Shown: in pieces, positions 1-57,650 of the stretch
Position numbering within the stretch: the first letter of the stretch is position 1
How the letters are laid out: every line of letters begins with the position of its first letter
NCBI GenBank assembly: GCA_003645645.1
Contig: QNBH01000002.1
Location: 1-57,650 of the forward strand
Source: Spirochaetota bacterium
Lineage (GTDB): Bacteria > Spirochaetota > Spirochaetia > SPDA01 > B32-G16
Reading direction: 5' to 3'
Length of the DNA stretch: 57,650 bases
Position numbers and translations under genes: made by a program
Notes under the pieces: generated by a model
Database searches by the model: none
What the model saw: only the letters and a program-made list of their open reading frames with translations
What the model was told of the DNA's origin: nothing

Positions 1-1
1 G

Positions 2-1028
2 GAGTTTATAGGAGAGAACCTTTATGTTCTCTCTAACATACTTACAGGCTCACATGAAGTACTCATCAAGCAGGTAAGACCTTTTGAAGAGAAGGTATTG
101 TTCTCGGGAAGGATAAATATACCCGAGGAGGAATCGGTACAGGTAACTTTTTCCATTCCGCCGTTTACGGAGCTGGAGAAGAGCGGATTTGGTATCATAG
201 AGAAAGAAATAAAGACGGGTCTGGAAGAGGAAAATCCAGAAACAGAGAAGCAGTTTAAGCTGGCCTTCACACTTCTTGAGAAGGCGGATGCGAGTGCAAC
301 CCTTTCAGAGTTGAAGGAGAGGTTTGATGAACTTTACTCTGAGTATATTGCGGTTGGATCGAGGACAGAAGAACCACCGCCTCCTGCAGGTGGTATCAAG
401 GTTACGGTAAAAACAGCGGGAACCCTCTATATAGATGATCAGGAGTACGACCGGCTCGACACAGAAGAACCGCTCGAGATTACCGATCTATCTCCGGGAG
501 AGCATAAGCTCGAGATGAGATACGATGGGGGGGGAAAGCGAAAGCATAACCGCGGAGGTTGAAGGCAACTCGGTAGTTGGAGTCGATTTTAAGAACATTC
601 CCCGCGAACCGATGAGATATGAGAAGGCAACTTTATTTAAGCCGGCAAGGGTCTATTCTGGAGGAAGAGAGTATAAGATAAATACTATAAGAAACAGGAG
701 AGCATTTTTTATCGATTTAAGCAGGGAGCGAGACCTTCCGGAAGAGATATATCTTATTGTTGAGGGATCGAAGAGATTATTAGAAAAAGAAGAGTCTCTG
801 GAAACGGTAAGTTCGATTGGTGGAGGAACTATTCTATTGGGTCTTACTTTATTTTATATCGGTGTTATTGTAGATAGTCCTGGTGTTTCGCTTGCTGGTG
901 TAATAGGCGGGTTAATTGGGGCCATAATTGGATTGATAGGAGAGATTCCTGCCAGTGAAATCTCCAACCGGCTTGAAAGAAATATAGAGAGAATAGTAGA
1001 TTTATGGAGCAGTGAATATGGTTATTAA
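2..1028 (+). CDS. PEGA-domain membrane protein, 5'-partial, split by a frameshift at a G8 tract (ORFs 98..562 and 525..1028)
   Basis: The frame is open from the window start. It has PEGA-like segments (TLYIDDQEY...ITDLSPGEHKLEMRY) and two C-terminal hydrophobic helices. Removing one G from 527-534 joins the two ORFs as RYDGGESESITAEV. Confidence 0.6.
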
Positions 1029-1153
1029 ACGGAAGCCAACCTGCCGGCTACGGGGTTCCTTATTAAAGACCGCACGGTCTGTTCTGGTTGTGTTATTTGG
1101 AATTTGGGCGAACATACCGATATTGTAAACTATACCTTAAGGAGAAAAAGTAG

Positions 1154-1786
1154 ATGGAACTTAAGAATTACGACGGAAAACCGACCAATTTGCTTCGCAG
1201 AGAGGTTATAGAGAAGCTTAAAGCACACTTTGCCAAGGATAATATCGATGTGGATGAGTACGAACACAGGCTCATGGTGGCTACAAATACGGAAAGCACT
1301 CTGGAACTCACCTCTCTGCTTTCCGACCTCCCCGGGATAGAAGATGAACCGGACAAAGAGACAGAGGTCGGTGAATGGGATTATGAGATAAATACCGGGA
1401 TGGTGCGAAAAAGCCAGGCTATGGTCAACATTTTCTCCGGAACCACCCGAAAGGGGGTGTGGAATCCTCCCAGGTATCTCGATCTTATAAACATTTTCGG
1501 AGGCTCCGATATTGACTTCCGAAATGCCCGGATACCGCCCTCCGGAGTTACTGTAACCGTGGTTGCAGTATTCGGAGGAGTCGATATCATCGTACCTCCG
1601 GGTATCAATGTGGAGGTAAACGGGATAGGTATTTTCGGCGGATTTGACGATAAAAGCACCGGTGAGGTTTACGAAGGCGCCCCCACCATAAAAGTGGACG
1701 GCATCGCCCTTTTTGGAGGTGCGAGCGTTAAGGTTAAGCCCTCTGACATGAAGGGCAGAAACAGGCGCTTCTTCCGGAGAAGGTGA
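1154..1786 (+). CDS. DUF1707 (SHOCT-like) plus LiaF/DUF2154-like C-terminal domain protein
   Basis: N-terminal REVIEKLKAHF..IDVDEYEHRL, followed by repeated IFGG/VFGG beta motifs; AAGGAG RBS upstream. Confidence 0.75.
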   Translation: MELKNYDGKPTNLLRREVIEKLKAHFAKDNIDVDEYEHRLMVATNTESTLELTSLLSDLPGIEDEPDKETEVGEWDYEINTGMVRKSQAMVNIFSGTTRKGVWNPPRYLDLINIFGGSDIDFRNARIPPSGVTVTVVAVFGGVDIIVPPGINVEVNGIGIFGGFDDKSTGEVYEGAPTIKVDGIALFGGASVKVKPSDMKGRNRRFFRRR

Positions 1787-2008
1787 TCTTCTGTATTTCT
1801 CCTGAACAGCGGGGGCAGGAGGCTTCTGCTTCCCTCCTAAGCGATATCATGACAAAACAACGAGACCTGAGGGCATAATAACATTGGTTTCGGCTGTGCT
1901 GCTTACTTGGCTCCAGACGGTTGTTCCATGTCAATGATCTCCTGAGGGCATAATAACATTGGTTTTGGCTGTGCTGCGGTAGGTTTCCACGTCCGGCAGG
2001 TTAAGCAT
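1734..2008 (-). pseudogene. Fpg/Nei DNA glycosylase remnant with the central part missing
   Basis: N-terminal LPDVETY (cf. PELPEVE) and C-terminal zinc finger CPRCSGEIQKITFSGRSACFCPSCQ lie only ~270 bp apart and in different frames, directly downstream of ligA. Confidence 0.7.
1866..1977. repeat. 37-bp direct repeat pair separated by 38 bp
   Basis: CCTGAGGGCATAATAACATTGGTTT(C/T)GGCTGTGCTGC at 1866-1902 and 1941-1977; 36/37 identical. Confidence 0.95.
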
Positions 2009-2015
2009 CTCTCTA

Positions 2016-4122
<2,107 letters not shown>

Positions 4123-4138
<16 letters not shown>

Positions 4139-4273
4139 GTTGGGAAGGGAACATCACAGGATGGGGAATCCCCGTGGGGACGCGGGGCAGGTAAACGGTA
4201 TTGGGTGCTCTTGCGGGGGCACAGAGCCGGTCCGGGGAGATCAAGAGTCAAGTTGGGAAGAAAATATCACAGG
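4123..4273. repeat. 38-bp direct repeat pair
   Basis: GGAGATCAAGAGTCAAGTTGGGAAGnnAAnATCACAGG at 4123-4160 and 4236-4273; 35/38 identical. Confidence 0.9.
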
Positions 4274-4303
4274 CGTGCGTCAAAGTCGACTTTGACGTAC
4301 GCC
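4272..4303. repeat. 32-bp near-perfect palindrome with no loop
   Basis: GGCGTGCGTCAAAGTC|GACTTTGACGTACGCC, with one mismatch. Confidence 0.9.
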
Positions 4304-4338
4304 CCGGGTAACAGCCTTAATTTATTTTTAGCGGGTAT

Positions 4339-5307
4339 TTAATAAGATGCCTTTTTCAATTCGAGTACTGCCACTTTAAGGTTTCTTATGGATGTTCGAT
4401 CCGGGGTAAACACAAACTCGATCACCTTCGTACCCTCATTTACATACCGCTCGACGATTTTCTTCTGACGAGGAGAGACGAGAACGGCATCACACTCCCT
4501 TACAAGATTTCTTACAGACTCCTCATTTCCCGAGTTTGTCTCCAATACTCTTAAAAATTGAAGGTTCAGACTTTTAAGTATTTCCCGCACTATTATTCTA
4601 AACTGTTCGCTGGTAGTAACAAGACCGATTGTGCTCTCGGGAGGGATTTTGGCCACTTCTATAAGGGTAGGTATCTCCGGTTCCAGATTAATACCTATGA
4701 TTTGTTTTCCCAGATGCTCCAGTTGCTCGTATACTTCGTCAAGATGATGAAAACTTGTAACAATGATGTCGCTCTCTATTATTTTTTGTATGACATCTTT
4801 GTTTTTATTTGAAAGATCTTCGAGGAGAATGGGAATTTTCTGAATATAGGATGCAAGCTCTAGGTGATTGGTAAAGTAGTTGGCCTGTTCTATATTGCAC
4901 TCAATAAAGCAGAGTTTAACCCTCTGCATCATCTCCACTTTTTCTTCGATATATTTGTGCACGGCGTCTTCGAAATCTTTAATGGAAAACTCGAGCGACA
5001 GTGCCTCCTCTATCGCATGTTCAATGATTTTCATAAGAAGGGTCTCCCTGTTTTGCCGTTTGAGGTCCTGGGGGGTAGTGGTGATGAAGGTGCCCCTTCC
5101 CACGGCTCCTATTACAACACCTTCTTTCTCCAGTTCGGCGTAGGCCCGTAAAACCGTATTTATGCTTACTCCGAAGTCTTCGGCGACCTTTCTTACCGTG
5201 GGAAGTCTCTTTGATTTGATTGCACCCGACTGAATTCGATTTTTTAAAATCTCTTTAAGTTGAAGATAGTAAGGACGGTTGGATTCTCTCTTAAGCTTTT
5301 CATTCAT
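4339..5307 (-). CDS. GntR-family transcriptional regulator with an extended C-terminal domain
   Basis: wHTH PYYLQLKE...RLPTVRKVAEDFGVSINTVLRAYAELEKEG..GRGTF. Confidence 0.88.
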   Translation of the reverse strand: MNEKLKRESNRPYYLQLKEILKNRIQSGAIKSKRLPTVRKVAEDFGVSINTVLRAYAELEKEGVVIGAVGRGTFITTTPQDLKRQNRETLLMKIIEHAIEEALSLEFSIKDFEDAVHKYIEEKVEMMQRVKLCFIECNIEQANYFTNHLELASYIQKIPILLEDLSNKNKDVIQKIIESDIIVTSFHHLDEVYEQLEHLGKQIIGINLEPEIPTLIEVAKIPPESTIGLVTTSEQFRIIVREILKSLNLQFLRVLETNSGNEESVRNLVRECDAVLVSPRQKKIVERYVNEGTKVIEFVFTPDRTSIRNLKVAVLELKKASY

Positions 5308-5354
5308 GGATAACAGTGAAATTATAAAGCAATAGAAGGAGAAAGAAAAGAGCA

Positions 5355-5508
5355 GGGGGGTCAGGTCTTGAATTTTGACATTTTCGGTTTATGCAGTAAA
5401 GATTGTGTTTCTGATTAAGATGGTGGCACGCCGGGAAGAATTGCCCGCTTAAGCAGGTTGGGCTCTTCTATCAATAGGTATGTCTAAATTCAAGGCATTT
5501 CCCCCCCC
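5355..5508. mobile_element. Putative ~150-bp MITE/REP-like element with degenerate terminal inverted repeats
   Basis: The left end GGGGTCAGGTCTTGAATTTTGACA is partly complementary to the right end TGTCTAAATTCAAGGCATTTCCCC. The left end recurs at 37250-37271. Confidence 0.45.
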
Positions 5509-5556
5509 ATCCCCCTTCTTGACTAACATAAAAACAGTTGGTTAACTTGGGGGTCA

Positions 5557-7500
5557 ATGGGCAGAAGTATCGTAGAAAAAATTCTCCATTCTCATTTGAT
5601 AGCAGGTGAGGCAATAGCGGGTAAACCGGTTACCGTAAAGATAGATCAAACACTAACTCAGGACGCCACCGGAACGATGGCCTCGCTCCAACTCGAAGTT
5701 TTAAATCCAAAAAAGCTGAAAACAGAGCTATCCGTTGGCTATGTGGATCACAATACGGTGCAGATCGGTTTTGAAAACTTCGACGATCATGCCTATCTTC
5801 GGGGAATTGCTGCAAAATATGGTATCTACTACTCAAAAGCGGGAAACGGGATATGCCATCAGGTTCACCTTGAGCGATTCGGTGTTCCGGGAAAGACCCT
5901 TCTTGGTTCGGATTCACACACACCAACCGCCGGGGGTATAGGTATGTTTGCAGTCGGTGCAGGTGGGCTCGATGTGGCCATAGCCATGGCAGGGGGTACT
6001 TTTACCTTTACCTATCCCAGGGTTACAGGGGTTATGCTTAAGGGCAGACTTTCTCCCTGGGTTGCAGCCAAGGATGTAATTTTAAAAGTATTGAGCGTGC
6101 TCGGTACAAGGGGAAATGTAGGAACAGTTCTCGAATATACCGGGGAAGGAGTTAAAACTCTTTCTGTACCCGAGAGGGCGACCATAGCCAATATGGGGGC
6201 AGAAACTGGGGTTACCACGAGCGTGTTCCCAAGTGATGAAGAGACACGGGCTTTTTTAATTGCGCAGGGTAGAGGAGATTCATGGGTAGAGCTAAAGCCA
6301 GATGAGGATGCAGTTTACAGTAAGACTATTGAACTTAACCTTTCAGGGATAGAGCCGATGGCAGCCCTGCCTCACAGTCCCGGCAACGTGGTACCTGTAC
6401 GGGATACTGGGGGGATAAAGGTAGATCAGGTAGCTATAGGCTCGTGCACAAACTCAAGTTATAAAGATCTCATGACAGCGGCAAAAATGCTTGAAGGTAA
6501 AACGGTGCACCCCGATGTTTCCTTTGTGATTGCACCCGGTTCCAAACAGGTTTTACGTATGATTGCCGATAACGGCGCTCTTTCAAACCTTATTGCTGCA
6601 GGGGCAAGGATTGCTGAAGCTGCATGCGGCTTCTGTATCGGAAACTCCCATGCCCCCGGTACCGATTCTGTGAGCGTGCGCACTTCTAACAGGAACTTCC
6701 GCGGACGTTCCGGCACAGAATCCGCCAGAGTTTACCTTACAAGCGTCGAAACAGCCGTGGCATCGGCCATAAATGGCGTTCTGACCGATCCCCGGGAATC
6801 AGGGATGCAGTATCCGAGAGTCGAATTACCTGAACATTTTACAGTTGATGATTCCATGATCGTTAAGCCGAAAGAAGGCAAGAGGGATATTGCAGTTTTC
6901 AGAGGGCCAAACATAGGCGAGCCTCCGGTAAACACCCCCCTCCCCCCCCACATTGAAGGGTTAATAACCATAAAGGTGGGCGATAAAATTACCACAGACC
7001 ACATTATGCCGGCCGGAGATAAGCTTAAATACAGGTCTAACATCCCCAGGTATGCGGAGTTCGTTTTTGCCCCTGTAGATGAAGAGTTCAGCAGACGGGC
7101 TCTTAAAAATAAACAAAGGGGAGTTGCAAACATCATCGTTGGAGGTGATTCTTACGGCCAGGGTTCGAGCAGGGAACATGCAGCTCTCTGTCCCATGTAT
7201 CTTGGTGTAAAAGCAGTAATTGTTAAATCTTTCGAACGGATTCACATTGCAAACCTCATAAATGCCGGAATTCTCCCCTTGACTTTCAAAAATGAAAACG
7301 ATTATGAGAATCTGGCAGAGGGAGATGAGATATCAATTCCCAGAGTACGAGATCTTATCCAGAAGGCCGAAAGCATAAAACTCTTTAACAAATCCCAAAA
7401 TAAAGAGATAGAACTTGGATTTAACTTAAGTAATGAAGAGAGAGAAGTTATCCTTGCAGGTGGGAGACTTAACTGGATTCGCAATCAAGAGGCGGAGTGA
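5557..7500 (+). CDS. acn: Aconitate hydratase (single-chain ~650 aa type)
   Basis: DHN, GICHQ, GSDSHT, IGSCTN, CGFCIG, SNRNF, TTDHI and YGQGSSREH motifs; adjacent to icd. Confidence 0.93.
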   Translation: MGRSIVEKILHSHLIAGEAIAGKPVTVKIDQTLTQDATGTMASLQLEVLNPKKLKTELSVGYVDHNTVQIGFENFDDHAYLRGIAAKYGIYYSKAGNGICHQVHLERFGVPGKTLLGSDSHTPTAGGIGMFAVGAGGLDVAIAMAGGTFTFTYPRVTGVMLKGRLSPWVAAKDVILKVLSVLGTRGNVGTVLEYTGEGVKTLSVPERATIANMGAETGVTTSVFPSDEETRAFLIAQGRGDSWVELKPDEDAVYSKTIELNLSGIEPMAALPHSPGNVVPVRDTGGIKVDQVAIGSCTNSSYKDLMTAAKMLEGKTVHPDVSFVIAPGSKQVLRMIADNGALSNLIAAGARIAEAACGFCIGNSHAPGTDSVSVRTSNRNFRGRSGTESARVYLTSVETAVASAINGVLTDPRESGMQYPRVELPEHFTVDDSMIVKPKEGKRDIAVFRGPNIGEPPVNTPLPPHIEGLITIKVGDKITTDHIMPAGDKLKYRSNIPRYAEFVFAPVDEEFSRRALKNKQRGVANIIVGGDSYGQGSSREHAALCPMYLGVKAVIVKSFERIHIANLINAGILPLTFKNENDYENLAEGDEISIPRVRDLIQKAESIKLFNKSQNKEIELGFNLSNEEREVILAGGRLNWIRNQEAE

Positions 7501-7582
7501 TTAATTTTCCTGTGGAGGTGGACATCTCCTGTTCGGGCTCCCACAAATAAAGAAAATAGAGTTTCTGTAGGAGACATCAATA

Positions 7583-8797
7583 ATGAACGATAGCCGTAAA
7601 ATAACCATGGAAGGGGGTATTCTTAAAGTACCCCTTCGCCCCGTTATACCCTTTATAGAAGGCGATGGGACGGGACCGGATATATGGGCAGCGTCGGTCA
7701 GGGTGTTTAATAAGGCGGTGGAGAGAAGTTACGGGGGGGAGAGAGAAATACTATGGAAAGAGGTATATGCCGGGGAGAAGGCTAAGCGAATAACAGGAGA
7801 GTGGTTGCCTGCAGAAACTGTAGAGACATTCAAAGATTATACAGTGGGGATTAAGGGTCCTTTGACTACTCCGGTCGGAGGAGGGTTTAGGAGCCTGAAT
7901 GTAACCTTGAGGCAGGTTCTCAATTTGTACGTGTGTTTAAGACCGGTGAGATGGTTTAAGGGTATCCCCAGTCCCGTTCTCCGTCCGGATAAGGTGGACA
8001 TGGTAATTTTCAGGGAAAATACCGAGGACGTATACGCAGGGCTGGAACATCCGGAAGGCAGCACGGAAGCCGCAAAGCTTATAGAGTTCTGTAAGAGGGA
8101 GTTCGGCTGGAGTATTCGTTCCGATTCAGGTATAGGGATAAAACCCATAAGCATAACAGGATCAAAACGGCTGGTAAGGGCGGCCATCAAGTACGCAATA
8201 GAAAACGAAAGAAAGAGTGTTACTCTGGTACATAAGGGTAATATACAGAAATATACCGAAGGGGCTTTCCGAAAATGGGGTTACGAGGTGGCCAGGGAGG
8301 AGTTTCCCGATAGGTGCATAACCTGGGAAGAATGCGGAGGCGTTGTACCCAATGGAAAAATTCTCATAAAGGATGTTATTGCAGATATCTTCCTCCAGCA
8401 GGTGCTTACAAGGGCCGATGAGTTTGATGTTATAGCAACCACAAACCTGAACGGAGATTATATCTCCGATGCCCTGGCCGCTCAGGTGGGGGGGATAGGT
8501 ATTGCTCCGGGCGGAAATATCAATTATGAGACAGGAATTGCCGTTTTTGAAGCAACACACGGAACCGCCCCAAAGTACGCTAACCGTGATATGGTAAATC
8601 CCGCATCTTTGATACTATCCGGTGCAATGATGTTTAACTACATGGGATGGAAAGAGGCTTCCGAGCTCATCATTAAGGGACTTGAGAAGACTATAGCTAA
8701 CAGAATCGTTACCTACGATTTTGCACGCCTTATGGATGGTGCAAAAGAGGTTAAATGTTCAGAGTTTGGCTTAGAGATCGTAAAAAATATGGACTAA
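7583..8797 (+). CDS. icd: NADP-dependent isocitrate dehydrogenase
   Basis: [36 protein letters not shown] and [10 protein letters not shown] motifs. Confidence 0.97.
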
Positions 8798-8808
8798 CCT
8801 CTTTTCAC

Positions 8809-9039
8809 CTAAACTGCAACCACTCTTTTAAGTTCGGGGATCGACTTCTTAAGGTGTCGTTCTATGCCCTGACTTAGAGTCATCTGAGACATAGGGCACC
8901 CACCACATGCACCTGTAAGCCGTACTTTGACTATTCCGTCTTCTGTAACATCTACAAGTTGAACATCACCTCCATCTGCCTGAAGGGATGGTCTAACCTC
9001 ATTTAAATATCTTTCGACCTTTTCTCTCATTTTTTTCAC
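8809..9039 (-). CDS. NifU/NfuA C-terminal domain protein
   Basis: [12 protein letters not shown]...[11 protein letters not shown]. Confidence 0.93.
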
Positions 9040-9070
9040 CTTTCCTGATAAATTTTCTACTCTTTATAAG

Positions 9071-9799
9071 TTACTTTAAATAACAGTTTTTGGCCAACCT
9101 TTTTCCAGCTTCCGTGAGAAATATGCCTTCTATAATTTTTTCTCGCTGGTCGTTGGGTTTCCCTTTCATCTGCTCCTCTATATTAGCCAGAGAATCCGCA
9201 TCGTACAATACCCTGAAATTACGGGTATCCACCTTTCCTGGAGAATGATGGTAACGAATAATCAGGCAGATCTGTTCTATATCTTCCATGTTTAGACCGA
9301 GCTTCATAAGCATTTCTCTTGCAACAGCAGGGCCTTCTTTCTCCTGGTATTTACCTTCGGCACTGCCGTATTTCTGTTCCGCAACCTTTATCCCCACGTC
9401 GTGGAGAATACTTGCAGGAATTATGATATGCCAGTCTGCATCTTCCTGCTTAAGAAGTTGTTCTGCATACTCGAGTACTTTACGGGCATGGTTTATTCTC
9501 CTCGTATCTCCATCGAAGTACTCTTCCAAATTTTGCAGTAATTTCTCCTTCAACGTGACTGCCTTGTTTTCCATATACTGGTTTACAAGATCCTCTCCCA
9601 GACAGTCCTTGGCATACTTGCACCACTCAACACAGCTTATATTCATCCCATCTCTGGTAACCGTTGTGTTACAGTTAGGGCAGTTTCCCTTTATTTCATC
9701 CGACCAGATCTCCATCTCTTCCCCGCAGTTGGGGCATTCGAATATCTCGGGTTTGGGTTGTCTGAGTTGTTTTGCTCCAGGACAGACAGTATGATCCAT
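9071..9799 (-). CDS. HD-domain phosphohydrolase with an N-terminal Cys-rich (zinc-ribbon-like) domain
   Basis: CPG, CPNC..CPNC and CVEWC..C motifs, then H..ILHDVG..HH..YDAD. Confidence 0.85.
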   Translation of the reverse strand: MDHTVCPGAKQLRQPKPEIFECPNCGEEMEIWSDEIKGNCPNCNTTVTRDGMNISCVEWCKYAKDCLGEDLVNQYMENKAVTLKEKLLQNLEEYFDGDTRRINHARKVLEYAEQLLKQEDADWHIIIPASILHDVGIKVAEQKYGSAEGKYQEKEGPAVAREMLMKLGLNMEDIEQICLIIRYHHSPGKVDTRNFRVLYDADSLANIEEQMKGKPNDQREKIIEGIFLTEAGKRLAKNCYLK

Positions 9800-10027
9800 T
9801 TTATCCCCCTCTGGTCCTTAAAAAAAATACCATTAGCCGCCCTTACGGTAAACCCGTAATATATACTATGGCTGATAATACTAATTAAAATATATGATCA
9901 TTTTTATAATGTAACATTGATCTGCATCAAGTTTCAAGGGGAAACTCCATAACGGATATACTTTTCGATAAAACTGTCAAAGATTGACACAAGCTCAACA
10001 ATAAAATAACCTGTAAGTTGAAATATC

Positions 10028-10103
10028 TATCACGAAAATAGACCGCAATGACCGAATGGCTATTTTCATAGTATCGTTTGCCGCGCAACGGCATGAACAA
10101 CTA
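10028..10103 (+). repeat. 76-bp dispersed repeat, copy 1
   Basis: 63/76 identical to the reverse complement of 20472-20547. Confidence 0.9.
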
Positions 10104-10111
10104 TTAAAAAT

Positions 10112-11512
10112 ATGAATAGTCAGGTAAACAACAGCCTGGTATACATGGAGGGTATAAAAGTCCAGTTTGGCAACGTAGTCGCCTTAAACGGAGTTAATTT
10201 CCGTGTGGGGGCAGGTGAGGTTGTGGGACTACTCGGGGATAACGGTGCCGGGAAATCTACCCTCATAAAAGCTCTTATCGGACTTTACCGGATAAACGGC
10301 GGCAGCATATATTTTGATGGTCAAAAGGTCAACTTCTCTTCCCCCCGGGAGGCAAGAGTTGCCGGAATCGAAACAGCCTACCAGGATCTTGCCCTTATCG
10401 ACAGGTTAAGCATATCAAGGAATTTTTTTCTCGGAAGGGAGCTGGTAAAAAAAGCGGGTCCCTTCCGTCTTTTAGATAAAAAGAGGATGGATCAAATCAC
10501 CGCGGAATCTCTTAAAAGGATGGGGTTTGAAACCTTCAGAAGAATCGGAGATACTGTGAGTTTTCTCTCCGGAGGAGAGCGGCAGGCTCTGGCAATCGGA
10601 AGGGCTAATCACTTCTGTGCAAAACTTCTCATTCTCGATGAGCCGACGGCGGCACTCTCTGAGAACGATACCGACAGGCTTCTGCGCCTTGTTAGAGATA
10701 TAAAAAAGAAGGGAATCTCTGTAATCTTTATTACCCATAAGGCGCATGAGGTTTTCGAGGTAGCAGACAGATTCGTTATCTTAAGCCATGGCGAGAACTT
10801 TACCGAGCTCCTCAGGGATGATGTGGATCTAAAAGAGCTGGGAAAACTTCTAATATCATCCAGGGTAAAAGCTGTCAGGGAGATGGCATCCGCAGTAGCC
10901 CATCAAATAAGAAATCCCCTCGGTATACTTAAAGTATCGGCCCAGATGTTAAGGGACGATTTTCAGGTAAGGGTGAATGAGGATAATTACAAACGAATAC
11001 TTAATACAATGATCAACAAAATAGATACCCTCAATTTAATAGTTTATAACTTCCTGGAGTTCGGCCATCCGCGCCCGGCTAAGAGAAAGAATTGCTCTGT
11101 TCAAAGAATGATAGAATCGGCACTGGCAGCCCTTCCCTTAAGCAAATACCCGGAGGTAGAGGTAGAACTGGTAATCGATGAAAACATGGATGAGTATCCC
11201 ATGGATGAAAATCTTATGGAGCAGGTTATCTCCAATATCTTGATGAACGCATTACAGGCTTCCTCCGGAGGAGGTAAGGTAGAACTCAGATCAAAAATGG
11301 AGGATGGCAGGCTCAATATTGAGATAAGAGATAATGGTTGTGGTATTGACACAGATACAAAGAAGTTGATTTTCAACCCCTTCTTTACAACCCGTACTTC
11401 GGGAACCGGTCTTGGTCTTTCCATTGTTCACCGGATTATAGAGCAGCATAATGGCTCCATAGAGGTTGATTCCCTACCGGGGAAAGGGACTACATTTAAA
11501 ATAAAAATATGA
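10112..11512 (+). CDS. Fusion of a sugar ABC-transporter ATPase and a histidine kinase (HisKA-HATPase)
   Basis: Walker A GDNGAGKST, signature LSGGERQ, Walker B LLILDEP and H-loop ITH; then H-box AHQIRNPL, N-box NILMNALQA, DNGCGI, FNPFFTT and GTGLGL. Confidence 0.9.
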   Translation: MNSQVNNSLVYMEGIKVQFGNVVALNGVNFRVGAGEVVGLLGDNGAGKSTLIKALIGLYRINGGSIYFDGQKVNFSSPREARVAGIETAYQDLALIDRLSISRNFFLGRELVKKAGPFRLLDKKRMDQITAESLKRMGFETFRRIGDTVSFLSGGERQALAIGRANHFCAKLLILDEPTAALSENDTDRLLRLVRDIKKKGISVIFITHKAHEVFEVADRFVILSHGENFTELLRDDVDLKELGKLLISSRVKAVREMASAVAHQIRNPLGILKVSAQMLRDDFQVRVNEDNYKRILNTMINKIDTLNLIVYNFLEFGHPRPAKRKNCSVQRMIESALAALPLSKYPEVEVELVIDENMDEYPMDENLMEQVISNILMNALQASSGGGKVELRSKMEDGRLNIEIRDNGCGIDTDTKKLIFNPFFTTRTSGTGLGLSIVHRIIEQHNGSIEVDSLPGKGTTFKIKI

Positions 11513-12873
11513 GGAACCGGAAAATGAAAAGAATATTGGTTGCAGATGATGAAGAAGACATGTGTATGATTCTGAAGATGCTTCTGGAAAACGACGGTTA
11601 TGAAGTGATCACTGCAACTACAGGTAAAGATGTACTGCAATACATCACCGACGGAGGTAAACCAGATCTCATAATAACGGATTTAAAGATGCCCGATATA
11701 CAGGGGACGGAAATACTTAACTTTCTTAACGAAACAGGAAGAGATATTCCCTTGGTTCTCATAACGGCTTACGGAACTATTGAAGTTGCGGTGGAGGCCA
11801 TGAAGAACGGGGCTGTAGATTTTATTACCAAACCCTTTAACAAGGATGTTATAAGGCACATAATACGCAGGATATTCCGTATCGATTCCATGGAAAGGGA
11901 GAACGAGTTCTCCAAGGAGGCCATTCAGGAACGCGAAATAGTCTACATAAGCCCTGCCATGCATGAATTGATGGATACCGTGAAAAAGGTAGCCTGTGTG
12001 AAGACTCCCGTGTTGATTGCAGGCGAGAGCGGTTCCGGCAAAGAGCTAGTGGCAAGAGCTCTCCATTACTACGGGGGCACTACTGGAAGTGATGGGGTTG
12101 ATAGGCCGCTGGTAAGCATAAATTGCCCTACTGTTCCGGAATCCCTGTTTGAAAGTGAGTTGTTTGGTTATCAAAGAGGCGCTTTTACGGGGGCATTGCG
12201 AGATTATCAGGGCAAAATCAGAATGGCCGAAGGCGGCACACTTTTTCTTGATGAAATAGGAGACTTACCCCTTTCCATACAACCAAAGCTGTTGCGTTTC
12301 CTGGAAGAAAAAACCTTCGAACCCTTGGGAAGTAACGTGGAAATAAGAGTGAATACCAGGGTAGTGTGTTCTACAAACAGGGATTTAAGGGCGATGGTCA
12401 AGGAGGGGAAGTTCAGGGAGGATCTCTACTACCGTATAAATGCAATTACCCTTGAGGTTCCACCCCTGAGGGAGAGAAGAGAGGATATTTTGCCCCTTGC
12501 AGAATATTTTATAGAAAAGAATGCTCAGGAAACAGGAAAAGGGAGAAAAACCCTCTCCCATCCGGTTGAAAAACTGTTTAAAAGATACAACTGGCCGGGT
12601 AATGTACGAGAATTGAAAAATGTAATCGAACGCGCCGTGGTCCTCTCCACCGATAAGGAGATAAAGCTTACCCATATACCCTCAGAATTACGCTCCAATT
12701 TCAGTCTCGATAAAGAGGAGTTCTCCTGCAATCGGTTTGACAGCATCGAGAGGCAGCTTCTTCTTGAATCTCTTGAGAAGAACAACTGGAACATCACTGC
12801 CGTTGCGAGAGAGCTCGGAACGACAAGAAGCACAATTCGTTACAGGATAAAAAAATTCGGTATAAAAAAATAG
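11509..12873 (+). CDS. NtrC-family sigma54-dependent response regulator
   Basis: Receiver domain (VADDE, TDLKMP, TAY, KPF), AAA+ motifs GESGSGKE, ESELFG..GAFTGA and WPGNVREL, and a Fis-type HTH. Confidence 0.95.
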   Translation: MRNRKMKRILVADDEEDMCMILKMLLENDGYEVITATTGKDVLQYITDGGKPDLIITDLKMPDIQGTEILNFLNETGRDIPLVLITAYGTIEVAVEAMKNGAVDFITKPFNKDVIRHIIRRIFRIDSMERENEFSKEAIQEREIVYISPAMHELMDTVKKVACVKTPVLIAGESGSGKELVARALHYYGGTTGSDGVDRPLVSINCPTVPESLFESELFGYQRGAFTGALRDYQGKIRMAEGGTLFLDEIGDLPLSIQPKLLRFLEEKTFEPLGSNVEIRVNTRVVCSTNRDLRAMVKEGKFREDLYYRINAITLEVPPLRERREDILPLAEYFIEKNAQETGKGRKTLSHPVEKLFKRYNWPGNVRELKNVIERAVVLSTDKEIKLTHIPSELRSNFSLDKEEFSCNRFDSIERQLLLESLEKNNWNITAVARELGTTRSTIRYRIKKFGIKK

Positions 12874-13089
12874 TTCAAAGGCAATAATCGGAGTGGCTGT
12901 TTTTGTCCGGTAATCGGCTTATATCGTCCGGTTTTATCGAGATTAGAGAAAAATTGTTAGATAAAGTAGAGAGACGGGCAAATCCGAAAAATCAGCGGGA
13001 ACTGAACAAAATAATTAATTTGTATGTCAAGAATTATAAATCATCGTATTCATTCGGTTCCGTAGCCGTAAGACATGAAAGAGATGAGT

Positions 13090-13105
13090 TGGCATAAAAA
13101 TTGCT
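13090..13105 (+). promoter_or_regulatory. sigma54 (-24/-12) promoter of the ABC transporter operon
   Basis: TGGCATAAAAATTGCT with correct GG-N10-GC spacing, between the activator gene and the SBP gene. Confidence 0.85.
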
Positions 13106-13150
13106 TACTGCTAATTAAAACAACTACTTCAAGATTTAAGGAGGAAATCG

Positions 13151-14146
13151 ATGAAAAAGGGTTTAAAGGTTGTTATTTCGTTTTTTCTCATGCTTTTCAT
13201 TGCGGTGTCAGTATTTTCTGCAGGAAAGCAGGAGGCTGTCAAGCCAACAGGAGAGAGGTATAAGTTTTTTGTGGTCTCGCACGGAGGTCCTGCAGATCCA
13301 TTCTGGGGTGTAGTGATGAAGGGGGCGAAGGAGGCTGGAGAGATGTTCAATTGCGATGTTCAGTATCTGGGGCCGGAAAAATTTTCGATCCAGAAACTGG
13401 TGGACATGGTTGAAACAGCAGTTGCAAGCGATCCCGATGGGCTGGTGGTAACTATAACCGATGCGAAGGCGCTGGATCAGCCGCTGAAAGATGCTATCAA
13501 CAAGAAAGGGATTCCGGTTGTAGCCATCAATGTTCCCGATTATCGCCCCTTTGAGGAGCGTATTCCCTATCTTGCTTATGTTGGAGCGGACGACTACAAA
13601 GTAGGTATCGAAGGAGCACGAAGAATGCTTAAGGCCTTTGCCCCCGGTAAACCTGAAAGAGGGGTGGTTTCAATTCATGAGGTAGGTCATGCGGGGCTTG
13701 AGGCTCGTGCCAGAGGCATAACAGAAGTTTTTACAGAAAAGGGGATACCCGTGGAAAAACTTGCCACCTCTCCAAATGCCTCGGAGACCTATCAGGCTGT
13801 GGATGCATATCTCACAAAAAATCCGGATACGGATGCTATTTTCACACTGGGGCCGCTGGACACACATCCTGTATTGAGACTGCGTGAGGAGAAAGGGTTA
13901 CTGGATAAAACCAAACAGGGCGCAGTCGATCTTTCTCCAACAATCATCAAAGCCATAAGAGAGGAGAAACTCCTTTTCACGGTGGAGCAGCAGCAGTATT
14001 TGCAGGGCTATCTTCCTATCGGCTTGCTTGTACTCTATAATAAGTTCGGGCTCATTCCCCATGATGATATCTTAACAGGTCCTGCCATTGTGGATAAAGA
14101 CAATGTGGAAATAGTTGCAGAGATGGTTGAGAAAAATTATAGATAA
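13151..14146 (+). CDS. Sugar (possibly inositol) ABC transporter substrate-binding protein, CUT2 family
   Basis: Signal peptide; VSHGGPADPFW...QQQYLQGY periplasmic-binding type I motifs. Confidence 0.9.
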   Translation: MKKGLKVVISFFLMLFIAVSVFSAGKQEAVKPTGERYKFFVVSHGGPADPFWGVVMKGAKEAGEMFNCDVQYLGPEKFSIQKLVDMVETAVASDPDGLVVTITDAKALDQPLKDAINKKGIPVVAINVPDYRPFEERIPYLAYVGADDYKVGIEGARRMLKAFAPGKPERGVVSIHEVGHAGLEARARGITEVFTEKGIPVEKLATSPNASETYQAVDAYLTKNPDTDAIFTLGPLDTHPVLRLREEKGLLDKTKQGAVDLSPTIIKAIREEKLLFTVEQQQYLQGYLPIGLLVLYNKFGLIPHDDILTGPAIVDKDNVEIVAEMVEKNYR

Positions 14147-14164
14147 AGGCACAATAAAAAACCC

Positions 14165-14328
14165 CGGCAGTGCCAGGAAGATTGTGCTTCTTTAAGATAA
14201 GGGCTCTTTGGGGAGCTTCGCTTACTTCATGCTTCGGGGTTCACAAGACTGCCATACAGCATGAGGTGCAGGGAGCTCCCCGAGTAAAATTCTTCTATAT
14301 AGGAAGCACAAAATCCGTGGCACTACCG
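14165..14328 (+). other. Long imperfect inverted repeat (~165-nt hairpin) between the SBP and permease genes
   Basis: Nested complementary blocks: CGGCAGTGCCA/TGGCACTACCG, TTGTGCTTC/GAAGCACAA, GGGGAGCT/AGCTCCCC and CTTCATGCT/AGCATGAGG. Confidence 0.8.
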
Positions 14329-14361
14329 ATAAAATAAATATCACACAGGGTTAAAGGGAAA

Positions 14362-15333
14362 ATGAAAGGCGGAATACGGCTTTTTTATAGCAGACTTTTA
14401 AGGGTTAAAGAGATAGGGTCACTTTCGGGTCTGCTGATAATAATAATTATTTTTTCTCTTCTTTCCGGAAAATTCCTCACAAGAGAGAACTTTATAGGAA
14501 TTTTCACCATCACCTCTGAGCTCGGGATAATAGCCATAGGGGTGTGCTTCCTCATGATTGCAGGAGAGTTTGACCTCTCGGTAGGTTCTGTGTTTGCTGT
14601 CGCTCCAATGATCGGTGCCCTGCTTGGAAAAATCGGTGTACCGATGGTGGGAGCATTTTTCGTCAGTCTTTTTGCCTCTGCTGTAATCGGTTATTTTAAC
14701 GGACTCATTGTAATAAAAACAGGGATTCCCTCCTTTATAGTGACCCTTGGAGCGATGATGTTTTACCGGGGCGTCTTGCTTGCTGTATCCGGGGGGTTCA
14801 CTATTACTTTTATGGGCGAAGATACCGCCTTTCTCGATGCCCTTGGAGGAAAGATCTTTATGGGCATGAGGGCATCGGGAATATGGTTTATAGCTGCAAC
14901 CATTATTTTTTCCATAGTCCTGAATAACACCAAATACGGTAATCACGTTTTTGCAGTGGGAGGTAATCCGGGGACGGCAAAAGCTCTTGGCATCAATGTG
15001 AACAGGGTAAAGTTAATCAACTTTGTGCTCTGTTCGGTTATGGCCGGACTGGCAGGTTTTACAATGTTTGGTCGTTTTCACAGCATCGATCCTACTGCAG
15101 GCAGTCTCCATGAGCTCGAAGCAATCGCCTCGGCGGTAATCGGCGGGGCTCTGCTTACAGGAGGTTACGGCAGCATAGTGGGCGCTTTTATTGGGGCGTT
15201 TCTAATAGGTGTTATGAGAAGCGGATTGATCCTTGCCGGTGCGCCATCCTACTGGTACCAGGGATTTATCGGGGTGGTTCTGGTTATCTCTGTTATAATC
15301 AATACAAAAATAAGAAAGGCGGTGGCAGGATGA
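14362..15333 (+). CDS. Sugar ABC transporter permease (RbsC-like)
   Basis: GEFDLSVGS, IPSFIVTLG, AVGGN and ELEAIASAVIGG motifs. Confidence 0.93.
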   Translation: MKGGIRLFYSRLLRVKEIGSLSGLLIIIIIFSLLSGKFLTRENFIGIFTITSELGIIAIGVCFLMIAGEFDLSVGSVFAVAPMIGALLGKIGVPMVGAFFVSLFASAVIGYFNGLIVIKTGIPSFIVTLGAMMFYRGVLLAVSGGFTITFMGEDTAFLDALGGKIFMGMRASGIWFIAATIIFSIVLNNTKYGNHVFAVGGNPGTAKALGINVNRVKLINFVLCSVMAGLAGFTMFGRFHSIDPTAGSLHELEAIASAVIGGALLTGGYGSIVGAFIGAFLIGVMRSGLILAGAPSYWYQGFIGVVLVISVIINTKIRKAVAG

Positions 15334-16118
15334 CGGGTGCAGCGAGTATTACTCAGGAAGAAAGAGATAAAAAAATAAGGGAATACCTGGTATATATGGA
15401 AAACGTAACCGTCCGTTTCGGTAAGGTGGTTGCTCTCAGGGATGTCAACTTTTCCGTTAAAAAGAACGAAGTGGTGGGTCTTCTTGGGGATAATGGTGCT
15501 GGTAAATCCACTCTTATCAAGGCGTTGAATGGATATCACCAGGTCGATGGGGGGGAGATTTACTTTAACGGAGAGAGAACAAATTTCCAATCCCCAAGGG
15601 ATGCCAGGGATGTTGGGATAGAGACCGCATACCAGGATCTGGCTCTGGTTAATCTCATGAGCATATCCAGAAACTTTTTTCTGGGAAGGGAGCTTGTGAT
15701 GGGGAACCGATTCTTTAAGTTTCTGGATAAACGGAAGATGGATGAAGTGGCGGCACACTCCCTGGCAGAGGTTGGTTTGCGAAATATCCGGGAAATGCAT
15801 GAAACTGTCAACTTCCTCTCCGGCGGAGAACGGCAGGCTATAGCGATCGGGAGGGCCAGCTACTTTGGCGCTAAACTCCTTATTCTGGATGAGCCCACCG
15901 CCGCGCTGTCCGTAGCAGAAACGGAATGGGTCTTGCGGCTGGTTAGCGAAGCAAAAGAGAAGGGTCTTTCGGTAATTATTATAACTCACAACGCCTATGA
16001 AGCCTATGAAGTATCCGACCGTTTTGTGGTTCTTCAGCACGGAAAGAACTATGCGGATTTAAAACGGGAGGAGACAAACGCCAAAGAACTTATCGAAGTG
16101 ATCGCCGGCAGAAAATAG
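15330..16118 (+). CDS. Sugar ABC transporter ATP-binding protein (single NBD)
   Basis: GDNGAGKST, LSGGERQ, ILDEP and ITH motifs. Confidence 0.95.
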   Translation: MTGAASITQEERDKKIREYLVYMENVTVRFGKVVALRDVNFSVKKNEVVGLLGDNGAGKSTLIKALNGYHQVDGGEIYFNGERTNFQSPRDARDVGIETAYQDLALVNLMSISRNFFLGRELVMGNRFFKFLDKRKMDEVAAHSLAEVGLRNIREMHETVNFLSGGERQAIAIGRASYFGAKLLILDEPTAALSVAETEWVLRLVSEAKEKGLSVIIITHNAYEAYEVSDRFVVLQHGKNYADLKREETNAKELIEVIAGRK

Positions 16119-16373
16119 AATAACACAAAAGATAATCCTTCACATTTTTAATAATCATCCTCAGATTAAGTAATTCGGTTTTTATAAAAGAGCGAACTAC
16201 ACAGTGATAAGTTATAAGAAATTTAAAAAAAATCTCGAAAAGTTGTAGTTTTATGCTTGACAAATCAAAAAATATTGTATAATAAAAATAAATTTTATAT
16301 TATAAAACTTTAATAACTTAAACAAAATTTGGGAGATTCAATATTGCTTTCTCCCGAAAAAGGAGGATTGATT

Positions 16374-16667
16374 ATGAAAAAACTGATTTTTTTGTTGGCT
16401 CTGGTGTCTCTCCTTTCTTCTTATATTATTGCAGAGGGGCAATCGGAGGGAGTTTCGGAAGAGGGTAAGGTTTATATTTTTAAGTATGCCAATGCCCAGT
16501 CTCCAAACCATCCGCGCAGCAAGTCGATGGTACTGTTTAAAGAACAGTTGGAGAAAGCCAGCAATGGCCGCATCAAGGTAGAGCTTTTTTTCTCCGGTGT
16601 GCTGGGGAAAGAGGCGGAAGTTCTTTATAGAATATTTTGCTTATCAGCCTGTTCGTTTTTCTTTTGA
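16374..16667 (+). pseudogene. Truncated TRAP substrate-binding protein (DctP N-terminus)
   Basis: AGGAGG RBS, signal peptide and HPRSKSMVLFKEQLEKASNGRIKVELFFSGVLGKEAEVL, followed by an abrupt end. Confidence 0.8.
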
Positions 16668-17905
16668 TGGGTATACCCATAGCTTATTCTCTGGGGTTAT
16701 CCGCATTTTGTTACTTTTCCATTATTCATCCCGAACTATTACCCGTTTTACCTCAACGTCTTTTTGCAGGGATGAACTCATATGCAATGATAGCCCTTCC
16801 TCTCTTTATTACCATGGGTTTGTTAATGAACAAAGGGGGAATTACATCGCGGCTGATAGACTTCAGTATGCTCTTTGTTAGAAGATTTCGCGGAGGTCTG
16901 GGCGCGGTTAATGTTCTTGCCTCTATGATCTTCGGGGGGATTTCTGGCTCATCGGTTTCCGATACTGCCTCAATAGGCGCTGTACTTATTCCCGAGATGA
17001 AAGATCGCGGCTATACAGCGGAGTTTGCAAGCGGGATTACCGTAGCTTCCTCTACCATGGGGATGATTCTCCCTCCCAGTGTTCCCATGGTGATCTATGC
17101 ACTTGTAGCCGAAGAATCTGTGGGCAAGCTCTTTCTCGGTAGTGCTATTCCTGGCATCATGATCGGTTTAATCATGCTTGAGATCATAATGGCAATATCT
17201 TACTGGCAAAACTATCCCAGGGAAGAGGTGAGTCTCAGTACAAAAGAGCAATTCGTACGGGTTCGAAAATCTATTCTTGCTATAATTATGCCCGTATTTG
17301 TCGTAGGTTCTGTGGTATTCGGCATAGCAACGGCCACTGAATCGGCCGGTGTTGGGATACTTTATGCGCTCATTATAGGGCTTTTTGTAACTCGCGGCCT
17401 GAAGCTACAAAATATACCGCCAGTTCTTAAATCGGCGATTATCACAAGTGCAACTGTGATGATAATCATTGCTCTATCACAAATGTACGTCCGGATACTG
17501 GCAATTGAGCGGATTCCTGAAGCAGTCGCATTGTTTGTTACATCGCTAAACTTACCCGGTGTTTTAATTTTTCTCTGTATTGATATTATTATATTGCTTA
17601 CAGGAACCTTTGTAGATGTAAGCCCAGCAATACTTCTGCTCACTCCTGTGTTTTTATCTGCGGCTCAAGCCCTTGGTATATCATCCGTACAGTTTGGTGC
17701 AATTCTAATTACAGGGCTTGCAATCGGCCTGGTAACACCTTCGGTAGGGATGTGTCTCAATGCAGGCTCGGCGATTTCGAGATTAAGTATCGGCAGGATA
17801 TTCAAGGCCTCAATACCCTTTTTACTTGCCAATATAATTACCCTTGTTTTAATAACACTTCTGCCCCCGCTGAGCTTATGGTTACCCGGATTGTTGATGA
17901 AATAA
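16637..17905 (+). CDS. dctM: TRAP transporter large permease (DctM); native start probably lost
   Basis: GIPIAYSLG, ALPLFI, FGGISGSS, PPSVPM and GLVTP motifs; no RBS, and no dctQ upstream. Confidence 0.85.
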   Translation: MLISLFVFLLMGIPIAYSLGLSAFCYFSIIHPELLPVLPQRLFAGMNSYAMIALPLFITMGLLMNKGGITSRLIDFSMLFVRRFRGGLGAVNVLASMIFGGISGSSVSDTASIGAVLIPEMKDRGYTAEFASGITVASSTMGMILPPSVPMVIYALVAEESVGKLFLGSAIPGIMIGLIMLEIIMAISYWQNYPREEVSLSTKEQFVRVRKSILAIIMPVFVVGSVVFGIATATESAGVGILYALIIGLFVTRGLKLQNIPPVLKSAIITSATVMIIIALSQMYVRILAIERIPEAVALFVTSLNLPGVLIFLCIDIIILLTGTFVDVSPAILLLTPVFLSAAQALGISSVQFGAILITGLAIGLVTPSVGMCLNAGSAISRLSIGRIFKASIPFLLANIITLVLITLLPPLSLWLPGLLMK

Positions 17906-17929
17906 ACTTAATTAAAAGAGGGATATATT

Positions 17930-18760
17930 ATGGAAATCATACATGCAGTGCATCCAGAGCAGATGAAGAGCTTTGACACAAAACAACTCAGGAAGAACTT
18001 TCTCGTTCGGGAGCTGTTTGTACCTGATAAAGTACGAATGGTTTATAGTTATTACGACCGCCTGATCGTGGGTGGGGTTCAGCCTGCTTCAACCCTTAAG
18101 CTGAAAGTTGATGAGCGGATTATAGGTTCAAAATATCTTCTTAACCGTCGTGAGATGGGTATTATCAATATAGGTGCCGAAGGGTCTGTAACAGTAGATG
18201 ATAATGAATACAAACTTGGTAATAAAGATGGGTTATATATAGGTATGGGCGCCAGAGAGGTAGACTTTAGCACTGCTAAACTGGAAAACCCTGCAAAGTT
18301 TTATTTTCTTTGCACACCAGCTCACAAAAGTTATCCTACTACCAGTATATCGATTAAAGAGACGACACCGTTAAATCTTGGATCTTATGAACAGAGTAAC
18401 AGGAGAACTATTTATAAATATATTCACCCGGAGGGTATTCGCAGTTGCCAGTTGGTAATGGGTTTGACGGTTCTGGAACCCAATAATGTCTGGAATACAA
18501 TGCCCACTCATACTCACGCAAGGCGCATAGAAGTGTATTTTTATTTTGATTTCCCCAATGAAGATTTAGTTATGCATTTTATGGGCACCCCCAAGGAGAC
18601 CAGACATCTTATTATGCGAAGCGAAGAGGCAGTACTATCCCCTAGCTGGTCCATCCATTCAGGTGTAGGAACGAGAAACTATTCATTTATCTGGGGCATG
18701 GCAGGCGAGAATCAAATTTTCTCAGACATGGACGATGTACCCATGAGCTCTCTCTTATAG
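17930..18760 (+). CDS. kduI: 5-dehydro-4-deoxy-D-glucuronate isomerase
   Basis: SCQLVMGLT, WNTMPTHTH.RR.EVY, SPSWSIHSG and WGMAGENQ motifs. Confidence 0.96.
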   Translation: MEIIHAVHPEQMKSFDTKQLRKNFLVRELFVPDKVRMVYSYYDRLIVGGVQPASTLKLKVDERIIGSKYLLNRREMGIINIGAEGSVTVDDNEYKLGNKDGLYIGMGAREVDFSTAKLENPAKFYFLCTPAHKSYPTTSISIKETTPLNLGSYEQSNRRTIYKYIHPEGIRSCQLVMGLTVLEPNNVWNTMPTHTHARRIEVYFYFDFPNEDLVMHFMGTPKETRHLIMRSEEAVLSPSWSIHSGVGTRNYSFIWGMAGENQIFSDMDDVPMSSLL

Positions 18761-18848
18761 GTGGACTCCTCATGACCCTACGGGACAACTAAAACAATGA
18801 AAATAGGCCCTTACAGGGCGGATTAAATTTTCCGAGGAGGAAAATGCG

Positions 18849-19613
18849 ATGGTGGTAGAAAAATTCAAACTCGATGGCAAGGTTGCCATAGTTACAGGTT
18901 CTGGTACCGGCCTGGGAGAGGCAATGGCGGTCGGACTCGCCGAAGCAGGTGCTGATATTGTCGGAGTATATAGGTCTCATTTTCCGGATAAGGCAAAATC
19001 AGAAATCGAAACGCTGAGGCGTAATTTTTTACCTGTAAAGGCGGATTTGCTTACCATCGAGCCTGTCAAAAGGATTATAGAGAGTGCTATATCACGGTTT
19101 GGGAAGCTTGACATTCTTGTAAATAATGCAGGTATCATCCGTCGCTCACCCTCTTTAGAGTACAGTGAAAAGGACTGGGATGATGTTATGAGTATAAACT
19201 TAAAATCTCTTTTTTTCCTATGCCAGGCTGCTGCAAAACAGTTTTTAAAACAGGGTACTGGGGGTAAAATCGTCAACATAGCCTCACTGCTCTCTTTCCA
19301 GGGGGGTATTCTAATACCTCCCTATACAGCCAGCAAAAGCGGTGTGCGGGGATTAACTCAATTGCTGGCAAACGAGTGGGCACGGCACAACATCAATGTG
19401 AACGCCATCGCACCGGGATATATGGCTACAAGCAATACCGAGCCTTTACGCAAAGATCCAAAGCGAAGTCAGTCTATACTGGAAAGAATACCGGCAGGAC
19501 GCTGGGGTATACCGGAGGATCTGAAGGGAGTGGTTGTCTTTCTATCTTCGGAAGCATCGGACTATATAAATGGTTTTACCATAGCCATTGACGGCGGATG
19601 GCTGGGCCGTTAA
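18849..19613 (+). CDS. kduD: 2-dehydro-3-deoxy-D-gluconate 5-dehydrogenase (SDR)
   Basis: TGSGTGLG, NNAG, ASLLSFQGG, YTASK, NAIAPGY and DGGWL motifs; follows kduI. Confidence 0.92.
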   Translation: MVVEKFKLDGKVAIVTGSGTGLGEAMAVGLAEAGADIVGVYRSHFPDKAKSEIETLRRNFLPVKADLLTIEPVKRIIESAISRFGKLDILVNNAGIIRRSPSLEYSEKDWDDVMSINLKSLFFLCQAAAKQFLKQGTGGKIVNIASLLSFQGGILIPPYTASKSGVRGLTQLLANEWARHNINVNAIAPGYMATSNTEPLRKDPKRSQSILERIPAGRWGIPEDLKGVVVFLSSEASDYINGFTIAIDGGWLGR

Positions 19614-19661
19614 GTTTTTTTATCTCTTGATTTTTCGGAATTAAAAAGATAATTTTACTTT

Positions 19662-20417
19662 ATGAAAGTTCAATCTCTCGATCGTGCCTTCGATATCCTC
19701 GAGCTTTTATCCCGGGAACAACACGGACTTAAACTTACCGAGATAGGAAAGCGTCTCGAGCTTCATAAAAGCACGGTACACCGTCTGTTAAATGCATTAA
19801 AGCAGAGGGGATATATAGAGAAAACGTCCAGGGGGAGTTACCGGCTGGGGATGGAGTTTATCGAATTAACCAGTCTTTATCTTAACAATTTGGAGCTTAA
19901 AACCGAAGCTCAGCCCATAATGCGGGAACTATCAGCTGCAACCGGTAATACTTCCTTTCTGGCTATTCTTCAGGAAAATGAAGTAGTGTATATCGATAAA
20001 ATGGAGACTCATAACAGCCTTAGAAAGTATTCTATTATTGGCAAACGCGCGCCCCTGCACTGTACAGCTCTGGGGAAATCGCTTCTAACAGGAATGACGG
20101 AAGAACAGATAAGGAAAATGTACAAAAGTGGGGGAATTAAGGCTTTTACAGATAAAACAATTGTGTCATTGGATACCTTACTTAAAGAAATCGAAAGGAC
20201 CCGGCAAAGAGGTTGGAGTCTGGATGATGAAGAATATGAACAGGGTATTCGCTGCATAGGTGCACCCATTCGCGATTATAGAGGTGAGGTTATCGCTGCG
20301 GTGAGCACTTCAGGATATGTATCGGTAATCACTTACGATCGAATCGAAGAGATTGCTGGTCATGTAACCAGGGCTTCTAAAGATATTTCTTTGCGTATGG
20401 GGTACAAAATAGATTAA
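19662..20417 (+). CDS. IclR-family (KdgR-like) regulator
   Basis: VQSLDRAFDIL, LHKSTVHRLL, PLHCTALGK and DDEE..GIRCIGAPI motifs. Confidence 0.93.
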   Translation: MKVQSLDRAFDILELLSREQHGLKLTEIGKRLELHKSTVHRLLNALKQRGYIEKTSRGSYRLGMEFIELTSLYLNNLELKTEAQPIMRELSAATGNTSFLAILQENEVVYIDKMETHNSLRKYSIIGKRAPLHCTALGKSLLTGMTEEQIRKMYKSGGIKAFTDKTIVSLDTLLKEIERTRQRGWSLDDEEYEQGIRCIGAPIRDYRGEVIAAVSTSGYVSVITYDRIEEIAGHVTRASKDISLRMGYKID

Positions 20418-20471
20418 ATAATTCTTTGATAGTTCCGGAATACAATGCTTAAGCACTTTTTAATTTTTATT

Positions 20472-20547
20472 TAGTCGCCCATGCCGCTGCGCGGCAACCG
20501 AAACGATGAAAATGGCTAATCGGTCATTGTGGTATATTTTCGTAATA
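20472..20547 (-). repeat. 76-bp dispersed repeat, copy 2 (inverted relative to copy 1)
   Basis: Reverse complement matches 10028-10103 at 63/76. Confidence 0.9.
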
Positions 20548-20564
20548 AAAATAATAAAAAACAC

Positions 20565-20593
20565 TTGAAAAGATTGCAAACGTTTGCTATTAT
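20565..20593 (+). promoter_or_regulatory. sigma70 promoter with an embedded LacI-type operator
   Basis: TTGAAA-N17-TATTAT, with the palindrome GCAAACGTTTGC (20576-20587) in the spacer. Confidence 0.75.
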
Positions 20594-20602
20594 TACTACA
20601 AT

Positions 20603-21613
20603 ATGAACCCTACCATAAAAGATGTTGCAAGGCTTGCAAATGTATCCTACTCCACCGTATCACGTGCACTGGCAAACAGGCCCGGTGTGAATGAGGCTAC
20701 CCGCTGTAAGATCATCCGTGCGGCTGAAGAGCTAAATTACAGGCCAAACGCTATTGCCCGGGGTCTTGTGAGGGGGCAGACTCTTTCCATGGGGCTAATT
20801 ATTCCCGACATTACAAACCCCTTTTTCCCGGAAGTCCACCGTGGCATAGAAGATGGAGCGAGAGAGAGTGGATACAGTGTGTTTCTCTGCAATACCAACT
20901 GGGAGAGGGAGAGAGAAACCCACTACATCAACCTTCTTATAGAAAAAAGGGTCGACGGAATAATAATTGCCCCCATCTCGGATACTGTTGATAAGATAGA
21001 GGAGGAGTTAAAGAGTAACATTCCCGTAGTTTATGTGAGTAATTTACCCCCCAAAACAGATAGAAGTTGTGTGGCAATAGACAATATAAGAGGAGGTTTC
21101 CTGGCAACAAAGCACCTTATAGAGTCCGGTTACAGAGAAATCGGGTTTATCGGAGCACCGGAAGGCTCCTTTTCCATTGACCAGAGGCTGGAGGGCTACA
21201 AGCTTGCCTTCCGAAAATACGGGATGAAACTGGATCAAAGATTTATCTGTTTCGGTGATTTTAAAAGAGAAACGGGTTATAGAATAATCAAAAGAATGAT
21301 AGAGGAGGGTATCTATCCCAGGGCTATCTTTGCAGAGAATGACCTCATGGCCCTGGGAGTTCTCCAGGGGGTAAAGGAGTCGGGGTTATCTGTTCCTGGT
21401 GATATTGCCGTGGTTGGATTCGATGACATTCCCTTTGCCTCGTTCCCCGAAGTTCAGCTTACCACTATCAGGCAACCGAAGTACGAAATGGGTAAAATGG
21501 CCGTCCAACTGCTTTTAAACGATATAAGGGCTTCGAATAACGGCTTGAGGAAAGAGCTAAGCTGCCGCAAAATTATTCTGGAGCCGGAATTGATTGTGAG
21601 AAAGACAGGATAG
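20603..21613 (+). CDS. LacI-family repressor, probable regulator of the iol genes
   Basis: TIKDVARLANVSYSTVSRAL, YRPNAIARGL, VVGFDD and LTTIRQP motifs. Confidence 0.95.
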   Translation: MNPTIKDVARLANVSYSTVSRALANRPGVNEATRCKIIRAAEELNYRPNAIARGLVRGQTLSMGLIIPDITNPFFPEVHRGIEDGARESGYSVFLCNTNWERERETHYINLLIEKRVDGIIIAPISDTVDKIEEELKSNIPVVYVSNLPPKTDRSCVAIDNIRGGFLATKHLIESGYREIGFIGAPEGSFSIDQRLEGYKLAFRKYGMKLDQRFICFGDFKRETGYRIIKRMIEEGIYPRAIFAENDLMALGVLQGVKESGLSVPGDIAVVGFDDIPFASFPEVQLTTIRQPKYEMGKMAVQLLLNDIRASNNGLRKELSCRKIILEPELIVRKTG

Positions 21614-21665
21614 GGGAATGGAGTTGGGTAATACACCGCCCAACAGTTCGGGCGGCCATGCATCA

Positions 21666-21703
21666 CTAAAATATTTTTGCAAACGTTTGCAAAAATATTT
21701 TAG
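21666..21703. promoter_or_regulatory. LacI-type operator inside a perfect 38-bp palindrome
   Basis: CTAAAATATTTTTGCAAAC|GTTTGCAAAAATATTTTAG; same core as 20576-20587. Confidence 0.8.
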
Positions 21704-21834
21704 ATTTATAAGAAACAGAAGGTTTCCCCATGATGCAGAACATGACAAGGGGAGCCTTAACTGAGGGCCGTCCCTTTAAGAATCGAAGGCTTTGAGGGAT
21801 AGGCCAATAAATTGCCAGAAGGAGGATAAACGAT

Positions 21835-23031
21835 ATGGCAGAAAAGATGAAAGCGGTAAGGCTTTACGCCGATTGGGATCCGAAGCCTGATTTTAAACTG
21901 GGTCCCAAAGACATTGACGGCAGGCAAACCTACCTTGGAAGCAAGGTCTGGAGAAATCCAAAGATAAAAATAGAAGAGGTGGATGTTCCCAGACCCGGAG
22001 TCGGGCAGGTACTCCTTGAGGTAAAAAGATGTGGAATCTGCGGAAGTGATGTGCACATGGCACAGCCCGATGAGCAGGGTTACATCTGGTACCCCGGACT
22101 TACCGGTTTCCCCTGTACACTTGGGCACGAGCTATCCGGTATTGTAAGAGAGGCAGGAGCGGATGCATATGATAAGCAGACAAATAAACCCTTCAAGGGA
22201 GGAGAATGGGTCTGCACCGAAGAGATGCTGTGGTGTGGTACATGCCAGCCCTGTGCCGATGGATGGCCCAATCACTGCGAGAGGCTCGATGAGATTGGCT
22301 TTAATGTGGACGGCGGATTCGCCAAATATATCGTACTTCCCGCCAAGACCCTTTGGAGTCTCGATTCTCTGAAAGAGAAATACAGCGAGGAGGATGTGTT
22401 TAAACTCGGGAGCCTTGTGGAACCTACAAGTGTGGCCTACAATGCAATGATAGAGAGAGGAGGAGGTATTCGGCCGGGAGACAATGTGGTTATTTGCGGC
22501 GGAGGCCCGATCGGACTCGCTGCATGTGCTATAATGAAACGACAGGGTGCTGCAAGGGTTATACTTTCCGAACCCGAGAAGGCCCGGGCCGAAGTCGGTA
22601 TAAAGCTGGGAGCAGATTATATTGTCGATCCCGTTAAAACAAGCCTATCCGAGGAAGTGCTAAAAATTACCAAAGGCATGGGAGCTGCGATTTATCTGGA
22701 AGCCTCGGGCTTACCAATAAAGGTTTATCCGGAGATCGAGAAGTGTATCTGGGAAGGAAGAACACTTAACAGCACAATAGTGGTTGTAGCCAGAGCTGAG
22801 GCAAAAATGCCTGTAACAGGGGAAGTTCTTCAAGTACGCAGGGCAAGGATGGTAGGAGCACAGGGACATTCCGGTCATGGCACATTTCCCAGGGTAATCG
22901 AATCGATGGCAACCGGAATGAATATGCTGCCTATGATCACAAAAGAGATAACCCTTGAGGAGGTGCCTGAGAATATTGTAATGCTCAGAACCGACCGCAA
23001 GGAATGTAAAATAAGTTGCAGAATGGATTAA
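21835..23031 (+). CDS. iolM: Zinc-dependent dehydrogenase, scyllo-inosose 3-dehydrogenase-like
   Basis: CGICGSD, GHE and the structural zinc motif CGTCQPC..C; N-terminus with YLGSKVWRNP as recalled for IolM; synteny with iolN/O/G. Confidence 0.8.
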   Translation: MAEKMKAVRLYADWDPKPDFKLGPKDIDGRQTYLGSKVWRNPKIKIEEVDVPRPGVGQVLLEVKRCGICGSDVHMAQPDEQGYIWYPGLTGFPCTLGHELSGIVREAGADAYDKQTNKPFKGGEWVCTEEMLWCGTCQPCADGWPNHCERLDEIGFNVDGGFAKYIVLPAKTLWSLDSLKEKYSEEDVFKLGSLVEPTSVAYNAMIERGGGIRPGDNVVICGGGPIGLAACAIMKRQGAARVILSEPEKARAEVGIKLGADYIVDPVKTSLSEEVLKITKGMGAAIYLEASGLPIKVYPEIEKCIWEGRTLNSTIVVVARAEAKMPVTGEVLQVRRARMVGAQGHSGHGTFPRVIESMATGMNMLPMITKEITLEEVPENIVMLRTDRKECKISCRMD

Positions 23032-23058
23032 TTAATTTACACTACAAGGAGCTGAATA

Positions 23059-24177
23059 ATGGCTAAGGAAAAAATGAAGTTTCTAACGACCGATCATCCC
23101 CTCATTATATTCGAGGACAACGAGGTGGGAAGGCTTAAAAAGGAAATCTTCGATGCATCGGAAGATAAGATCGATAAAATCCTCAAAGACTACGAGGTTC
23201 CCTCGGACTCGGAGCTGGGTAAAGCAGGTTGTTACATTCAAACAACGCCGAGAGCCAGGTGTATCGAGAAGAGAAAGAAGAATGACATTGTGCTGGTTCC
23301 AGTGGGCACGACCGAAAACCATGGAATGCATGCAAACTCCGGACTCGACACCTTTATGGCAACCCAGATCTGCGAGGCGGTCAGAAGATACACTGAAAAG
23401 AAAGGTTACGAAGTCAATCTGGCATCTCCACCTCTTAACTACGGAGGTCATCCATACCATCACCTAGGAATGCCCGGAACAATTATGCTTCCACAGGAAG
23501 TGGTGGTGGAAACACTTATATACACGATGCTTGGGCTCTGGAACGACGGTTACAGAAAAATTATAATAGTAAACAATCATGGTCAGCTCTGGATGCTTGA
23601 GACGGCACTACATGAGTTCTGTAAGAGGTTTCAACTTCCCGGAATATACCGGGTGATGGACTGGCACAGGTGTGTGCGAGAGTTCTTCATCCCCATAGAC
23701 CGTGAAGACAGCCTGGAGACTACATTCGTTCATGCAGACGAGAGCGAGACTTCCGTGGGATTACTCCTTTTCCCGGAGATGATCGATATGGACGAGGCCG
23801 TGGATGCCTCCGGAGAAGGTTTCCTTCCGGATGGGCACTTCGACACATCCGTTGACCCATGGAGAAGACCCCACAAATGGTCCGAAGGAGAAGGCCATAC
23901 TGCGATTGAGAGAAAGGCAACACCGGAGGGTGTGGTTGGCAAACCTACCCTATCCTCTGCAAGAAAGGCTAAAAGACCTATAGCAGCAATCCTTTGTTAT
24001 ATCACCCTGGTAATTGAGCAGATACTGGATAAATATCCTCCCGGAAAGCTTCCTCCGGTAGAGAAAACCACTCTCCGTGATCCCGATTCACTTAAGCCTT
24101 TCCTCAAAGAACCGCTATCACCAGGCTGGAAATCGGTATTTGAGTTACCATTGATAGGCCCCTTTACCAAGGGATAA
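23059..24177 (+). CDS. iolN: Creatininase-family hydrolase, 3-dehydro-scyllo-inosose hydrolase-like
   Basis: PVGTTENHG..GLD, NNHG, HADESETS and PEGVVG motifs; synteny. Confidence 0.8.
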   Translation: MAKEKMKFLTTDHPLIIFEDNEVGRLKKEIFDASEDKIDKILKDYEVPSDSELGKAGCYIQTTPRARCIEKRKKNDIVLVPVGTTENHGMHANSGLDTFMATQICEAVRRYTEKKGYEVNLASPPLNYGGHPYHHLGMPGTIMLPQEVVVETLIYTMLGLWNDGYRKIIIVNNHGQLWMLETALHEFCKRFQLPGIYRVMDWHRCVREFFIPIDREDSLETTFVHADESETSVGLLLFPEMIDMDEAVDASGEGFLPDGHFDTSVDPWRRPHKWSEGEGHTAIERKATPEGVVGKPTLSSARKAKRPIAAILCYITLVIEQILDKYPPGKLPPVEKTTLRDPDSLKPFLKEPLSPGWKSVFELPLIGPFTKG

Positions 24178-24189
24178 TTTTAAGGGGAG

Positions 24190-25011
24190 TTGTTGAATAT
24201 GGAAAAAGAGAGTTATCGGTTTCCCCTTTCGGTACAACTCGTTCTCCCGGATGATTACCGGGAGAACGATGTATTTAAAAGACAGTTGGAAATCTTAAAG
24301 AGTTTGGGATTCAGCGGTGTAGAGTTAAACATTGAAAATCCAGGGAATGTGGTTCTTGCGGATATAATCCGGTTTCTTAAAAGTTACAATCTACGTTTCT
24401 CCATGTTTGCATCGGGGCTTACGGCGAAAACCTTAAATCTTTCACTTTCTGCCGCGGATGAGGGAGAACGAAGGAGGGCGGTTGAGGAATGCAGGGCCGT
24501 AGTGGATTTTCTTGCAAACACTAAAATACCTGTTATTATGGGTTATATAAAGGGTCCCGGAGTACCATACAGAGACCGGGCGGTGGAGCAGTTTAAAAAA
24601 TCCCTCAAAGAGCTCGCTCCCTATGCAAAGATGAAGGAGGTAACCCTCATCGTAGAGGCAACTAACAGGTATGAAACCCCTGTGGCAAACTCTCTTAAAG
24701 AGGCGGTTGAGATTGTCCGTGAAGCAGGAAACCGTTTTACCAGAGTATTACCGGATACCTTCCACATGAACATAGAAGAGGCGGATATGTTTTCTGCTTT
24801 AAAGGAATGCAGGGATTACTACAACCACCTGCATCTCTCCGATAACAACAGGTTTTTTCCGGGGTTGGGGGCTATAGATTTTAGAAGGATAGTTGATTTT
24901 ATCAAGGAGATGGATTACAGAGGCTCTCTGGCCATAGAGGGAAACATAAAAAACTCCTTTGAAGAAGATATAAAGGAAAGCATGGAGTATCTTGCACCCC
25001 TACTAAAATAG
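24190..25011 (+). CDS. iolO: Xylose-isomerase-like TIM-barrel epimerase, 5-keto-L-gluconate epimerase-like
   Basis: EATNRYET, DTFHMNIEE and HLSDNNR.FPG.G motifs; synteny. Confidence 0.72.
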   Translation: MLNMEKESYRFPLSVQLVLPDDYRENDVFKRQLEILKSLGFSGVELNIENPGNVVLADIIRFLKSYNLRFSMFASGLTAKTLNLSLSAADEGERRRAVEECRAVVDFLANTKIPVIMGYIKGPGVPYRDRAVEQFKKSLKELAPYAKMKEVTLIVEATNRYETPVANSLKEAVEIVREAGNRFTRVLPDTFHMNIEEADMFSALKECRDYYNHLHLSDNNRFFPGLGAIDFRRIVDFIKEMDYRGSLAIEGNIKNSFEEDIKESMEYLAPLLK

Positions 25012-25168
25012 TTTAACATAACCCGGGGAGTAACATCGAAGAGAAAAGACGCCACATCTGTAGGGGCAAAAAAGCTTCTGAAAGGTCTCCGCGATTCTTT
25101 CTGAGAACCAGAACGGTAAAAATTCTCCCCTCACCGGGGATGAATTAAATTTCAGGAGGAGGAATACA

Positions 25169-26188
25169 ATGAAGTCAAAAATAAATGTAGGAATAATTGG
25201 GGCCGGCCGTATTGGTCAGCTCCATGCAGAGAATCTTACAAACCGGATAAGGGGGGTAAGAGTTGCTGCAATTACAGATATAAACATAGAAGCTGCCCGA
25301 AAATGCGCTTCTCGACTCGAAATTCCTCAAGCAGACAGTGATTACAGACGAGTCATGGATAACCCCGATGTGGATGCCGTTATTATATGTTCCAGTACAG
25401 ACACTCATGCCGGGTTTATCGAAGAAGCCGCAGAAACCGGTAAACATATTTTCTGCGAAAAGCCCATAGCGCTCGACCTCCCGGAAATAGACAGAGCTCT
25501 CACGGCAGTGAAGAAAGCCGGAGTGAAGCTCCAGGTAGGTTTTAACCGCCGTTTCGATCCAAATTTTAGCAGAATTCGAGAACTTATTGCAGAGGGCAGG
25601 ATAGGAGAACCTCACATACTGCGGATTACAAGCAGAGATCCGGCTCCTCCACCCATTGAATATGTAAAAGTCTCAGGAGGGCTCTTCCTCGATATGACCA
25701 TACACGATTTCGATATGGCTCGTTTCTTAATAGGTAGTGAAGTGGATGAGGTTTCCGCAATCGGAGGGGTGATGATAGATCAGGAGATAGGAAAGGCGGG
25801 AGATATAGATACCGCCATAACAAATCTCATGTTTGAAAACGGAGTTATGGGTACCATTGACAACAGCAGGAAAGCGGTTTACGGTTATGACCAGAGAGTG
25901 GAGGTCTTCGGTTCTGCAGGTATGCTCACTGCAGAAAATGAAACTCCCAACAGGGTGGCACTGAGTACCGGAGAGGCGGTAATCCAGGATCTACCCCTAT
26001 ATTTCTTTCTGGAAAGGTACCAGGAATCCTACATAAGGGAGATGCAGGAGTTTATTAACTGTATCGTCGACGATAGAGATCCGCCCGTAAGCGGGGAAGA
26101 TGGGAGGATGCCTGTTGTGATTGGAAAGGCAGCCATGCTATCTTTCAAGGAGAGGCGTCCTGTTAAACTCGCAGAGATAAGCGGTTAG
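25169..26188 (+). CDS. iolG: myo-inositol 2-dehydrogenase
   Basis: GAGRIG, CEKP, GFNRRFD, SRDP, DMTIHDFD and YGYDQR motifs. Confidence 0.93.
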   Translation: MKSKINVGIIGAGRIGQLHAENLTNRIRGVRVAAITDINIEAARKCASRLEIPQADSDYRRVMDNPDVDAVIICSSTDTHAGFIEEAAETGKHIFCEKPIALDLPEIDRALTAVKKAGVKLQVGFNRRFDPNFSRIRELIAEGRIGEPHILRITSRDPAPPPIEYVKVSGGLFLDMTIHDFDMARFLIGSEVDEVSAIGGVMIDQEIGKAGDIDTAITNLMFENGVMGTIDNSRKAVYGYDQRVEVFGSAGMLTAENETPNRVALSTGEAVIQDLPLYFFLERYQESYIREMQEFINCIVDDRDPPVSGEDGRMPVVIGKAAMLSFKERRPVKLAEISG

Positions 26189-26322
26189 CTCTACCAAAGG
26201 GGCTCAGCCTCCCCGGCAGAGCCGGCAAGAAGCAGCATAATTACTCGATACTGTTCCCATGTGCCGGCCGATCCCAAGGTTATATTTGGGTTGTGTCGTA
26301 AAATCTAACAGAGTACAGAACC

Positions 26323-27489
26323 ATGGATAACAAAGTATTTGCCATACGGTGCAGCAATTACGAAGAAGCCGAGGAGAGGTTAAGCCTGTTGATAGAAAGG
26401 ATGGGCGGAATGGGAAGCTTTGTATCCGCAGGGGAAAGAATAATACTTAAAGTTAACCTGCTTCGTCCCGCTAGACCGGAAGAGGCGGTTACCCCCCATC
26501 CCGAGGTTGTAAAAGGTGTAGGAAAACTTGTAAAAGATAGCGGGGCTCTTCCTGCCATTGCAGACAGCCCAGGTTCCGGCTATCCCTATACAGTGAACAT
26601 CTTAAGAAGAGCCTATCGGAAGAGCGGCATGAATGCAGTATCGAGCGAAATAGGGTGTGTGCTAAACCTTGATACGGATTGGGAGGTTGTCTCCTTTCCG
26701 GAGGGAGAACTAATAAAAAGGTTTGAAATAATAAAGCCCGTCTTACAGGCAGATGGGCTTATAAACATCTGTAAGCTTAAAACCCATGAGTTTATGGGCT
26801 TAACCGGTGCGGTTAAAAACCTCTTCGGAGTGGTTCCCGGACTGGCAAAACCGGGCTATCATGCAAAACTGCACGACCCCGATCTTTTTGCCGGAATGCT
26901 TCTGGATCTGGCGGAGTTTATCTTGCCTGCTCTTTCCGTAATGGATACTGTAGTGGCCATGGAAGGCCACGGTCCGGGTTCGGGCGATCCAAGGCATGTG
27001 GGATTTCTCCTTGCTTCGACAAATCCATTGGCGTTGGATGTTGTTGCCGGAGAGATAATCGGCCTTCCCTACGAAAACAACCCCCTTCTCAAAGAGGCGG
27101 AGAAGAGGGGGCTTTCCCCTACGAGACTTAAAGATGTAGATCTTGTGGGAGCAAACCCTTCCGAGCTTAAAGTACCCAATTTTAAACTTCCATCCTCATT
27201 TGCCCCGGGTTCGGGGCTCGGACAATCCCCCTGGCTGCGCAGATTGCTTGAGAATCTGTTAAAGAACAGCATGTCGGTTAAGCCTGAAATACAGAAAGAA
27301 ACCTGTACCGCCTGTGGCATCTGTGCAACGGCCTGTCCCATGGAAGCCATAACCATGGAGAACAGAAGTTATGCCCGTATTGACCACGGCGAGTGCATAC
27401 GCTGTTACTGCTGTCATGAGATGTGCCCCGAGAAGGCAATCGAGCTTAAACACGGTTTCCTCTATCGGAAAATAATAGGAGATAAATAG
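26323..27489 (+). CDS. DUF362 protein with a C-terminal 2x[4Fe-4S] ferredoxin domain
   Basis: LKVNLL, KLKTH, TGAVKNLFG and MEG.GP motifs; CTACGICATACP and CIRCYCCHEMCP. Confidence 0.9.
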   Translation: MDNKVFAIRCSNYEEAEERLSLLIERMGGMGSFVSAGERIILKVNLLRPARPEEAVTPHPEVVKGVGKLVKDSGALPAIADSPGSGYPYTVNILRRAYRKSGMNAVSSEIGCVLNLDTDWEVVSFPEGELIKRFEIIKPVLQADGLINICKLKTHEFMGLTGAVKNLFGVVPGLAKPGYHAKLHDPDLFAGMLLDLAEFILPALSVMDTVVAMEGHGPGSGDPRHVGFLLASTNPLALDVVAGEIIGLPYENNPLLKEAEKRGLSPTRLKDVDLVGANPSELKVPNFKLPSSFAPGSGLGQSPWLRRLLENLLKNSMSVKPEIQKETCTACGICATACPMEAITMENRSYARIDHGECIRCYCCHEMCPEKAIELKHGFLYRKIIGDK

Positions 27490-27539
27490 CAAGGTACCCG
27501 AAACCCTTAAAGAACTCTCCCGAAACCCTTAAGTTTGCC

Positions 27540-27679
27540 GCGTGTGGAAGGCCTTTCTTTAAGCTGATAATAAGCCACCCCTCAACTACCTCTTTTAGAT
27601 TTTTCCTGCACTCTTCAAGGGTCTTTCCGGTAGCATAAATCCCTTGTAAAAGCTTTATTTCACCGTAATAAGGTTCATC
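27540..27679 (-). pseudogene. HicB-family antitoxin fragment, N-terminus lost
   Basis: The minus strand reads DEPYYGEIKLLQGIYATGKTLEECRKNLKEVVEGWLIISLKKGLP. It is not in the ORF track and abuts the transposase remnant. Confidence 0.75.
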
Positions 27680-27683
27680 TTAC

Positions 27684-28128
27684 ACCTCCCTTTCGGCCGA
27701 AGAGGTGACGTTGCAGTACAAGCAGTTGTGGATGGTGGAGCAGGCCTTTCGAACAGTAAAGAGTGTGCTTGAGACAAGGCCTATTTATGATAGATAAATG
27801 TGATGAGAACATCCGCGGCCATGTTTTCTGCGGTTTTTTGGCCTTGGTGCTGATGAAAGAGTTGTATGCACGTCTGGAAGAGAAAGGCAGCCTCTGTGAA
27901 GGGGATGAGCTACACAGGGACTTTAAGTTTCTAGGCCGGACTTTTTATGCCCGAGTACTACACCTCTGTAAGTGGGATGATGTACGAAGGGACTTGCAGG
28001 CATTACGTGAAGGTAAGCTTCAGATGAACGGGCAGGAGTATTATATGCGCACTGAGCTTCGGGGAACCTGTGCAGAGGTGTTTCGGATTTCCGGAGCAGC
28101 AATACCGCCACGGGTACGACAACAATAG
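27684..28128 (+). mobile_element. IS1634-like DDE transposase C-terminal remnant, frameshifted
   Basis: LSAEEVTLQYKQLWMVEQAFRTVKSVLETRPIY, then a shift at GATAGATA, then KCDENIRGHVFCGFLALVL...RTELRG...GAAIPP. Confidence 0.8.
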
Positions 28129-28234
28129 GTATTTTTGAGTAACAAACCTGCCTTTCCAAACAGGCACAACCAACGAAAGTCGGTGAACATATTTCGACAA
28201 ACTGGAAAAAAACCTTTTACCGACCAAATAACCC

Positions 28235-28263
28235 TTGACAACTCAGGAAGACGGGGATATAAT
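28235..28263 (+). promoter_or_regulatory. Consensus sigma70 promoter
   Basis: TTGACA-N17-TATAAT. Confidence 0.85.
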
Positions 28264-28280
28264 TTTAGTACTTTGTCATT

Positions 28281-28300
28281 ATGATATACCAATATATCAT
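28281..28300. promoter_or_regulatory. Candidate repressor operator
   Basis: Inverted repeat ATGATATA-CCAA-TATATCAT just downstream of the promoter. Confidence 0.5.
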
Positions 28301-28325
28301 ATTAAATCATTTTTAAGGAGGAATT

Positions 28326-29648
28326 ATGAAGAAGGTAGTGCACTTTATGGTGGTGCTTCTTGCCGGATTGCTATTTACTGCTGGGCTTTTTGCAGCAGGC
28401 GAGAAGGAAGCAAAGGTTGCAGAGGGGGTTACAATCAAGGTTATCAATCAGGAGAGGTGGGCTCCCTATGTGGAGAAGGCAGTGGAGAAATGGAATGCAG
28501 CCAACCCCGACAAAAAAGTGGTTCTGGATCAACTGGTTTTGGGCTATCCCCAACTGCGCCAGAAAATTGCAACCGCTGCTGCGGGAGGAATGGCACCAGA
28601 CTTTTCTCTGATCGATTCGGTATGGGTTGCCGAGTTTGCCAATGCCGGTTTTCTCATGCCCCTCGATGAGATCGATCCCACATGGGTGGAAAATGACTAC
28701 AACAAGGATTTCTATCCGGTCTTTGTAGAGGGTGATTCTTTCGATGGGCAGCCGTATGGAATTCACAGTCAGACAGATATGGCCTTGATCTGGTACAGGA
28801 AGGACTGGTTTAGCTCGGAGGGGATAAAGGCACCCGAAACATGGGAAGAACTTGTAAGGGCGGTACAGCACTTTCAGCAACCACAGGTAAGACGGAAATA
28901 CGGAATGGGCGAATATGCCTTTGCCTTCCCTGCAGGGCTTAAGGCTGCGGAAACTGTAACCTACCAGCTTACCCCCTTTATCTGGTCTAATGGTGGGGAT
29001 GTGTTTCGTAACAACACGGTTGTGCTTAACAGCTCAACTACCGTTGCCGCTATTAAGCTGCTTTCCGATTTTGTGAACATGTATAAAGCGGTATCTCCTG
29101 AATGTATCGCCTATGAATGGAACACCGCCCTCAAGCTTATGGGTACCGGACAGGTTGCCCTCTCTGTAGGCGGAAGTTACGAAGGTTCCATGATAAAAGA
29201 GGCTGCCGGCTGGGATGATGCAACATTCAGGGAGAAGGTAGGTTTTGTGCCGATTCCTGCCGGTCCAAACGGTGAACAGGCAACAACTGCGGGAGGCATG
29301 GCCTATGCAATTTACCGTCAATCGAAGAATCCGGAGCTTGCGCTGGAAATACTTAAACTTACCACAGGGCCGGAGCTCATGTATGAGTTCTGTGCTTCTA
29401 CAGGACAGAATCCGCCCCGCATCTCTGTAGTTAATAAGCTCGATCAACAGAAAGACTGGCTTCTGGTAGAGACATCGGATATGCTTTACAATGCTCGTGT
29501 AAGGCCTATAATCCCGGAGTATGCCAAAGTATCGGAGCAATTACAGAGGATGGTAGAAAATGCCGTATCCGGAAAGGCAACTCCTGAAGAGGCAGTAGCG
29601 GAAGCTGCAAAAAATATCTCCGTTATTACGGGGTTACCTCTTAAGTAA
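28326..29648 (+). CDS. Carbohydrate ABC transporter substrate-binding protein (CUT1)
   Basis: Signal peptide; APDFSLID, YRKDWF..GIKAPETWEEL and GFVPIP motifs. Confidence 0.92.
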   Translation: MKKVVHFMVVLLAGLLFTAGLFAAGEKEAKVAEGVTIKVINQERWAPYVEKAVEKWNAANPDKKVVLDQLVLGYPQLRQKIATAAAGGMAPDFSLIDSVWVAEFANAGFLMPLDEIDPTWVENDYNKDFYPVFVEGDSFDGQPYGIHSQTDMALIWYRKDWFSSEGIKAPETWEELVRAVQHFQQPQVRRKYGMGEYAFAFPAGLKAAETVTYQLTPFIWSNGGDVFRNNTVVLNSSTTVAAIKLLSDFVNMYKAVSPECIAYEWNTALKLMGTGQVALSVGGSYEGSMIKEAAGWDDATFREKVGFVPIPAGPNGEQATTAGGMAYAIYRQSKNPELALEILKLTTGPELMYEFCASTGQNPPRISVVNKLDQQKDWLLVETSDMLYNARVRPIIPEYAKVSEQLQRMVENAVSGKATPEEAVAEAAKNISVITGLPLK

Positions 29649-29680
29649 ACCAGGCATTCACCTGCAGAGCCGTTTGCTTG

Positions 29681-29715
29681 AATCCCCCTTTGCCCGGTTA
29701 ACGGCGAAGGGGGTT
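29681..29715 (+). terminator. Stem-loop after the SBP gene
   Basis: AATCCCCCTTTGCC...GGCGAAGGGGGTT followed by T-rich sequence. Confidence 0.55.
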
Positions 29716-29743
29716 GGCTTCTTTTGTGCATGCGGAGAAAGCG

Positions 29744-30613
29744 ATGAAAAAAACACCAATTCTTCTGATGCTTCTTGCACTCTTAATACTGGCAGCGTTT
29801 TCCATCTATCCGGTTTTTAACGCTTTCCGCTTGAGTCTTTTCGACATGGGACTTCTCCAGAGAGAAGTTACATTCGTGGGATTAAAAAATTATTCGGTTC
29901 TGTTAAGCGATCCACTTTTTTACAACTCCCTTAAGGCGACTCTTTTATTTGCAGGAGGTAGTGTGGCTATTCAGTACTTCCTGGGGCTGTTTCTGGCCAC
30001 TCTTTTAAGCACCCAGGATCTCAAGGGGATTCGCTTTTTCCGTTCATCCTTTATACTTCCCTATACGCTTTCCGAGCTTGTGGTTGCACTGGTATGGCTT
30101 CATATTTATGACAGCAATTTCGGAGTCTTGAACGGCTTTGTCAACGCCCTTGGGGTTCCCGTTCAAAGATGGCTCTTCGACTGGGCTATGCCTGCAGTAA
30201 TCGTGGCCAACTGCTGGTGGGGGAGTACCTTTTCCATGCTTCTGCTGGAATCCGCCATGAAGGGGATTCCAGCTGAGCTCTACGAGGCTGCAAAGGTGGA
30301 TGGAGCAAGTGGATTACAACAGTTTTTTAAAATTACCCTTCCCAGCCTCCATTATGTATCGATGCTTAATCTTATAATGATAACTCTTCTTACGATCAAT
30401 GCCTTCGGCATTGTATTTGTTCTTACTTTCGGAGGTCCTCAAAATGCAACGGATGTTATCGGCATGTACATGTGGCGCAATGCCTTTCGATTTATGGATC
30501 TGGGTTACGGGGCGACCCTGGCCGTGGTGATTTTTATCTTTAACATTATTATTACCCTGCTCTATATACGGGTTTTCGGAAAGGAGACCCTTAAAGGGAG
30601 TGTTTCGAAATGA
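29744..30613 (+). CDS. Carbohydrate ABC permease (MalF-like)
   Basis: FVGLKNY and the EAA motif LYEAAKVDGAS. Confidence 0.93.
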   Translation: MKKTPILLMLLALLILAAFSIYPVFNAFRLSLFDMGLLQREVTFVGLKNYSVLLSDPLFYNSLKATLLFAGGSVAIQYFLGLFLATLLSTQDLKGIRFFRSSFILPYTLSELVVALVWLHIYDSNFGVLNGFVNALGVPVQRWLFDWAMPAVIVANCWWGSTFSMLLLESAMKGIPAELYEAAKVDGASGLQQFFKITLPSLHYVSMLNLIMITLLTINAFGIVFVLTFGGPQNATDVIGMYMWRNAFRFMDLGYGATLAVVIFIFNIIITLLYIRVFGKETLKGSVSK

Positions 30614-31455
30614 TCTTCTATTCCGCAGAAAGATTTTACAGAAAAATAGTTTATCTTCTACTCTTCTTTTTTACAATCTTTTTTTTGTTTCCCATCCTGT
30701 GGATGTTTATAATTTCCCTCAAACCGGTATCCCAACTGTACAGGTTTCCCCCTCACATAATACCAAGGCCGCCGGTTTTAAAAAATTATGTTTACTCATT
30801 CATCAACATCGGTATCGGGCGAAACCTCTTTAACAGTCTGATTCTCACCCTTGGAACTCTTGCCGTAAGCATTCCTGTAAGCATACCTGCCGCTTACGCA
30901 CTGTCCAAGTTCAGGTTCAGATTTCAATCGGTTTTACTCCTGGGTATCCTGGGCACGCAGATGATTCCGGGTATGGCTTCGCTTGTTCCGCTTTTCGATA
31001 TTCTTAAGAGCTTCAAGCTTCTCGATAGCTTTATCGGGCTGATTTTTATCTATACTGCCAGAACTCTTCCCCTCAATATCTGGATATTCAAAGGGTTTTT
31101 CGACACCATACCCAACGATCTCTTCGAAGCCGCTCTGGTTGACGGATGTACCCAGTTTCAATCAATGCGGTACATCATGGTTCCCCTTGTTCTTCCGGGT
31201 ATGGCGGCGGCTTCCATGTTTACGATAATGCAAAGCTGGATTGAGTTTATCGTTCCGCTTACCATGCTCTTCAGTGAGGAGAAGCTTCCCTTTCCGGTTG
31301 CCGTGTACAAGTTTATGGGAAGCCCAATTATGGGGACCAACTATGGGGCAATATTCGCATCGGCAGCAGTGGGTTCTTTACCAATACTGATGTTGTTTAT
31401 CATATTTCAACGCTACTTTATAAAGGGCTTAACAGCCGGTGCTGTAAAAGAGTAG
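30610..31455 (+). CDS. Carbohydrate ABC permease (MalG-like)
   Basis: AAYALSK, IPNDLFEAALVDGC and the C-terminal QRYFIKGLTAGAVKE. Confidence 0.93.
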   Translation: MIFYSAERFYRKIVYLLLFFFTIFFLFPILWMFIISLKPVSQLYRFPPHIIPRPPVLKNYVYSFINIGIGRNLFNSLILTLGTLAVSIPVSIPAAYALSKFRFRFQSVLLLGILGTQMIPGMASLVPLFDILKSFKLLDSFIGLIFIYTARTLPLNIWIFKGFFDTIPNDLFEAALVDGCTQFQSMRYIMVPLVLPGMAAASMFTIMQSWIEFIVPLTMLFSEEKLPFPVAVYKFMGSPIMGTNYGAIFASAAVGSLPILMLFIIFQRYFIKGLTAGAVKE

Positions 31456-31560
31456 GGTTTGCGTTGCTTTATCGAGAGTCTGAAAGCAGGAGCGGTGAAG
31501 GAGCAGGACGTGCATTTTCGTTACTTTATCAAAAGCCTGAAAGCAGGAGCGGTAAAGGAA
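31411..31560 (+). repeat. Three in-frame degenerate copies of the permease 3' end
   Basis: RYFIKGLTAGAVKE* (31411), RCFIESLKAGAVKEQ (31462) and RYFIKSLKAGAVKES (31519). Confidence 0.85.
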
Positions 31561-31620
31561 TCACAGAGGTTATACGGACAAGGGGAGGCATAAGAATAAC
31601 CATAGAAATGGAGGAAATAG

Positions 31621-32457
31621 GTGAAACAACCTGGTGAGAGAGAAAAAATTAAAGTGGCTCTTATTCAGATGGACAGCAAGCCCAAAGAAAAGGAGCATAA
31701 TATCTCCCACGCAAAGGAACTTATAAGGAATAACGCAGTTGATGCAGAGTTTGTCTGTCTTCCCGAGCTATTTTCCACAGGTTATAACTTAAACCTGATG
31801 GGGGATTCCTTCTATGAGCTTGCAGAGACCATACCCGGCCCTACTACAGAAGAGTTTGGGAGGCTTGCAAGAGAGCGGAGCCTGGCCATACTCGGCACAA
31901 TAGTAGAAGCCGATTCCATCAGAAAAGGAGTTCTCTACGATACCACTTTCCTCATCGATTCCTCGGGAAATCTGGCAGGTAAATACAGAAAAACGCATCT
32001 CTACCCTGCAGAACACAGCTATTTCCGTCCGGGGAGCAAACTCCCGGTTTTTGAGCTGGAGGGTATAAAAACCGGGGTGGCTATTTGTTTTGAACATGCC
32101 TTTCCACAGATCTTTACCATCCTCGCGCTTAAAGGGGCTCTGATGATTTTCATACCCTCAGCAGTTCCGACCGGTTACGAATATCTGCTTAACTTACGAT
32201 CGAGGGCAAGAGCACAGGACAATCAGCTTTTTATAGCCGCGGTTAACCGGGTTGGGAAAGAGGGAGAGATTTCTTTCTGCGGACTCAGTAAGATCATCAA
32301 TCCCAGAGGGGAGGTGATAGCAGAAGGAGACGGCAGTAGAGAGCAGGTGGTGGTAGGAGAGATTGATCTAAACCTCATCCTTAAAGAACGAAAACAGGAA
32401 CCTTTCTTCAGGGCGATGCGGCCGGAGCTTTACCGCCCTCTGGTTAAGCCTCTGTAG
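31621..32457 (+). CDS. Carbon-nitrogen hydrolase (nitrilase superfamily)
   Basis: Catalytic E-K-C triad in LPELF, YRKTHL and ICFE; RARAQDNQ. Confidence 0.93.
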   Translation: MKQPGEREKIKVALIQMDSKPKEKEHNISHAKELIRNNAVDAEFVCLPELFSTGYNLNLMGDSFYELAETIPGPTTEEFGRLARERSLAILGTIVEADSIRKGVLYDTTFLIDSSGNLAGKYRKTHLYPAEHSYFRPGSKLPVFELEGIKTGVAICFEHAFPQIFTILALKGALMIFIPSAVPTGYEYLLNLRSRARAQDNQLFIAAVNRVGKEGEISFCGLSKIINPRGEVIAEGDGSREQVVVGEIDLNLILKERKQEPFFRAMRPELYRPLVKPL

Positions 32458-32537
32458 CCTTTAAGGTATCATACTGAATTGACAATCATCGCTGTGTAAA
32501 GTTATATTTTATTGAGTCGATAACCACAGGAGCCAGA

Positions 32538-34037
32538 GTGTTCGAAATAGATAAAAGTGTACCCATTCCCCTATATTATCAGTTAAAACAAATTATAATG
32601 AAAAAAATAGAAACCGGGGAGTACAAACCCAACGACAGGCTGCCCACCGAGCACGAGCTTTGCAGCATGCTCGGAATGAGCCGCACACCGGTACGCCAGG
32701 CTCTTACAGAACTGACCCACGAGGGTATACTTTACCGCAGACCGGGTCAGGGTACTTTTGTAAGCGATTTCTCCCTCTCACCATCAAGGGATATTATGCG
32801 AATAAGGGTGCTTGTCCCGGAAGATAAATGGGCTACGCCTCTGGAAAAAGCAGTAAGCCAGTGGAATGAAGCCCATTCGGAGAGGCAGGTAAAACTCAAC
32901 TTACTGCTTGTAGGCTATCCGGAACTGCATTTCAAGATAAAAAGCGCCCTAACCAGCGGATCGCCTCCCGATTTCTTTCTTCTGGACTCTGTTTCCGTGC
33001 CCAACCTTGCAAAGGAAGGTTTCTTAAAACCTCTCGATGAGATCGACCCCCTGTGGATTGAAAATGATTACAGGAGGGATTTTTTCCCCGTGTTCGTGGA
33101 GGAGAGCACTTACCAGGGGCACATCTACGCCATCCCCGCCCAGACTGATATGGCTCTCATCTGGTACAGAAGGGATTGGTTTAAAATGGAGGGTATGGAG
33201 CCGCCCGGTACATGGGAAGAACTGGTTAAGACTGCAGAACATTTCAAGAAGCCTTCTGTAAGAAAGAAGTACGGGCTTAAAGAGTATCCCCTTGGTTTTC
33301 CTGGAGGCCTTAAGGCCGGTGAGACCATAACCTATTTCTTTTTACCCTTTCTATGGTCTACCGGCGGGGATGTTCTCTCAAACGGAAGAGTGGTTTTTGA
33401 CAGCGAGGCTTCAAGGCGCGCCTTAAGCTTCCTGAGGGATCTTGTATGGAAACACAGGGTTGAGTCGCCGGAAGTTGTAAGCTACGAGTGGGATAAAACT
33501 CCCAAGCTTTTTGCCAAGGGAGAGTTCGCACTTGCCATCGGAGGGAGCTACGAGAGCAGTATCATCCGGGAGGTGAGCGGTTTCGGTGATGAGGAGTTTA
33601 GAAAAAGAGTCGGGTTTGTTCCCATTCCCGCTAGCCCGGGAGGAAGGTGCACCACGACAGCCGGCGGAATGGCCTATGCCGTATCGGCGAATGCCCACGA
33701 TCCCGAGCTTGTGCTTAATATCCTCAAGATTACAACCGGGGAGAGATTTATGCGCGCTTTCTGCCTTTCCACCGGACAAAACCCTCCCCGCATTTCGGTA
33801 CAAAGATCCCTGGATCCCGAAAAAAATTGGTTTTTATTTAAGACTTCCGCCATGATTTACAACGCCAGGGTGCGTCCCCTTACCCCCGAGTACAGAAGGA
33901 TTTCGGAACAGCTTCAAGTCCTGCTGGAAAATACAATATCCGGTAAAATGGATGTGGATGAGGCTGTAAGAAGAACGGCCTGCAATCTTGAGAAGATTAT
34001 AGGAGGCGATAGCCCGATCTCAGATAACGCCACTTAG
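32538..34037 (+). CDS. GntR wHTH regulator fused to a cytoplasmic copy of the operon's solute-binding protein
   Basis: PLYYQLKQ..RLPTEHEL..SRTPVRQAL..GQGTFV, then a region closely similar to 28326..29648 without a signal peptide. Confidence 0.9.
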   Translation: MFEIDKSVPIPLYYQLKQIIMKKIETGEYKPNDRLPTEHELCSMLGMSRTPVRQALTELTHEGILYRRPGQGTFVSDFSLSPSRDIMRIRVLVPEDKWATPLEKAVSQWNEAHSERQVKLNLLLVGYPELHFKIKSALTSGSPPDFFLLDSVSVPNLAKEGFLKPLDEIDPLWIENDYRRDFFPVFVEESTYQGHIYAIPAQTDMALIWYRRDWFKMEGMEPPGTWEELVKTAEHFKKPSVRKKYGLKEYPLGFPGGLKAGETITYFFLPFLWSTGGDVLSNGRVVFDSEASRRALSFLRDLVWKHRVESPEVVSYEWDKTPKLFAKGEFALAIGGSYESSIIREVSGFGDEEFRKRVGFVPIPASPGGRCTTTAGGMAYAVSANAHDPELVLNILKITTGERFMRAFCLSTGQNPPRISVQRSLDPEKNWFLFKTSAMIYNARVRPLTPEYRRISEQLQVLLENTISGKMDVDEAVRRTACNLEKIIGGDSPISDNAT

Positions 34038-34062
34038 GTTGCTTTTTTGGCTGGCAGGAGGG

Positions 34063-37000
34063 TTATTCTTTAAAAAAAGCAAGCAGGTAGTCATCCGTTC
34101 GCTTGCGTATACGGGCAAGGTTAAGCTTAAAACCGGTTTCCCTTAAAACCCTGTCCAACTCTTTTTGCCGGCTTTTAGAGGCTCTTTCCCTATCCAGATG
34201 GTGAAGCTTTCTCTCAAGGTAGAGAACGGATAGTTTTGTCTCGAGCAATTCCCGCTTCAAAGTGGATAATCGGCTCCTCTTCTCCCATAGGCGAAGCTCT
34301 TTGGTATGGGTATCTTTTGTTTTAGCTTCTGTCTCTTCCAGTTTTTTAAGCTCTGCCGCAAGTTTCTCTGCTCTTTTTCTTTCTATAATAAGGTCTTCTT
34401 CTGTTACTGCGGGTTGGGAGACGTATCGTGAGAAGAGATTTCTTGCGGCATTCAAAGCCGCAGGAGATACATACTCCAGTAACCTGAAACCACACCCCTC
34501 CAGTGTTTTTGCTGACGCTCCTGCTTTACCATATTTTGTACGAGCGTTATCCGTCCCGAATGTATCTCCCCTTTCAATATCGAGCAGGACTGTAGCAATC
34601 TTTTTAGCACCCAGGGAAACTGTTAATGTATTTCCATCAACGGGATACACCCTGTATTCTTTACCTTCATTTAAATTGGCCATCCATGCCCTCTTTATTC
34701 TTAAAGCAGAATGCAGGGTAGCAGGAATAGAACAAGGTGAAGGATTGAAAAGGCGGATAAGAACTGCTTCCCCATCCTCTGTAATTTTAACTGCAGATTC
34801 CCTTATGACATTGCCGGGGGAAAGAACCCTTAAAAAGCCCTCGGGAGACGCAAAACCGTGAGGATAATCTTCTTCTTCGGCTCTTTTGCTTCTGGAACGA
34901 ATACCGGCAAGATAACCCCCGGCGGGTTCTATTACCAGGAGAGGTGTGTTAAACTCTTCAGCCAGCCTGCCCACCTCTCCCCCTTCCCAGTTTCCTGTGT
35001 GCGGGTACAGGGCGAAGCGGAATACCATATCTCTCAAGCACTGTGCACCTGGTGTGTAGATTGCGGGCCCTGCATCTCCTACACGCCCCTTGAGGTCTCC
35101 TCTTGCAAGCCAGCCAACCGATCTGAACAGAGTAAGTGCAATCGTGCTTCTTTCGGGAAGTATCTCGTATTCGGGAAGCCCCCTGTTTATAACTGCAAGA
35201 CCGCGTCTTCCGTCGGAGAGATCAACGAAACGGGTCTGAGGGAAGGTAGTTACCGGCTCAGGCTCACGTGCACCCAGGAGAATTTTCTTTAATTCGGGGG
35301 GGATTTCATCGTCTTTATACGGTTCGGGTATGATGGGATGGGAGACCACGTCAAACTGAGTCTCAGCAATGGAGATTTCGGTTCTAATATCTGTAGGGAA
35401 GATAACCCTGAGTCTGTGATCTTTTACGGTATTACGGAGGATGACGGTGAACCTGATAAGGGGTGAGTCGGCGGATACTGTTATAAAAGTAATTACCGGA
35501 AGGATGGTGGTTTGAGGGCTTCTTCTTTCTCGATCCGGGCTTAAAGCCTCAGGTAAGACCAGTTCGGTTGTAATTTTTACAGTGGCAAGGAGAGGCCCTT
35601 CCGACAGAAGCTCAAACCCAGCCTTACCCCCTGCACTTGAGTAAAGGATATCCGAAAGGGGAGGAGAGTAGTTGTATGTATCCCCCGCATCACCGGAATC
35701 CTCGAACATAAAAAGGCCGGTATAGGTGAAGCCCCTCTCTTTATCGACTAAGTCGATCGTACCATCATCTTTAATAAAGAGTGTATGCCAGGGCGAGTCT
35801 ATACGTCTCTCTTTTTTTGAGACACTGATTTTCTCAGGCAGAGTTCCCCCGGCTGACACGGAAGTTGATGGCTCAACAAATCTTACAGATCTAAATCCTA
35901 AAGGCGGTGTCTCAGGAATAAAAACATGGAGAGCGCCGGTTTTATCTTTTGAGAACGGTAAAATCTCTCCTCTTTCATCGACCGGCACCAAACTTTCACC
36001 GGCGGAATCGGCCGAACTCCCCTTTTCAGAGAGATCAAAGATTACAATTCCCGTTCTCGGGTGAAGCGATGGGTTAAAAACCAGAAACTCTTTATCGACT
36101 TCCCTTCTCCCGGCAGTGAGAAGCTTGAGGGCATTTCCTATAATCTGACTACACTCCCCTTTTACCTCGGAGAAGCGTCTCTCCATATCTTCATGCACTT
36201 CGTCTACACTGACTCCGCATATATTGTCATGGGGATGATTTTTAAGCAGGTTCCTCCATAAAAGGGTAAGTTCTTCCGATGGATAGTCTGCTCCCTTAAG
36301 CCAGGCCAGTGTACAGAGGGGTTCCGTGTAACGTTCGAGTAAGTTCTGGCAGAGATGGTTTTGCAGTTTTAGATACATTCGGGAAGAGAGAACTCCGGGA
36401 AAAACAGAGATGTATCTTCCACTGTAAAGGGTCCCGGCCAGTGTCTGGAGGCTTGGCTTATCTGCCAGCACGATACGGAGATAGTCTTCCGGCAGTATCT
36501 GCTTTGCCTGGAATCCGTTTTTTCTAAGCTCTTTAAGGACGGGCAGAATATTTTCCGGTTCTGTCTCCTGATCGTACCCGTTCATAAGGAGAAGATTCGG
36601 AGTTTCGGAGAAAGGGGTAAGCCTGTTGGCGATTTTTTCGACCCTCTTTGAGAGTATTTCTCTCTCTGAGAGAAGACGCATTCCGTTTCGGTAGCTGTCG
36701 AGAAGATAGATGCATGGAAGTACGGTTCCGTCGGGGGAGCTCCAGAGAAACTCTGTGCGTACCTTCTGCGGTTCCATCTCCACCCCCCGCCAGAGGAACA
36801 AACCCTTTATACCGAAACCGGCATGTATCTGGGGCGCCTGACTGATCTGACCGAAGTTATCCAGAAGCCATCCCGCTCTCATTGGTGAGCCTAAATCTCC
36901 TGCATCCTTAAAGCCGATGAGAAGGTTCCTGATGAGGGCTTCTCCGCCTGCAAGCTGCCAGTCCGGCTGGAGGTAGTAGGGGCCACCCGTAATTCTCCCC

Positions 37001-37284
37001 TCCCTGCAGTAGCGGGCAAGCCTTTCCTTTGCCTTCCCGGGGTTTTCTCCCAGTCGCTTAAGCTCTTCCAGATAGTCTTCTATCATGATCGTCTGGCCGT
37101 CCAGCACAAACCGGTACTCCGGTTCTTTGTCCAGCAGATCCAGAAGAGAATCGAAAAAAGAGATAAGCCACTCACAGGTATACCTGGCAGGGAGAAACCA
37201 TTCTCTATCCCAATGTGTATGAGAGATGAAAAAAAGCTTGTGGTTAATAGGGTCAGGTCTTGAAATTTGACTATTTTGCTTCAT
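34063..37284 (-). CDS. GH38 alpha-mannosidase / mannosylglycerate-hydrolase-like protein with a C-terminal coiled-coil tail (start uncertain; ORF open to 37332)
   Basis: ISHTHWDREW, FVLDGQ, GWLLDNFGQ, HPHDNICG, DAGDTYNY and TLFRSVG motifs. Confidence 0.9.
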   Translation of the reverse strand: MKQNSQISRPDPINHKLFFISHTHWDREWFLPARYTCEWLISFFDSLLDLLDKEPEYRFVLDGQTIMIEDYLEELKRLGENPGKAKERLARYCREGRITGGPYYLQPDWQLAGGEALIRNLLIGFKDAGDLGSPMRAGWLLDNFGQISQAPQIHAGFGIKGLFLWRGVEMEPQKVRTEFLWSSPDGTVLPCIYLLDSYRNGMRLLSEREILSKRVEKIANRLTPFSETPNLLLMNGYDQETEPENILPVLKELRKNGFQAKQILPEDYLRIVLADKPSLQTLAGTLYSGRYISVFPGVLSSRMYLKLQNHLCQNLLERYTEPLCTLAWLKGADYPSEELTLLWRNLLKNHPHDNICGVSVDEVHEDMERRFSEVKGECSQIIGNALKLLTAGRREVDKEFLVFNPSLHPRTGIVIFDLSEKGSSADSAGESLVPVDERGEILPFSKDKTGALHVFIPETPPLGFRSVRFVEPSTSVSAGGTLPEKISVSKKERRIDSPWHTLFIKDDGTIDLVDKERGFTYTGLFMFEDSGDAGDTYNYSPPLSDILYSSAGGKAGFELLSEGPLLATVKITTELVLPEALSPDRERRSPQTTILPVITFITVSADSPLIRFTVILRNTVKDHRLRVIFPTDIRTEISIAETQFDVVSHPIIPEPYKDDEIPPELKKILLGAREPEPVTTFPQTRFVDLSDGRRGLAVINRGLPEYEILPERSTIALTLFRSVGWLARGDLKGRVGDAGPAIYTPGAQCLRDMVFRFALYPHTGNWEGGEVGRLAEEFNTPLLVIEPAGGYLAGIRSRSKRAEEEDYPHGFASPEGFLRVLSPGNVIRESAVKITEDGEAVLIRLFNPSPCSIPATLHSALRIKRAWMANLNEGKEYRVYPVDGNTLTVSLGAKKIATVLLDIERGDTFGTDNARTKYGKAGASAKTLEGCGFRLLEYVSPAALNAARNLFSRYVSQPAVTEEDLIIERKRAEKLAAELKKLEETEAKTKDTHTKELRLWEKRSRLSTLKRELLETKLSVLYLERKLHHLDRERASKSRQKELDRVLRETGFKLNLARIRKRTDDYLLAFFKE

Positions 37285-37386
37285 ATTGATAAGGGCAGCT
37301 CCCTGGCGAAGGTTTATCTTAATTGCAAGCACAATTTTCGATACACTTATAGATTATTTAAATATTCTGCAAAATTTCAAGACCTG
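37250..37386. mobile_element. Putative MITE/REP-like element
   Basis: Perfect 15-bp inverted repeat CAGGTCTTGAAATTT (37254-37268) / AAATTTCAAGACCTG (37372-37386). The left end is 21/22 identical to 5358-5379. Confidence 0.55.
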
Positions 37387-37439
37387 GCAAAAATTTTTTC
37401 TGAAAATTTCATTTTAAAAAGAATATTTCAGAAAGAGTA

Positions 37440-37468
37440 TTGACAATCCGGTAAAGGTAGTTTATTCT
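37440..37468 (+). promoter_or_regulatory. sigma70 promoter of the LacI gene
   Basis: TTGACA-N17-TATTCT, 11 bp before the GTG start. Confidence 0.65.
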
Positions 37469-37479
37469 GGTTAGTAACG

Positions 37480-38472
37480 GTGGATGATAAAGTTACTATC
37501 GAAAAAATAGCCCGGTATGCGGGTGTAAGTCCCAGTACGGTGAGCAGGGCGTTGAATCAGCCTGAGCTTGTAAAGGCAAGGACGAGAGAGAACGTCTACG
37601 AGGCGGTAGAGGAGCTTAAATACGTTCCCCCTGCTGTTAAACACGAAGGCACTGCAAAAACCGCCGTTATCGGTCTTGCTGTGCCCGATATAAAGCTCTC
37701 TTTTGTGGGTGAGCTTATAAGGGATATTCAACTGGAGCTTTCCTCAACTTCCTGCGATCTTCTCTTAATCGATATGAAAGGAGAGAGGCGGGTATCCCTC
37801 TTCTTTACCAGGAACTCCTTTTACAGAAAAAAGATCGACGCGGTTATCATCTTCTCTGCCATCCTGGATGAAGGAGGGGTAAACTTTTTTAATTCTGTAA
37901 ATATCCCCGTTGTATTGATGCAGTCCCGCTCCGGTGCTGCAAAATCTATCAGTACAAATAACTTTTTAGGGGGACATGATGCAACAGAGTATCTTCTAAG
38001 CAGAGGGTACAGAAAGATCGGCTTCGTGGGATGGAACTACCAGGATGACAGGCTGATGGGTAGATTCAACGGTTATAGAAGTGCCCTGGAGAAGGCAGGC
38101 ATTGAGTTTCAAGAAAGCATGGCCTGCTACGATACAATTGATGTAGAGGGAGGTTATAAAGCAACGGAGAGATTGCTGGAAGGGTTTAAACCGGATGCGG
38201 TTTTTTATTCTTGCGATGCCATGGCTGCAGGAGGGCTTAAGTTTTTTCGCACCCATAATTTCAAAGTGCCCGATGAAGTAGGGGTGATGGGTTTCGACAA
38301 TATTGAGCTGGCCTCTGCATTGGGTCTTACAACCATGAAACAGTTTATACGGGAAAAGGCTCGTATGGCCATATCCTATCTTATGGACAGGTTATCGGGC
38401 AATTCCAGAAAGCTCTTAAATGAGGAGATTTGCATAACTCCCCGGGTTGTAATCCGGGAGACTACAAGGTAA
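37480..38472 (+). CDS. LacI-family regulator
   Basis: VTIEKIARYAGVSPSTVSRAL, VMGFDN and LTTMKQ motifs. Confidence 0.93.
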   Translation: MDDKVTIEKIARYAGVSPSTVSRALNQPELVKARTRENVYEAVEELKYVPPAVKHEGTAKTAVIGLAVPDIKLSFVGELIRDIQLELSSTSCDLLLIDMKGERRVSLFFTRNSFYRKKIDAVIIFSAILDEGGVNFFNSVNIPVVLMQSRSGAAKSISTNNFLGGHDATEYLLSRGYRKIGFVGWNYQDDRLMGRFNGYRSALEKAGIEFQESMACYDTIDVEGGYKATERLLEGFKPDAVFYSCDAMAAGGLKFFRTHNFKVPDEVGVMGFDNIELASALGLTTMKQFIREKARMAISYLMDRLSGNSRKLLNEEICITPRVVIRETTR

Positions 38473-38592
38473 ATATTTCCCCATTGAACGGCCTTCAATA
38501 GGCCGATCAACGGTGTACGCATGGTTACACAGAGGCGCGTTATAAGAAATTTTTCCCTGTACAGGGAGAAAAATAAAAATAGGAGGTTTAAT

Positions 38593-39978
38593 ATGAAAAG
38601 GTTAGGTGTAATTGTTCTTAGCTGTTTTATCTTCTTTGTTGCCAGCACTATGGTTTTCGCCGGCGGACAGAAGGAGGAGAAGGCAGAATCTGTAAAAGAG
38701 GTAACTATTACCCTATGGACCACGGAAGAACAGCCTGAAAGAATGGAAATACAGCGGGACATTGCAGTCAGGTTCAAAGAAAAGACCGGTATCAGCGTGG
38801 ATGTTGTTCCGGTTAGTGAGAATGTGATGGGAGAGAGGGTTACCGCAGCTTTCTCTGCAGGAGAGCTTCCTGATGTGATCTATCATCCGCTTAACTTTAC
38901 CCTGAGTTGGGCAGAAGCCGGAATACTGGATAGTGCAACAGCTACGGATGTGGTAGAGGGGCTGGGAGAAGGGACATTCGGTGCCGGTGCATTGGACCTT
39001 GTCAAGGTAGGAAATGAGTACGCTGCAGTACCGGTGGATGGCTGGACCCAGCTTCTGGTATACAGGGCAGATCTGTTCAAAGAAAAGGGGTTGCAACCTC
39101 CCACCACTTATTCGGCTATTAGCAAGGCTATCGATACACTGCATAACCCCCCCGGTCTCTACGGCTTTGTAGCTGCCACGGATCCCAGTCAGGTATACTT
39201 TATGCAAGTCTTCGAGCATGTTGCTCTTGCAAATGGAGTAGATATTGTAGATGATAATGGTAATGTTACTGTAAACACTCCTCAGATGATAGAAACACTC
39301 AAGTTTTACAAAAAGCTCGCCCAGGCAAGTCCTCCCGGAAATCTCTACTGGCAGCAATCCAGAGAGCTTTACTTTGCAGGAAAAACTGCCATGATAATCT
39401 GGTCACCTTTTATAATGGATGAGCTCGCCGGCCTACGGGACAGTGTTCCGGTTACAGCATACGATGATCCAACAACACGCGAACTAGCAAAGCGTACAGG
39501 ATTTATCACGAACCTGGCTGGACCGGGCAATCCCAAGGGATCGGGTTGGACTGATGTACGGTACTTTGGTATCACGGTGGACGCTAACGTCGATGCCTCC
39601 AGGAAGTTTGTGGAGTTTTCCATGAATGAAGGATATTTGGATACACTGGCAATAGCTCCGGAAGGTAAATTCCCGGTACGTAAAGGTACAACTGATAATC
39701 CGGTTAAGTTCATAGAAGGTTGGAAAAAACTTCCCGTTGGGGTGGATCGTAAGGCTCCTTCAGGCGAGATATACTCCGACGCAGTTATTGAGGAGCTTCT
39801 CAAGGGGCTTGAAACCGGAAGTAGATGGGGATTCAAGAAAGGGTACGGTTCGCTAACTTCAAAACTCTATGATACCAGGATTTTTGCAGAACTCGTTCGT
39901 CAGTATATTGACGGCGAGAGAAGCGTTGAGGAGACAGCCAGGATAATGCAACGGGAAGCAGAGGCACTCATGAAGTAG
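38593..39978 (+). CDS. Carbohydrate ABC transporter substrate-binding protein (CUT1)
   Basis: AGGAGG RBS, signal peptide ending FAGGQKE, ELPDVI and YRADLF..GLQPPTT motifs. Confidence 0.9.
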   Translation: MKRLGVIVLSCFIFFVASTMVFAGGQKEEKAESVKEVTITLWTTEEQPERMEIQRDIAVRFKEKTGISVDVVPVSENVMGERVTAAFSAGELPDVIYHPLNFTLSWAEAGILDSATATDVVEGLGEGTFGAGALDLVKVGNEYAAVPVDGWTQLLVYRADLFKEKGLQPPTTYSAISKAIDTLHNPPGLYGFVAATDPSQVYFMQVFEHVALANGVDIVDDNGNVTVNTPQMIETLKFYKKLAQASPPGNLYWQQSRELYFAGKTAMIIWSPFIMDELAGLRDSVPVTAYDDPTTRELAKRTGFITNLAGPGNPKGSGWTDVRYFGITVDANVDASRKFVEFSMNEGYLDTLAIAPEGKFPVRKGTTDNPVKFIEGWKKLPVGVDRKAPSGEIYSDAVIEELLKGLETGSRWGFKKGYGSLTSKLYDTRIFAELVRQYIDGERSVEETARIMQREAEALMK

Positions 39979-39990
39979 CAGTGATTTTTT

Positions 39991-40035
39991 AAGGAGAGGT
40001 GCGGGTGTTACGAGGCTTGCACTTCTCCTTTTTTT
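39991..40035 (+). terminator. Intrinsic terminator-like hairpin after the SBP gene
   Basis: AAGGAGAGGTGC...GCACTTCTCCTT followed by a T run. Confidence 0.7.
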
Positions 40036-40055
40036 CGTTTATAGAAGGAGAAAGT

Positions 40056-41318
40056 ATGAGAAGATATTCCGGAATGGCAGCGCGGGAAGCAAGGCTGGCT
40101 CTATGGATGTTAATACCTGCATTTTTAATAGTCTTTGCTATTATCCTCTTTCCCGTATTTACCAATTTCTGGATAAGCTTCAAATCTGTAAAGCTCGGCG
40201 AATTACGTCCTCCGTCCCCCGTTGTTCGTGAGCAGGTGGTAAAACAGCCTGAGCAGCCCGGGGACGAACTTATTATCCGCTACCGGGCGAGAAACACCAG
40301 TCAGAATGTTGCCCTGGAAAATGTAGTTATGACCATCATCGTTCCGGAAGGGCTTAAGCCTGTGGATGTGGGTTATGACTGCAGTTTCCGGGGTTCCCGC
40401 CTGGTTTGCAATTTTGGCAGATGGAAGGGTGGGTTCAATAAAACCCTGGAGATGAGATTTGAGGCTGAGCAGTCCTACTTTTCAGAAAATAGTGGAAAAG
40501 GAAAGGTCCTTGGTTTCACCATAGATGCCAGTGCTCCCAATGTGCTGACCAATTTAAAGTTTACTTTGAAAAATTATGGTTTTGTGCTTAGTGGTCGTGA
40601 GTTCTGGCCTACCCTGGGAGCAACTGTTGTGTATACCTTTGGTGGTACCATCGGTTCTATCATTCTGGGACTTTTTGCAGCCCAATTACTTAATGCAAAG
40701 TTCCTGGGAAAGGGAATATTACGAGGTTTGTTTCTGTTCCCGTATGTAGCTCCGGTTATTGCGGTCGCCTTTACCTGGTCATTTTTTCTGGACCCGTTTA
40801 GCGGAACCGTTAATGCTCTTCTGAAACAGTTTGGACTGATGGAAAGGTCCATCTCTTTTTTAAGCGAACGGTCATTCAATATTGATTTGTTTGGATTGGA
40901 GATAAACTTACCGCTCGCTCTGTCAACGGTCATTGCCTTTGAATCGTGGCGCTATTTCCCCTTTGCATTTCTCTTTATCCTGGCCAGGTTGCAGGCAATT
41001 CCCTCACAGTTATACGAATCAGCAGAAGTTGACGGAGCCGGAGCCTTCAGAAAGTTCTGGAATATTACCATTCCACAACTCATGACTGTTCTAACTACGC
41101 TCTTTCTACTCAGGTTTATGTGGACCTTCAACAAGTTTGACGATGTGTTTCTGCTGACAGGGGGAGCTGCAGGTACAAAAACTTTACCAATTTCGGTTTA
41201 CGATAACGCCTTTGGCAGGGCAGATATCGGAGCAGGTGCAGCAACTGCAGTGCTCCTTTTTCTGTTTCTGGCAGTTTTTCTTATCCTTTATTTTCACTAC
41301 TCACCGGAGGAACAATAA
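40056..41318 (+). CDS. Carbohydrate ABC permease (MalF-like) with a large extracytoplasmic insertion
   Basis: LYESAEVDGA EAA motif; ~120-aa soluble insertion after TM1. Confidence 0.9.
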   Translation: MRRYSGMAAREARLALWMLIPAFLIVFAIILFPVFTNFWISFKSVKLGELRPPSPVVREQVVKQPEQPGDELIIRYRARNTSQNVALENVVMTIIVPEGLKPVDVGYDCSFRGSRLVCNFGRWKGGFNKTLEMRFEAEQSYFSENSGKGKVLGFTIDASAPNVLTNLKFTLKNYGFVLSGREFWPTLGATVVYTFGGTIGSIILGLFAAQLLNAKFLGKGILRGLFLFPYVAPVIAVAFTWSFFLDPFSGTVNALLKQFGLMERSISFLSERSFNIDLFGLEINLPLALSTVIAFESWRYFPFAFLFILARLQAIPSQLYESAEVDGAGAFRKFWNITIPQLMTVLTTLFLLRFMWTFNKFDDVFLLTGGAAGTKTLPISVYDNAFGRADIGAGAATAVLLFLFLAVFLILYFHYSPEEQ

Positions 41319-42583
41319 TGGCAAACTCTGTCTCTAAAGCCCTTATCAGGAGAAGATTTCCCTCTTTTTTCGGTATCATGGTTATGTGTATTGTTGGCTT
41401 ATTTTCCACCATTGTTGTTATTTATATATTGGCCTTCCTCATCTCGATATTAAGCCCTACAGAAGCAAGAGTTTCGATAGGGGCGGTTTTTCTTGCAGGA
41501 GTTTTTATCGGTTTTTCAGTGGGATTTTTAAAAATCTACTCGCATAACTCTCTGTTGATCGGAATTGTAACGGGGTTTTCAGTAGGTCTGATCTGGCTCG
41601 TTGTGTATAATTTTAGACCCTTTGGTTTCCCAGAACCAGAGTCAAGAAACATAATAGCGGGTATTATAACCTTTCCACTTTCCTGCCTGGTTACCTGGAA
41701 AGCACTTAAGGATATAAACATTCTCAGGCCCGAGAGAGGCCATGGGGAGCTTCTTTTCATTCGTATATTACGAGGATTCGGGATGGTGTTTTTTGTCCTG
41801 ATCGTACTATTCCCCTTTTATTTCATGCTCTCTTCCAGCCTTAAATCAAGGGCGGAATATCTGCAGGATCCAACCAACTTAAGCATTTCTATCGCCAGGG
41901 GGTTGAATCAGCTTTTTGTGGGGTATACAGAAGTATTAAACCGCTTTCACTTTGCCAGGTATATTTTCAACTCCACCTTTGTAGCGATTGCCACGGTTGT
42001 CCTTACCCTGATTCCTGCCATCCTGGGTGCTTATGCAGTTACCAGGCTCTATTTTCCGGGGAGGAAGCTTCTCTCCAGTTCTATACTTCTTATATACATG
42101 TTCCCTACCATCGTACTGGTAATTCCACTTTACAGCGTGTTCTCCCAGCTCGGCTTAAGGGACACACTTCCGGGGCTTCTCATAGTGTATGCTGCCATGA
42201 CCATTCCGGTTGCCCTTTATATGCTTCGAAGCTACTTTCAGACCCTGCCCAGAGATATTGAGGAGCAGGGGCTTATAGATGGATGCAACCGGGGGGAGGT
42301 TATATGGAGGATTACTCTCCCTCTGAGCGGTCCTGCCCTGGCTACTGTTGCTCTGTATGTATTCATGATTGCCTGGAACGAGTTTCTCTTTGCTTTCATG
42401 TTTCTGGACACACCTGAGATTTTCACCCTTTCCAGGGGGATGGTTACCTTAAACTCTCAGGAAGTACCCAGGCAATACCTGATGGCAGGAGCAGTAATTA
42501 TTACCGTACCTATAATGGTGCTTTTCTTCTGGTTCGAGAAGTATCTGGTGAGCGGTCTCACATCGGGCGGAGTAAAGGGGTAG
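41318..42583 (+). CDS. Carbohydrate ABC permease (MalG-like) with extra N-terminal TM helices
   Basis: LPRDIEEQGLIDGC, AWNEFLFA and the C-terminal LVSGLTSGGVKG. Confidence 0.9.
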   Translation: MANSVSKALIRRRFPSFFGIMVMCIVGLFSTIVVIYILAFLISILSPTEARVSIGAVFLAGVFIGFSVGFLKIYSHNSLLIGIVTGFSVGLIWLVVYNFRPFGFPEPESRNIIAGIITFPLSCLVTWKALKDINILRPERGHGELLFIRILRGFGMVFFVLIVLFPFYFMLSSSLKSRAEYLQDPTNLSISIARGLNQLFVGYTEVLNRFHFARYIFNSTFVAIATVVLTLIPAILGAYAVTRLYFPGRKLLSSSILLIYMFPTIVLVIPLYSVFSQLGLRDTLPGLLIVYAAMTIPVALYMLRSYFQTLPRDIEEQGLIDGCNRGEVIWRITLPLSGPALATVALYVFMIAWNEFLFAFMFLDTPEIFTLSRGMVTLNSQEVPRQYLMAGAVIITVPIMVLFFWFEKYLVSGLTSGGVKG

Positions 42584-42664
42584 AAGCTTAAAGCAGTTAG
42601 AAATCGCTAAAAAGATGTTTTAGAAGGGTTTGGATATGAGTCTTATAATTTAGTTTACCGGCTT

Positions 42665-42687
42665 GCCTGAGGAGAAGCTGCTCAGGC
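42665..42687. terminator. Hairpin between convergent genes
   Basis: GCCTGAG-N9-CTCAGGC. Confidence 0.35.
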
Positions 42688-42752
42688 TCAAGGATTCTCT
42701 GGAGGAGCCACACACCCCTAACAGGGAAAGAGTAGCAGCCCGGCTAACCTGG

Positions 42753-44318
42753 TCAAGGAAATCCCTCCACCGAACCGTCAAACCCGAACCGCTCTTTAAG
42801 GGCTTTTCGAAAAGCCGGGGGGTTTATTTTTAAAAGCCTGGCAGCCTGCTCCCTGTTTCCTCCCGATATCTTAAGAGCTTTCTCGTAATAATCCCTCTCT
42901 ATCTGGTATAGTAAAGCCTTAAGATCGACTCCACTTTGTGGAAGCTTGATCTCGATACCGGGAAGGGGCGGCTCCTTGTTAAAATATGACAGGATGGCAG
43001 GGGGAAGTATTTCCGGTCCGATAAGATCGGATTGACTAACGGCACAGACGGAGATAACGGTATTTTCAAGTTGTCTCACATTCCCCGGCCACGGATAGGA
43101 TAGGATATAATGCATTGCCTCTTCGGAGAACCTCTTGTTCTCTCCGTGTTTCTCGTTCCACTCTTTTAAAAATGTTGCCGACAGAAGAGGTATATCTTCT
43201 TGACGTTCCCTGAGCGGGGGAACTTCCAGGGTAACCTGGTTAAGTCTCTCGTATAAGTCTCTTCTGAACGTACCCTCATCGATCATCTGTTCAAGGTTTT
43301 TATTTGTTGCAGCTATGACCCGTATATCAACAGTTAGACCTGTATCTGCCCCCAGGGGAAGAAGGGTTTTCTCTTCAAGCACTCTAAGGAGTTTTGGCTG
43401 GACCTCCGGAGGCAAATCACCGACCTCATCGAGAAATACTATTCCCCGATCGGCTGCACGGAACTGACCCAACCTGCTCCTGCTTGCACCGGTAAAGGCT
43501 CCCTTTTCATGACCGAAGAGCTCGCTTTCTGCAAGCGTCGATGTTATGGAAGCGCAATTAACGGGAAGAAACGGTTTTTCCGCTCTATCACTGTGTTGAT
43601 GGATGAATTTTGCAACTAACTCTTTACCGGTTCCGGTCTCCCCCCTAATTAGTACAGTAATATCATAGGAGGCTATGCGTAAGGCTCTTTGAAGAGTTTC
43701 TCTGATGGGATCGGACTCTCCAATGATTTCTGCTCTTGTTGTGGTAGTAATCCATCGATCCCCGGAACTTTTATTACCCTGAACGCGGATATCATCTCTT
43801 CTTAATTTAATTTCCGGGAAAATCCCCTTATCAAGGTTAACCTCTCTTACCTTGTATGCTCCGCCTGTAAAGCGGGGTGGAATCCCCTGGAGTAATCTGG
43901 CGGGGATGTATCCGGACCTGGCCAGGAGAAACCACACCGTTTGCATCTGAGGAGTTCCCGAATCAAGAAGAATAGACAATTCCACTTTAAGATGTCTGAG
44001 CTGTCCGAGAATCTTATCGACAGCATCCTTTATTTTTGTATAAACTTCCTCGTAATCCACCGGAGAGAAAATATCCAAGTTTATAAAAGCGAATTTTGTT
44101 TTATTGGATTCTGTACCCTTATCCGTTCGTTCGCCCAGTACCTCCTCAACCATACGTGCCCGTTCAAAATACTCATAGCCTGAGCAGAAAAGATAGACCC
44201 TGTGGAAATACCTTTCATTTAAAAGGCAGAGAAGCGGCCCCCATTCCTCGCTCTCTTCGGGATAGGGGTCGCGGTTGCCTACAAAACTAAAGAGAACATC
44301 TATCTTATTAACCGCCAT
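42753..44318 (-). CDS. sigma54-dependent activator with an N-terminal CARF-like (RtcR-type) domain
   Basis: Rossmann-like N-terminus LFSFVGNRDPY...SPVDYEEVY...LLDSGTPQMQTVW; AAA+ motifs GETGTGKE, ESELFGHEKGAFTGA, FLDEVG and WPGNVRQL; C-terminal HTH. No receiver domain. Confidence 0.85.
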   Translation of the reverse strand: MAVNKIDVLFSFVGNRDPYPEESEEWGPLLCLLNERYFHRVYLFCSGYEYFERARMVEEVLGERTDKGTESNKTKFAFINLDIFSPVDYEEVYTKIKDAVDKILGQLRHLKVELSILLDSGTPQMQTVWFLLARSGYIPARLLQGIPPRFTGGAYKVREVNLDKGIFPEIKLRRDDIRVQGNKSSGDRWITTTTRAEIIGESDPIRETLQRALRIASYDITVLIRGETGTGKELVAKFIHQHSDRAEKPFLPVNCASITSTLAESELFGHEKGAFTGASRSRLGQFRAADRGIVFLDEVGDLPPEVQPKLLRVLEEKTLLPLGADTGLTVDIRVIAATNKNLEQMIDEGTFRRDLYERLNQVTLEVPPLRERQEDIPLLSATFLKEWNEKHGENKRFSEEAMHYILSYPWPGNVRQLENTVISVCAVSQSDLIGPEILPPAILSYFNKEPPLPGIEIKLPQSGVDLKALLYQIERDYYEKALKISGGNREQAARLLKINPPAFRKALKERFGFDGSVEGFP

Positions 44319-44322
44319 TTGC

Positions 44323-44424
44323 CTGCTCCCATATTTTAACCTTTATTGCACAAAGAAGGCTTGCCGCAAATGACGGCATGCCTCTTCAAAGTTAACTGCT
44401 CCCCTATTATAACCTTTATTGCAC
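44323..44424. repeat. 29-bp direct repeat pair flanking a 44-bp hairpin-containing spacer
   Basis: CTGCTCCC(A/C)TATT(T/A)TAACCTTTATTGCAC at 44323-44351 and 44396-44424; 27/29 identical. Confidence 0.92.
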
Positions 44425-44524
44425 GCTAGCAAGTATAATTGTTGTTTTTAAAAAATTGTAGATTCAAGATTACAAAAGTTAGCCTTCGGTAACTCTGGTT
44501 TCACATAAAGGCTAAGAAAGGCAG

Positions 44525-44565
44525 AAATTATGCTCAAATTTCTCCAAATTATGCAAATTTTCTCC
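44525..44565. repeat. Tandem ~21-bp repeat just upstream of the sigma54 promoter
   Basis: AAATTATGCTCAAATTTCTCC / AAATTATGCAAATTTTCTCC. Confidence 0.8.
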
Positions 44566-44576
44566 CGAAATTGAGA

Positions 44577-44592
44577 TGGCACAAAAATTGCT
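44577..44592 (+). promoter_or_regulatory. sigma54 (-24/-12) promoter oriented toward the cas operon
   Basis: TGGCACAAAAATTGCT matches the consensus TGGCAC-N5-TTGC(T/A). Confidence 0.85.
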
Positions 44593-44618
44593 ATACAATT
44601 AAAAGAGGAGTTGGGGTG

Positions 44619-44690
44619 ATGTATTCACTTCCTACTGAGGGTTTAATTAATTCCTTGGAAAAGATCGTTTACATAAATGCAGAGAGTTAA
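44619..44690 (+). CDS. Putative 23-aa small ORF (MYSLPTEGLINSLEKIVYINAES)
   Basis: GAGGAG RBS at 44605-44610, just after the predicted sigma54 start site. Confidence 0.35.
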   Translation: MYSLPTEGLINSLEKIVYINAES

Positions 44691-44784
44691 GATAACCAAA
44701 AGGTTCGTAAGACCTTTAAGGCGTTACACCCCGATTAGCTCTGTCAGGATTCTGTGGAATTTTTATATTTTTTGGAATATTTAG

Positions 44785-44813
44785 TTGCATTATCCGGAAT
44801 GGTGATTTATAAT
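44785..44813 (+). promoter_or_regulatory. sigma70 promoter upstream of cas6, overlapped by an inverted repeat
   Basis: TTGCAT-N17-TATAAT; TTATCCGGAA (44790-44799) and TTCCGGATAA (44837-44846). Confidence 0.65.
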
Positions 44814-44871
44814 AAAAAAGAGTCTTCATTGCGCAGTTCCGGATAAAATAACTACGGATAAGGATGCTGCT

Positions 44872-45786
44872 TTGAAACTTAACCATCAAACATTCGAGTG
44901 CATTTTAAAAAGTGAGCGCTCTATTTATTTCGACACCTTTCCCACCTTTATCTTCAGAAGCGTTATAGGAAAGGAATTGAGAAAAATAAGTTGCCTTTTT
45001 AAGAACAGGAATTGCAGTGAATGTTCTTTAAAAAACACCTGTGCATACTCTTTCATTTTCGAGACGCCGGTGGATAAGGAGAACAGGCTTCTCCATGGCA
45101 GAAACAGGGCTCCCCATCCCTTTACTCTCTACTCGCCTGTAAGTGCGAATGAAACGACAGACACCATAGCCCTGAATATCACGATGTTTGGTAAAAGTAT
45201 CGAGTACTTTCCCTATCTCTATTTCTCGTTAAAGCAGGCGGGAGAGAAGGGGATTTTCAGAGACAGAGTGCGGTTATCGGTGGATTCACTCTTATGTGGA
45301 GATAGCTCGATTCTCTTAGAAGAAGAGAAAATCGATACTTCTGTTCCTCCCCGGGTTTGGCGTATTGAAGGCAGTGAAGATAGGCAGGTAAAAAAGATCA
45401 ATATAAAGTTACTTTCTCCTCTGAGGCTTAAATACAGCGGGAAATATGGCACGGATTTTACCTGTTTCGATTTTCTAAATGCAGTAGAGCGAAGGGCAAG
45501 ACTCTTATGCGGGTTTTTCGGAGAAGACCAGCAGGATAGAAATAAGCCTGTTTTTTCAACCGGCAACAAGCAAATTACGGAGCGAGACCTTATATGGCAC
45601 GACTACAGATACTACTCTTCCCGCCAGAAATCGAGACTTAAAATGGGAGGTACAGTGGGTTCCTTTTCTCTGGAAGGAGAGTTTTCATCCGGGGAGCTTT
45701 CCCTGTTGAAAGGTGCGGAGCTTTTTCAGGTGGGAAAAAACTCTGTTTTCGGCTTCGGAAAGATATCGATTTACGAAGAGGATTAA
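44872..45786 (+). CDS. cas6: CRISPR pre-crRNA endoribonuclease Cas6
   Basis: C..C..C..C..C cluster with PHPF, SPLRL, MGGTVG and the C-terminal G-loop VGKNSVFGFG. Confidence 0.92.
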   Translation: MKLNHQTFECILKSERSIYFDTFPTFIFRSVIGKELRKISCLFKNRNCSECSLKNTCAYSFIFETPVDKENRLLHGRNRAPHPFTLYSPVSANETTDTIALNITMFGKSIEYFPYLYFSLKQAGEKGIFRDRVRLSVDSLLCGDSSILLEEEKIDTSVPPRVWRIEGSEDRQVKKINIKLLSPLRLKYSGKYGTDFTCFDFLNAVERRARLLCGFFGEDQQDRNKPVFSTGNKQITERDLIWHDYRYYSSRQKSRLKMGGTVGSFSLEGEFSSGELSLLKGAELFQVGKNSVFGFGKISIYEED

Positions 45787-45789
45787 GCT

Positions 45790-47994
45790 GTGCGGATTGC
45801 CTTAACTTCCCTTGGTCAATCATGGGCTATTATTCCGGAATTGACAGGTTTTTTATATCCTCGTGGGTACGACTTCTTCAAGAATCATCCCGATGCCGGC
45901 AAAATCAACTCATCTCGTGAGTTTCTGGGGGCAGGCAAGCTGGATGAGCTCTGGGTATTGGCAACAGAAGAGAGAAACTCTTTAAAAGCAGTGGATAAAA
46001 TACGGATGTGGAGCGAGCTTGTTTATCTCGATATTCCCATAAGGGTATGGATAACTTCAGGATTGTCGGATCTTTTCTCTCCGGAGGATTGTGCGCATAT
46101 GCGCGATGCCGTGTTGAGGTTGTGTATGCTGTGCAGAAAACTGGTGGGTAGAAATACGGAGATAATTTTCTCCCTGGCCGGTGGGAGAAAAACAATGAGT
46201 GCAGATATTCAATATTCAGCCTCTTTTTTCGGCCCCGGAGTATTGATCCATGTTGCAGACAGAAATATTCCGCCTTATTTCAAAGACCCCGACCCTTCTT
46301 TGCTTTTAATTCCACCGGGTCGAGAACTTGCCTCCTCCTTCATGCCGCTTATTATAGGTAAATATCCCGAGAACAGTCTCTCCGCACAGATCGATAGCAA
46401 GGATTTCACACTTCCCGAGTACACTCCACACAAAAGGCAGTACCGAATCCCCCTTGATAAGAATCTGGCTCAAAAGGTGGATGGGATACTCAATTCGGCA
46501 TCAAACTTCCTGTTCTACCAGATTTTTGATAAGACCTATGCGCAGAAGGAAAGTTCAAACTATTCCAGGTTGTTCGTTCTCCCGCCTGCGAGGATAAAAG
46601 ATTTAAGAAATATCCGGCTGGGAATTGAGCCGGAAAGAACAAAGGAGGAGTTGGTTCTGGTTAAGAAGCTTCCCAAAGCCGATCTTCATTGCCATCTCGG
46701 AGGAGTACTCACGGTAGAGGAGATTGTAGAGATAGCCCGAATACATGAAAATGAAGTTGGATGCTGGGAGAGAAAACACGAAGGCTTTCACAGGAAGAGA
46801 GAGGAGTGGATGCAGATTGCTTCGAAGGGAGATCCCACTGCCGTTTCGGAAAAAATAGGAGGGGAGAGGATAAGAGAATTGAGGGTTATGTTTAAAGAGA
46901 TCCCCCAGCCTTTTACCGTATGCGGGTTTCTCCTTTGCTTTATAGAGAATCCCCATCTCCTTGAGCAGGCCTTGTATGGGCGATGGATGAACGAGTCCGA
47001 TTTTACCGGTATTGGGATGAATGAGTACGAACGTTTGGGCGACCTGCAGGGGTCTGCATTGCTTCAGACAGAACCTGTTATCAGGGCGGTGGTGAGAAAA
47101 ACCGTAGAAAAGTGCATAGAGGATAATGTTACATACCTGGAATTACGCTGTTCACCTCAGAATTATACAAGGGGCGGACTTAAAATAGAGAAGGTTTTCG
47201 GAATAATAGATGATGAGCTTAAGAAAGCTTCCCACCGGATAGAGAACGGTATAATCCTAATAACAAGCAGGCACAGAAAAATGGACGAAATCTTCTCTAC
47301 TATAGAGTTAATAGATCATCTAGTTGAAGAAAACAGGGCGGGAAGGATCCTTGGGGTGGATCTGGCGGGAGATGAAACCTCATTGGCGCCTGCAAACCTT
47401 AGAGAGCACTTTCTTAGATTTATGGACAGGTGTATGCATATAACAATTCACGCCGGAGAGAACCAGGTTGCCGGGAATATCTGGGAGGCGGTGTATCACC
47501 TGAGTGCGGAGAGAATCGGGCACGGTCTTACCCTTTCGTATAAACCCGAACTAATGAAAAAGTTTCTCGACAGAGGCATCGGTATCGAGATGTGTCCGTC
47601 GAGCAACAGACAGATTGTGGGGTATACAGACTTCTGCCAGGAAAAAGTCGATAAAGCTATTTCTTCCGGCATAAAAGCAGAAGCACAATCCTCATCAATT
47701 TCGGAGAAGAGGATTCCCCATACCTACCCCTTAAAGGAGTTTCTCGATTATGGATTGAAGGTTTCGGTTAACACAGACAACATGGGTATCTCCCGTACAA
47801 GCCTTTCGAAAGAGCTGCTTCAGGCAGCCCGATTAACTCCCAGGGGATTGTCCGTAATGGAGATACTCCAGCTTATTAAGAACGCCTATTCTTCTGCATT
47901 TACAGATCACGATACGAGGAAAAAGCTAATTCTCGATTCCGAGAGGAGAATAATCGAGCTATTTCAGAGTGAGGAGGTTTTACCAGGTGGATGA
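45790..47994 (+). CDS. cad1: CARF-domain adenosine deaminase effector (Cad1/CAAD-like)
   Basis: CARF motifs LTSLGQSW and SLAGGRKTMS; deaminase motifs LPKADLHCHLGG, YLELR, GVDLAGDE, TIHAGE, RIGHG, EMCPSSN and VNTDN. Confidence 0.9.
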   Translation: MRIALTSLGQSWAIIPELTGFLYPRGYDFFKNHPDAGKINSSREFLGAGKLDELWVLATEERNSLKAVDKIRMWSELVYLDIPIRVWITSGLSDLFSPEDCAHMRDAVLRLCMLCRKLVGRNTEIIFSLAGGRKTMSADIQYSASFFGPGVLIHVADRNIPPYFKDPDPSLLLIPPGRELASSFMPLIIGKYPENSLSAQIDSKDFTLPEYTPHKRQYRIPLDKNLAQKVDGILNSASNFLFYQIFDKTYAQKESSNYSRLFVLPPARIKDLRNIRLGIEPERTKEELVLVKKLPKADLHCHLGGVLTVEEIVEIARIHENEVGCWERKHEGFHRKREEWMQIASKGDPTAVSEKIGGERIRELRVMFKEIPQPFTVCGFLLCFIENPHLLEQALYGRWMNESDFTGIGMNEYERLGDLQGSALLQTEPVIRAVVRKTVEKCIEDNVTYLELRCSPQNYTRGGLKIEKVFGIIDDELKKASHRIENGIILITSRHRKMDEIFSTIELIDHLVEENRAGRILGVDLAGDETSLAPANLREHFLRFMDRCMHITIHAGENQVAGNIWEAVYHLSAERIGHGLTLSYKPELMKKFLDRGIGIEMCPSSNRQIVGYTDFCQEKVDKAISSGIKAEAQSSSISEKRIPHTYPLKEFLDYGLKVSVNTDNMGISRTSLSKELLQAARLTPRGLSVMEILQLIKNAYSSAFTDHDTRKKLILDSERRIIELFQSEEVLPGG

Positions 47995-48628
47995 AATGAT
48001 CCTTTGTGTACCACGAAAAATTATTCCGAAAGAGTTGAGGAATGATAGAGTCTCAAGCCCCTTGCAGTGGGAGGTGCTTGCCACTGCACTTACATCATCT
48101 TCCCTGATGTTTCTTCCAAGAAGAGAAGTAGAGGGGAACCCTTCTTTAAAGCAGATTATACCTTACGTGCTTATTAGAAACTCTGTCGGATCCCTGCTTT
48201 GTTATGAGCGGGCAGGTTCAGAGGAGAGGCTTCACGGCCAGTTGTCGCTGGGTATCGGGGGGCATGTAAGCATGGAAGATATAGAGGGCCGGCCCAATAC
48301 GAAAGGGGAATTAAACTTGCTTACAGCAGGAGAGAGCTTCCTTGAGCAGGTAGTGTGTAAGGCAATCGAACGGGAACTGGAGGAGGAAGCGGGATTAGAT
48401 GACGGAGCCAGGGCTCGATTCATGGGTGTTATAAACGAGGAGTTGACCCCTGTCGGTAGAGTGCATTTCGGACTTGTTTTTGAGTACCTGCTTAATCGGG
48501 GTGATAGTGCGGTTACCGGAGAAGAGCTTGCCCACTCATCCTGGATGGATATGGAGGAGATTTATGCACGCAGGGATGAGTTTGAATTGTGGTCACAACT
48601 CGCCCTTGAACTGGTAGAAAGAGATTAG
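47987..48628 (+). CDS. NUDIX-family hydrolase
   Basis: KQIIPY, EERLHGQLSLGIGGHV and RELEEEAG motifs; overlaps the deaminase stop codon. Confidence 0.88.
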   Translation: MDEMILCVPRKIIPKELRNDRVSSPLQWEVLATALTSSSLMFLPRREVEGNPSLKQIIPYVLIRNSVGSLLCYERAGSEERLHGQLSLGIGGHVSMEDIEGRPNTKGELNLLTAGESFLEQVVCKAIERELEEEAGLDDGARARFMGVINEELTPVGRVHFGLVFEYLLNRGDSAVTGEELAHSSWMDMEEIYARRDEFELWSQLALELVERD

Positions 48629-48646
48629 GAAAGGAGGAGGAAGTAG

Positions 48647-51022
48647 ATGGATAGAGGTTTAGACTCAGAGTTTTATGAAGTTGTTTTGGCAGGATTATTA
48701 CACGATATAGGTAAGTTTGCTCAGAGGACAGGTCTTGATAAATATAAAAAGACAGAAATGGAAGGCCAGCTATGCAAGAAAGCAGAAAAAGGAGATTATT
48801 ATACACACCAACATGTACTTTACACATTGGGAGTATTGGAATCATTTAAAGGGATATTTCCCGATGGTATAGATATAATTAATGTAATAAATCTTGCCTC
48901 AAGCCATCACAATCCCTCAAAGCATCTCGATAAAATTATTTCCCATGCAGACATAATTTCTTCCGGACATGACAGAAGATCTGAAAAGGAGCTTGAAAAT
49001 GAAAAAAACCAGAAATATTACGAAAAACCTCTAATAAGTGTTTTATGGAGCGTCAGTTTGCCCGGGAAAGTAAACGGCAATGAGGAAAATTGTAAATTAC
49101 CTTTAAAAAAATTATCCCCGGAGACGATCTTTCCACGAAGCGATATTTCTATTTCAAAAAAAGATTACCTTGAATTATGGGAAGATTTTGAAAACGATTT
49201 ATATGAGTTGAGAAATCTGGATATACACCACTTTCTTAGTGCATTAAATACGATACTTGAACAATACACATTGTGCATACCTTCAACCACAGTGGATGAT
49301 CCGGATATTAGTTTATACGATCATCTTATTACAACTGCTGCCTTCTCTGCGGTACTATACAAATATCATAAACAAACGGAATCTCTTGACTCTGATAAGT
49401 CCATTTCAGATACCACCAAAGAGAAATTTCTCTTTGTTATAGGTGATGTCAGCGGCATACAAAGATACATATTTAATCTAAAAACTACAAAACATAACGC
49501 AAAAATGCTTAGGGCCAAATCTTTTGAGATTCAATATATTGCCCAATCGGTTGCAAATACACTTCTCGAAGAATGCGGATTACCTATCTTTTGTGCTTTG
49601 ATGAATGCTGGTGGCAGATTTTTGCTTGTTCTTCCGAATACAGAAAAAACGGCCAAAATACTTAAAGATTTTCGCAGAGCCTGTGAATCATTTTTCCTGG
49701 AAAGGTATTTCGGAGAACTTTCTTTAAATATTTCAAAGGGTGTTTCTGTTGCGGAAAAAGATTTAATTGGTGAAAAAGCTAAAGAATTATTTAGGAAATT
49801 ATCTTTTGATTCTGCTGAGGCAAAGCAGAAAAAACTACAGACTGCTCTTTCATCGGTTGAAAATCATATCATAGGTAAAGAATACAAGAAAATACAGGAG
49901 TATAATTTGGTTTGTAAAAATTGTGATTGCAGAGCTGTAGTTTATGATAATGAGGAAAAGTTATGTCCGCCATGCAAGGTTCTTGTAACTATAGGTACAA
50001 AGCTTCCAAAAGTGAGTTATATAGGTTTCAAACCTCTGGCCTGGAAGAGGGGTAAATTAGATTTTAGCTTAAAAGATGTTCTGCTCAGAGAGGAAGAATC
50101 AGATTTTCCCCCAGGCATAATAATCAATACTGTAAATAGTTATACCCCTGGAAAACCTCTATATAGTATACCCTATCATATTCCGGTTAACAGTGAGTCC
50201 GGAGATCCGTTAACATTCGAAAAATTAGCTGAAAAGAATGAAGGTGCAAAAAAAATTGCAATGTTTAAGGCCGACCTGGATAATCTTGGTGCAATTTTTT
50301 CTTTTGGATTGAAAAAAAGACTTTCTATTTCACGTTATGTTTCTTTAAGCAGGAGCATCAATTATTTTTTCTCTACATGGTTAAACCACGAAATAAAAAA
50401 TTACAAAAAAAATAATAATCCGTCCTTCTCAGATATATACACCGTATTTTCCGGAGGTGACGATCTATGTGTGATAGGTCCATGGGAAAGAGTTATCGAT
50501 TTTGCTTTGCATGTGAGGAAGAAATTTGCAGAGTTCACAGCAGGTAATACTTCACTGACTATTTCAGGCGGTATAGTTTTAGCGGGAAGTAGCTTACCTG
50601 TAAGCTCTATCGCCCATAGTGCAGAAGAAGCACTCGATGCTTCCAAGGAATTGGACGGTAAGAATGCACTTACTATTTTTAATACGACTATGAAATGGGA
50701 TGAGGCTGAAGAGATGGTTAAAGCAGGAGAGAAAATAACTCGACTGTTGAAAGAAAACGGAAAAAAAGAAGAGAAGATCGGACACGGAATTGTTTACAGA
50801 TTGATAGAATACAGTGATCGGGCTTTAAAAGTTAAGAACGGTAATATAAAAAGCAAGAATGTGCTATGGCGAAGTCATTTTTTCTATGATGTTGCTCGCA
50901 ATTTAAAAAACTTGGAAAAGGACGATATGGAGTGGTTTATCAGCCTTGCAGATGAACATTCCATAAAATATTTAAGGGTACCGGCGAGTTATGCACTCTA
51001 CCGGTTAAGAAAAAAAACTTAA
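48647..51022 (+). CDS. cas10: Type III-A Cas10/Csm1
   Basis: HD motif LLHDIGK, DISLYDH, GDVSGIQ, KADLDNLG and Palm2 SGGDDL. Confidence 0.97.
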   Translation: MDRGLDSEFYEVVLAGLLHDIGKFAQRTGLDKYKKTEMEGQLCKKAEKGDYYTHQHVLYTLGVLESFKGIFPDGIDIINVINLASSHHNPSKHLDKIISHADIISSGHDRRSEKELENEKNQKYYEKPLISVLWSVSLPGKVNGNEENCKLPLKKLSPETIFPRSDISISKKDYLELWEDFENDLYELRNLDIHHFLSALNTILEQYTLCIPSTTVDDPDISLYDHLITTAAFSAVLYKYHKQTESLDSDKSISDTTKEKFLFVIGDVSGIQRYIFNLKTTKHNAKMLRAKSFEIQYIAQSVANTLLEECGLPIFCALMNAGGRFLLVLPNTEKTAKILKDFRRACESFFLERYFGELSLNISKGVSVAEKDLIGEKAKELFRKLSFDSAEAKQKKLQTALSSVENHIIGKEYKKIQEYNLVCKNCDCRAVVYDNEEKLCPPCKVLVTIGTKLPKVSYIGFKPLAWKRGKLDFSLKDVLLREEESDFPPGIIINTVNSYTPGKPLYSIPYHIPVNSESGDPLTFEKLAEKNEGAKKIAMFKADLDNLGAIFSFGLKKRLSISRYVSLSRSINYFFSTWLNHEIKNYKKNNNPSFSDIYTVFSGGDDLCVIGPWERVIDFALHVRKKFAEFTAGNTSLTISGGIVLAGSSLPVSSIAHSAEEALDASKELDGKNALTIFNTTMKWDEAEEMVKAGEKITRLLKENGKKEEKIGHGIVYRLIEYSDRALKVKNGNIKSKNVLWRSHFFYDVARNLKNLEKDDMEWFISLADEHSIKYLRVPASYALYRLRKKT

Positions 51023-51033
51023 GGAGGAATGAT

Positions 51034-51462
51034 ATGAGCATTGTTTTTTACGAACAAGGATCGGACTTGGTTAGATCGGAGTTATTCGATAAGGATGCAA
51101 AGCAATGGGCCGAGAGGTTGGTTAAACCAATAGGAGAGAGAAAAGTAAAGGGAGTAAGCAGGCATCAATTCAGAAGACTATTCGAAGAGGTAAAACGGTT
51201 ACAGAAGATGCTTATCAATGAAAAAAGAAAGTGGGCTTATGTTAAGCCCTTTGTGAAAATGCTTAAGCCCAAAACAGCATACACGGTTGCCCGGGCAAAA
51301 GATAAAGAAAAAAATGCCGGTGTGTATTACGATGCATTAAAAGACCTTTTTAATGAAGGTATAGATGGAGTAAATACAGAGCGAGACTTTAGAGCTTTCT
51401 GTGATTTCCTCGAAGCAGTTTACGGATACTACTACGAATTAGGCGGTGTAAATACAAAATAA
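51034..51462 (+). CDS. csm2: Csm2 small subunit
   Basis: SRHQFRRLF, AYTVAR and F.DFLEAVYGY motifs; position after cas10. Confidence 0.93.
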   Translation: MSIVFYEQGSDLVRSELFDKDAKQWAERLVKPIGERKVKGVSRHQFRRLFEEVKRLQKMLINEKRKWAYVKPFVKMLKPKTAYTVARAKDKEKNAGVYYDALKDLFNEGIDGVNTERDFRAFCDFLEAVYGYYYELGGVNTK

Positions 51463-51491
51463 TGATAATCAATTATTAAGGAGGATTAAAA

Positions 51492-52184
51492 ATGGCTTAC
51501 AACAAACACTACATTAAAAGTATAACCGGAAAAATTAAAGTATTAACAGGACTGCACATTGGTGCAGGCAGTGATGTTATCGAAATAGGCGGAATGGACA
51601 ATCCCATAATCAAGAATCCCATAACAGGTGAGCCCTATATTCCAGGTTCATCTTTAAAGGGAAAGATGAGAAGCCTTATGGAATGGTACTTCAACAAAGT
51701 AAAAGTTAACGGCGGAGAACCGTGTAAATGCGGAGAACCTGATTGTGAAATCTGCAGGGTTTTCGGTTGTGCCATACAAAATACAGAGAAGTCAGTTGAA
51801 AAATCAAAAAAGCGAGGTCCTACAAGACTTATAGTGAGGGATGCATTTCTCACTGAGGAAACTAAAGAGAAATTTGCCGGTAAGAATCTTGTTGAAGATA
51901 AAAGTGAAAACTCAATAAACAGACTCACTGCTGCTGCCACCCCTCGCCATCTGGAAAGGGTAGTACCTGGAACTGAATTCGACTTTTCATTATCCTACAG
52001 GTTTTTTGACATGGAAGATGGTTTTGAGATAGATGAGAGATATTTCAGGGATGTAGTTCTAAAAGCATTGGCCATTCTGGAACATGATTTTTTAGGAGGA
52101 GGAGGAAGCAGGGGCAGTGGTAAAATTATGTTTGTAGACTTAAGAGATGAAAAGGAGAAGGAAGTAATATTGCCGGAGGTGTAA
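51492..52184 (+). CDS. csm3: Csm3 RAMP
   Basis: TGLHIG, IGGMDNP (catalytic Asp), PYIPGSSLKGKMRS and LGGGGSRGSG motifs. Confidence 0.96.
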   Translation: MAYNKHYIKSITGKIKVLTGLHIGAGSDVIEIGGMDNPIIKNPITGEPYIPGSSLKGKMRSLMEWYFNKVKVNGGEPCKCGEPDCEICRVFGCAIQNTEKSVEKSKKRGPTRLIVRDAFLTEETKEKFAGKNLVEDKSENSINRLTAAATPRHLERVVPGTEFDFSLSYRFFDMEDGFEIDERYFRDVVLKALAILEHDFLGGGGSRGSGKIMFVDLRDEKEKEVILPEV

Positions 52185-52189
52185 GATTT

Positions 52190-53134
52190 ATGAAAACCTT
52201 TAAAATACAGGTTGAGGTTAAATCGCCATTACTTACTCCTCTCCATGGCGATACTCTTTTCGGCCATTTGTGCTGGGGAATAGTCAGGCATGAGGGTGAA
52301 GATGCTCTACAGGAGTTTTTCTTAAAGTACAAAGATGTTAATACCATACCTATTATCTTATCCAATGCTTTCCCGGAAGATACTATTCCATACCCACAGT
52401 TAAGTCCTTCGATGTTAAAAGAGACTGACAATATAGAGGAATATAAATTAAGAAAAAAAGAAAAAAAATATTCCTGCATTCCTGCAGAGTTGATTCTTAA
52501 TAACAATCAAAAAATATCAAGAGAGACGATTCACAATTCGGTCAGAGAAAAAACGATCGAGTCATATAGGGCATGCTCCAGATTACGAAATAAAATAAAT
52601 AGGTTAAGCAATACCACATTTGAAGACTCTGTATATCCGGTTGAGGAAATCTGGTATTTCGAACGATATAAAAACGGCAAGTCCTTACCAGCTCTTTTAG
52701 ACATATATGCACTATCCAATGAGAATGAAAATCGAATCGAAGAATTACTAGAGTGGGCAATAGAGACAGGTTATGGAGCAGACAAGTCTCTGGGGTATGG
52801 AATACTTAATATAAAAGGAATCGAAGAAGTTTTCTTTCCCGAGACTGGTAACAGATGTATGGCTTTAGGTCATTTTGTACCAGAGAAAAACGAGAATCTT
52901 AAAAACTTAAAAGCAGATGTATTTACAAAATACGGTAAGTTGAGTGGGGATAAATTATTATCGTCGAATCCATTTAAAAAACCTATTGTCATGTACCGTG
53001 AAGGAGCAACGTTTGATTTTTCTGGTCAACAATTTGTAGGAACCCTTTTGAAAGATGTACATGCAGACAATAGAATCAGACATCATGCTTTTGCTCCTTT
53101 AATACGATTCACAGAGGAGGAGAAGACTTCATGA
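52190..53134 (+). CDS. csm4: Csm4 RAMP
   Basis: HGDTLFGHL, LSNAFP, GYGADKSLGYG and YREGATF motifs. Confidence 0.93.
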   Translation: MKTFKIQVEVKSPLLTPLHGDTLFGHLCWGIVRHEGEDALQEFFLKYKDVNTIPIILSNAFPEDTIPYPQLSPSMLKETDNIEEYKLRKKEKKYSCIPAELILNNNQKISRETIHNSVREKTIESYRACSRLRNKINRLSNTTFEDSVYPVEEIWYFERYKNGKSLPALLDIYALSNENENRIEELLEWAIETGYGADKSLGYGILNIKGIEEVFFPETGNRCMALGHFVPEKNENLKNLKADVFTKYGKLSGDKLLSSNPFKKPIVMYREGATFDFSGQQFVGTLLKDVHADNRIRHHAFAPLIRFTEEEKTS

Positions 53135-54285
53135 ACAGCATAAAACATAGATACATATTAAAAATTACACCTTTGACTGCAGTACATATAGGAACTGGAT
53201 TGGAACTAACTCCTTTTAACTATGTCATTAAGTTAAATAAAAATAGGACTCCGACTTTATATAGATTTATTCCGGGACAGGTAATTTCATTTTTAAGTTC
53301 TGAACAAAAAAAAGAACTTGAGAAATTATCAGAAAGCGGAAATATTCTTCCTCTAAGAAAGTTTCTTTATAATAACTTCAAAGCTGGTATGGAAATATAT
53401 TCATTACCTGTTTCAAAAGATATAGCAAAATCTTACGTTAATAATCTTCAATCAGAGAGAAATCAATTAATTATTAACGAAATGTACCGTAAAGGGGATA
53501 TTTACTCTCCTGTAATTCCCGGTAGTTCGCTGAAGGGAGCCATCAGAACGGCGGTATTGAATAAAAAAGTACGAGAAAAAACAAGCAGGGGATATGCTGT
53601 GCCTAAAATAAATAAAGAAATTCAAAAGCAGGCTTTGAATTATAAAGATGCAAAAGACGATCCTTTCAGAGCTGTCAGCATCTCGGATTGTGTTATTAAG
53701 AAAAGAAGTAAGAATCAAATTGTATCCAATCTTTTTATATATAAGAATACCAGGGGAGAAAACTCGAGAATAGAGATGCAGATGACCTATGAGCTTATAA
53801 GGGGGAAATTGTTTAACGGCAGTGCAATTGGGGGAGTTGAATTACTCATTGATAATCCTTTAATTGAGTTTCCACCTGTTGGAAATTGGGAAGGTATAAA
53901 AGTTAAACTCAATATTAAAGAGATTGCCGATTCCTGCAACAAGTTTTATAAGGATGCATTTAAAGAAGAGTTTAACAAACACTACGGTTCTTGTAACGAG
54001 TTTCTGCTAAAGAATAATCTCGAAATGCTTGAAAGGGAAATAGATGACATAGGTTCTGATTCTAATAAAATTTCATTTTTACTTAGAGTTGGAAGATTCA
54101 GTCAGGTGGAATGTGTAACCCTGGAAGAGCCATACAGATCACCATTCAACAAAAAAGGATATGGTAAAACAAGAACGCTTGCAAGGTACAATGATCTGGA
54201 GATGCCCTTAGGATGGGTTAGGGTAGATGTAGAGAAAGCATACATAAATGGAAAGCCAACTGAAAGGGCGGTATATCATAACTAG
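53131..54285 (+). CDS. csm5: Csm5 RAMP
   Basis: LTAVHIGTG, IPGSSLKGAIRTA, DPFR, LRVGR and PLGWV motifs. Confidence 0.93.
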   Translation: MNSIKHRYILKITPLTAVHIGTGLELTPFNYVIKLNKNRTPTLYRFIPGQVISFLSSEQKKELEKLSESGNILPLRKFLYNNFKAGMEIYSLPVSKDIAKSYVNNLQSERNQLIINEMYRKGDIYSPVIPGSSLKGAIRTAVLNKKVREKTSRGYAVPKINKEIQKQALNYKDAKDDPFRAVSISDCVIKKRSKNQIVSNLFIYKNTRGENSRIEMQMTYELIRGKLFNGSAIGGVELLIDNPLIEFPPVGNWEGIKVKLNIKEIADSCNKFYKDAFKEEFNKHYGSCNEFLLKNNLEMLEREIDDIGSDSNKISFLLRVGRFSQVECVTLEEPYRSPFNKKGYGKTRTLARYNDLEMPLGWVRVDVEKAYINGKPTERAVYHN

Positions 54286-54296
54286 GTAAAACTGAA

Positions 54297-54701
54297 ATGA
54301 AACCTTCATTTTTCATATTGATGAATCACGAACTAACGCCTCACCAGGAAAAGGAAGTAAAGGAAGTGATGAAATGCAGGTGTATCATCACTCCGCCAAA
54401 AAAGATAAAAGATATCTGGATAAAAATAACTCCTTACGGAATGATCGACACAGAAGCATTAGAGGAGATTACGGATTATCTATCAATAAAAGCCAGGGAA
54501 GGAGATTACGTTCTAGTCCAGGGAGAGTTCGGAGCCACCTTCTATATCGTAGATTACTGTTTCTGGAATGGGTTGGTTCCTGTTTATGCAACTTCCGAGA
54601 GGCGGTACAACGAAAGACATACAGAAGAGGGAAGCATAGAAAGACATCATATATTCAGCCATGTGCAGTTCAGAAAATATGTTAGATGGAGGAATCCATG
54701 A
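54297..54701 (+). CDS. csx20: Csx20-like protein, putative ring nuclease
   Basis: NHELT..Q, GDYVLVQGEFGATF, PVYATSER and FSHVQFRKY motifs. Confidence 0.78.
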   Translation: MKPSFFILMNHELTPHQEKEVKEVMKCRCIITPPKKIKDIWIKITPYGMIDTEALEEITDYLSIKAREGDYVLVQGEFGATFYIVDYCFWNGLVPVYATSERRYNERHTEEGSIERHHIFSHVQFRKYVRWRNP

Positions 54702-55990
54702 GTAACGTATTTTTATCCTTTCTGGGAACAAGCGATTATAAAACGTGTAATTACCATTACGGAAACAAGATAAGAAAAACTGTAGTATTCGCCCAGGAAG
54801 CTATTCTTAATTTTTTTTGCATGCACTTTAAAGAAAATGACAAGATACTAATTTTCCTTACAGAAAAAGCAAAGGAGAAAAATTGGGAGAAAAACAGTAA
54901 AGGTATTGGACTTAAAGAAACCATTGAAAACTTAGAACTTCCTGCACAATTGATACCGGTATCAATTCCAGAAGGCAACTCGGAAGAAGAAATATGGAAA
55001 ATTTTCGAAATTGTTTATGAGCACCTTGAACCGGAGGATGAGGTGATCCTCGATATAACCCACTCATTCAGATCGATCCCCATGTTAACAATGGTTCTTC
55101 TCAACTACACGCGATTCCTTAAAGATATAAAAATAAAAGGTATCTATTACGGAGCCTACGAAGCACGTATTGGTGAAGATGCGCCTGTTTTCGACCTTAC
55201 GAGTTTCGAACGGTTGCAACGTTGGAGTATTGCAGCAGAAAACTTTGTAAATCATGGGATAACGGATGCCATTGCAAATCTTGTTTATCCTCAGGTGAAT
55301 CCATTGTTAAAAGAAAGCATGGGCTCGAATGAAAGTGCGAAGGCGGAAAGTTATTTTGCTAAACTTTTAAACAGAGTCGGAAGTTATTTCAGTACGGTGA
55401 GGGGGAAAAGAATCTACATGGGTAGAGAAATAAATCGCCTTAAGCAGAATCTCAATCAAGTAAAAGAGGGCGAACTGATAATCAAACCCTTAAGACCATT
55501 GTTGGATAAAGTCCGTCAAAAGATAGAAGCTTTCAAGCCTGAGTCCATAGACAATATGATAGAAGCAGTAAAATGGTGTATAAATCATGATCTTATTCAG
55601 CAGGGGATAACAATGCTGCAGGAGACAATTATCTCTTATATCCTCGAAGAGAACGGGCTTGAGTGGTATGCGAAGGATAGAGCAACATCTGAGAAGAAAA
55701 AGAAAGTTAAGAGGTTAAGAGAAGATTTATCCCAGGCGATCCATCTATATGGCAAAAACGGCGATAGAAACGATTGGGATTATGAGTTTAAAATTCACAG
55801 CAAAATAATCAAGAAGGTAATAGAAAGTGAATCTTTTCAACGACTGTTTAAAACCAATGAAAAATTAAGGGATCTGCGTAACGATATAAATCACGCCGGT
55901 TTGATAGATGATTTTGAGCCGGGCAATTTTAAAGATAAACTTAAAAGCTCATTTGAAGAGATAAAGAAAATTATATTGTATGGAGGATAA
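54698..55990 (+). CDS. csx1: Csx1/TM1812-type CARF-HEPN ribonuclease
   Basis: FLSFLGT..Y, LDITHSFRS, YYGAYE and the HEPN motif RNDINH; GGAGG RBS. Confidence 0.9.
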   Translation: MSNVFLSFLGTSDYKTCNYHYGNKIRKTVVFAQEAILNFFCMHFKENDKILIFLTEKAKEKNWEKNSKGIGLKETIENLELPAQLIPVSIPEGNSEEEIWKIFEIVYEHLEPEDEVILDITHSFRSIPMLTMVLLNYTRFLKDIKIKGIYYGAYEARIGEDAPVFDLTSFERLQRWSIAAENFVNHGITDAIANLVYPQVNPLLKESMGSNESAKAESYFAKLLNRVGSYFSTVRGKRIYMGREINRLKQNLNQVKEGELIIKPLRPLLDKVRQKIEAFKPESIDNMIEAVKWCINHDLIQQGITMLQETIISYILEENGLEWYAKDRATSEKKKKVKRLREDLSQAIHLYGKNGDRNDWDYEFKIHSKIIKKVIESESFQRLFKTNEKLRDLRNDINHAGLIDDFEPGNFKDKLKSSFEEIKKIILYGG

Positions 55991-55992
55991 AT

Positions 55993-57078
55993 GTGTCCAC
56001 CATATATATTGTTTCCGATTACGGAAAACTTATTAAGAAAAATAAAACACTTCAACTTACAAGCAACGATGGAACCACTACAATCATTTTCCCATATAAA
56101 ACCGATCAACTGGTTGTGATGGGAAGTATCGAGATAACAGGGCCTGCACTCAAACTTCTTATGAGATACAACATCGATACCGTTTTCCTTGGAAAAAACG
56201 GAAAATACAACGGTAAAATAGCTTTCCAGGAGAGCAAGAACGTATTCTTAAGACAGAAACAGTTTAAGATGCTTGAGGATAGGGATTTTGTACTCGATTT
56301 CTCAAAATCGGTTGTCAGGGCAAAGCTTAAAAATCAGCTTACCTTCATGCAGAGAATCCACCGCAGAAGGGAAAATGCAAAGCAGTTGCATAAAACGATA
56401 TTAAACATGAAGCTTAATCTCGAAAGGGTTGAGGAAGCCGGAAGTGCGGAACAGTTGAGAGGGATTGAGGGGCTCGGAGCGAGATACTTCTTCTCTCTTT
56501 TTCGGGAAAATATAATACAGGACTGGGCTGTTTTCAAGGGAAGGAGTATGCATCCTCCCGAAGATAACGTTAATGCGGTGTTGAGTTTTCTCTACACCCT
56601 CCTGTTTTTTCGTGTGGATGGAGCCATCGAATCTGAAGGGCTGGATAGTTTTGTAGGATATTTTCATTCCCTGGATTACGGGAAAAGAACCCTGTCCTTT
56701 GATTTAATGGAGGAGTTTCGCACTCCCCTTGCCGATACGCTTTGTTGTTCTCTTTTCAATCTGGCAATTCTGGAAGAAAATGACTTTGAAGAGGTCGTTT
56801 TTTCTGTCGATGACATCGATTACCCTCTTGAGGATGATGGTGAGGAGGAGAAAGGAGAAGGCTCTGTACTATATCAAGAGAAAAAAGGGGTGTTGCTTAC
56901 AAAGAAGGGGTTGAGAAAAGCACTTAAACAATTCGAGAAAAAACTGGAGGATCAATATTATTATCAACCTTTAAAGAGACAGATAAGTTATAAGAAACTT
57001 ATAAGAGAACAGGTAAAACATTTTAAGAGGGTATTAAACGGAGAAGAGAAAATGTACAAGCCAATGGTAATAAAATAA
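55993..57078 (+). CDS. cas1: CRISPR integrase Cas1
   Basis: LRGIEG...YF, PPEDNVNAVLSFLY, GYFH and DLMEEFR motifs. Confidence 0.97.
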   Translation: MSTIYIVSDYGKLIKKNKTLQLTSNDGTTTIIFPYKTDQLVVMGSIEITGPALKLLMRYNIDTVFLGKNGKYNGKIAFQESKNVFLRQKQFKMLEDRDFVLDFSKSVVRAKLKNQLTFMQRIHRRRENAKQLHKTILNMKLNLERVEEAGSAEQLRGIEGLGARYFFSLFRENIIQDWAVFKGRSMHPPEDNVNAVLSFLYTLLFFRVDGAIESEGLDSFVGYFHSLDYGKRTLSFDLMEEFRTPLADTLCCSLFNLAILEENDFEEVVFSVDDIDYPLEDDGEEEKGEGSVLYQEKKGVLLTKKGLRKALKQFEKKLEDQYYYQPLKRQISYKKLIREQVKHFKRVLNGEEKMYKPMVIK

Positions 57079-57091
57079 TAGAAAGACATAT

Positions 57092-57367
57092 ATGATTTAT
57101 ATGTTCTGTTATGATATATCTGATGATAAAAGACTTCGCAGAACGGCTAAGGTTCTGGAGCAGTTTGGGATCAGGGTTCAGAAATCATTTTTCCAGTGTG
57201 AGATGGAAAAGCAGAGGATGCAGGAGCTAAAAGATAAAATAAGGAAAGTAATTAACGAAAGAAAAGATTATTTCTTTATTTATCCGTTATGTGAAGATTG
57301 CAGCAGAAAGGCTCTGACCGATGGCACGGGAGAACTTATCAGGTTGGAGGCTTTTGAGATCTTATGA
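57092..57367 (+). CDS. cas2: Cas2
   Basis: YDISDDKRL and RVQKSFF motifs. Confidence 0.95.
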   Translation: MIYMFCYDISDDKRLRRTAKVLEQFGIRVQKSFFQCEMEKQRMQELKDKIRKVINERKDYFFIYPLCEDCSRKALTDGTGELIRLEAFEIL

Positions 57368-57648
57368 AGCACTGGCTTGTTATCTATGATATCAGGAATG
57401 AGAAACGATTACACCGTGTGGCAAAAACAATGGAACGGTATGGGACAAGAGTACAGAAATCAGTATTTGAGATAGAAGCCGGAAATAAAACCATTAAAAG
57501 ACTCAGAAATCAAGTTAATGATATAATAGAAAGTGAAGATTTTGTAGTATATTTCGACATTTGCGAGAGGGACTGGCAGAAAAGAATGAAGTACGGTCCG
57601 AAAAAGTTTAAGGGGAAACCCTGTGATAAAGAATATCTTATAATTTAA
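57364..57648 (+). CDS. cas2: Second Cas2
   Basis: YDIRNEKRL and RVQKSVFE motifs. Confidence 0.93.
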   Translation: MKHWLVIYDIRNEKRLHRVAKTMERYGTRVQKSVFEIEAGNKTIKRLRNQVNDIIESEDFVVYFDICERDWQKRMKYGPKKFKGKPCDKEYLII

Positions 57649-57650
57649 GA

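Follow-up and report, generated by a model that had tools for sequence, protein, structure and literature searches.

A locus in a Spirochaetota genome encodes what is, from its predicted domains, a soluble histidine kinase that has the catalytically competent ATPase domain (NBD) of an ABC transporter as its sole input domain. The cell probably uses a transporter itself as the receptor for this kinase: in our preferred reading, to which we assign a probability of roughly 60%, a dimer of the kinase would sit on the permease of a CUT2 importer in the place of the transport ATPase and would turn NBD closure driven by the substrate-binding protein (SBP) into phosphorylation.

Architecture and conservation of the NBD-histidine kinase fusion

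Within the window (the whole stretch of 57,650 nt that was analyzed), five plus-strand open reading frames (ORFs) of 466, 454, 331, 323, and 262 amino acids (aa) were recovered, and each element named in the first-pass annotation was present where that annotation had placed it. The first of these is the fusion gene, whose parts are as follows:

10112..11512, + strand: NBD-histidine kinase fusion gene, 466 aa (ORF, Pfam, shared architecture, and junction-bridging contigs)
10112..10819, + strand: CUT2-type ABC NBD of the fusion (residues 1-236), catalytic motifs complete (AF2 model, NCBIfam, and conservation)
10829..10960, + strand: continuous helix, residues 240-283, from the NBD end into DHp helix 1 (DSSP of the AF2 model)
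10901-10903, + strand: codon of the acceptor His264, within helix 240-283
10979..11506, + strand: DHp helix 2 (residues 290-318) and catalytic ATP-binding domain (residues 326-465) of the fusion (AF2 model)

Pfam analysis of the fusion revealed ABC_tran at residues 25-180 (E = 5.9e-28), HisKA at 255-318 (6e-12), and HATPase_c at 365-465 (7.6e-28), with only ABC_tran-type P-loop families before HisKA and no further sensor domain by Pfam. No membrane segment was found by Kyte-Doolittle hydropathy, the highest 19-residue mean being 1.19 with 0 windows above 1.6, compared with 78 such windows in the permease. Both analyses agree with the earlier claim that the NBD is joined in frame to HisKA-HATPase with no transmembrane or other sensor domain. 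The claim of a complete NBD was likewise borne out, with Walker A through the H-loop readable in the translation (GDNGAGKST, Q91, LSGGE, LLILDEPT, ALS, and THK) and covering the Walker A, Q-loop, LSGG signature, Walker B plus catalytic Glu, D-loop, and H-loop motifs of an ABC NBD (PF00005). The best NCBIfam matches of this domain were YtfR, XylG, RbsA, AlsA, and GguA, each matched solely through its N-terminal half and scoring under the cutoff for the full-length protein, and these closest matches place it in the CUT2 subfamily. Residues 2-243 are identical to the plain ATPase encoded at 15330 at 147 of 242 positions (61%, E = 3e-106); the Walker A, Q-loop, signature, and Walker B peptides are the same in both proteins, and all five peptides that had been quoted as signs of paralogy occur in the alignment.

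The kinase core carries the class I (HisKA) boxes (H264 in AHQIRNPL, N379, D407-G409-G411, F421/F424, and G433-G435). Its best NCBIfam matches were AtoS (2.3e-60) and ZraS (4.2e-45), both below cutoff, and Foldseek matched the kinase part to the ZraS cytoplasmic domain (9jfj). Two DHp helices are visible in the AF2 monomer model, and DSSP of this model (m8c310fd3e368) gave H240-283 as one unbroken helix running from the NBD into DHp helix 1; as modeled, the coupling between NBD and kinase is rigid, passing through this His264-bearing helix.

A domain-architecture search, proposed in the first-pass annotation, indicated that the fusion is not a one-off: the NBD-HisKA-HATPase_c architecture was detected in 66 other clusters among the best 120 matches (proteins of at least 440 aa, 37-65% identity), and it occurs in 16 of the other 400 genomes of the class sample. 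Across the 66 fusions, K48, Q91, D176, and E177 are each present in 66/66, H209 in 65/66, and S153 in 64/66, and the CUT2-typical helix N104..E110 is conserved in all; in the kinase, N379, D407, G411, G433, and G435 are each present in 66/66 and the acceptor H264 in 59/66. The linker LLISSR..AV.EMA..AHQIRNPL is conserved among fusions as well, and the NBD motifs are also intact in P0026, a row outside this conservation count. Judged by these residues, the fused NBD is maintained as a working ATPase. An artifact, be it an assembly chimera or a one-off deletion joining an ATPase gene to a kinase gene, has a negligible probability and was rejected, with nothing found in its favor: besides the recurrence in clusters and genomes and a fusion dN/dS of 0.10-0.12, contigs from a second, independent study span the NBD-kinase junction (∼10829-10903) without indels (X2 record 7, 9937-11085; X3 record 16, 10272-11307).

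Operon neighbors, promoter, and synteny

Downstream of the fusion gene, the following features were delimited:

11509..12873, + strand: NtrC-type sigma54-dependent response regulator, 454 aa (Response_reg 9-119, Sigma54_activat 146-315, HTH_8 412-450)
12895..12932, + strand: candidate activator-binding sites, two 17-nt direct repeats with 21-nt spacing (repeat family D1), at -256 and -235 relative to the beginning of the SBP gene
13090..13105, + strand: predicted sigma54-type -24/-12 promoter (TGGCAT-N5-TTGCT), 46 nt upstream of the SBP start
13151..14146, + strand: periplasmic SBP (Peripla_BP_4), 331 aa (Pfam)
14362..15333, + strand: CUT2 permease (BPD_transp_2), 323 aa (Pfam)
14914-14997, + strand: predicted NBD-docking loop of the permease, residues 185-212 (complex-model interface)
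15330..16118, + strand: plain single-NBD transport ATPase, paralogue of the kinase NBD, 262 aa (Pfam ABC_tran)

As had been noted from the sequence at first pass, the fusion gene overlaps the regulator gene, namely by 4 nt (ATGA, fusion stop and regulator start); the permease stop and the plain ATPase start overlap in the same way (4 nt, ATGA). The regulator belongs to the NtrC family, with a Sigma54_activat match at E = 1.7e-63, GAFTGA readable in the translation, and AtoC/NtrC as its NCBIfam type. The sigma54 box previously reported ahead of SBP-permease-ATPase is present at 13090-13105 (TGGCATAAAAATTGCT): TGGCAY-N5-TTGCW has 2 matches in the window versus 0.10 expected, a number that 0/100 shuffles reached, and sigma54 (rpoN) is encoded in the genome (Sigma54_DBD, 203.5 bits, G000:C1). 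With its GG/GC spacing, the rpoN gene, and the adjacent activator gene, this box has the attributes of a sigma54 promoter, as predicted from sequence. A GG-N10-GC box also lies upstream of the SBP gene in all 17 readable loci that have the plain ATPase, 10 of them with the strict consensus. Four loci (L195, L224, L220, and L222) carry paired GGyTGATATCAGCC-like dyads in matching positions, and L108, L223, and L225 carry them upstream of SBP'; the repeats in the window, which differ from the dyad consensus at 5/14 and 3/14 positions (manual count) and fall below the dyad-scan threshold, are candidate activator sites.

A synteny check over 21 distinct fusion loci tied the fusion to the NtrC-type regulator, the sigma54 promoter, and the CUT2 SBP-permease set. 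The regulator adjoins the fusion in 21/21 loci, a CUT2 permease lies within the cluster in 20/21, and 18/21 have a plain single-NBD ATPase after the permease; in G419, 16 kb separate the fusion pair from its transporter. Because the fusion has no other sensor and no membrane segment, and the nearest non-fused kinases, which possess HAMP and PAS along with an N-terminal region, govern an operon of this sort (with a regulator of this type, sigma54, and a CUT2 importer), the NBD has replaced a membrane sensing module.

The fused NBD is descended from a single-NBD ATPase of this CUT2 importer kind. It nests in the tree with the plain-ATPase clade, which is tight (53/55 plain ATPases, SH-aLRT 99) and includes the ATPase of the window, and fusion NBDs are nearer to the type-a ATPase (61, 53, 51, 47, and 44%) than to their own cognate in type-b/type-c loci (45, 42, and 37%). 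At 42 discriminating positions, the fusions of type-b loci match type-a in 35/84 cells and type-b in 10/84. At interface positions, these fusions match the type-b ATPase in 4/8 cells versus 6/76 elsewhere (Fisher p 0.006, for a single lineage whose cells are not independent), a hint that fusions may have adapted at the permease-facing surface.

Proposed docking on the permease and alternative explanations

Three loci, L108, L223 (G577), and L225 (G455), have the order fusion, response regulator, SBP, and permease, with the plain ATPase absent beside the permease; every component is intact with all motifs kept, and the permease is followed by dyads and a sigma54-like box and then by a second complete transporter. 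Two of these loci lie in assembled genomes, G455 (97% complete) and G577 (90% complete), and no type-a plain ATPase was found anywhere in either, the best match being the fusion's own NBD (53% and 50%, respectively). In two control genomes, G656 and G666, the window ATPase query recovered a plain ATPase with 75% identity. In G455, the sole other single-NBD ATPase sits in its own transporter cluster. The ATPase-less genomes are draft metagenome-assembled genomes, in which a plain ATPase could have escaped assembly, and the three loci represent one lineage (two share a genus code) and one evolutionary event. Judging from dN/dS values of 0.07-0.085 for the orphan permease and 0.15-0.20 for the orphan SBP, at dS of 0.56-1.2, both are under purifying selection; the neighboring tandem ATPase could serve both permeases. 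In a second sub-lineage (alpha/beta), the fusions split into complementary pairs, one fusion being without the acceptor His and the other combining a degenerate ABC signature with a kinase ATP site that is dead. The complementarity of these fusions, with the ABC signature decayed in one only, implies mutual pairing of their NBDs.

A complex model of the fusion NBD with the permease dimer yielded an ipSAE of 0.62, with 0.02 for the best of three controls; in calibration, the mark attained by the fusion NBD was reached by 58/80 solved complexes and 2/110 mismatched pairs. Three runs agreed in at least 95% of contacts, with a partner pLDDT of at least 79. In the modeled interface, the EAA-like loop 185-212 of the permease, its interface residues mapping to NTK..NHVFAVGGNPGTAKALGIN, faces two elements of the NBD: the Q-loop (88-99) and the helix NFFLGRE (103-110). 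Because NBD-permease docking is a textbook interface and the fused NBD is 61% identical to a real ATPase, the model points to a retained surface rather than to binding by the kinase. Taken with the ATPase-less lineages and their selected orphan permease, it makes docking of the fused NBD the best-supported reading, so that this part of the first-pass proposal gains support; its other part, a heterodimer with the plain ATPase, is weighed below.

Under the preferred reading, the kinase would dimerize through its DHp helices, bringing its two NBDs together, and the NBD pair would dock on the cytoplasmic coupling loops of the permease dimer in the position of the plain-ATPase dimer. Engagement of the permease by a substrate-loaded SBP would trigger the closure of the NBDs around ATP that is common to ABC importers, and because the NBD runs without a break into the acceptor-His helix, closure would reset the DHp bundle and switch autophosphorylation (which state is on is presumptive). 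The phosphoryl group would then pass to the NtrC-type regulator encoded by the overlapping gene, which would bind the upstream dyads and activate the sigma54 promoter of SBP-permease-ATPase; the newly made plain ATPase would do bulk transport and might compete with the kinase for the permease. A fuller version, whose odds we place slightly short of even, holds that a complete SBP-dependent ABC importer now serves as a transmembrane receptor with the motor domain as kinase input and closure as the signal, that the ATPase-less receptor kinase switches on a second, separate transporter, and that the other lineage uses an obligate two-fusion heterodimer with one consensus and one degenerate ATP site, the acceptor His and the kinase ATP site coming from different subunits.

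One alternative differs from the preferred reading only in what is read: the fused NBD dimer would itself power import, and phosphorylation would be proportional to ATP turnover rather than SBP occupancy. Conservation of hydrolysis residues that are not needed merely for ATP binding (catalytic Glu in 66/66 and H-loop His in 65/66 fusions) speaks for such a true flux sensor, as does the absence, in ATPase-less loci, of any other candidate to power the type-a permease; the apparent regulatory target in those loci is the second complete transporter, however, which a dedicated receptor fits better, and we regard flux sensing as possible but doubtful. A soluble switch, in which the fused NBDs would open and close in the cytoplasm with ATP/ADP or a cytoplasmic ligand, without permease contact, and would tune expression of an ATP-costly importer to the energy state, seems improbable. 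It agrees with the solubility of the fusion protein, with the lack of global covariation between fusion NBDs and their cognate transporter, with the 16-kb separation in G419, and with the existence elsewhere of ABC_tran-GAF-kinase proteins, in which an NBD adjoins another sensor domain; a free ATP-driven dimer switch would need the conserved catalytic motifs equally. The missing covariation, the G419 arrangement, and the ABC_tran-GAF-kinase proteins also count against the preferred reading. Yet the soluble switch gives no reason for the strict SBP-permease linkage (20/21 loci), the CUT2-specific docking helix kept in 66/66 fusions, or the selected SBP and permease in a kinase operon without a plain ATPase, and the kinase already binds ATP, making an NBD needless for ATP sensing.

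Still less probable, in our judgment, is the heterodimer suggested at first pass, with one fused NBD and one plain ATPase subunit on the permease reporting the transport cycle. A mixed sandwich is chemically plausible, given 61% identity and the four motif peptides that both NBDs share, and the two genes are co-located in 18/21 loci, but a kinase dimer unites two fused NBDs and a mixed arrangement would tie it to two transporters. The alpha/beta pairs, with signature decay in one fusion only and complementary kinase parts, bear the hallmark of fusion-fusion pairing, and the three loci without a plain ATPase beside the permease keep all motifs and remain under selection.

Comparison with known systems

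In BceAB-BceS, the ABC transporter itself does the sensing, and a kinase without a ligand-binding domain of its own reads its state and controls expression of its own transporter, as described in excerpts of PMC4513084 and PMC10314905. Under the preferred reading, the fusion locus would resemble this system of Bacillota in these respects, but Bce modules employ a separate intramembrane kinase contacting the permease of a MacB-like exporter-type pump, whereas here a soluble kinase is covalently joined to the NBD. The Bce regulator is of OmpR type; here, an SBP-dependent CUT2 importer has its output via NtrC and sigma54. Bce modules are characterized by an intramembrane-sensing kinase with two TM helices and by a permease of BceB type whose extracellular domain is large, neither of which is present at the locus; with no kinase TM segment and a BPD_transp_2 permease, it falls outside this group and may work alike.

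The first-pass annotation held that transporter-kinase co-sensing uses separate proteins, which is not supported, given the CrbS-type fusions of an SLC5 domain with a kinase: SLC5-STAC-histidine kinases (CrbS and CbrA) combine a transporter module and a histidine kinase in one polypeptide, according to excerpts of PMC5715377. There, the fused part is a membrane-embedded secondary-transporter domain, whereas here it is the soluble ATP-hydrolyzing motor of a primary ABC transporter whose membrane part is a separate protein, and Pfam did not find the SLC5-STAC combination in the fusion. For the Escherichia coli maltose system, excerpts of PMC6906923 state that MalK is proposed to sequester the activator MalT in one transporter state and that ATPase activity of the importer needs liganded SBP. 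MalK, too, is an NBD subunit of an SBP-dependent importer that conveys transporter state to transcription, but it binds and inhibits a separate activator via a C-terminal regulatory domain, with no phosphorelay and no fusion. In PstSCAB-PhoU-PhoR, an SBP-dependent ABC importer likewise reports substrate availability to a histidine kinase, but the link is made by PhoU, an adaptor protein of its own, and by the PAS domain of PhoR, a membrane kinase, with no fusion. Kinases of the AtoS/ZraS/NtrB type have the same HisKA plus HATPase_c core and an NtrC-family partner, but sense via periplasmic, PAS, or PII-binding modules, none with ABC NBD input. No description of an NBD-kinase sensing variant was found in the literature. 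The fused NBD also resembles half-size CUT2 ATPases (relatives of RbsA, XylG, and YtfR), matching their N-terminal halves; compared with single-NBD CUT2 ATPases, it has a kinase instead of a free C terminus and evolves faster, as fusion NBDs lie on longer tree branches than plain ATPases, where relaxed constraint could play a part.

Sensing of the outside normally relies on a membrane sensor domain, a role that for this soluble kinase is likely taken by the transporter, read through its motor domain. If so, the fusion would be a covalent readout of the ABC conformational cycle (SBP-induced NBD closure), long studied and hard to observe in cells, and would extend the idea of the transporter as sensor from accessory contacts (Bce, Pst/PhoU, and MalK-MalT) to direct fusion; if NBDs are likewise fused to kinases of other families in other phyla, it would be a general, independently evolved sensing mode. 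The ATPase-less and complementary-pair lineages constitute natural mutants for tests of the mechanism, and the set of SBP, permease, one kinase, one regulator, and one promoter might be reused as a modular biosensor chassis, in which swapping SBP and permease would confer a new ligand. As for the present ligand, the best NCBIfam match of the SBP was a rhizopine SBP (223.6 bits, under the cutoff of 420), and the orthologous loci L108 and G419 lie amid IolG-, IolB-, IolD-, and IolE-like genes; the substrate is possibly an inositol-type cyclitol.

Architecture and authenticity of the fusion protein

The locus comprises five co-directional genes (ORF calls), in which a fusion of an ABC nucleotide-binding domain (NBD) with a HisKA/HATPase_c kinase is accompanied by an NtrC-type regulator and a type-a CUT2 transporter, consisting of a substrate-binding protein (SBP), a permease, and a plain, single-NBD ATPase:

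10112-11512, + strand, fusion, 466 aa (ABC_tran 25-180, HisKA 255-318, HATPase_c 365-465)
11509-12873, + strand, NtrC-type regulator (Response_reg, Sigma54_activat, HTH_8)
13151-14146, + strand, SBP (Peripla_BP_4)
14362-15333, + strand, permease (BPD_transp_2)
15330-16118, + strand, plain single-NBD ATPase, 262 aa (ABC_tran)

The first-pass annotation had described an NBD-kinase fusion lacking a membrane segment, and every detail of it was confirmed by ORF calls, Pfam, and hydropathy: a 19-residue Kyte-Doolittle scan detected no hydrophobic segment in the fusion (highest mean, 1.19), and the same measure gave 78 windows above 1.6 in the permease. The reported paralogy between the fused NBD and the transporter ATPase also held, with 147 of 242 residues (61%) identical and all of the quoted peptides present in the alignment. 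As had likewise been claimed, the kinase gene overlaps the regulator gene (here measured as 4 nt, stop to start), and a sigma54-type box (TGGCATAAAAATTGCT, 13090-13105) precedes the SBP-permease-ATPase genes. The strict pattern of this box, TGGCAY-N5-TTGCW, matched twice in the window against 0.10 matches by chance, an expectation computed for this strict form and within the window only, and sigma54 is encoded by the window's genome. No intrinsic terminator was found on the + strand between the regulator and SBP genes, in a scan that was overall no richer than shuffled sequences.

The chance that the fusion is an artefact, either an assembly chimera or a one-off deletion, is negligible, because contigs from a second, independent study span the NBD-kinase junction without indels and the architecture is common to many database proteins. 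Among the best 120 database matches, 67 proteins of at least 440 aa (the window's included; 37 to 65% identity) had the fusion architecture, the rest being 2 fusion fragments and 51 plain NBDs of ~260 aa, while the best 150 matches among 1.84 billion representatives (50% clustering) included 12 that span the whole protein and 5 fragments holding the junction. The named source organisms were always Spirochaetota or an unclassified bacterium. Junction-spanning matches occurred in 1 of 400 other genomes in an even phylum sample, in 2 of the 60 nearest relatives, and in 16 of 400 other genomes in a class sample, the last over eight family codes; a profile search of contigs with full-length alignment recovered at least 4 Spirochaetota loci. 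A junction-like match in genome G691 proved to be a non-fused kinase of 695 aa and was discarded. The fusions are a small family, and one genome, G612, carries three fusion modules. A second, paralogous module is present in the window's own genome (C108:3-956, minus strand, and C52:1-5101; loci L095 and L104), containing a fusion, a regulator, a strict sigma54 box, an SBP (~28 to 32% identical to that of the window), a permease (32%), and a single-NBD ATPase; its fusion gene is broken by two contig ends, and the complete product, of 469 aa, is recorded as P0026.

In an alignment of 66 fusions, from which P0026 was left out, the Walker A Lys, the Q-loop Gln, the Walker B Asp-Glu, the CUT2-typical N104 and E110 (NFFLGRE helix), and the kinase N, G1, and G2 box residues were each found in all 66 proteins, with the H-loop His in 65, the signature Ser in 64, and the acceptor His264 in 59. 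The motifs of P0026 are intact as well, its Walker B reading LDEPF. An LPGG signature (Ser to Pro) with the remaining motifs intact was observed in one of the G612 fusions (L227, 1452-2891 of C17) and in protein P0067. An AlphaFold2 model built on the 66-fusion alignment (pLDDT 83.6) places the NBD at residues 1-236, followed by an unbroken helix (240-283) that joins the NBD end to DHp helix 1 and bears His264, with DHp helix 2 and then the catalytic domain lying beyond. Catalytic competence is thus conserved, and the NBD and DHp are coupled by a rigid helix. Foldseek matched one half of the model to importer NBDs and the other to the ZraS cytoplasmic domain, with no PDB entry covering both halves (TMq at most 0.45). 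Per-site entropy was higher in fusion NBDs than in plain ATPases for every region (ratios 1.2 to 6.7), a comparison confounded by the plain ATPases forming a much tighter clade; no single NBD surface appears to have collapsed in the fusions, and nothing further was drawn from entropy.

Genomic neighborhood and history of the fusions

The domain-architecture and synteny searches proposed in the first-pass annotation revealed that both the fusion and its linkage to regulator and transporter recur in relatives. Across 21 distinct fusion loci, an NtrC-type regulator was adjacent in all 21 (as two ORFs in genome G455), a CUT2 permease lay within the cluster in 20 (16 kb away on the same contig in the exception, G419), and a single-NBD ATPase followed the permease in 18. 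Upstream of the SBP gene, 10 of the 17 readable loci with a plain ATPase had a strict TGGCAY-N5-TTGCW box, and the remaining 7 had a box with one or two mismatches in which GG-N10-GC was kept. The fusion is therefore linked to regulator, promoter, SBP, and permease. One locus (L221, G469:C39, 1-3994) has the order permease, plain ATPase, fusion, regulator on one strand, with the kinase after the transporter.

Four type-a loci contain paired GGyTGATATCAGCC-like dyads, 20 to 22 nt apart, at 200 to 260 nt before the start of the SBP gene, and two more loci have single copies. Direct repeats at 12895-12932 of the window occupy the same position as these dyads and differ from them by 5 and 3 mismatches of 14 (our own count); they may be diverged dyad copies and are candidate activator sites. 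In four loci with a type-c transporter (L003, L229, L232, and L234), a different dyad, GGGTGAAATCACCC, lies ~175 nt upstream of the SBP start and keeps a constant spacing to the sigma54 box that follows it, suggesting that the DNA sites of the regulators diverged together with the transporter type.

The closest non-fused relatives of the kinase core are membrane kinases of 600 to 740 aa with HAMP and PAS domains, which are likewise accompanied by a regulator of this kind, a sigma54 box, and a transporter of the CUT2 type; the NBD thus occupies the usual place of an extracytoplasmic sensing module. Membrane kinases paired with NtrC-type regulators were also observed in L126, L132, L134, L138, L140, L141, L143, L152, and other loci, most of which have a strict sigma54 box ahead of a CUT2 transporter with a tandem ATPase. 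The kinases scanned beside such a transporter (L126, L132, L143, and L148) contain HAMP and PAS, except that L143 has neither and L148 has HAMP only. The fusion systems have their conventional counterpart in these loci.

In a tree of 128 NBDs, from which the beta-form fusion of L005 (described below) was left out, 53 of 55 plain ATPases fell into one tight clade (SH-aLRT 99), with the fusion NBDs forming a longer-branched grade around it, a topology compatible with a single origin. The window's fusion and ATPase were not sisters, so gene conversion between the two genes was rejected. The associated transporters are of at least three types with only ~30% mutual identity in SBP and permease, and in type-b and type-c loci each fusion NBD is closer to the type-a ATPase than to its own cognate. 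For this reason, a type-a ATPase was probably the source of the fusion, in a single event, and the kinase-regulator pair would have joined other CUT2 transporters later. A search for global covariation of the fusion NBD with the cognate ATPase or permease type was negative. Later partnering with other transporters weakens any argument from close coevolution, and we counted both this and the negative covariation result against docking of the fusion on the permease.

Proposed docking on the permease and competing explanations

In three loci, L108 (a metagenome contig), L223 (G577), and L225 (G455), the fusion, regulator, SBP, and permease genes form one tight string, with a regulator-SBP gap of tens of bases (31 in L108) and no ATPase gene after the permease. 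Their SBPs and permeases are 65 to 66% and 72 to 74% identical to those of the window. Downstream of the orphan permease lie paired dyads and a near-consensus sigma54 box, and beyond that box is a second, complete transporter (SBP, tandem ATPase, permease). An inverted repeat after the L108 permease is read as paired dyads for the activator rather than as a terminator, since other loci carry this motif with equal spacing to their sigma54 boxes. In control genomes G656 and G666, the window ATPase as query recovered a plain ATPase at 75% identity next to a permease; the same query found no type-a plain ATPase in the draft genomes G455 (97% complete) and G577 (90% complete), where the best match was the fusion's own NBD (53% and 50%, respectively). 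G455 encodes just one further single-NBD ATPase (43% identity), which belongs to a transporter cluster of its own beside a non-fused kinase. Estimates of dN/dS in the ATPase-less loci were 0.07 to 0.085 for the permease, 0.15 to 0.20 for the SBP, and 0.10 to 0.12 for the fusion (dS 0.56 to 1.2), and the orphan genes are under purifying selection. A permease under selection needs an NBD, and that of the kinase is the only close candidate, although the three loci represent one lineage and the two genomes are drafts; the adjacent tandem ATPase may serve as a helper. The regulator is whole in L108 and L223; in L225 it is split into two ORFs of 239 and 186 aa (3053-4431 of G455:C285), perhaps by genuine decay, a frameshift, or an error of sequencing.

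Complex prediction placed the fusion NBD (1-245) on the permease dimer with an ipSAE of 0.62, compared with 0.02 for the best of 3 controls; in calibration, solved complexes reached this mark in 58 of 80 cases and mismatched pairs in 2 of 110. Three runs agreed in at least 95% of contacts (partner pLDDT of at least 79). In the predicted interface, the EAA-like coupling loop of the permease (185-212, GNPGTAKALGIN) packs on the Q-loop and NFFLGRE helix of the NBD, which fits the geometry described for MalFGK2 in PMC6906923. No PDB chain matched the permease by sequence at an E value of 0.001 or better and no entry spans the fusion, so the interface has no experimental template. The docking proposed in the first-pass annotation is thus upheld in part: the predicted complex passes, but since the interface is a textbook one and the NBD is 61% identical to a true ATPase, the pass points to a retained docking surface rather than to binding by the kinase. 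At four interface positions distinguishing type-a from type-b ATPases, fusions of type-b loci agreed with the type-b ATPases in 4 of 8 cells, compared with 6 of 76 cells at non-interface discriminating positions; this comparison, of two sister fusions amounting to a single event, hints at interface adaptation to their transporter.

We favor, with a probability of roughly 60% for the model as a whole, a mechanism in which the NBD pair of the kinase dimer docks on the permease dimer, closure of the NBDs driven by SBP and ligand re-sets the DHp bundle and switches phosphorylation, and the induced plain ATPase would then displace the kinase from the permease. That flux, not occupancy, is read is a possible though doubtful variant of the same model. 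A soluble, ATP-gated switch seems rather unlikely. The first-pass annotation had also suggested that the fused NBD might form a mixed dimer with the plain ATPase on the permease, a proposal that was not borne out and that we consider very unlikely, given complementary motif losses in one family-level lineage at the following loci:

L005/L233, 7096-14522
L194, 5494-9885
L235, 2-1240

A divergent clade of eight clusters (alpha) keeps all NBD and kinase ATP-site motifs and has lost the acceptor His in seven; a second clade of six clusters (beta) has a perfect H-box in all six, a degenerate signature (LTKG in five, CTAG in one), and dead N, G1, F, and G2 boxes. G536 (L005) and G419 each carry both forms on a single contig, and beta is also present in G622. 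Judged from these motifs, the two forms have the hallmarks of an obligate heterodimer: the catalytic domain would come from one subunit and the histidine from the other, and of the two ATP sites one would be consensus and one degenerate. Such complementarity implies pairing between fused NBDs and so speaks against pairing with the plain ATPase.

Known systems, substrate, and other features of the window

The logic of the fusion locus is similar to that of Bce-type flux sensing, MalK-MalT, and Pst-PhoU-PhoR, and a transporter part fused to a kinase is already known in SLC5-kinase proteins; however, by Pfam and hydropathy the locus lacks the defining features of the Bce and SLC5-kinase families. 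No description of an ABC-NBD/histidine-kinase fusion was found in the open-access library searched, nor in excerpts of PMC6978683 and PMC1262709. As preliminary leads, the protein atlas has clusters in which ABC_tran is joined to kinases of further families, from Actinomycetota (826 to 852 aa, GAF also present), Chloroflexota (HisKA_3), and Bacillota (HisKA_2), and an ABC_tran-GAF-HisKA-HATPase_c order was confirmed by Pfam in P0213 and P0237 (845 and 974 aa). Should permeases be encoded beside these proteins too, kinases with an NBD as input would have been invented repeatedly.

The best family match of the SBP was a rhizopine binding protein, below the cutoff. Orthologous loci in L108 and G419 lie among IolG-, IolB-, IolD-, and IolE-like genes, and the window itself has an IolE-like and an IolG-like gene (24190-26185). 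For the substrate, an inositol-type cyclitol can reasonably be guessed at first, and no more than guessed.

Other features of the window were as follows:

16329-16667, ORF of 112 aa, no Pfam match, start resembling a signal peptide
16637-17905, TRAP-transporter DctM gene
42756-44318, minus strand, divergent RtcR-like sigma54 activator
44577-44592, second strict sigma54 box of the window, TGGCACAAAAATTGCT
44872-45786, Cas6-domain protein
45790-47994, 734-aa protein with an adenosine-deaminase domain

The second box lies between the divergent activator and the Cas6-domain gene, with the adenosine-deaminase gene next after the latter, and 42756-47994 resembles an operon under RtcR control in which CRISPR-associated-type parts take the place of the usual rtcBA. 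The DctM gene is preceded only by the 112-aa ORF, possibly what is left of a DctP binding-protein gene after truncation or a frameshift.

Follow-up and report, generated by a model that had tools for sequence, protein, structure and literature searches.

The window, i.e., the whole stretch of 57,650 nucleotides that was analyzed, carries the gene of a sigma54 enhancer-binding protein (EBP) and, divergently oriented, a type III-A CRISPR operon. Between the EBP gene and cas6 lies a spacer of 553 bp with a sigma54 promoter box and a predicted upstream activating sequence. The following features were identified:

42753..44318, minus strand: RtcR-like CARF-AAA+-HTH sigma54 EBP, 521 aa (open reading frame, Pfam/NCBIfam)
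42792..42905, minus strand: Fis-type HTH of the EBP, aa 472-509, presumed reader of the palindrome as its putative DNA target (HTH_8, 30.2 bits)
42987..43727, minus strand: sigma54-interaction AAA+ module with lid, aa 198-444, with GETGTGKE, GAFTGA, and FLDEV (Pfam, motifs)
43809..44318, minus strand: CARF sensor domain, aa 1-170, with FVGNRDPY, DYEE, DSGTPQMQ, and LLQGIPPRF (Pfam RtcR, AF2, Foldseek)
44469..44502, no strand assigned: predicted upstream activating sequence, two copies of the palindrome family 20 bp apart
44525..44565, no strand assigned: 20-nt A/T-rich tandem repeat, two copies between palindrome and promoter (repeat score 61)
44577..44592, plus strand: sigma54 -24/-12 box TGGCAC-AAAAA-TTGCT (TGGCACAAAAATTGCT), exact consensus, predicted start site at about 44602-44604
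44872..45786, plus strand: cas6 (PF10040)
45790..47994, plus strand: Cad1-type CARF-adenosine deaminase (Cas_NE0113 and A_deaminase)
47969..48628, plus strand: NUDIX hydrolase (profile search)
48647..51022, plus strand: cas10/csm1 with HD at aa 19 and GGDD at aa 603 (profile and motifs)
51034..54285, plus strand: csm2, csm3, csm4, and csm5 (profile search)
54297..55990, plus strand: csx20 and a TM1812/DxTHG-family CARF protein (profile search)
55993..57648, plus strand: cas1 and two tandem cas2 genes, the second of which runs past the end of the window (profile search)

The genes of the operon follow one another in the order cas6-cad1-nudix-cas10-csm2-5-csx20-TM1812-cas1-cas2, with all gaps being 29 nt or less. 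A cas10 with HD and GGDD, csm2-5, cas6, and the CARF-adenosine deaminase identify a type III-A (Csm) system with Cad1; the characterized Cad1 is described as preferring cA6 (PMC11645235). No CRISPR array was found in the window, and a pair of 29-nt direct repeats (44323-44351 and 44396-44424) is not an array either. These repeats were also considered as an enhancer, which was rejected because they were not found in the other promoter regions examined and overlap the ribosome-binding region of the EBP gene; they are left as a feature without explanation.

Architecture and sensor domain of the regulator

The initial annotation had described an intact enhancer-binding protein with GAFTGA, Walker motifs, and an HTH, which is borne out by the Pfam matches and motif positions. 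Sigma54_activat (PF00158) matched aa 198-364 with 226 bits, and AAA_lid_14 and HTH_8 were matched as well. GAFTGA is located at aa 273 and FLDEV at aa 295, and GETGTGKE, SFVGNRDPY, and DSGTPQMQ are likewise present in the translation. The protein thereby combines an AAA+ module containing GAFTGA and Walker A/B motifs with a C-terminal HTH, as expected for a sigma54 EBP; on the host side, the genome contains rpoN, and a -24/-12 box with a predicted upstream site is present at the target. Regarding the family, RtcR (PF06956) matched aa 21-161 with 39.8 bits (cut-off 23.1), and the NCBIfam model RtcR NF038308 reached 333.7 bits over aa 21-499, which is below its equivalog cut-off of 650. E. coli RtcR aligned colinearly with 32% identity over 459 aa. 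Judged by its sequence, the EBP resembles RtcR over its full length, and it is the sole RtcR-domain gene in the genome.

The sensor had been noted as a Rossmann-like region, and Pfam RtcR, the AF2 model, and Foldseek agree on a CARF fold. AF2 predicts a six-stranded Rossmann fold (pLDDT 81.7; strands at aa 6-12, 40-45, 75-80, 112-117, 140-146, and 156-160), for which the top PDB matches in Foldseek were the cA6-bound Csm6 structures 6tug (E 7e-8) and 8pe3. All matches listed with E ≤ 1e-3 were CARF proteins, with cA4-bound Csa3 (6wxq) at rank 39, and a profile match to 6tug was obtained as well (E 4e-6). The predicted fold, the Foldseek matches, and the motifs GNRDP and DSGTPQ place the domain in the CARF superfamily. 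Its nearest solved relatives by sequence profile and fold are Csm6 of Enterococcus italicus and Csm6' of S. thermophilus, cA6-activated HEPN RNases with which it has GN(T/R)DP(W/Y) and GTPQM in common. In contrast to these, the EBP carries AAA+-HTH instead of a HEPN effector, and the ring-nuclease residue T11 of EiCsm6 corresponds to R16 in the EBP (R, H, or K across the clade).

For cA6 sensing, EiCsm6 is reported to require N10, T114, and Q116 (PMC7101355). In our alignments, these residues correspond to N15, T122, and Q124 of the EBP, which are conserved in the clade, and E80 of EiCsm6 also falls within the residue correspondence. The pocket residues are conserved in EBP-positive genomes without a Cas10 match as well. 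As far as can be judged from residue conservation, the polar pocket argues for a nucleotide ligand, and its Csm6/cA6-like residues would fit a feedback driven by cyclic oligoadenylate (cOA).

The closest comparison at the level of the whole protein is RtcR of E. coli and Salmonella, the sigma54 activator of the rtcBA RNA-repair operon. Both have the order CARF-AAA+(GAFTGA)-HTH_8, a divergent arrangement, and a sigma54 promoter, and the region upstream of E. coli rtcBA holds GGTAA/GGTTAC half-sites before its box (read by eye). They differ in that the EBP stays under the equivalog cut-off and faces a type III-A cas operon instead of an adjacent rtcBA, and in the pocket, where the EBP has N15 and Q124 and E. 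coli RtcR has T and V (with T at the position of T122). RtcR activation is ascribed to tRNA fragments ending in a 2',3'-cyclic phosphate and/or to binding of RtcAB, and RNA fragments with such ends have been proposed as its ligand. The CARF classification by Makarova et al. from 2020 reportedly groups RtcR with the cA6-type Csm6 CARFs, and may list type III-linked RtcR-like proteins. In vitro, E. coli RtcR was reported not to respond to oligoadenylates (PMC9650030).

Promoter elements and their distribution

The TGGCAC-N5-TTGCT box at 44577-44592, initially annotated as facing cas6, was found as an exact match on the plus strand, and leaves a leader of 295 nt. A sigma70-like TTGAGA-17-TACAAT overlaps it. 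The palindrome motif GTAAC-N4-GTTAC was first recognized at two loci (L203 and L204), and its occurrence was then assessed at EBP loci independent of these. In the window, the copy GTAACTCTGGTTTC at 44489-44502 matches nine of ten palindrome positions (one mismatch) at a distance of 88 bp from the -24 box, and the degenerate copy ATTACAAAAGTTAG at 44469-44482 matches seven of ten (read by eye). The A/T-rich tandem repeat at 44525..44565 may be a bending or IHF-type region.

By itself, the sigma54 box is unremarkable and occurs near chance frequency: two boxes with up to one mismatch were observed in the window (1.34 expected), and six exact copies in the 3.98-Mb genome (about three expected from base composition). 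The prior for an exact, rightly oriented box in a 553-bp spacer beside an EBP gene is about 2e-4 by our own arithmetic. One-mismatch palindrome sites also occur in roughly chance number (101 in the genome), and perfect palindromes on contigs C33, C82, C117, and C278 have no sigma54 box nearby and were treated as chance. Among the 51 sigma54-like boxes of the genome, only the cas6 box has a palindrome 30-300 bp upstream. The initial annotation had singled out the cas operon as the obvious target since no rtcA/rtcB lies in the window; a single rtcB does exist on another contig (C113), but its upstream 780 bp contain neither a sigma54 box nor a palindrome, each searched with up to two mismatches.

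Comparison with other genomes revealed 32 palindrome sites in 30.6 kb of EBP-upstream DNA versus 36 in 705 kb elsewhere, an enrichment of about 20-fold. At least one site is present at 21/74 EBP loci, often as pairs 20-23 bp apart with flanking sigma54 boxes. Orthologous cas6-led operons in G009 (L203), G033 (L204), and G088 (L207) carry an exact or one-mismatch box 89-208 nt before cas6 and a palindrome 77-122 bp upstream of the box, and in these three genomes the EBP gene lies on a different contig from the cas6 operon. In G033, the EBP locus and the cas6 promoter share an identical 14-mer (GTAACTTTCGTTCC). With respect to box conservation, for which a check had been suggested, a sigma54 box upstream of cas6 is present in 4/5 EBP-positive and 0/7 EBP-negative genomes, counts that include related, and therefore not independent, genomes and incomplete MAGs; in EBP-positive G035 (L202), the visible 500 bp ahead of cas6 contain no box. 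Because it is only in EBP genomes that palindrome and box are seen again at the promoters of orthologous type III operons, the cas operon is a likely sigma54 target, as had been proposed. On this comparative evidence, the EBP very probably controls the type III-A operon via the sigma54 promoter, and its link to type III operons appears to work both in cis and in trans.

The EBP clade is carried by 4/401 genomes of the phylum sample. An anticipated linkage of homologs to type III loci does recur in several separate lineages and in trans, but physical adjacency is a minority situation, with type III genes in the examined flanks of 5/80 metagenome loci and 1/20 genome loci. The usual neighbors are WYL-domain or PEGA genes behind divergent sigma54 boxes, not cas genes; a tblastn search of the genome under study found no homolog of either partner. 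More distant CARF-EBP lineages are likewise found inside type III loci: a separate clade accounts for two types of metagenome locus, and a third form diverges further. Sigma54 boxes are also present at other type III loci beside CARF-EBPs (L107, L157/158, L174/176/181, and L213). A set of loci (L004-L083) was dropped, since generic AAA+ EBPs dominated the matches when the full-length protein was used as query, and no CARF, cas, or rtcB matches were present there. Co-occurrence with cas10, another check suggested by the initial annotation, held in part: in the class sample, Cas10 (called by a palm2 match at E ≤ 1e-12) is about three times more frequent with the EBP (8/47 EBP-positive versus 20/354 EBP-negative genomes), but 39/47 EBP-positive genomes have no such match.

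Proposed mechanism and rival explanations

In the mechanism that we propose, the HTH of the EBP would recognize the GTAAC-N4-GTTAC site, which lies about 90-110 bp upstream of the predicted start. As in the analogous E. coli RtcR, the CARF domain would inhibit the AAA+ ring as long as no ligand is bound. The freed ATPase would then open the sigma54-RNA polymerase complex at TGGCAC-N5-TTGCT, a step presumed to be sigma54-dependent in vivo, and the whole 12.8-kb type III-A/Cad1 operon would be transcribed, cas1-cas2 included. As the ligand we favor an oligoadenylate from the locus's own Cas10, either a ring of the cA6 type or the 2',3'-cyclic-phosphate product of its cleavage, and infection would thereby trigger a positive loop in addition to basal expression. 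Taken as a whole and with a Cas10-made ligand, this mechanism is plausible, if somewhat short of an even chance. Only tentatively do we suggest the wider reading, in which a cA6-type Cas10 oligoadenylate acts through a CARF-AAA+ EBP on sigma54 transcription of the operon and amplifies interference and spacer acquisition, with a wiring that would have arisen separately in at least two CARF-EBP lineages, and probably in three to four.

The cOA-driven feedback is weakened because 39/47 EBP-positive genomes of the class sample have no Cas10 match. [quoted passage not shown] Such an explanation is a serious possibility, though hardly a probable one. It is also in line with RtcR as the nearest Pfam/NCBIfam family (colinear, 32% identity), with the usual WYL-domain and PEGA neighbors behind divergent sigma54 boxes, and with the RtcR homologs at CoCoNuT and R-M superoperons, which are predicted to sense cyclic-phosphate RNA (PMC11090510). 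However, the GN-DP and GTPQM pocket motifs match cA6-binding Csm6 and not E. coli RtcR, structures of cA6-bound Csm6 rank highest in the fold comparison, CARF-EBPs of several lineages lie within type III loci, and Cas10 is about three times commoner in EBP-positive genomes.

An absence of any functional link would mean that box and one-mismatch palindrome arose by chance in an A/T-rich spacer, that sigma70-type promoters serve the operon, and that the EBP has another target or none. This would agree with the near-chance genome-wide counts of both elements, the overlapping sigma70-like promoter, and the long leader of 295 nt. We consider it improbable, as three other EBP-positive genomes, but 0/7 EBP-negative ones, show both elements with matching order and spacing before orthologous operons, EBP loci are about 20-fold enriched in the palindrome, and the sole RtcR-domain gene coincides with the sole box-plus-palindrome site of the genome. 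If the EBP does drive the promoter, its CARF domain might be controlled mainly by a protein partner, i.e., a Cas protein here and a WYL protein in relatives, comparable to RtcA/RtcB acting on RtcR. RtcAB are reported to bind the CARF domain of RtcR and to be needed for activation (PMC9650030), and a WYL-domain gene is the recurrent divergent neighbor in relatives; still, this is quite improbable given that the own genome has no WYL or PEGA homolog by tblastn and that the conserved polar pocket residues point to a nucleotide ligand.

Other systems resemble the proposed Cas10-EBP-sigma54 circuit in part. RtcR homologs at CoCoNuT, R-M, and Druantia superoperons also place an RtcR-like CARF EBP at the head of a defense locus with predicted induction on infection, but there the partners are type IV/I restriction systems instead of a type III CRISPR system with its own cOA synthase, and no cis elements are defined in the descriptions considered here, whereas palindrome and sigma54 box were mapped comparatively here (Bell et al. 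2024, PMC11090510; Makarova et al. 2014, PMC4012209). The palindrome GTAAC-N4-GTTAC and its distribution are a new element of this analysis. Csa3 (CARF-wHTH, cA4-binding) likewise fuses a CARF sensor to a DNA-binding output regulating cas genes, but is described as a simple sigma70/archaeal-type factor without an ATPase (PMC8844856). The EBP is not of the Csa3 type, as an AAA+ motor acting on sigma54 polymerase lies between CARF and the Fis-type HTH. In CalpL-CalpT-CalpS, type III signaling also leads to a transcriptional response through cA4-triggered sigma factor release; there, however, a SAVED-Lon protease cleaves the anti-sigma of an ECF-type sigma, with no CARF, EBP, or sigma54 in the system as described (PMC11229360). 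None of the papers covered by our literature search links an RtcR-like EBP to type III loci.

Bacterial transcriptional control of type III CRISPR loci is poorly charted, and a systematic survey deferred regulators to future work (PMC11229360). The circuit proposed here joins a sensor domain and an ATPase motor to a DNA site and a promoter that are both defined, and it recurs across genomes. If the regulatory link is true, an infection signal could raise the CRISPR defense of the cell. With a cOA as the ligand, CRISPR second-messenger signaling would have its first sigma54 read-out, and infection would lead directly to induced adaptation; with damaged RNA as the ligand, an RtcR-type alarm would govern type III CRISPR in addition to restriction systems and RNA repair. 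The GN-DP/GTPQM pocket stands between Csm6 and RtcR and would therefore provide a handle on the evolution of RtcR ligand specificity, whichever ligand applies.

The RtcR-type regulator and its CARF sensor

The regulator next to the type III-A cas operon, an enhancer-binding protein (EBP), had been read in the initial annotation as a sigma54 activator with intact GAFTGA, Walker motifs and HTH. Motif reading and Pfam agree, as GAFTGA (aa 273), GETGTGKE and FLDEV are unbroken and the expected domains were identified:

42753-44318, minus strand: EBP, single open frame, 521 aa (translation)
aa 21-161 of the EBP: RtcR-type CARF domain PF06956 (Pfam, 39.8 bits, cut-off 23.1)
aa 198-364 of the EBP: sigma54-interaction AAA+ domain (Pfam, 226 bits)
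C-terminal to this domain: AAA+ lid (Pfam)
aa 472-509 of the EBP: Fis-type HTH (Pfam)

The top NCBIfam model is RtcR (aa 21-499), although the score of 333.7 bits lies below the equivalog cut-off of 650; E. coli RtcR is colinear and shares 32% identity over 459 residues. The EBP is the only RtcR-domain gene of the genome (3.98 Mb, 380 contigs), in which rpoN was also found. Upstream of the EBP gene, a 29-nt direct repeat (44323-44351 and 44396-44424; 27/29 identical, 73 bp apart) ends with its first copy 5 nt from the start codon, including the GGGAG of the EBP. The intervening sequence contains a terminator-like hairpin (44362-44378, minus strand) plus a small uORF, and the region may represent a duplicated leader or attenuator.

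The proposal that the Rossmann-like sensor is related to CARF/RtcR was confirmed by PF06956, by Foldseek and by profile comparison. Foldseek against the PDB matched the N-terminus to CARF domains. The best matches were two Csm6 structures, that of E. italicus bound to a cA6 analogue (6tug, E 7e-8, TMq 0.55-0.60) and the Csm6' of S. thermophilus bound to cA6 (8pe3), followed by Cam1, TtCsm6, Can2, Cad1-CARF, and Csa3. An alignment of 15 homologous N-termini revealed the conserved motifs FVGNRDPY, DYEE, LLDPGTPQMQTxWFLL, and LLQGIPPRFAGGxYK, and its profile matched 6tug (E 4e-6) and 8pcw. The pocket correspondences are alignment-based: N10, T114, and Q116 of E. italicus Csm6, whose replacement by alanine lowers or abolishes cA6-dependent activity (PMC7101355), align with N15, T122, and Q124 of the EBP. 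The base-contacting E80 aligns with E90, and T39 with S46, which is T in most of the EBP clade; the ring-nuclease residue T11 is replaced by R16. In alignments, E. coli RtcR instead carries T, T, and V at the positions of N10, T114, and Q116. It is reported not to respond to oligoadenylates in vitro and to be constitutive in its deltaCARF form (PMC9650030).

Predicted promoter and upstream palindrome of the cas operon

The consensus sigma54 box said to face cas6 is present, and a palindrome (GTAAC-N4-GTTAC type) precedes it:

44489: palindrome GTAACTCTGGTTTC, 88 bp upstream of the sigma54 box
44577-44592, plus strand: sigma54 box TGGCACAAAAATTGCT, 295 nt upstream of cas6
57092-57648: tandem cas2 pair, the second copy extending past the window end

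The box is followed by cas6, a Cad1-type CARF-adenosine deaminase, NUDIX, cas10, csm2-5, csx20, a TM1812/DxTHG CARF gene, cas1, and two cas2 copies, with all intergenic gaps ≤29 nt; cas10 encodes HD at aa 19 and GGDD at aa 603. A doubled cas2 also occurs in genome G035 (locus L202). By itself, the box is not beyond chance: boxes with ≤1 mismatch number 2 in the window versus 1.34 expected, and exact boxes 6 in the genome versus ~3 expected from composition arithmetic. It is credible because of the palindrome, the promoters of relatives and a presence/absence control.

Several further elements were observed nearby. A sigma70-like TTGAGA-17-TACAAT (10/12; 44571-44599) overlaps the box; it might drive basal transcription or act in competition with sigma54. 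The number of such matches in this region is what chance predicts (3 versus 4.0 expected). Within 44604-44693, a strong GAGGAG ribosome-binding site lies exactly at the predicted sigma54 start; downstream of it, the 295-nt leader contains a 24-codon reading frame (ATG at 44619). Elsewhere, 10112-14146 holds a candidate second sigma54 system, comprising a 454-aa ORF (11509-12873; 42% identity to the AAA+ part of the EBP by tblastn), a preceding 466-aa ORF, and, at 13090, box TGGCATAAAAATTGCT, which is near-identical to the cas6 box and 61 nt upstream of the next ORF.

The palindrome was first noticed in relatives G009 (L203) and G033 (L204), 77-99 bp upstream of their boxes. In 80 non-identical EBP loci outside this discovery set, sequence up to 400 bp ahead of the EBP start (30.6 kb in total) contained 32 palindromes with ≤1 mismatch (1.05 per kb), compared to 36 in the remaining 705 kb (0.051 per kb), the counts being raised somewhat by near-duplicate loci. 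At least one was present in 21/74 loci with ≥150 bp of upstream sequence. Palindromes were frequently paired, 20-23 bp apart, and flanked by sigma54 boxes aiming at the EBP gene, the divergent gene, or both. By eye, the window has a second copy (7/10 match) 20 bp upstream of that at 44489. L207 carries a perfect palindrome 122 bp upstream of its box, and G033 has the 14-mer GTAACTTTCGTTCC beside its EBP gene (L097) and again upstream of cas6 (L204). The window's genome contains 51 boxes and 101 palindrome-like sites, each near chance; the box of the cas6 promoter is the single one preceded by a palindrome at a distance of 30-300 bp. The cas operon had been taken as the target since rtcA and rtcB are missing from the window. 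The genome does hold one rtcB copy on a different contig, but neither box nor palindrome was found in the 780 bp upstream of it, in keeping with the cas operon as target. By eye, similar half-sites (GGTAA and GGTTAC) lie ~60-110 bp upstream of the TGGCACGACGGTTGCA box of E. coli K-12 rtcBA (L206, 8081-8268). L202 (G035:C48, 12195-12695) has two TTCGGTAA half-sites, 22 bp apart, upstream of cas6, one sharing the 13-mer CTTCGGTAACTCT with the window palindrome site.

Related loci were searched for boxes with ≤1 mismatch and GG/GC fixed. Boxes lie ~170-190 nt upstream of cas10 in L107, 51 nt upstream of the EBP gene and ~270 nt upstream of cas10 in L157/158, and ~180-195 nt upstream of cas6 in L174/176/181, where the far side of the EBP has a second, divergent box. 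In relatives with EBP and Cas10, the type III operon is on a separate contig and organised like that of the window. G009 (cas6-cad1-nudix-cas10) carries an exact TGGCACGCCTTTTGCT 109 nt, and G033 (cas6-cad1-nudix) an exact TGGCACACTTATTGCA 89 nt upstream of cas6, while the box of G088 (L207; 1 mismatch) is 208 nt upstream. No box was found in the 500 bp visible upstream of cas6 in G035. Conservation of the -24/-12 box, a check put forward initially, was observed: among cas6-led type III loci with visible upstream region, a box is present in 4/5 from EBP-positive genomes (window, G009, G033, and G088; not G035) and 0/7 from EBP-negative genomes (G079, G335, G133, G222, G359, G304, and G329), with kinship among genomes rendering any P-value optimistic. 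G025, G150, and G251 were omitted (< ~390 bp visible), the contigs of the first two stopping short of the promoter. Cad1 was detected in 5/8 type III loci of EBP-positive versus 0/17 of EBP-negative genomes.

Relatives and neighbourhoods

Of 61 genomes sharing the window's order or class, 20 have a CARF match (16 strong, 48-58% identity). Of the 20 fetched loci, only L107 (G040) has an adjoining cas10. Pfam identified divergent WYL-domain neighbours in five (L106, L107, L109, L112, and L118) and PEGA-domain neighbours in two (L113 and L097); the others had mixed neighbours or none with a Pfam match. A metagenome scan with the N-terminal alignment yielded 80 loci, including nine with a WYL partner, five with an upstream PEGA partner, and five with type III genes (tblastn; lower bounds, as many flanks are short). 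The type III loci show two architectures:

L157/L158: EBP, APE2256-CARF, cas6, cas10, csm2-5, TM1812
L174/L176/L181: EBP, cad1 (opposite strand), APE2256-CARF, cas6, RAMP gene, Cmr2-type cas10

The commonest partner of the clade is a divergent protein with an N-terminal WYL domain (the five genome loci, L122, L124-L130, and L133). Its C-terminus varies, with weak transglutaminase-like or EF-hand matches, and its gene frequently has its own sigma54 box; the CARF-EBP/WYL pair is an uncharacterised module. No homologue of the WYL or PEGA partner was found in the window's genome.

A more divergent CARF-EBP (500 aa) is encoded divergently from a type III-B (Cmr) locus, L213 (G219:C1, 3100-11800). 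At the N-terminus it is remotely related to CARF (GHADL/GTPAMA; hhalign against the N-terminal alignment, probability 96.6%, E 5.6e-10), and exact boxes lie upstream of the EBP gene and directly upstream of a 240-aa ORF followed by cas1-cas2. On a maximum-likelihood tree built by quick search from 69 EBPs (midpoint root; E. coli RtcR and L213 on long branches), the window EBP groups with the G009 protein (SH-aLRT 89). The type III-adjacent state requires four changes on this tree, at least two being forced by well-supported branches.

In the class sample (401 genomes), 47 carry the EBP clade, 28 a strong Cas10 palm2 match, and 8 both; in the phylum sample, the clade occurs in 4/401. The suggested co-occurrence with cas10 held in part: Cas10 is enriched among EBP carriers (8/47 versus 20/354 EBP-negative genomes; completeness 79 to 100%, truncated cas10 of G040 left out), yet most carriers show none.

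Probable regulatory link and candidate signal

Given the architecture, the position, the family-specific cis element and the presence/absence control, we consider it highly probable that EBP, palindrome, sigma54 box, and type III operon form a regulatory link. Regarding the signal, an oligoadenylate made by Cas10, and thereby cOA feedback, is plausible but unproven. It is favoured by the putative Csm6/cA6-like pocket, which E. coli RtcR lacks, by the predicted cyclase-competent Cas10, by the repeated siting of CARF-EBPs inside type III loci, and by the Cad1 effector, a characterised homologue of which binds cA6 at ~30 nM and cA4 at ~700 nM (PMC11645235). However, the same pocket is kept in many genomes without detectable Cas10, where the EBP probably drives WYL/PEGA genes. 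An adenylate-rich RNA with a 2',3'-cyclic phosphate end could reconcile both sides; Csm6 is described as turning cA6 into such adenylate RNA (PMC7101355).

Makarova et al. 2014 classed the RtcR domain as divergent CARF, described the RtcR-like family as not usually found beside cas genes, and pointed to relatives linked to R-M (PMC4012209). Bell et al. 2024 placed RtcR homologues at the head of CoCoNuT superoperons and proposed feedback by cyclic-phosphate RNA (PMC11090510). Hoikkala et al. 2024 deferred type III regulators to future study (PMC11229360), and, by term search, sigma, NtrC and RtcR go unmentioned in the CRISPR classification of 2025 (PMC12669027). In the literature searched, which did not extend to supplements or Makarova et al. 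2020, an RtcR-like EBP was nowhere connected with type III loci. The locus is a real feature that merits bench work, a case in which type III CRISPR has recruited an RtcR-type CARF EBP and in which enhancer and promoter are both defined.

Follow-up and report, generated by a model that had tools for sequence, protein, structure and literature searches.

A Cad1/CAAD deaminase gene and a coupled Nudix hydrolase gene within a type III-A CRISPR operon of a Spirochaetota bacterium, with a candidate sigma-54 promoter

Described effectors and regulators of the same kind

Among the closest described counterparts of the locus is LngCAAD with its Nudix partner from Limisphaera ngatamarikiensis (Li et al., Science 2025; PDB 8z3k, 8z3p, 8z40), likewise a type III effector joining a CARF and an adenosine deaminase (ADA) domain. 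Accounts in PMC12993439 and PMC13276650, both citing Li et al., describe a CAAD paired with a Nudix hydrolase that hydrolyses ITP to IMP. A partner Nudix enzyme acting on ITP had been mentioned in the original prediction for this DNA, and these accounts bear this out. The chemistry proposed for the two pairs is the same (ATP to ITP to IMP); the Nudix proteins were likened by description. As a CAAD-Nudix pair with this chemistry is already in print, the pair reported here is of a described kind.

BabCad1 from a Bacteroidales bacterium (Baca et al., Cell 2024, PMC11645235; PDB 9c67 and others) has the same domain order, zinc ligands, cyclic oligoadenylate (cOA)-binding lysine and type III-A context as the protein examined here. 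It comprises 600 aa and is encoded downstream of the csm genes, whereas cad1 in the present locus lies between cas6 and cas10. The word 'Nudix' has no occurrence in the text of PMC11645235. In Thermoanaerobaculum aquaticum (TaqCad1/TaqCAAD; PMC12669630, PMC12993439; PDB 9ebt, 9ubl), Cad1 and a Csx1 CARF-HEPN RNase share one locus, as they do here, and the glycine and asparagine signature residues of the deaminase are common to both proteins. That system is described as type III-B with a CAAD-Csx1 pair and no Nudix gene, in contrast to the III-A system with Nudix, Csx1 and Csx20 described below. RADAR RdrB deaminates ATP/dATP in anti-phage defence and raises (d)ITP, as outlined in PMC11645235; it is set apart by description as having no CARF domain, no CRISPR link and an AAA+ ATPase partner.

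For the regulator, the nearest relatives are RtcR of E. coli and Salmonella and the RtcR_PspF2 family (Makarova et al. 2014, PMC4012209; Hughes et al. 2020, PMC7790460), which also combine CARF, NtrC-type AAA+ and HTH domains beside a divergent sigma-54 promoter. The target of RtcR is rtcBA; the putative target here is a type III-A cas operon.

Operon layout and the Cad1 and Nudix proteins

The window is the whole of contig QNBH01000002.1 (57,650 nucleotides; assembly GCA_003645645.1), and its relevant features are listed in Table 1. A cad1 and Nudix gene pair had been placed between cas6 and cas10 of a type III-A operon, and open reading frames and profile searches confirmed this arrangement. 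The type III-A set was complete, with Cas10/Csm1, Csm2, Csm3, Csm4 and Csm5 all above their NCBIfam cut-offs. The translation of Cas10/Csm1 contained an HD motif (LLHDIGK) and an intact GGDD cyclase motif (FSGGDDL). The CARF-HEPN RNase contained a DxTHG motif and R398-N-x3-H403, with R398, N399 and H403 invariant in six sequences. Gaps of 3 nt separate cas6 from cad1 and 18 nt the Nudix gene from cas10, and no terminator-like sites were found on the + strand between 44200 and 49000. A CRISPR array was found neither in the window nor in the 380-contig assembly; the contig stops within the second cas2 gene, and public contigs extended this end by at most 44 nt.

Table 1. Coordinates of the regulator, promoter region and cas operon in the window
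Feature	Position	Strand	Evidence or remark
RtcR_PspF2-type enhancer-binding protein	42753..44318	-	CARF N-domain, sigma-54 AAA+ with GAFTGA, Fis-type HTH; divergent from cas operon
Pair of 29-nt direct repeats (93% alike; spacing 73 nt)	44323..44424	.	Repeat search, family D5
20-bp tandem repeat, two copies	44525..44565	+	3' end 12 nt ahead of -24 element
Sigma-70-like TTGAGA-17-TACAAT	44571-44599		10/12 match; overlaps sigma-54 element
Sigma-54 type -24/-12 element TGGCAC-N5-TTGCT	44577..44592	+	280 nt upstream of cas6
cas6	44872..45786	+	PF10040 4.2e-11
cad1/CAAD, 734 aa	45790..47994	+	Pfam, NCBIfam, sequence, alignment, fold, PADLOC
Nudix-fold hydrolase gene, 213 aa	47987..48628	+	TM1382 / 'predicted NUDIX family phosphoesterase' family
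cas10/csm1	48647..51022	+	TIGR02578 627 bits, 5.6e-188
csm2	51034..51462	+	Pfam and NCBIfam, above cut-off
csm3	51492..52184	+	TIGR02582 7.2e-65
csm4	52190..53134	+	TIGR01903 9.3e-29
csm5	53131..54285	+	TIGR01899 9.1e-12
csx20	54297..54701	+	NF040559 2.9e-41; PADLOC Csx20
Csx1-type CARF-HEPN RNase	54686..55990	+	TIGR02221, TIGR02549; PADLOC CARF2--CARF_HEPN 5e-117
cas1	55993..57078	+	PF01867 2.3e-72
cas2	57092..57367	+	Pfam
Second cas2, reaching contig end	57364..57650	+	Pfam; window = whole contig

By sequence and by modelled fold, the 734-aa fusion is clearly a member of the Cad1/CAAD family, as had been predicted; sequence matches, fold, PADLOC profile and signature residues agreed on this. 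Pfam searches matched A_deaminase (PF00962, E = 2.6e-49) and the Cas_NE0113 CARF family (PF09623, E = 6.2e-06). The CARF domain spans about residues 1-290 and the adenosine deaminase barrel about 295-726, with a helical insert (309-400) and a disordered loop (629-643) as extras. The PADLOC profile CARF5--CARF_ADA aligned over residues 3-727 (E = 1.9e-179). In phmmer searches of solved Cad1/CAAD chains, BabCad1 was the best match (9c67, 3.3e-53), followed by 9ebt (5.1e-50), 9ubl (about 5e-50) and LngCAAD (8z3k, 7.2e-49), against 1.6e-24 at best for ordinary adenosine deaminases. An AlphaFold model (pLDDT 86.6) was searched with Foldseek. The top matches were 9mmw, 9ofb, 9c77 and 8z3k (E = 3.7e-38 to 1.8e-34, the latter being the LngCAAD value), and ranks 1-25 among the matches listed were all Cad1/CAAD; chains with the ADA domain only gave target-normalised TM-scores of 0.78-0.80. 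Identity to characterised Cad1 proteins was just 23-25% over the Foldseek alignments (24-25% for LngCAAD, which is about 100 aa shorter).

The metal ligands had been described as intact in a CARF and ADA fusion, and this held on alignment: H300-C-H302, H554-A-G-E557, H578 and D663 (in NTDN) are present, and H300, H302, H554, E557, H578 and D663 were invariant in a 25-sequence alignment. PMC12669630 gives glycine for mouse ADA Asp19 and asparagine for Asp296 as ATP-contacting substitutions that distinguish Cad1. Both occur here, in HCHLGG (G304/G305 invariant) and NTDN (N664 in 90% or more of the 25 sequences), with NTDD replacing NTDN in some relatives. The cOA-binding lysine of CARF motif II, reported as K104 in BabCad1 and K106 in TaqCad1 (PMC11645235, PMC12669630), is aligned with K134 in GGRKT, also invariant in the 25 sequences. 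Differences from BabCad1 comprise the helical insert at 309-400, a loop at 614-644 and E414 in place of M294, a position occupied by E, Q or R in relatives. According to PMC11645235, the alanine mutant of M294 lost toxicity.

The best 120 matches to this Cad1 were all 683-761 aa in length, whereas solved or assayed Cad1 proteins in the PDB listing were all 600-635 aa. Most database relatives fall in a long, insert-bearing clade for which there is no structure. The published Cad1 tree was limited to homologues of 550-650 aa (methods of PMC11645235), so the 683-761-aa clade is, as far as seen, uncharacterised. The clade, put at roughly 700-720 aa, has a confidently modelled helical insert, some 60 to 90 residues long, immediately past the HxH strand. 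Shorter forms of 651-656 aa lack the insert yet fall within this sequence family and retain a Nudix partner, so the insert is taken as variable decoration. Many family members bear the NCBI name 'CRISPR-associated ring nuclease'.

The Nudix gene had been described as overlapping cad1. The overlap stands, but not at the 26 nt that a start at GTG 47969 would give. GTG 47969 is merely the longest-ORF start, and AGGAGG (47972-47977) sits 9 nt ahead of GTG 47987, from which the N-terminus M-D-E-M-I-L matches the M-x-E-x-I/V-L of homologues. With the start better placed at 47987, the overlap with the deaminase stop codon (TGA 47992-47994) is 8 nt. The resulting 213-aa form was already present in the protein collection (P0125). 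Its Pfam match to PF00293 was marginal (23.6 bits; cut-off 21.1). In the structural model (pLDDT 88.8), about 13 aa form an additional disordered loop (pLDDT 56). The closest solved relatives were TM1382 (3e57; sequence 6.4e-13, fold 1.7e-12) followed by E. coli YfcD (2fkb; sequence 0.0013, fold 1.6e-09), with NTP-pyrophosphohydrolase-type Nudix enzymes after TM1382 among the fold matches as well, and no structure nearer than TM1382 was found among PDB sequences.

The canonical Nudix box comprises 23 residues, G-x5-E-x7-REUxEExGU. Its REUxEExGU portion occurs here as RELEEEAGL, and R129-E130-x2-E133-E134 of the Nudix helix is invariant in 20 sequences. The spacing is not canonical: the glycine of GGH and the arginine are about 37 residues apart here, about 22 in the family and 14 in the canonical box, and relative to the textbook form the stretch from GGH to RE-x2-EE is longer by approximately 8 residues in the family and approximately 23 here. 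The differences that set this pair apart are modest: this non-canonical box and the long, insert-bearing Cad1 clade.

Distribution of the gene pair and its proposed chemistry

The class had been called rare, which the searches did not support: 435 protein clusters were recovered at E <= 1e-10, and Cad1 was present in 13 of the 400 genomes sampled from the window's own phylum. Among loci from other phyla with downstream DNA, a Nudix gene of the same family lay directly downstream of cad1 in 8 of 14 (Desulfobacterales, Deferribacteraceae, Ozemobacter, Planctomycetota, Gammaproteobacteria, Bacteroidetes and Mariniphaga). The same was found in 8 of the 13 Cad1-bearing genomes of the phylum sample. 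The two genes overlapped or were no more than 5 nt apart in 15 of 16 pairs, based on longest-ORF starts. The pairing is beyond chance. It was lacking at the remaining 6 loci and in 5 genomes, and Cad1 therefore works without an adjacent Nudix gene. Over half of the Cad1 loci examined thus have a conserved and usually translationally coupled Nudix partner, and they include III-A and III-B systems from many phyla; from this conservation, the ITP-to-IMP step is probably a general part of the effector.

Gene anatomy, family membership, catalytic residues and synteny were observed directly, and the enzymatic steps are carried over from characterised homologues. On this basis the two genes are interpreted, with a probability of about 0.8, as a Cad1/CAAD-Nudix accessory module of the type III-A (Csm) system. 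Binding of target RNA would cause Cas10 to make cyclic oligoadenylates, and cA4 and/or cA6 would be bound by the CARF domain of a presumably hexameric Cad1. The zinc deaminase domain would then convert ATP to ITP, leading to growth arrest. Coupled translation of the same mRNA would yield the Nudix enzyme, which would hydrolyse ITP to IMP and PPi, a step that may limit or reset ITP toxicity and make the loss of ATP irreversible. The Csx1 CARF-HEPN RNase and Csx20 of the same operon would supply a second effector and probably signal turnover. The pair itself adds little to what is in print on Cad1/CAAD chemistry, structures and Nudix partnership.

It is improbable that the Nudix enzyme acts on something other than ITP, whether another response nucleotide (dITP or IDP only, ATP/dATP, linear oligoadenylate products or ADP-ribose-like compounds) or, as a housekeeping enzyme merely co-transcribed, a substrate outside the response. 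Such a reading draws on the breadth of the 'predicted NUDIX family phosphoesterase' family (676 matches) and on members outside CRISPR loci, which in the phylum sample comprised seven genomes of genus g61 and one stand-alone case; where checked, the g61 gene adjoins an EamA transporter gene (by Pfam at two of the seven loci, L133 and L138, with a like ORF layout at L136, L141 and L144). A tree of 40 sequences did not unite the Cad1-adjacent members in one clade, the Nudix box is non-canonical, and neither TM1382 nor YfcD has a substrate in its entry title. Against this stand the tight, often overlapping juxtaposition with cad1 in at least seven named phylum-level groups, the ITP-to-IMP conversion reported for a Cad1-adjacent Nudix enzyme in PMC12993439 and PMC13276650, and the presence of the family in 13 of 13 Cad1-bearing genomes versus 3 of 387 Cad1-free genomes of the phylum, a count that includes related, non-independent genomes.

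A functional shift of the long Cad1 clade is very unlikely. It would have the protein deaminate an adenine compound other than ATP, or serve chiefly as a CARF ring nuclease damping the Csx1 signal. The greater length of the clade, the insert after the HxH strand, the glutamate replacing an active-site methionine and the ring-nuclease label of many members are consistent with a shift, as is the cleavage of cA4 by TaqCad1 described in PMC12669630. TaqCad1, however, has ring-nuclease and deaminase activities together, every zinc and catalytic ligand is conserved, as are the two signature residues that contact ATP, and the insert-free forms of the same family also have the Nudix partner.

A candidate sigma-54 promoter and its CARF regulator

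The less ordinary point of the locus is that the neighbouring sensor-regulator seems to turn on the whole operon through a sigma-54 promoter. The regulator matched Sigma54_activat (2.8e-67), RtcR (4.4e-10) and HTH_8 in Pfam and, over its full length, the PADLOC profile RtcR_PspF2--CARF_AAA_HTH (3.2e-135), its best profile. GAFTGA and Walker motifs were read in the translation, and the CARF domain also matched Csm6/Csx1-type CARF1 profiles (1.8e-18, PADLOC). Assignment as RtcR proper, the rtcBA regulator, was rejected: the NCBIfam RtcR score of 333.7 bits is well under the cut-off of 650, and there is no adjacent rtcBA. It alone has a CARF N-domain among the genome's AAA+ activator paralogues, about 18 in number, and rpoN is present. 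On its other flank lies an ABC transporter in opposite orientation (Pfam).

There are about even odds that the operon cas6-cad1-nudix-csm1-5-csx20-csx1-cas1-cas2 is transcribed from the sigma-54 element, activated by the divergent RtcR_PspF2 CARF regulator; the 29-nt direct repeats, 150-250 nt upstream of the element, would be candidate activator binding sites. An ordinary sigma-70 promoter, with the regulator controlling something else or nothing here and the sigma-54 match coincidental, is a serious contender, its chances falling somewhat short of even. The sigma-70-like sequence overlapping the element could serve in this way, although matches of at least 9/12 showed no excess in the region (5 versus a shuffle mean of 7.7). 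The element is the only 0-mismatch sigma-54 consensus in the 57.6 kb window, where the exact 10-base core is expected about 0.1 times, and it lies on the correct strand in the single intergenic region beside the single CARF activator.

Comparison with other genomes was divided. Makarova et al. 2014 (PMC4012209) place RtcR-like proteins with the CARF families that do not typically occur close to cas genes. In seven genomes of the same order, regulator homologues lay beside WYL, PLD-like, PrsW-protease, SMC_N or PIN genes, and no cas genes were found beside them (32 of 60 ORFs scanned); these surroundings favour the sigma-70 promoter. Conversely, no other target of the regulator was evident: the transporter has the opposite orientation, and rtcB, which is encoded on another contig, lacks both a neighbouring activator gene and an upstream + strand sigma-54 site. 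Counting against sigma-54 control, only 1 of the 11 loci with homologues of the regulator's CARF domain and with surroundings examined adjoined a cas gene. At this locus (L150), a second case for sigma-54 control, the RtcR_PspF2 gene is split, and opposite it lie a TGGCAT-N5-GTGC site and, 1.1 kb away, a cas6 gene.

Beyond sigma-54 control as such, it is conceivable but doubtful that the type III-A operon, cad1 and the Nudix gene included, is an inducible positive-feedback unit. The CARF domain of the regulator would sense cyclic oligoadenylates made by Cas10, or 2',3'-cyclic-phosphate breakdown products, and fire the promoter at 44577; such products may be A2>P, formed by ring-nuclease activity, or RNA termini generated by Csx1. 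RtcR proper binds RNA with a 2',3'-cyclic phosphate end (PMC7790460). A literature search for an experimentally described route from CRISPR signalling to sigma-54 transcription gave only rtcBA work and the 2014 prediction. If feedback operates, infection would raise expression of the whole immune operon. With four CARF proteins in one locus (Cad1, Csx1, Csx20 and the RtcR_PspF2 activator), it is a compact system for asking whether the signalling products of a type III CRISPR operon induce that operon via sigma-54.

Also in favour of sigma-54 control, exact TGGCAC-N5-TTGC sites numbered 20 genome-wide, against about 7 expected from base composition. A near-identical site (TGGCATAAAAATTGCT) was located at 13090, 61 nt before a sugar-binding-protein gene and just past an NtrC-type activator gene.

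Gene order of the type III-A operon

The analysed sequence represents one whole 57,650-bp contig from an assembly of 3.98 Mb in 380 contigs. ORFs were compared with Pfam, NCBIfam and PADLOC profiles, and a single tightly packed gene row was found on the + strand, running from 44872 to the contig end. The original prediction had placed a CARF-adenosine deaminase fusion (Cad1/CAAD) gene and a Nudix gene between cas6 and cas10 of a type III-A operon, and both the ORFs and the profile matches confirmed this. The gaps are 3 nt between cas6 and cad1 and 18 nt between the Nudix gene and cas10. No terminator-like site was found on the + strand between 44200 and 49000. Cas10 has both its HD and GGDD motifs intact, and Csx1 retains R-N-x3-H, which is invariant across six sequences.

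Features of the CRISPR locus and its upstream region
Feature	Position	Strand	Remark
RtcR_PspF2-type activator, 521 aa	42753-44318	−	divergent from cas operon
Two 29-nt direct repeats	44323-44351, 44396-44424		further upstream of sigma-54 site
20-bp tandem repeat	44525-44565		ahead of sigma-54 site
Sigma-54 -24/-12 element, TGGCAC-N5-TTGC	44577-44592	+	only exact match in the window
cas6	44872-45786	+	
CARF-adenosine deaminase fusion	45790-47994	+	
Nudix-fold gene	end 48628	+	
cas10/csm1	48647-51022	+	
csm2 to csm5	51034-54285	+	
csx20	54297-54701	+	
Csx1-type CARF-HEPN gene	54686-55990	+	
cas1	55993-57078	+	
Two cas2	57092 to contig end	+	

An Rfam search of 42000-57650 gave no match at E <= 1. 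CRISPR arrays were sought in the window (TRF and direct repeats) and in the whole assembly (k-mer scan), and none was detected; the sole k-mer match was a 63-nt coding tandem repeat and was rejected as an array. Contigs from three public runs were aligned to the contig end; these extended beyond the window by 44 nt at most and carried no array. The public sequencing runs listed as containing 44300-49000 comprised five DNA runs from two studies and no RNA runs. The genes flanking the CRISPR locus are ordinary carbohydrate metabolism genes, with kduI/kduD at 17930-19613 and an inositol catabolism cluster (iolM, iolN, iolO and iolG-type genes) at 21835-26188.

The Cad1 deaminase and the Nudix protein

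By sequence and predicted structure, the deaminase is a Cad1/CAAD enzyme, and the identity originally proposed is backed by solved-structure matches, fold, PADLOC profile and signature residues. Searching its sequence against solved structures returned BabCad1 (9c67, 3.3e-53), TaqCad1 (9ebt and 9ubl, about 5e-50) and LngCAAD (8z3k, 7.2e-49), versus 1.6e-24 for the best ordinary adenosine deaminase in the same search. An AlphaFold model built from a 25-sequence alignment (pLDDT 86.6) gave the same Cad1/CAAD entries as top Foldseek matches (3.7e-38 to 1.8e-34), and the PADLOC profile CARF5--CARF_ADA covered the protein end to end (1.9e-179). Its zinc and catalytic residues are all in place and do not vary across the alignment, and K134, by alignment the cyclic oligoadenylate-binding lysine, is conserved. 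Both Cad1 signature substitutions, the Gly in HCHLGG and the Asn in NTDN, are also present; according to PMC12669630, these set Cad1 apart from ordinary deaminases and contact ATP. Cad1 relatives at loci of other genomes (L102, L108, L109, L111 and L008) carry NTDD and/or HSH instead of the NTDN and HCH of the characterised enzymes; with NTDD, the canonical adenosine deaminase aspartate occupies a position described as distinctive of Cad1.

The window Cad1 exceeds the solved Cad1/CAAD enzymes (600-635 aa) by 100-130 residues. Three regions account for the difference: the CARF domain has a short insertion, a helical bundle is confidently predicted behind the HxH strand at about 309-400 (318-405; pLDDT mostly > 90), and there is a disordered loop at about 629-643 (loop 614-644). 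The helical insert was considered as a peculiarity of this protein and rejected, as it is common to a long clade, and close relatives with 651-656 aa do not have it. Each of the best 120 database relatives has 683-761 aa, and the insert region has invariant positions in the 25-sequence alignment. Loop 614-644 alone looks window-specific among 14 aligned sequences. In Baca et al. (PMC11645235), the tree is restricted to homologues of 550-650 aa, and the long clade therefore lies outside it. M294 of BabCad1 aligns with E414 of the window protein, at a position that varies among relatives. None of these differences would argue against the predicted deamination of ATP by the long form.

For the Nudix gene, the GTG at 47969 had been taken as the start, giving the longest ORF and a 26-nt overlap with cad1. 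The GTG at 47987 is better placed, because AGGAGG lies 9 nt upstream of it, the resulting N-terminus lines up with 19 homologues, and the protein collection contains the corresponding 213-aa form. With this start, the gene overlaps the deaminase stop codon by 8 nt, as is typical of junctions with coupled translation. The Pfam match of the protein is marginal (23.6 bits). Its predicted structure (pLDDT 88.8) is closest in fold to TM1382 (1.7e-12) and YfcD, followed by NTP pyrophosphohydrolases such as NUDT15, MutT-type enzymes and NudI. The RE-x2-EE catalytic helix is invariant in the Nudix alignment; the loop ahead of it exceeds the textbook Nudix box throughout the family and is longest in the window protein. 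The 'predicted NUDIX family phosphoesterase' family is broad, with 676 matches. Prediction of a Cad1-Nudix complex gave no call for or against binding (scores 0.01, 0.35 and 0.00).

The sequence data establish the anatomy of the locus, the protein families, the integrity of the active sites and the conservation of the coupling, whereas the reaction steps are proposed by analogy with characterised homologues. Cas10 would make cA4/cA6 upon target recognition, these would activate Cad1, and Cad1 would deaminate ATP to ITP. The Nudix protein would then convert ITP to IMP and PPi. In our own reading, this step would cap ITP toxicity, permit recovery and keep the adenylate pool drained. Csx1 may contribute RNA cleavage, as described for the published TaqCAAD-Csx1 system in PMC12993439. 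The earlier interpretation, of a Cad1 with a Nudix partner acting on ITP, is supported by the literature: PMC13276650 states that Nudix hydrolases turn ITP into IMP, and PMC12993439 describes a CAAD-Nudix pair, both citing Li et al. (Science 2025). The word 'Nudix' occurs 0 times in the text of Baca et al. (PMC11645235). The cad1-nudix module of the window was thus correctly read, and is an ordinary one of an already known type.

Conservation of the cad1-Nudix pairing

One genome per species was scanned, yielding 80 loci, of which 16 encoded a full CARF-ADA protein and 64 matched in the deaminase part alone. Two of the 16 stop inside cad1, leaving 14 informative loci. A Nudix gene of the same family lay directly downstream of cad1 in 8/14, in Desulfobacterales, Deferribacteraceae, Ozemobacter, Planctomycetota, a gammaproteobacterium, Thiocapsa, Bacteroidetes and Mariniphaga, spanning III-A and III-B contexts. 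In a second sample, 13 of 400 genomes from the phylum of the window carried Cad1, with Nudix directly downstream in eight; the remaining five belong to one genus. The family was found somewhere in the genome in 13/13 phylum members with Cad1 versus 3/387 without. Related genomes do not count as independent cases, and some species may occur in both samples.

In the genus lacking adjacent pairing (L133, L136, L138, L141 and L144), the Nudix protein is longer (307-321 aa) and encoded away from the Cad1 genes. Its C-terminus is extended by about 110 aa that match no Pfam family. An EamA transporter gene adjoins it in two Pfam-scanned loci, and three more loci have the same ORF layout. This long form is probably a housekeeping paralogue. 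In a 40-sequence Nudix tree, 17 rows of which are of unknown context, the Cad1-adjacent members were scattered, with six label changes needed; the tree thus gave no support for one recruitment event or for a separate CRISPR subfamily.

Further genes follow the pair at some loci. L010, L013 and L134 have a Card1/Can2-type CARF nuclease (PF23400 + PF09002) directly after it, and L001 has an AAA_14/DUF4143 ATPase, then Csx20 and Csx1.

The divergent regulator and the sigma-54 site

The regulatory arrangement is the part of the locus most deserving of bench work. In the activator, a CARF domain of RtcR type is joined to a GAFTGA-bearing sigma-54 AAA+ domain and a Fis-type HTH. Its best profile was PADLOC RtcR_PspF2 (3.2e-135); it scored under the NCBIfam cut-off for RtcR proper, and a PDB search with its CARF domain returned nothing meaningful. 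In favour of a working sigma-54 promoter, rpoN is present, and of about 18 AAA+ activator paralogues in the genome this one alone has a CARF domain. A further point in favour is that rtcB lies on a different contig, lacks a neighbouring activator gene and has no sigma-54 site upstream on the + strand.

The intergenic region between the regulator gene and cas6 is 553 nt. A sigma-70-like match overlaps the sigma-54 site in it, which counts against a working sigma-54 promoter. In its favour, sites of the TGGCAC-N5-TTGC form occur 20 times in the genome against about 7 expected from base composition (our own arithmetic). The gene of an NtrC-type sigma-54 response regulator (11509-12873) ends shortly ahead of a near-identical sigma-54-like site, TGGCATAAAAATTGCT at 13090, which in turn lies 61 nt before a sugar-binding-protein gene in an ABC transporter operon. 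This site is a further point in favour, as an internal example of the appearance of a sigma-54 promoter in this genome. In the same region (10112-13151), the gene preceding the response regulator encodes a 466-aa protein comprising an ABC-transporter ATP-binding domain (about 7-260) and a histidine-kinase domain (about 250-465).

Makarova et al. 2014 (PMC4012209) predicted that regulators of this kind respond to ligands arising from infection and switch on adjacent defence genes via sigma-54; the same study counts the RtcR-like family among those not usually found close to cas genes. Across the loci compared here, the link of the family to CRISPR recurs weakly, which also counts against a working sigma-54 promoter. 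No cas gene was seen at seven homologue loci from the same order (0/7), on short contigs of which several end beside the gene; the homologues there adjoin other, partly defence-like genes. The phylum sample added three more genomes, and cas6 was near the regulator homologue in 1/4 further loci (L150; G034:C84, 8086-11276). Here, the RtcR_PspF2 gene is split by an in-frame stop. Divergent from it are a TGGCAT-N5-GTGC site (9478), two small genes whose N-termini are hydrophobic and resemble leaders, and cas6, which lies at the contig end. At a further locus (L149; G022:C131, 1424-3546), the end of the RtcR_PspF2 gene is at 2911; on the same strand, four genes without a PADLOC match are preceded by a sigma-54-like site, TGGCACGGTTTTTGCA, at 3066.
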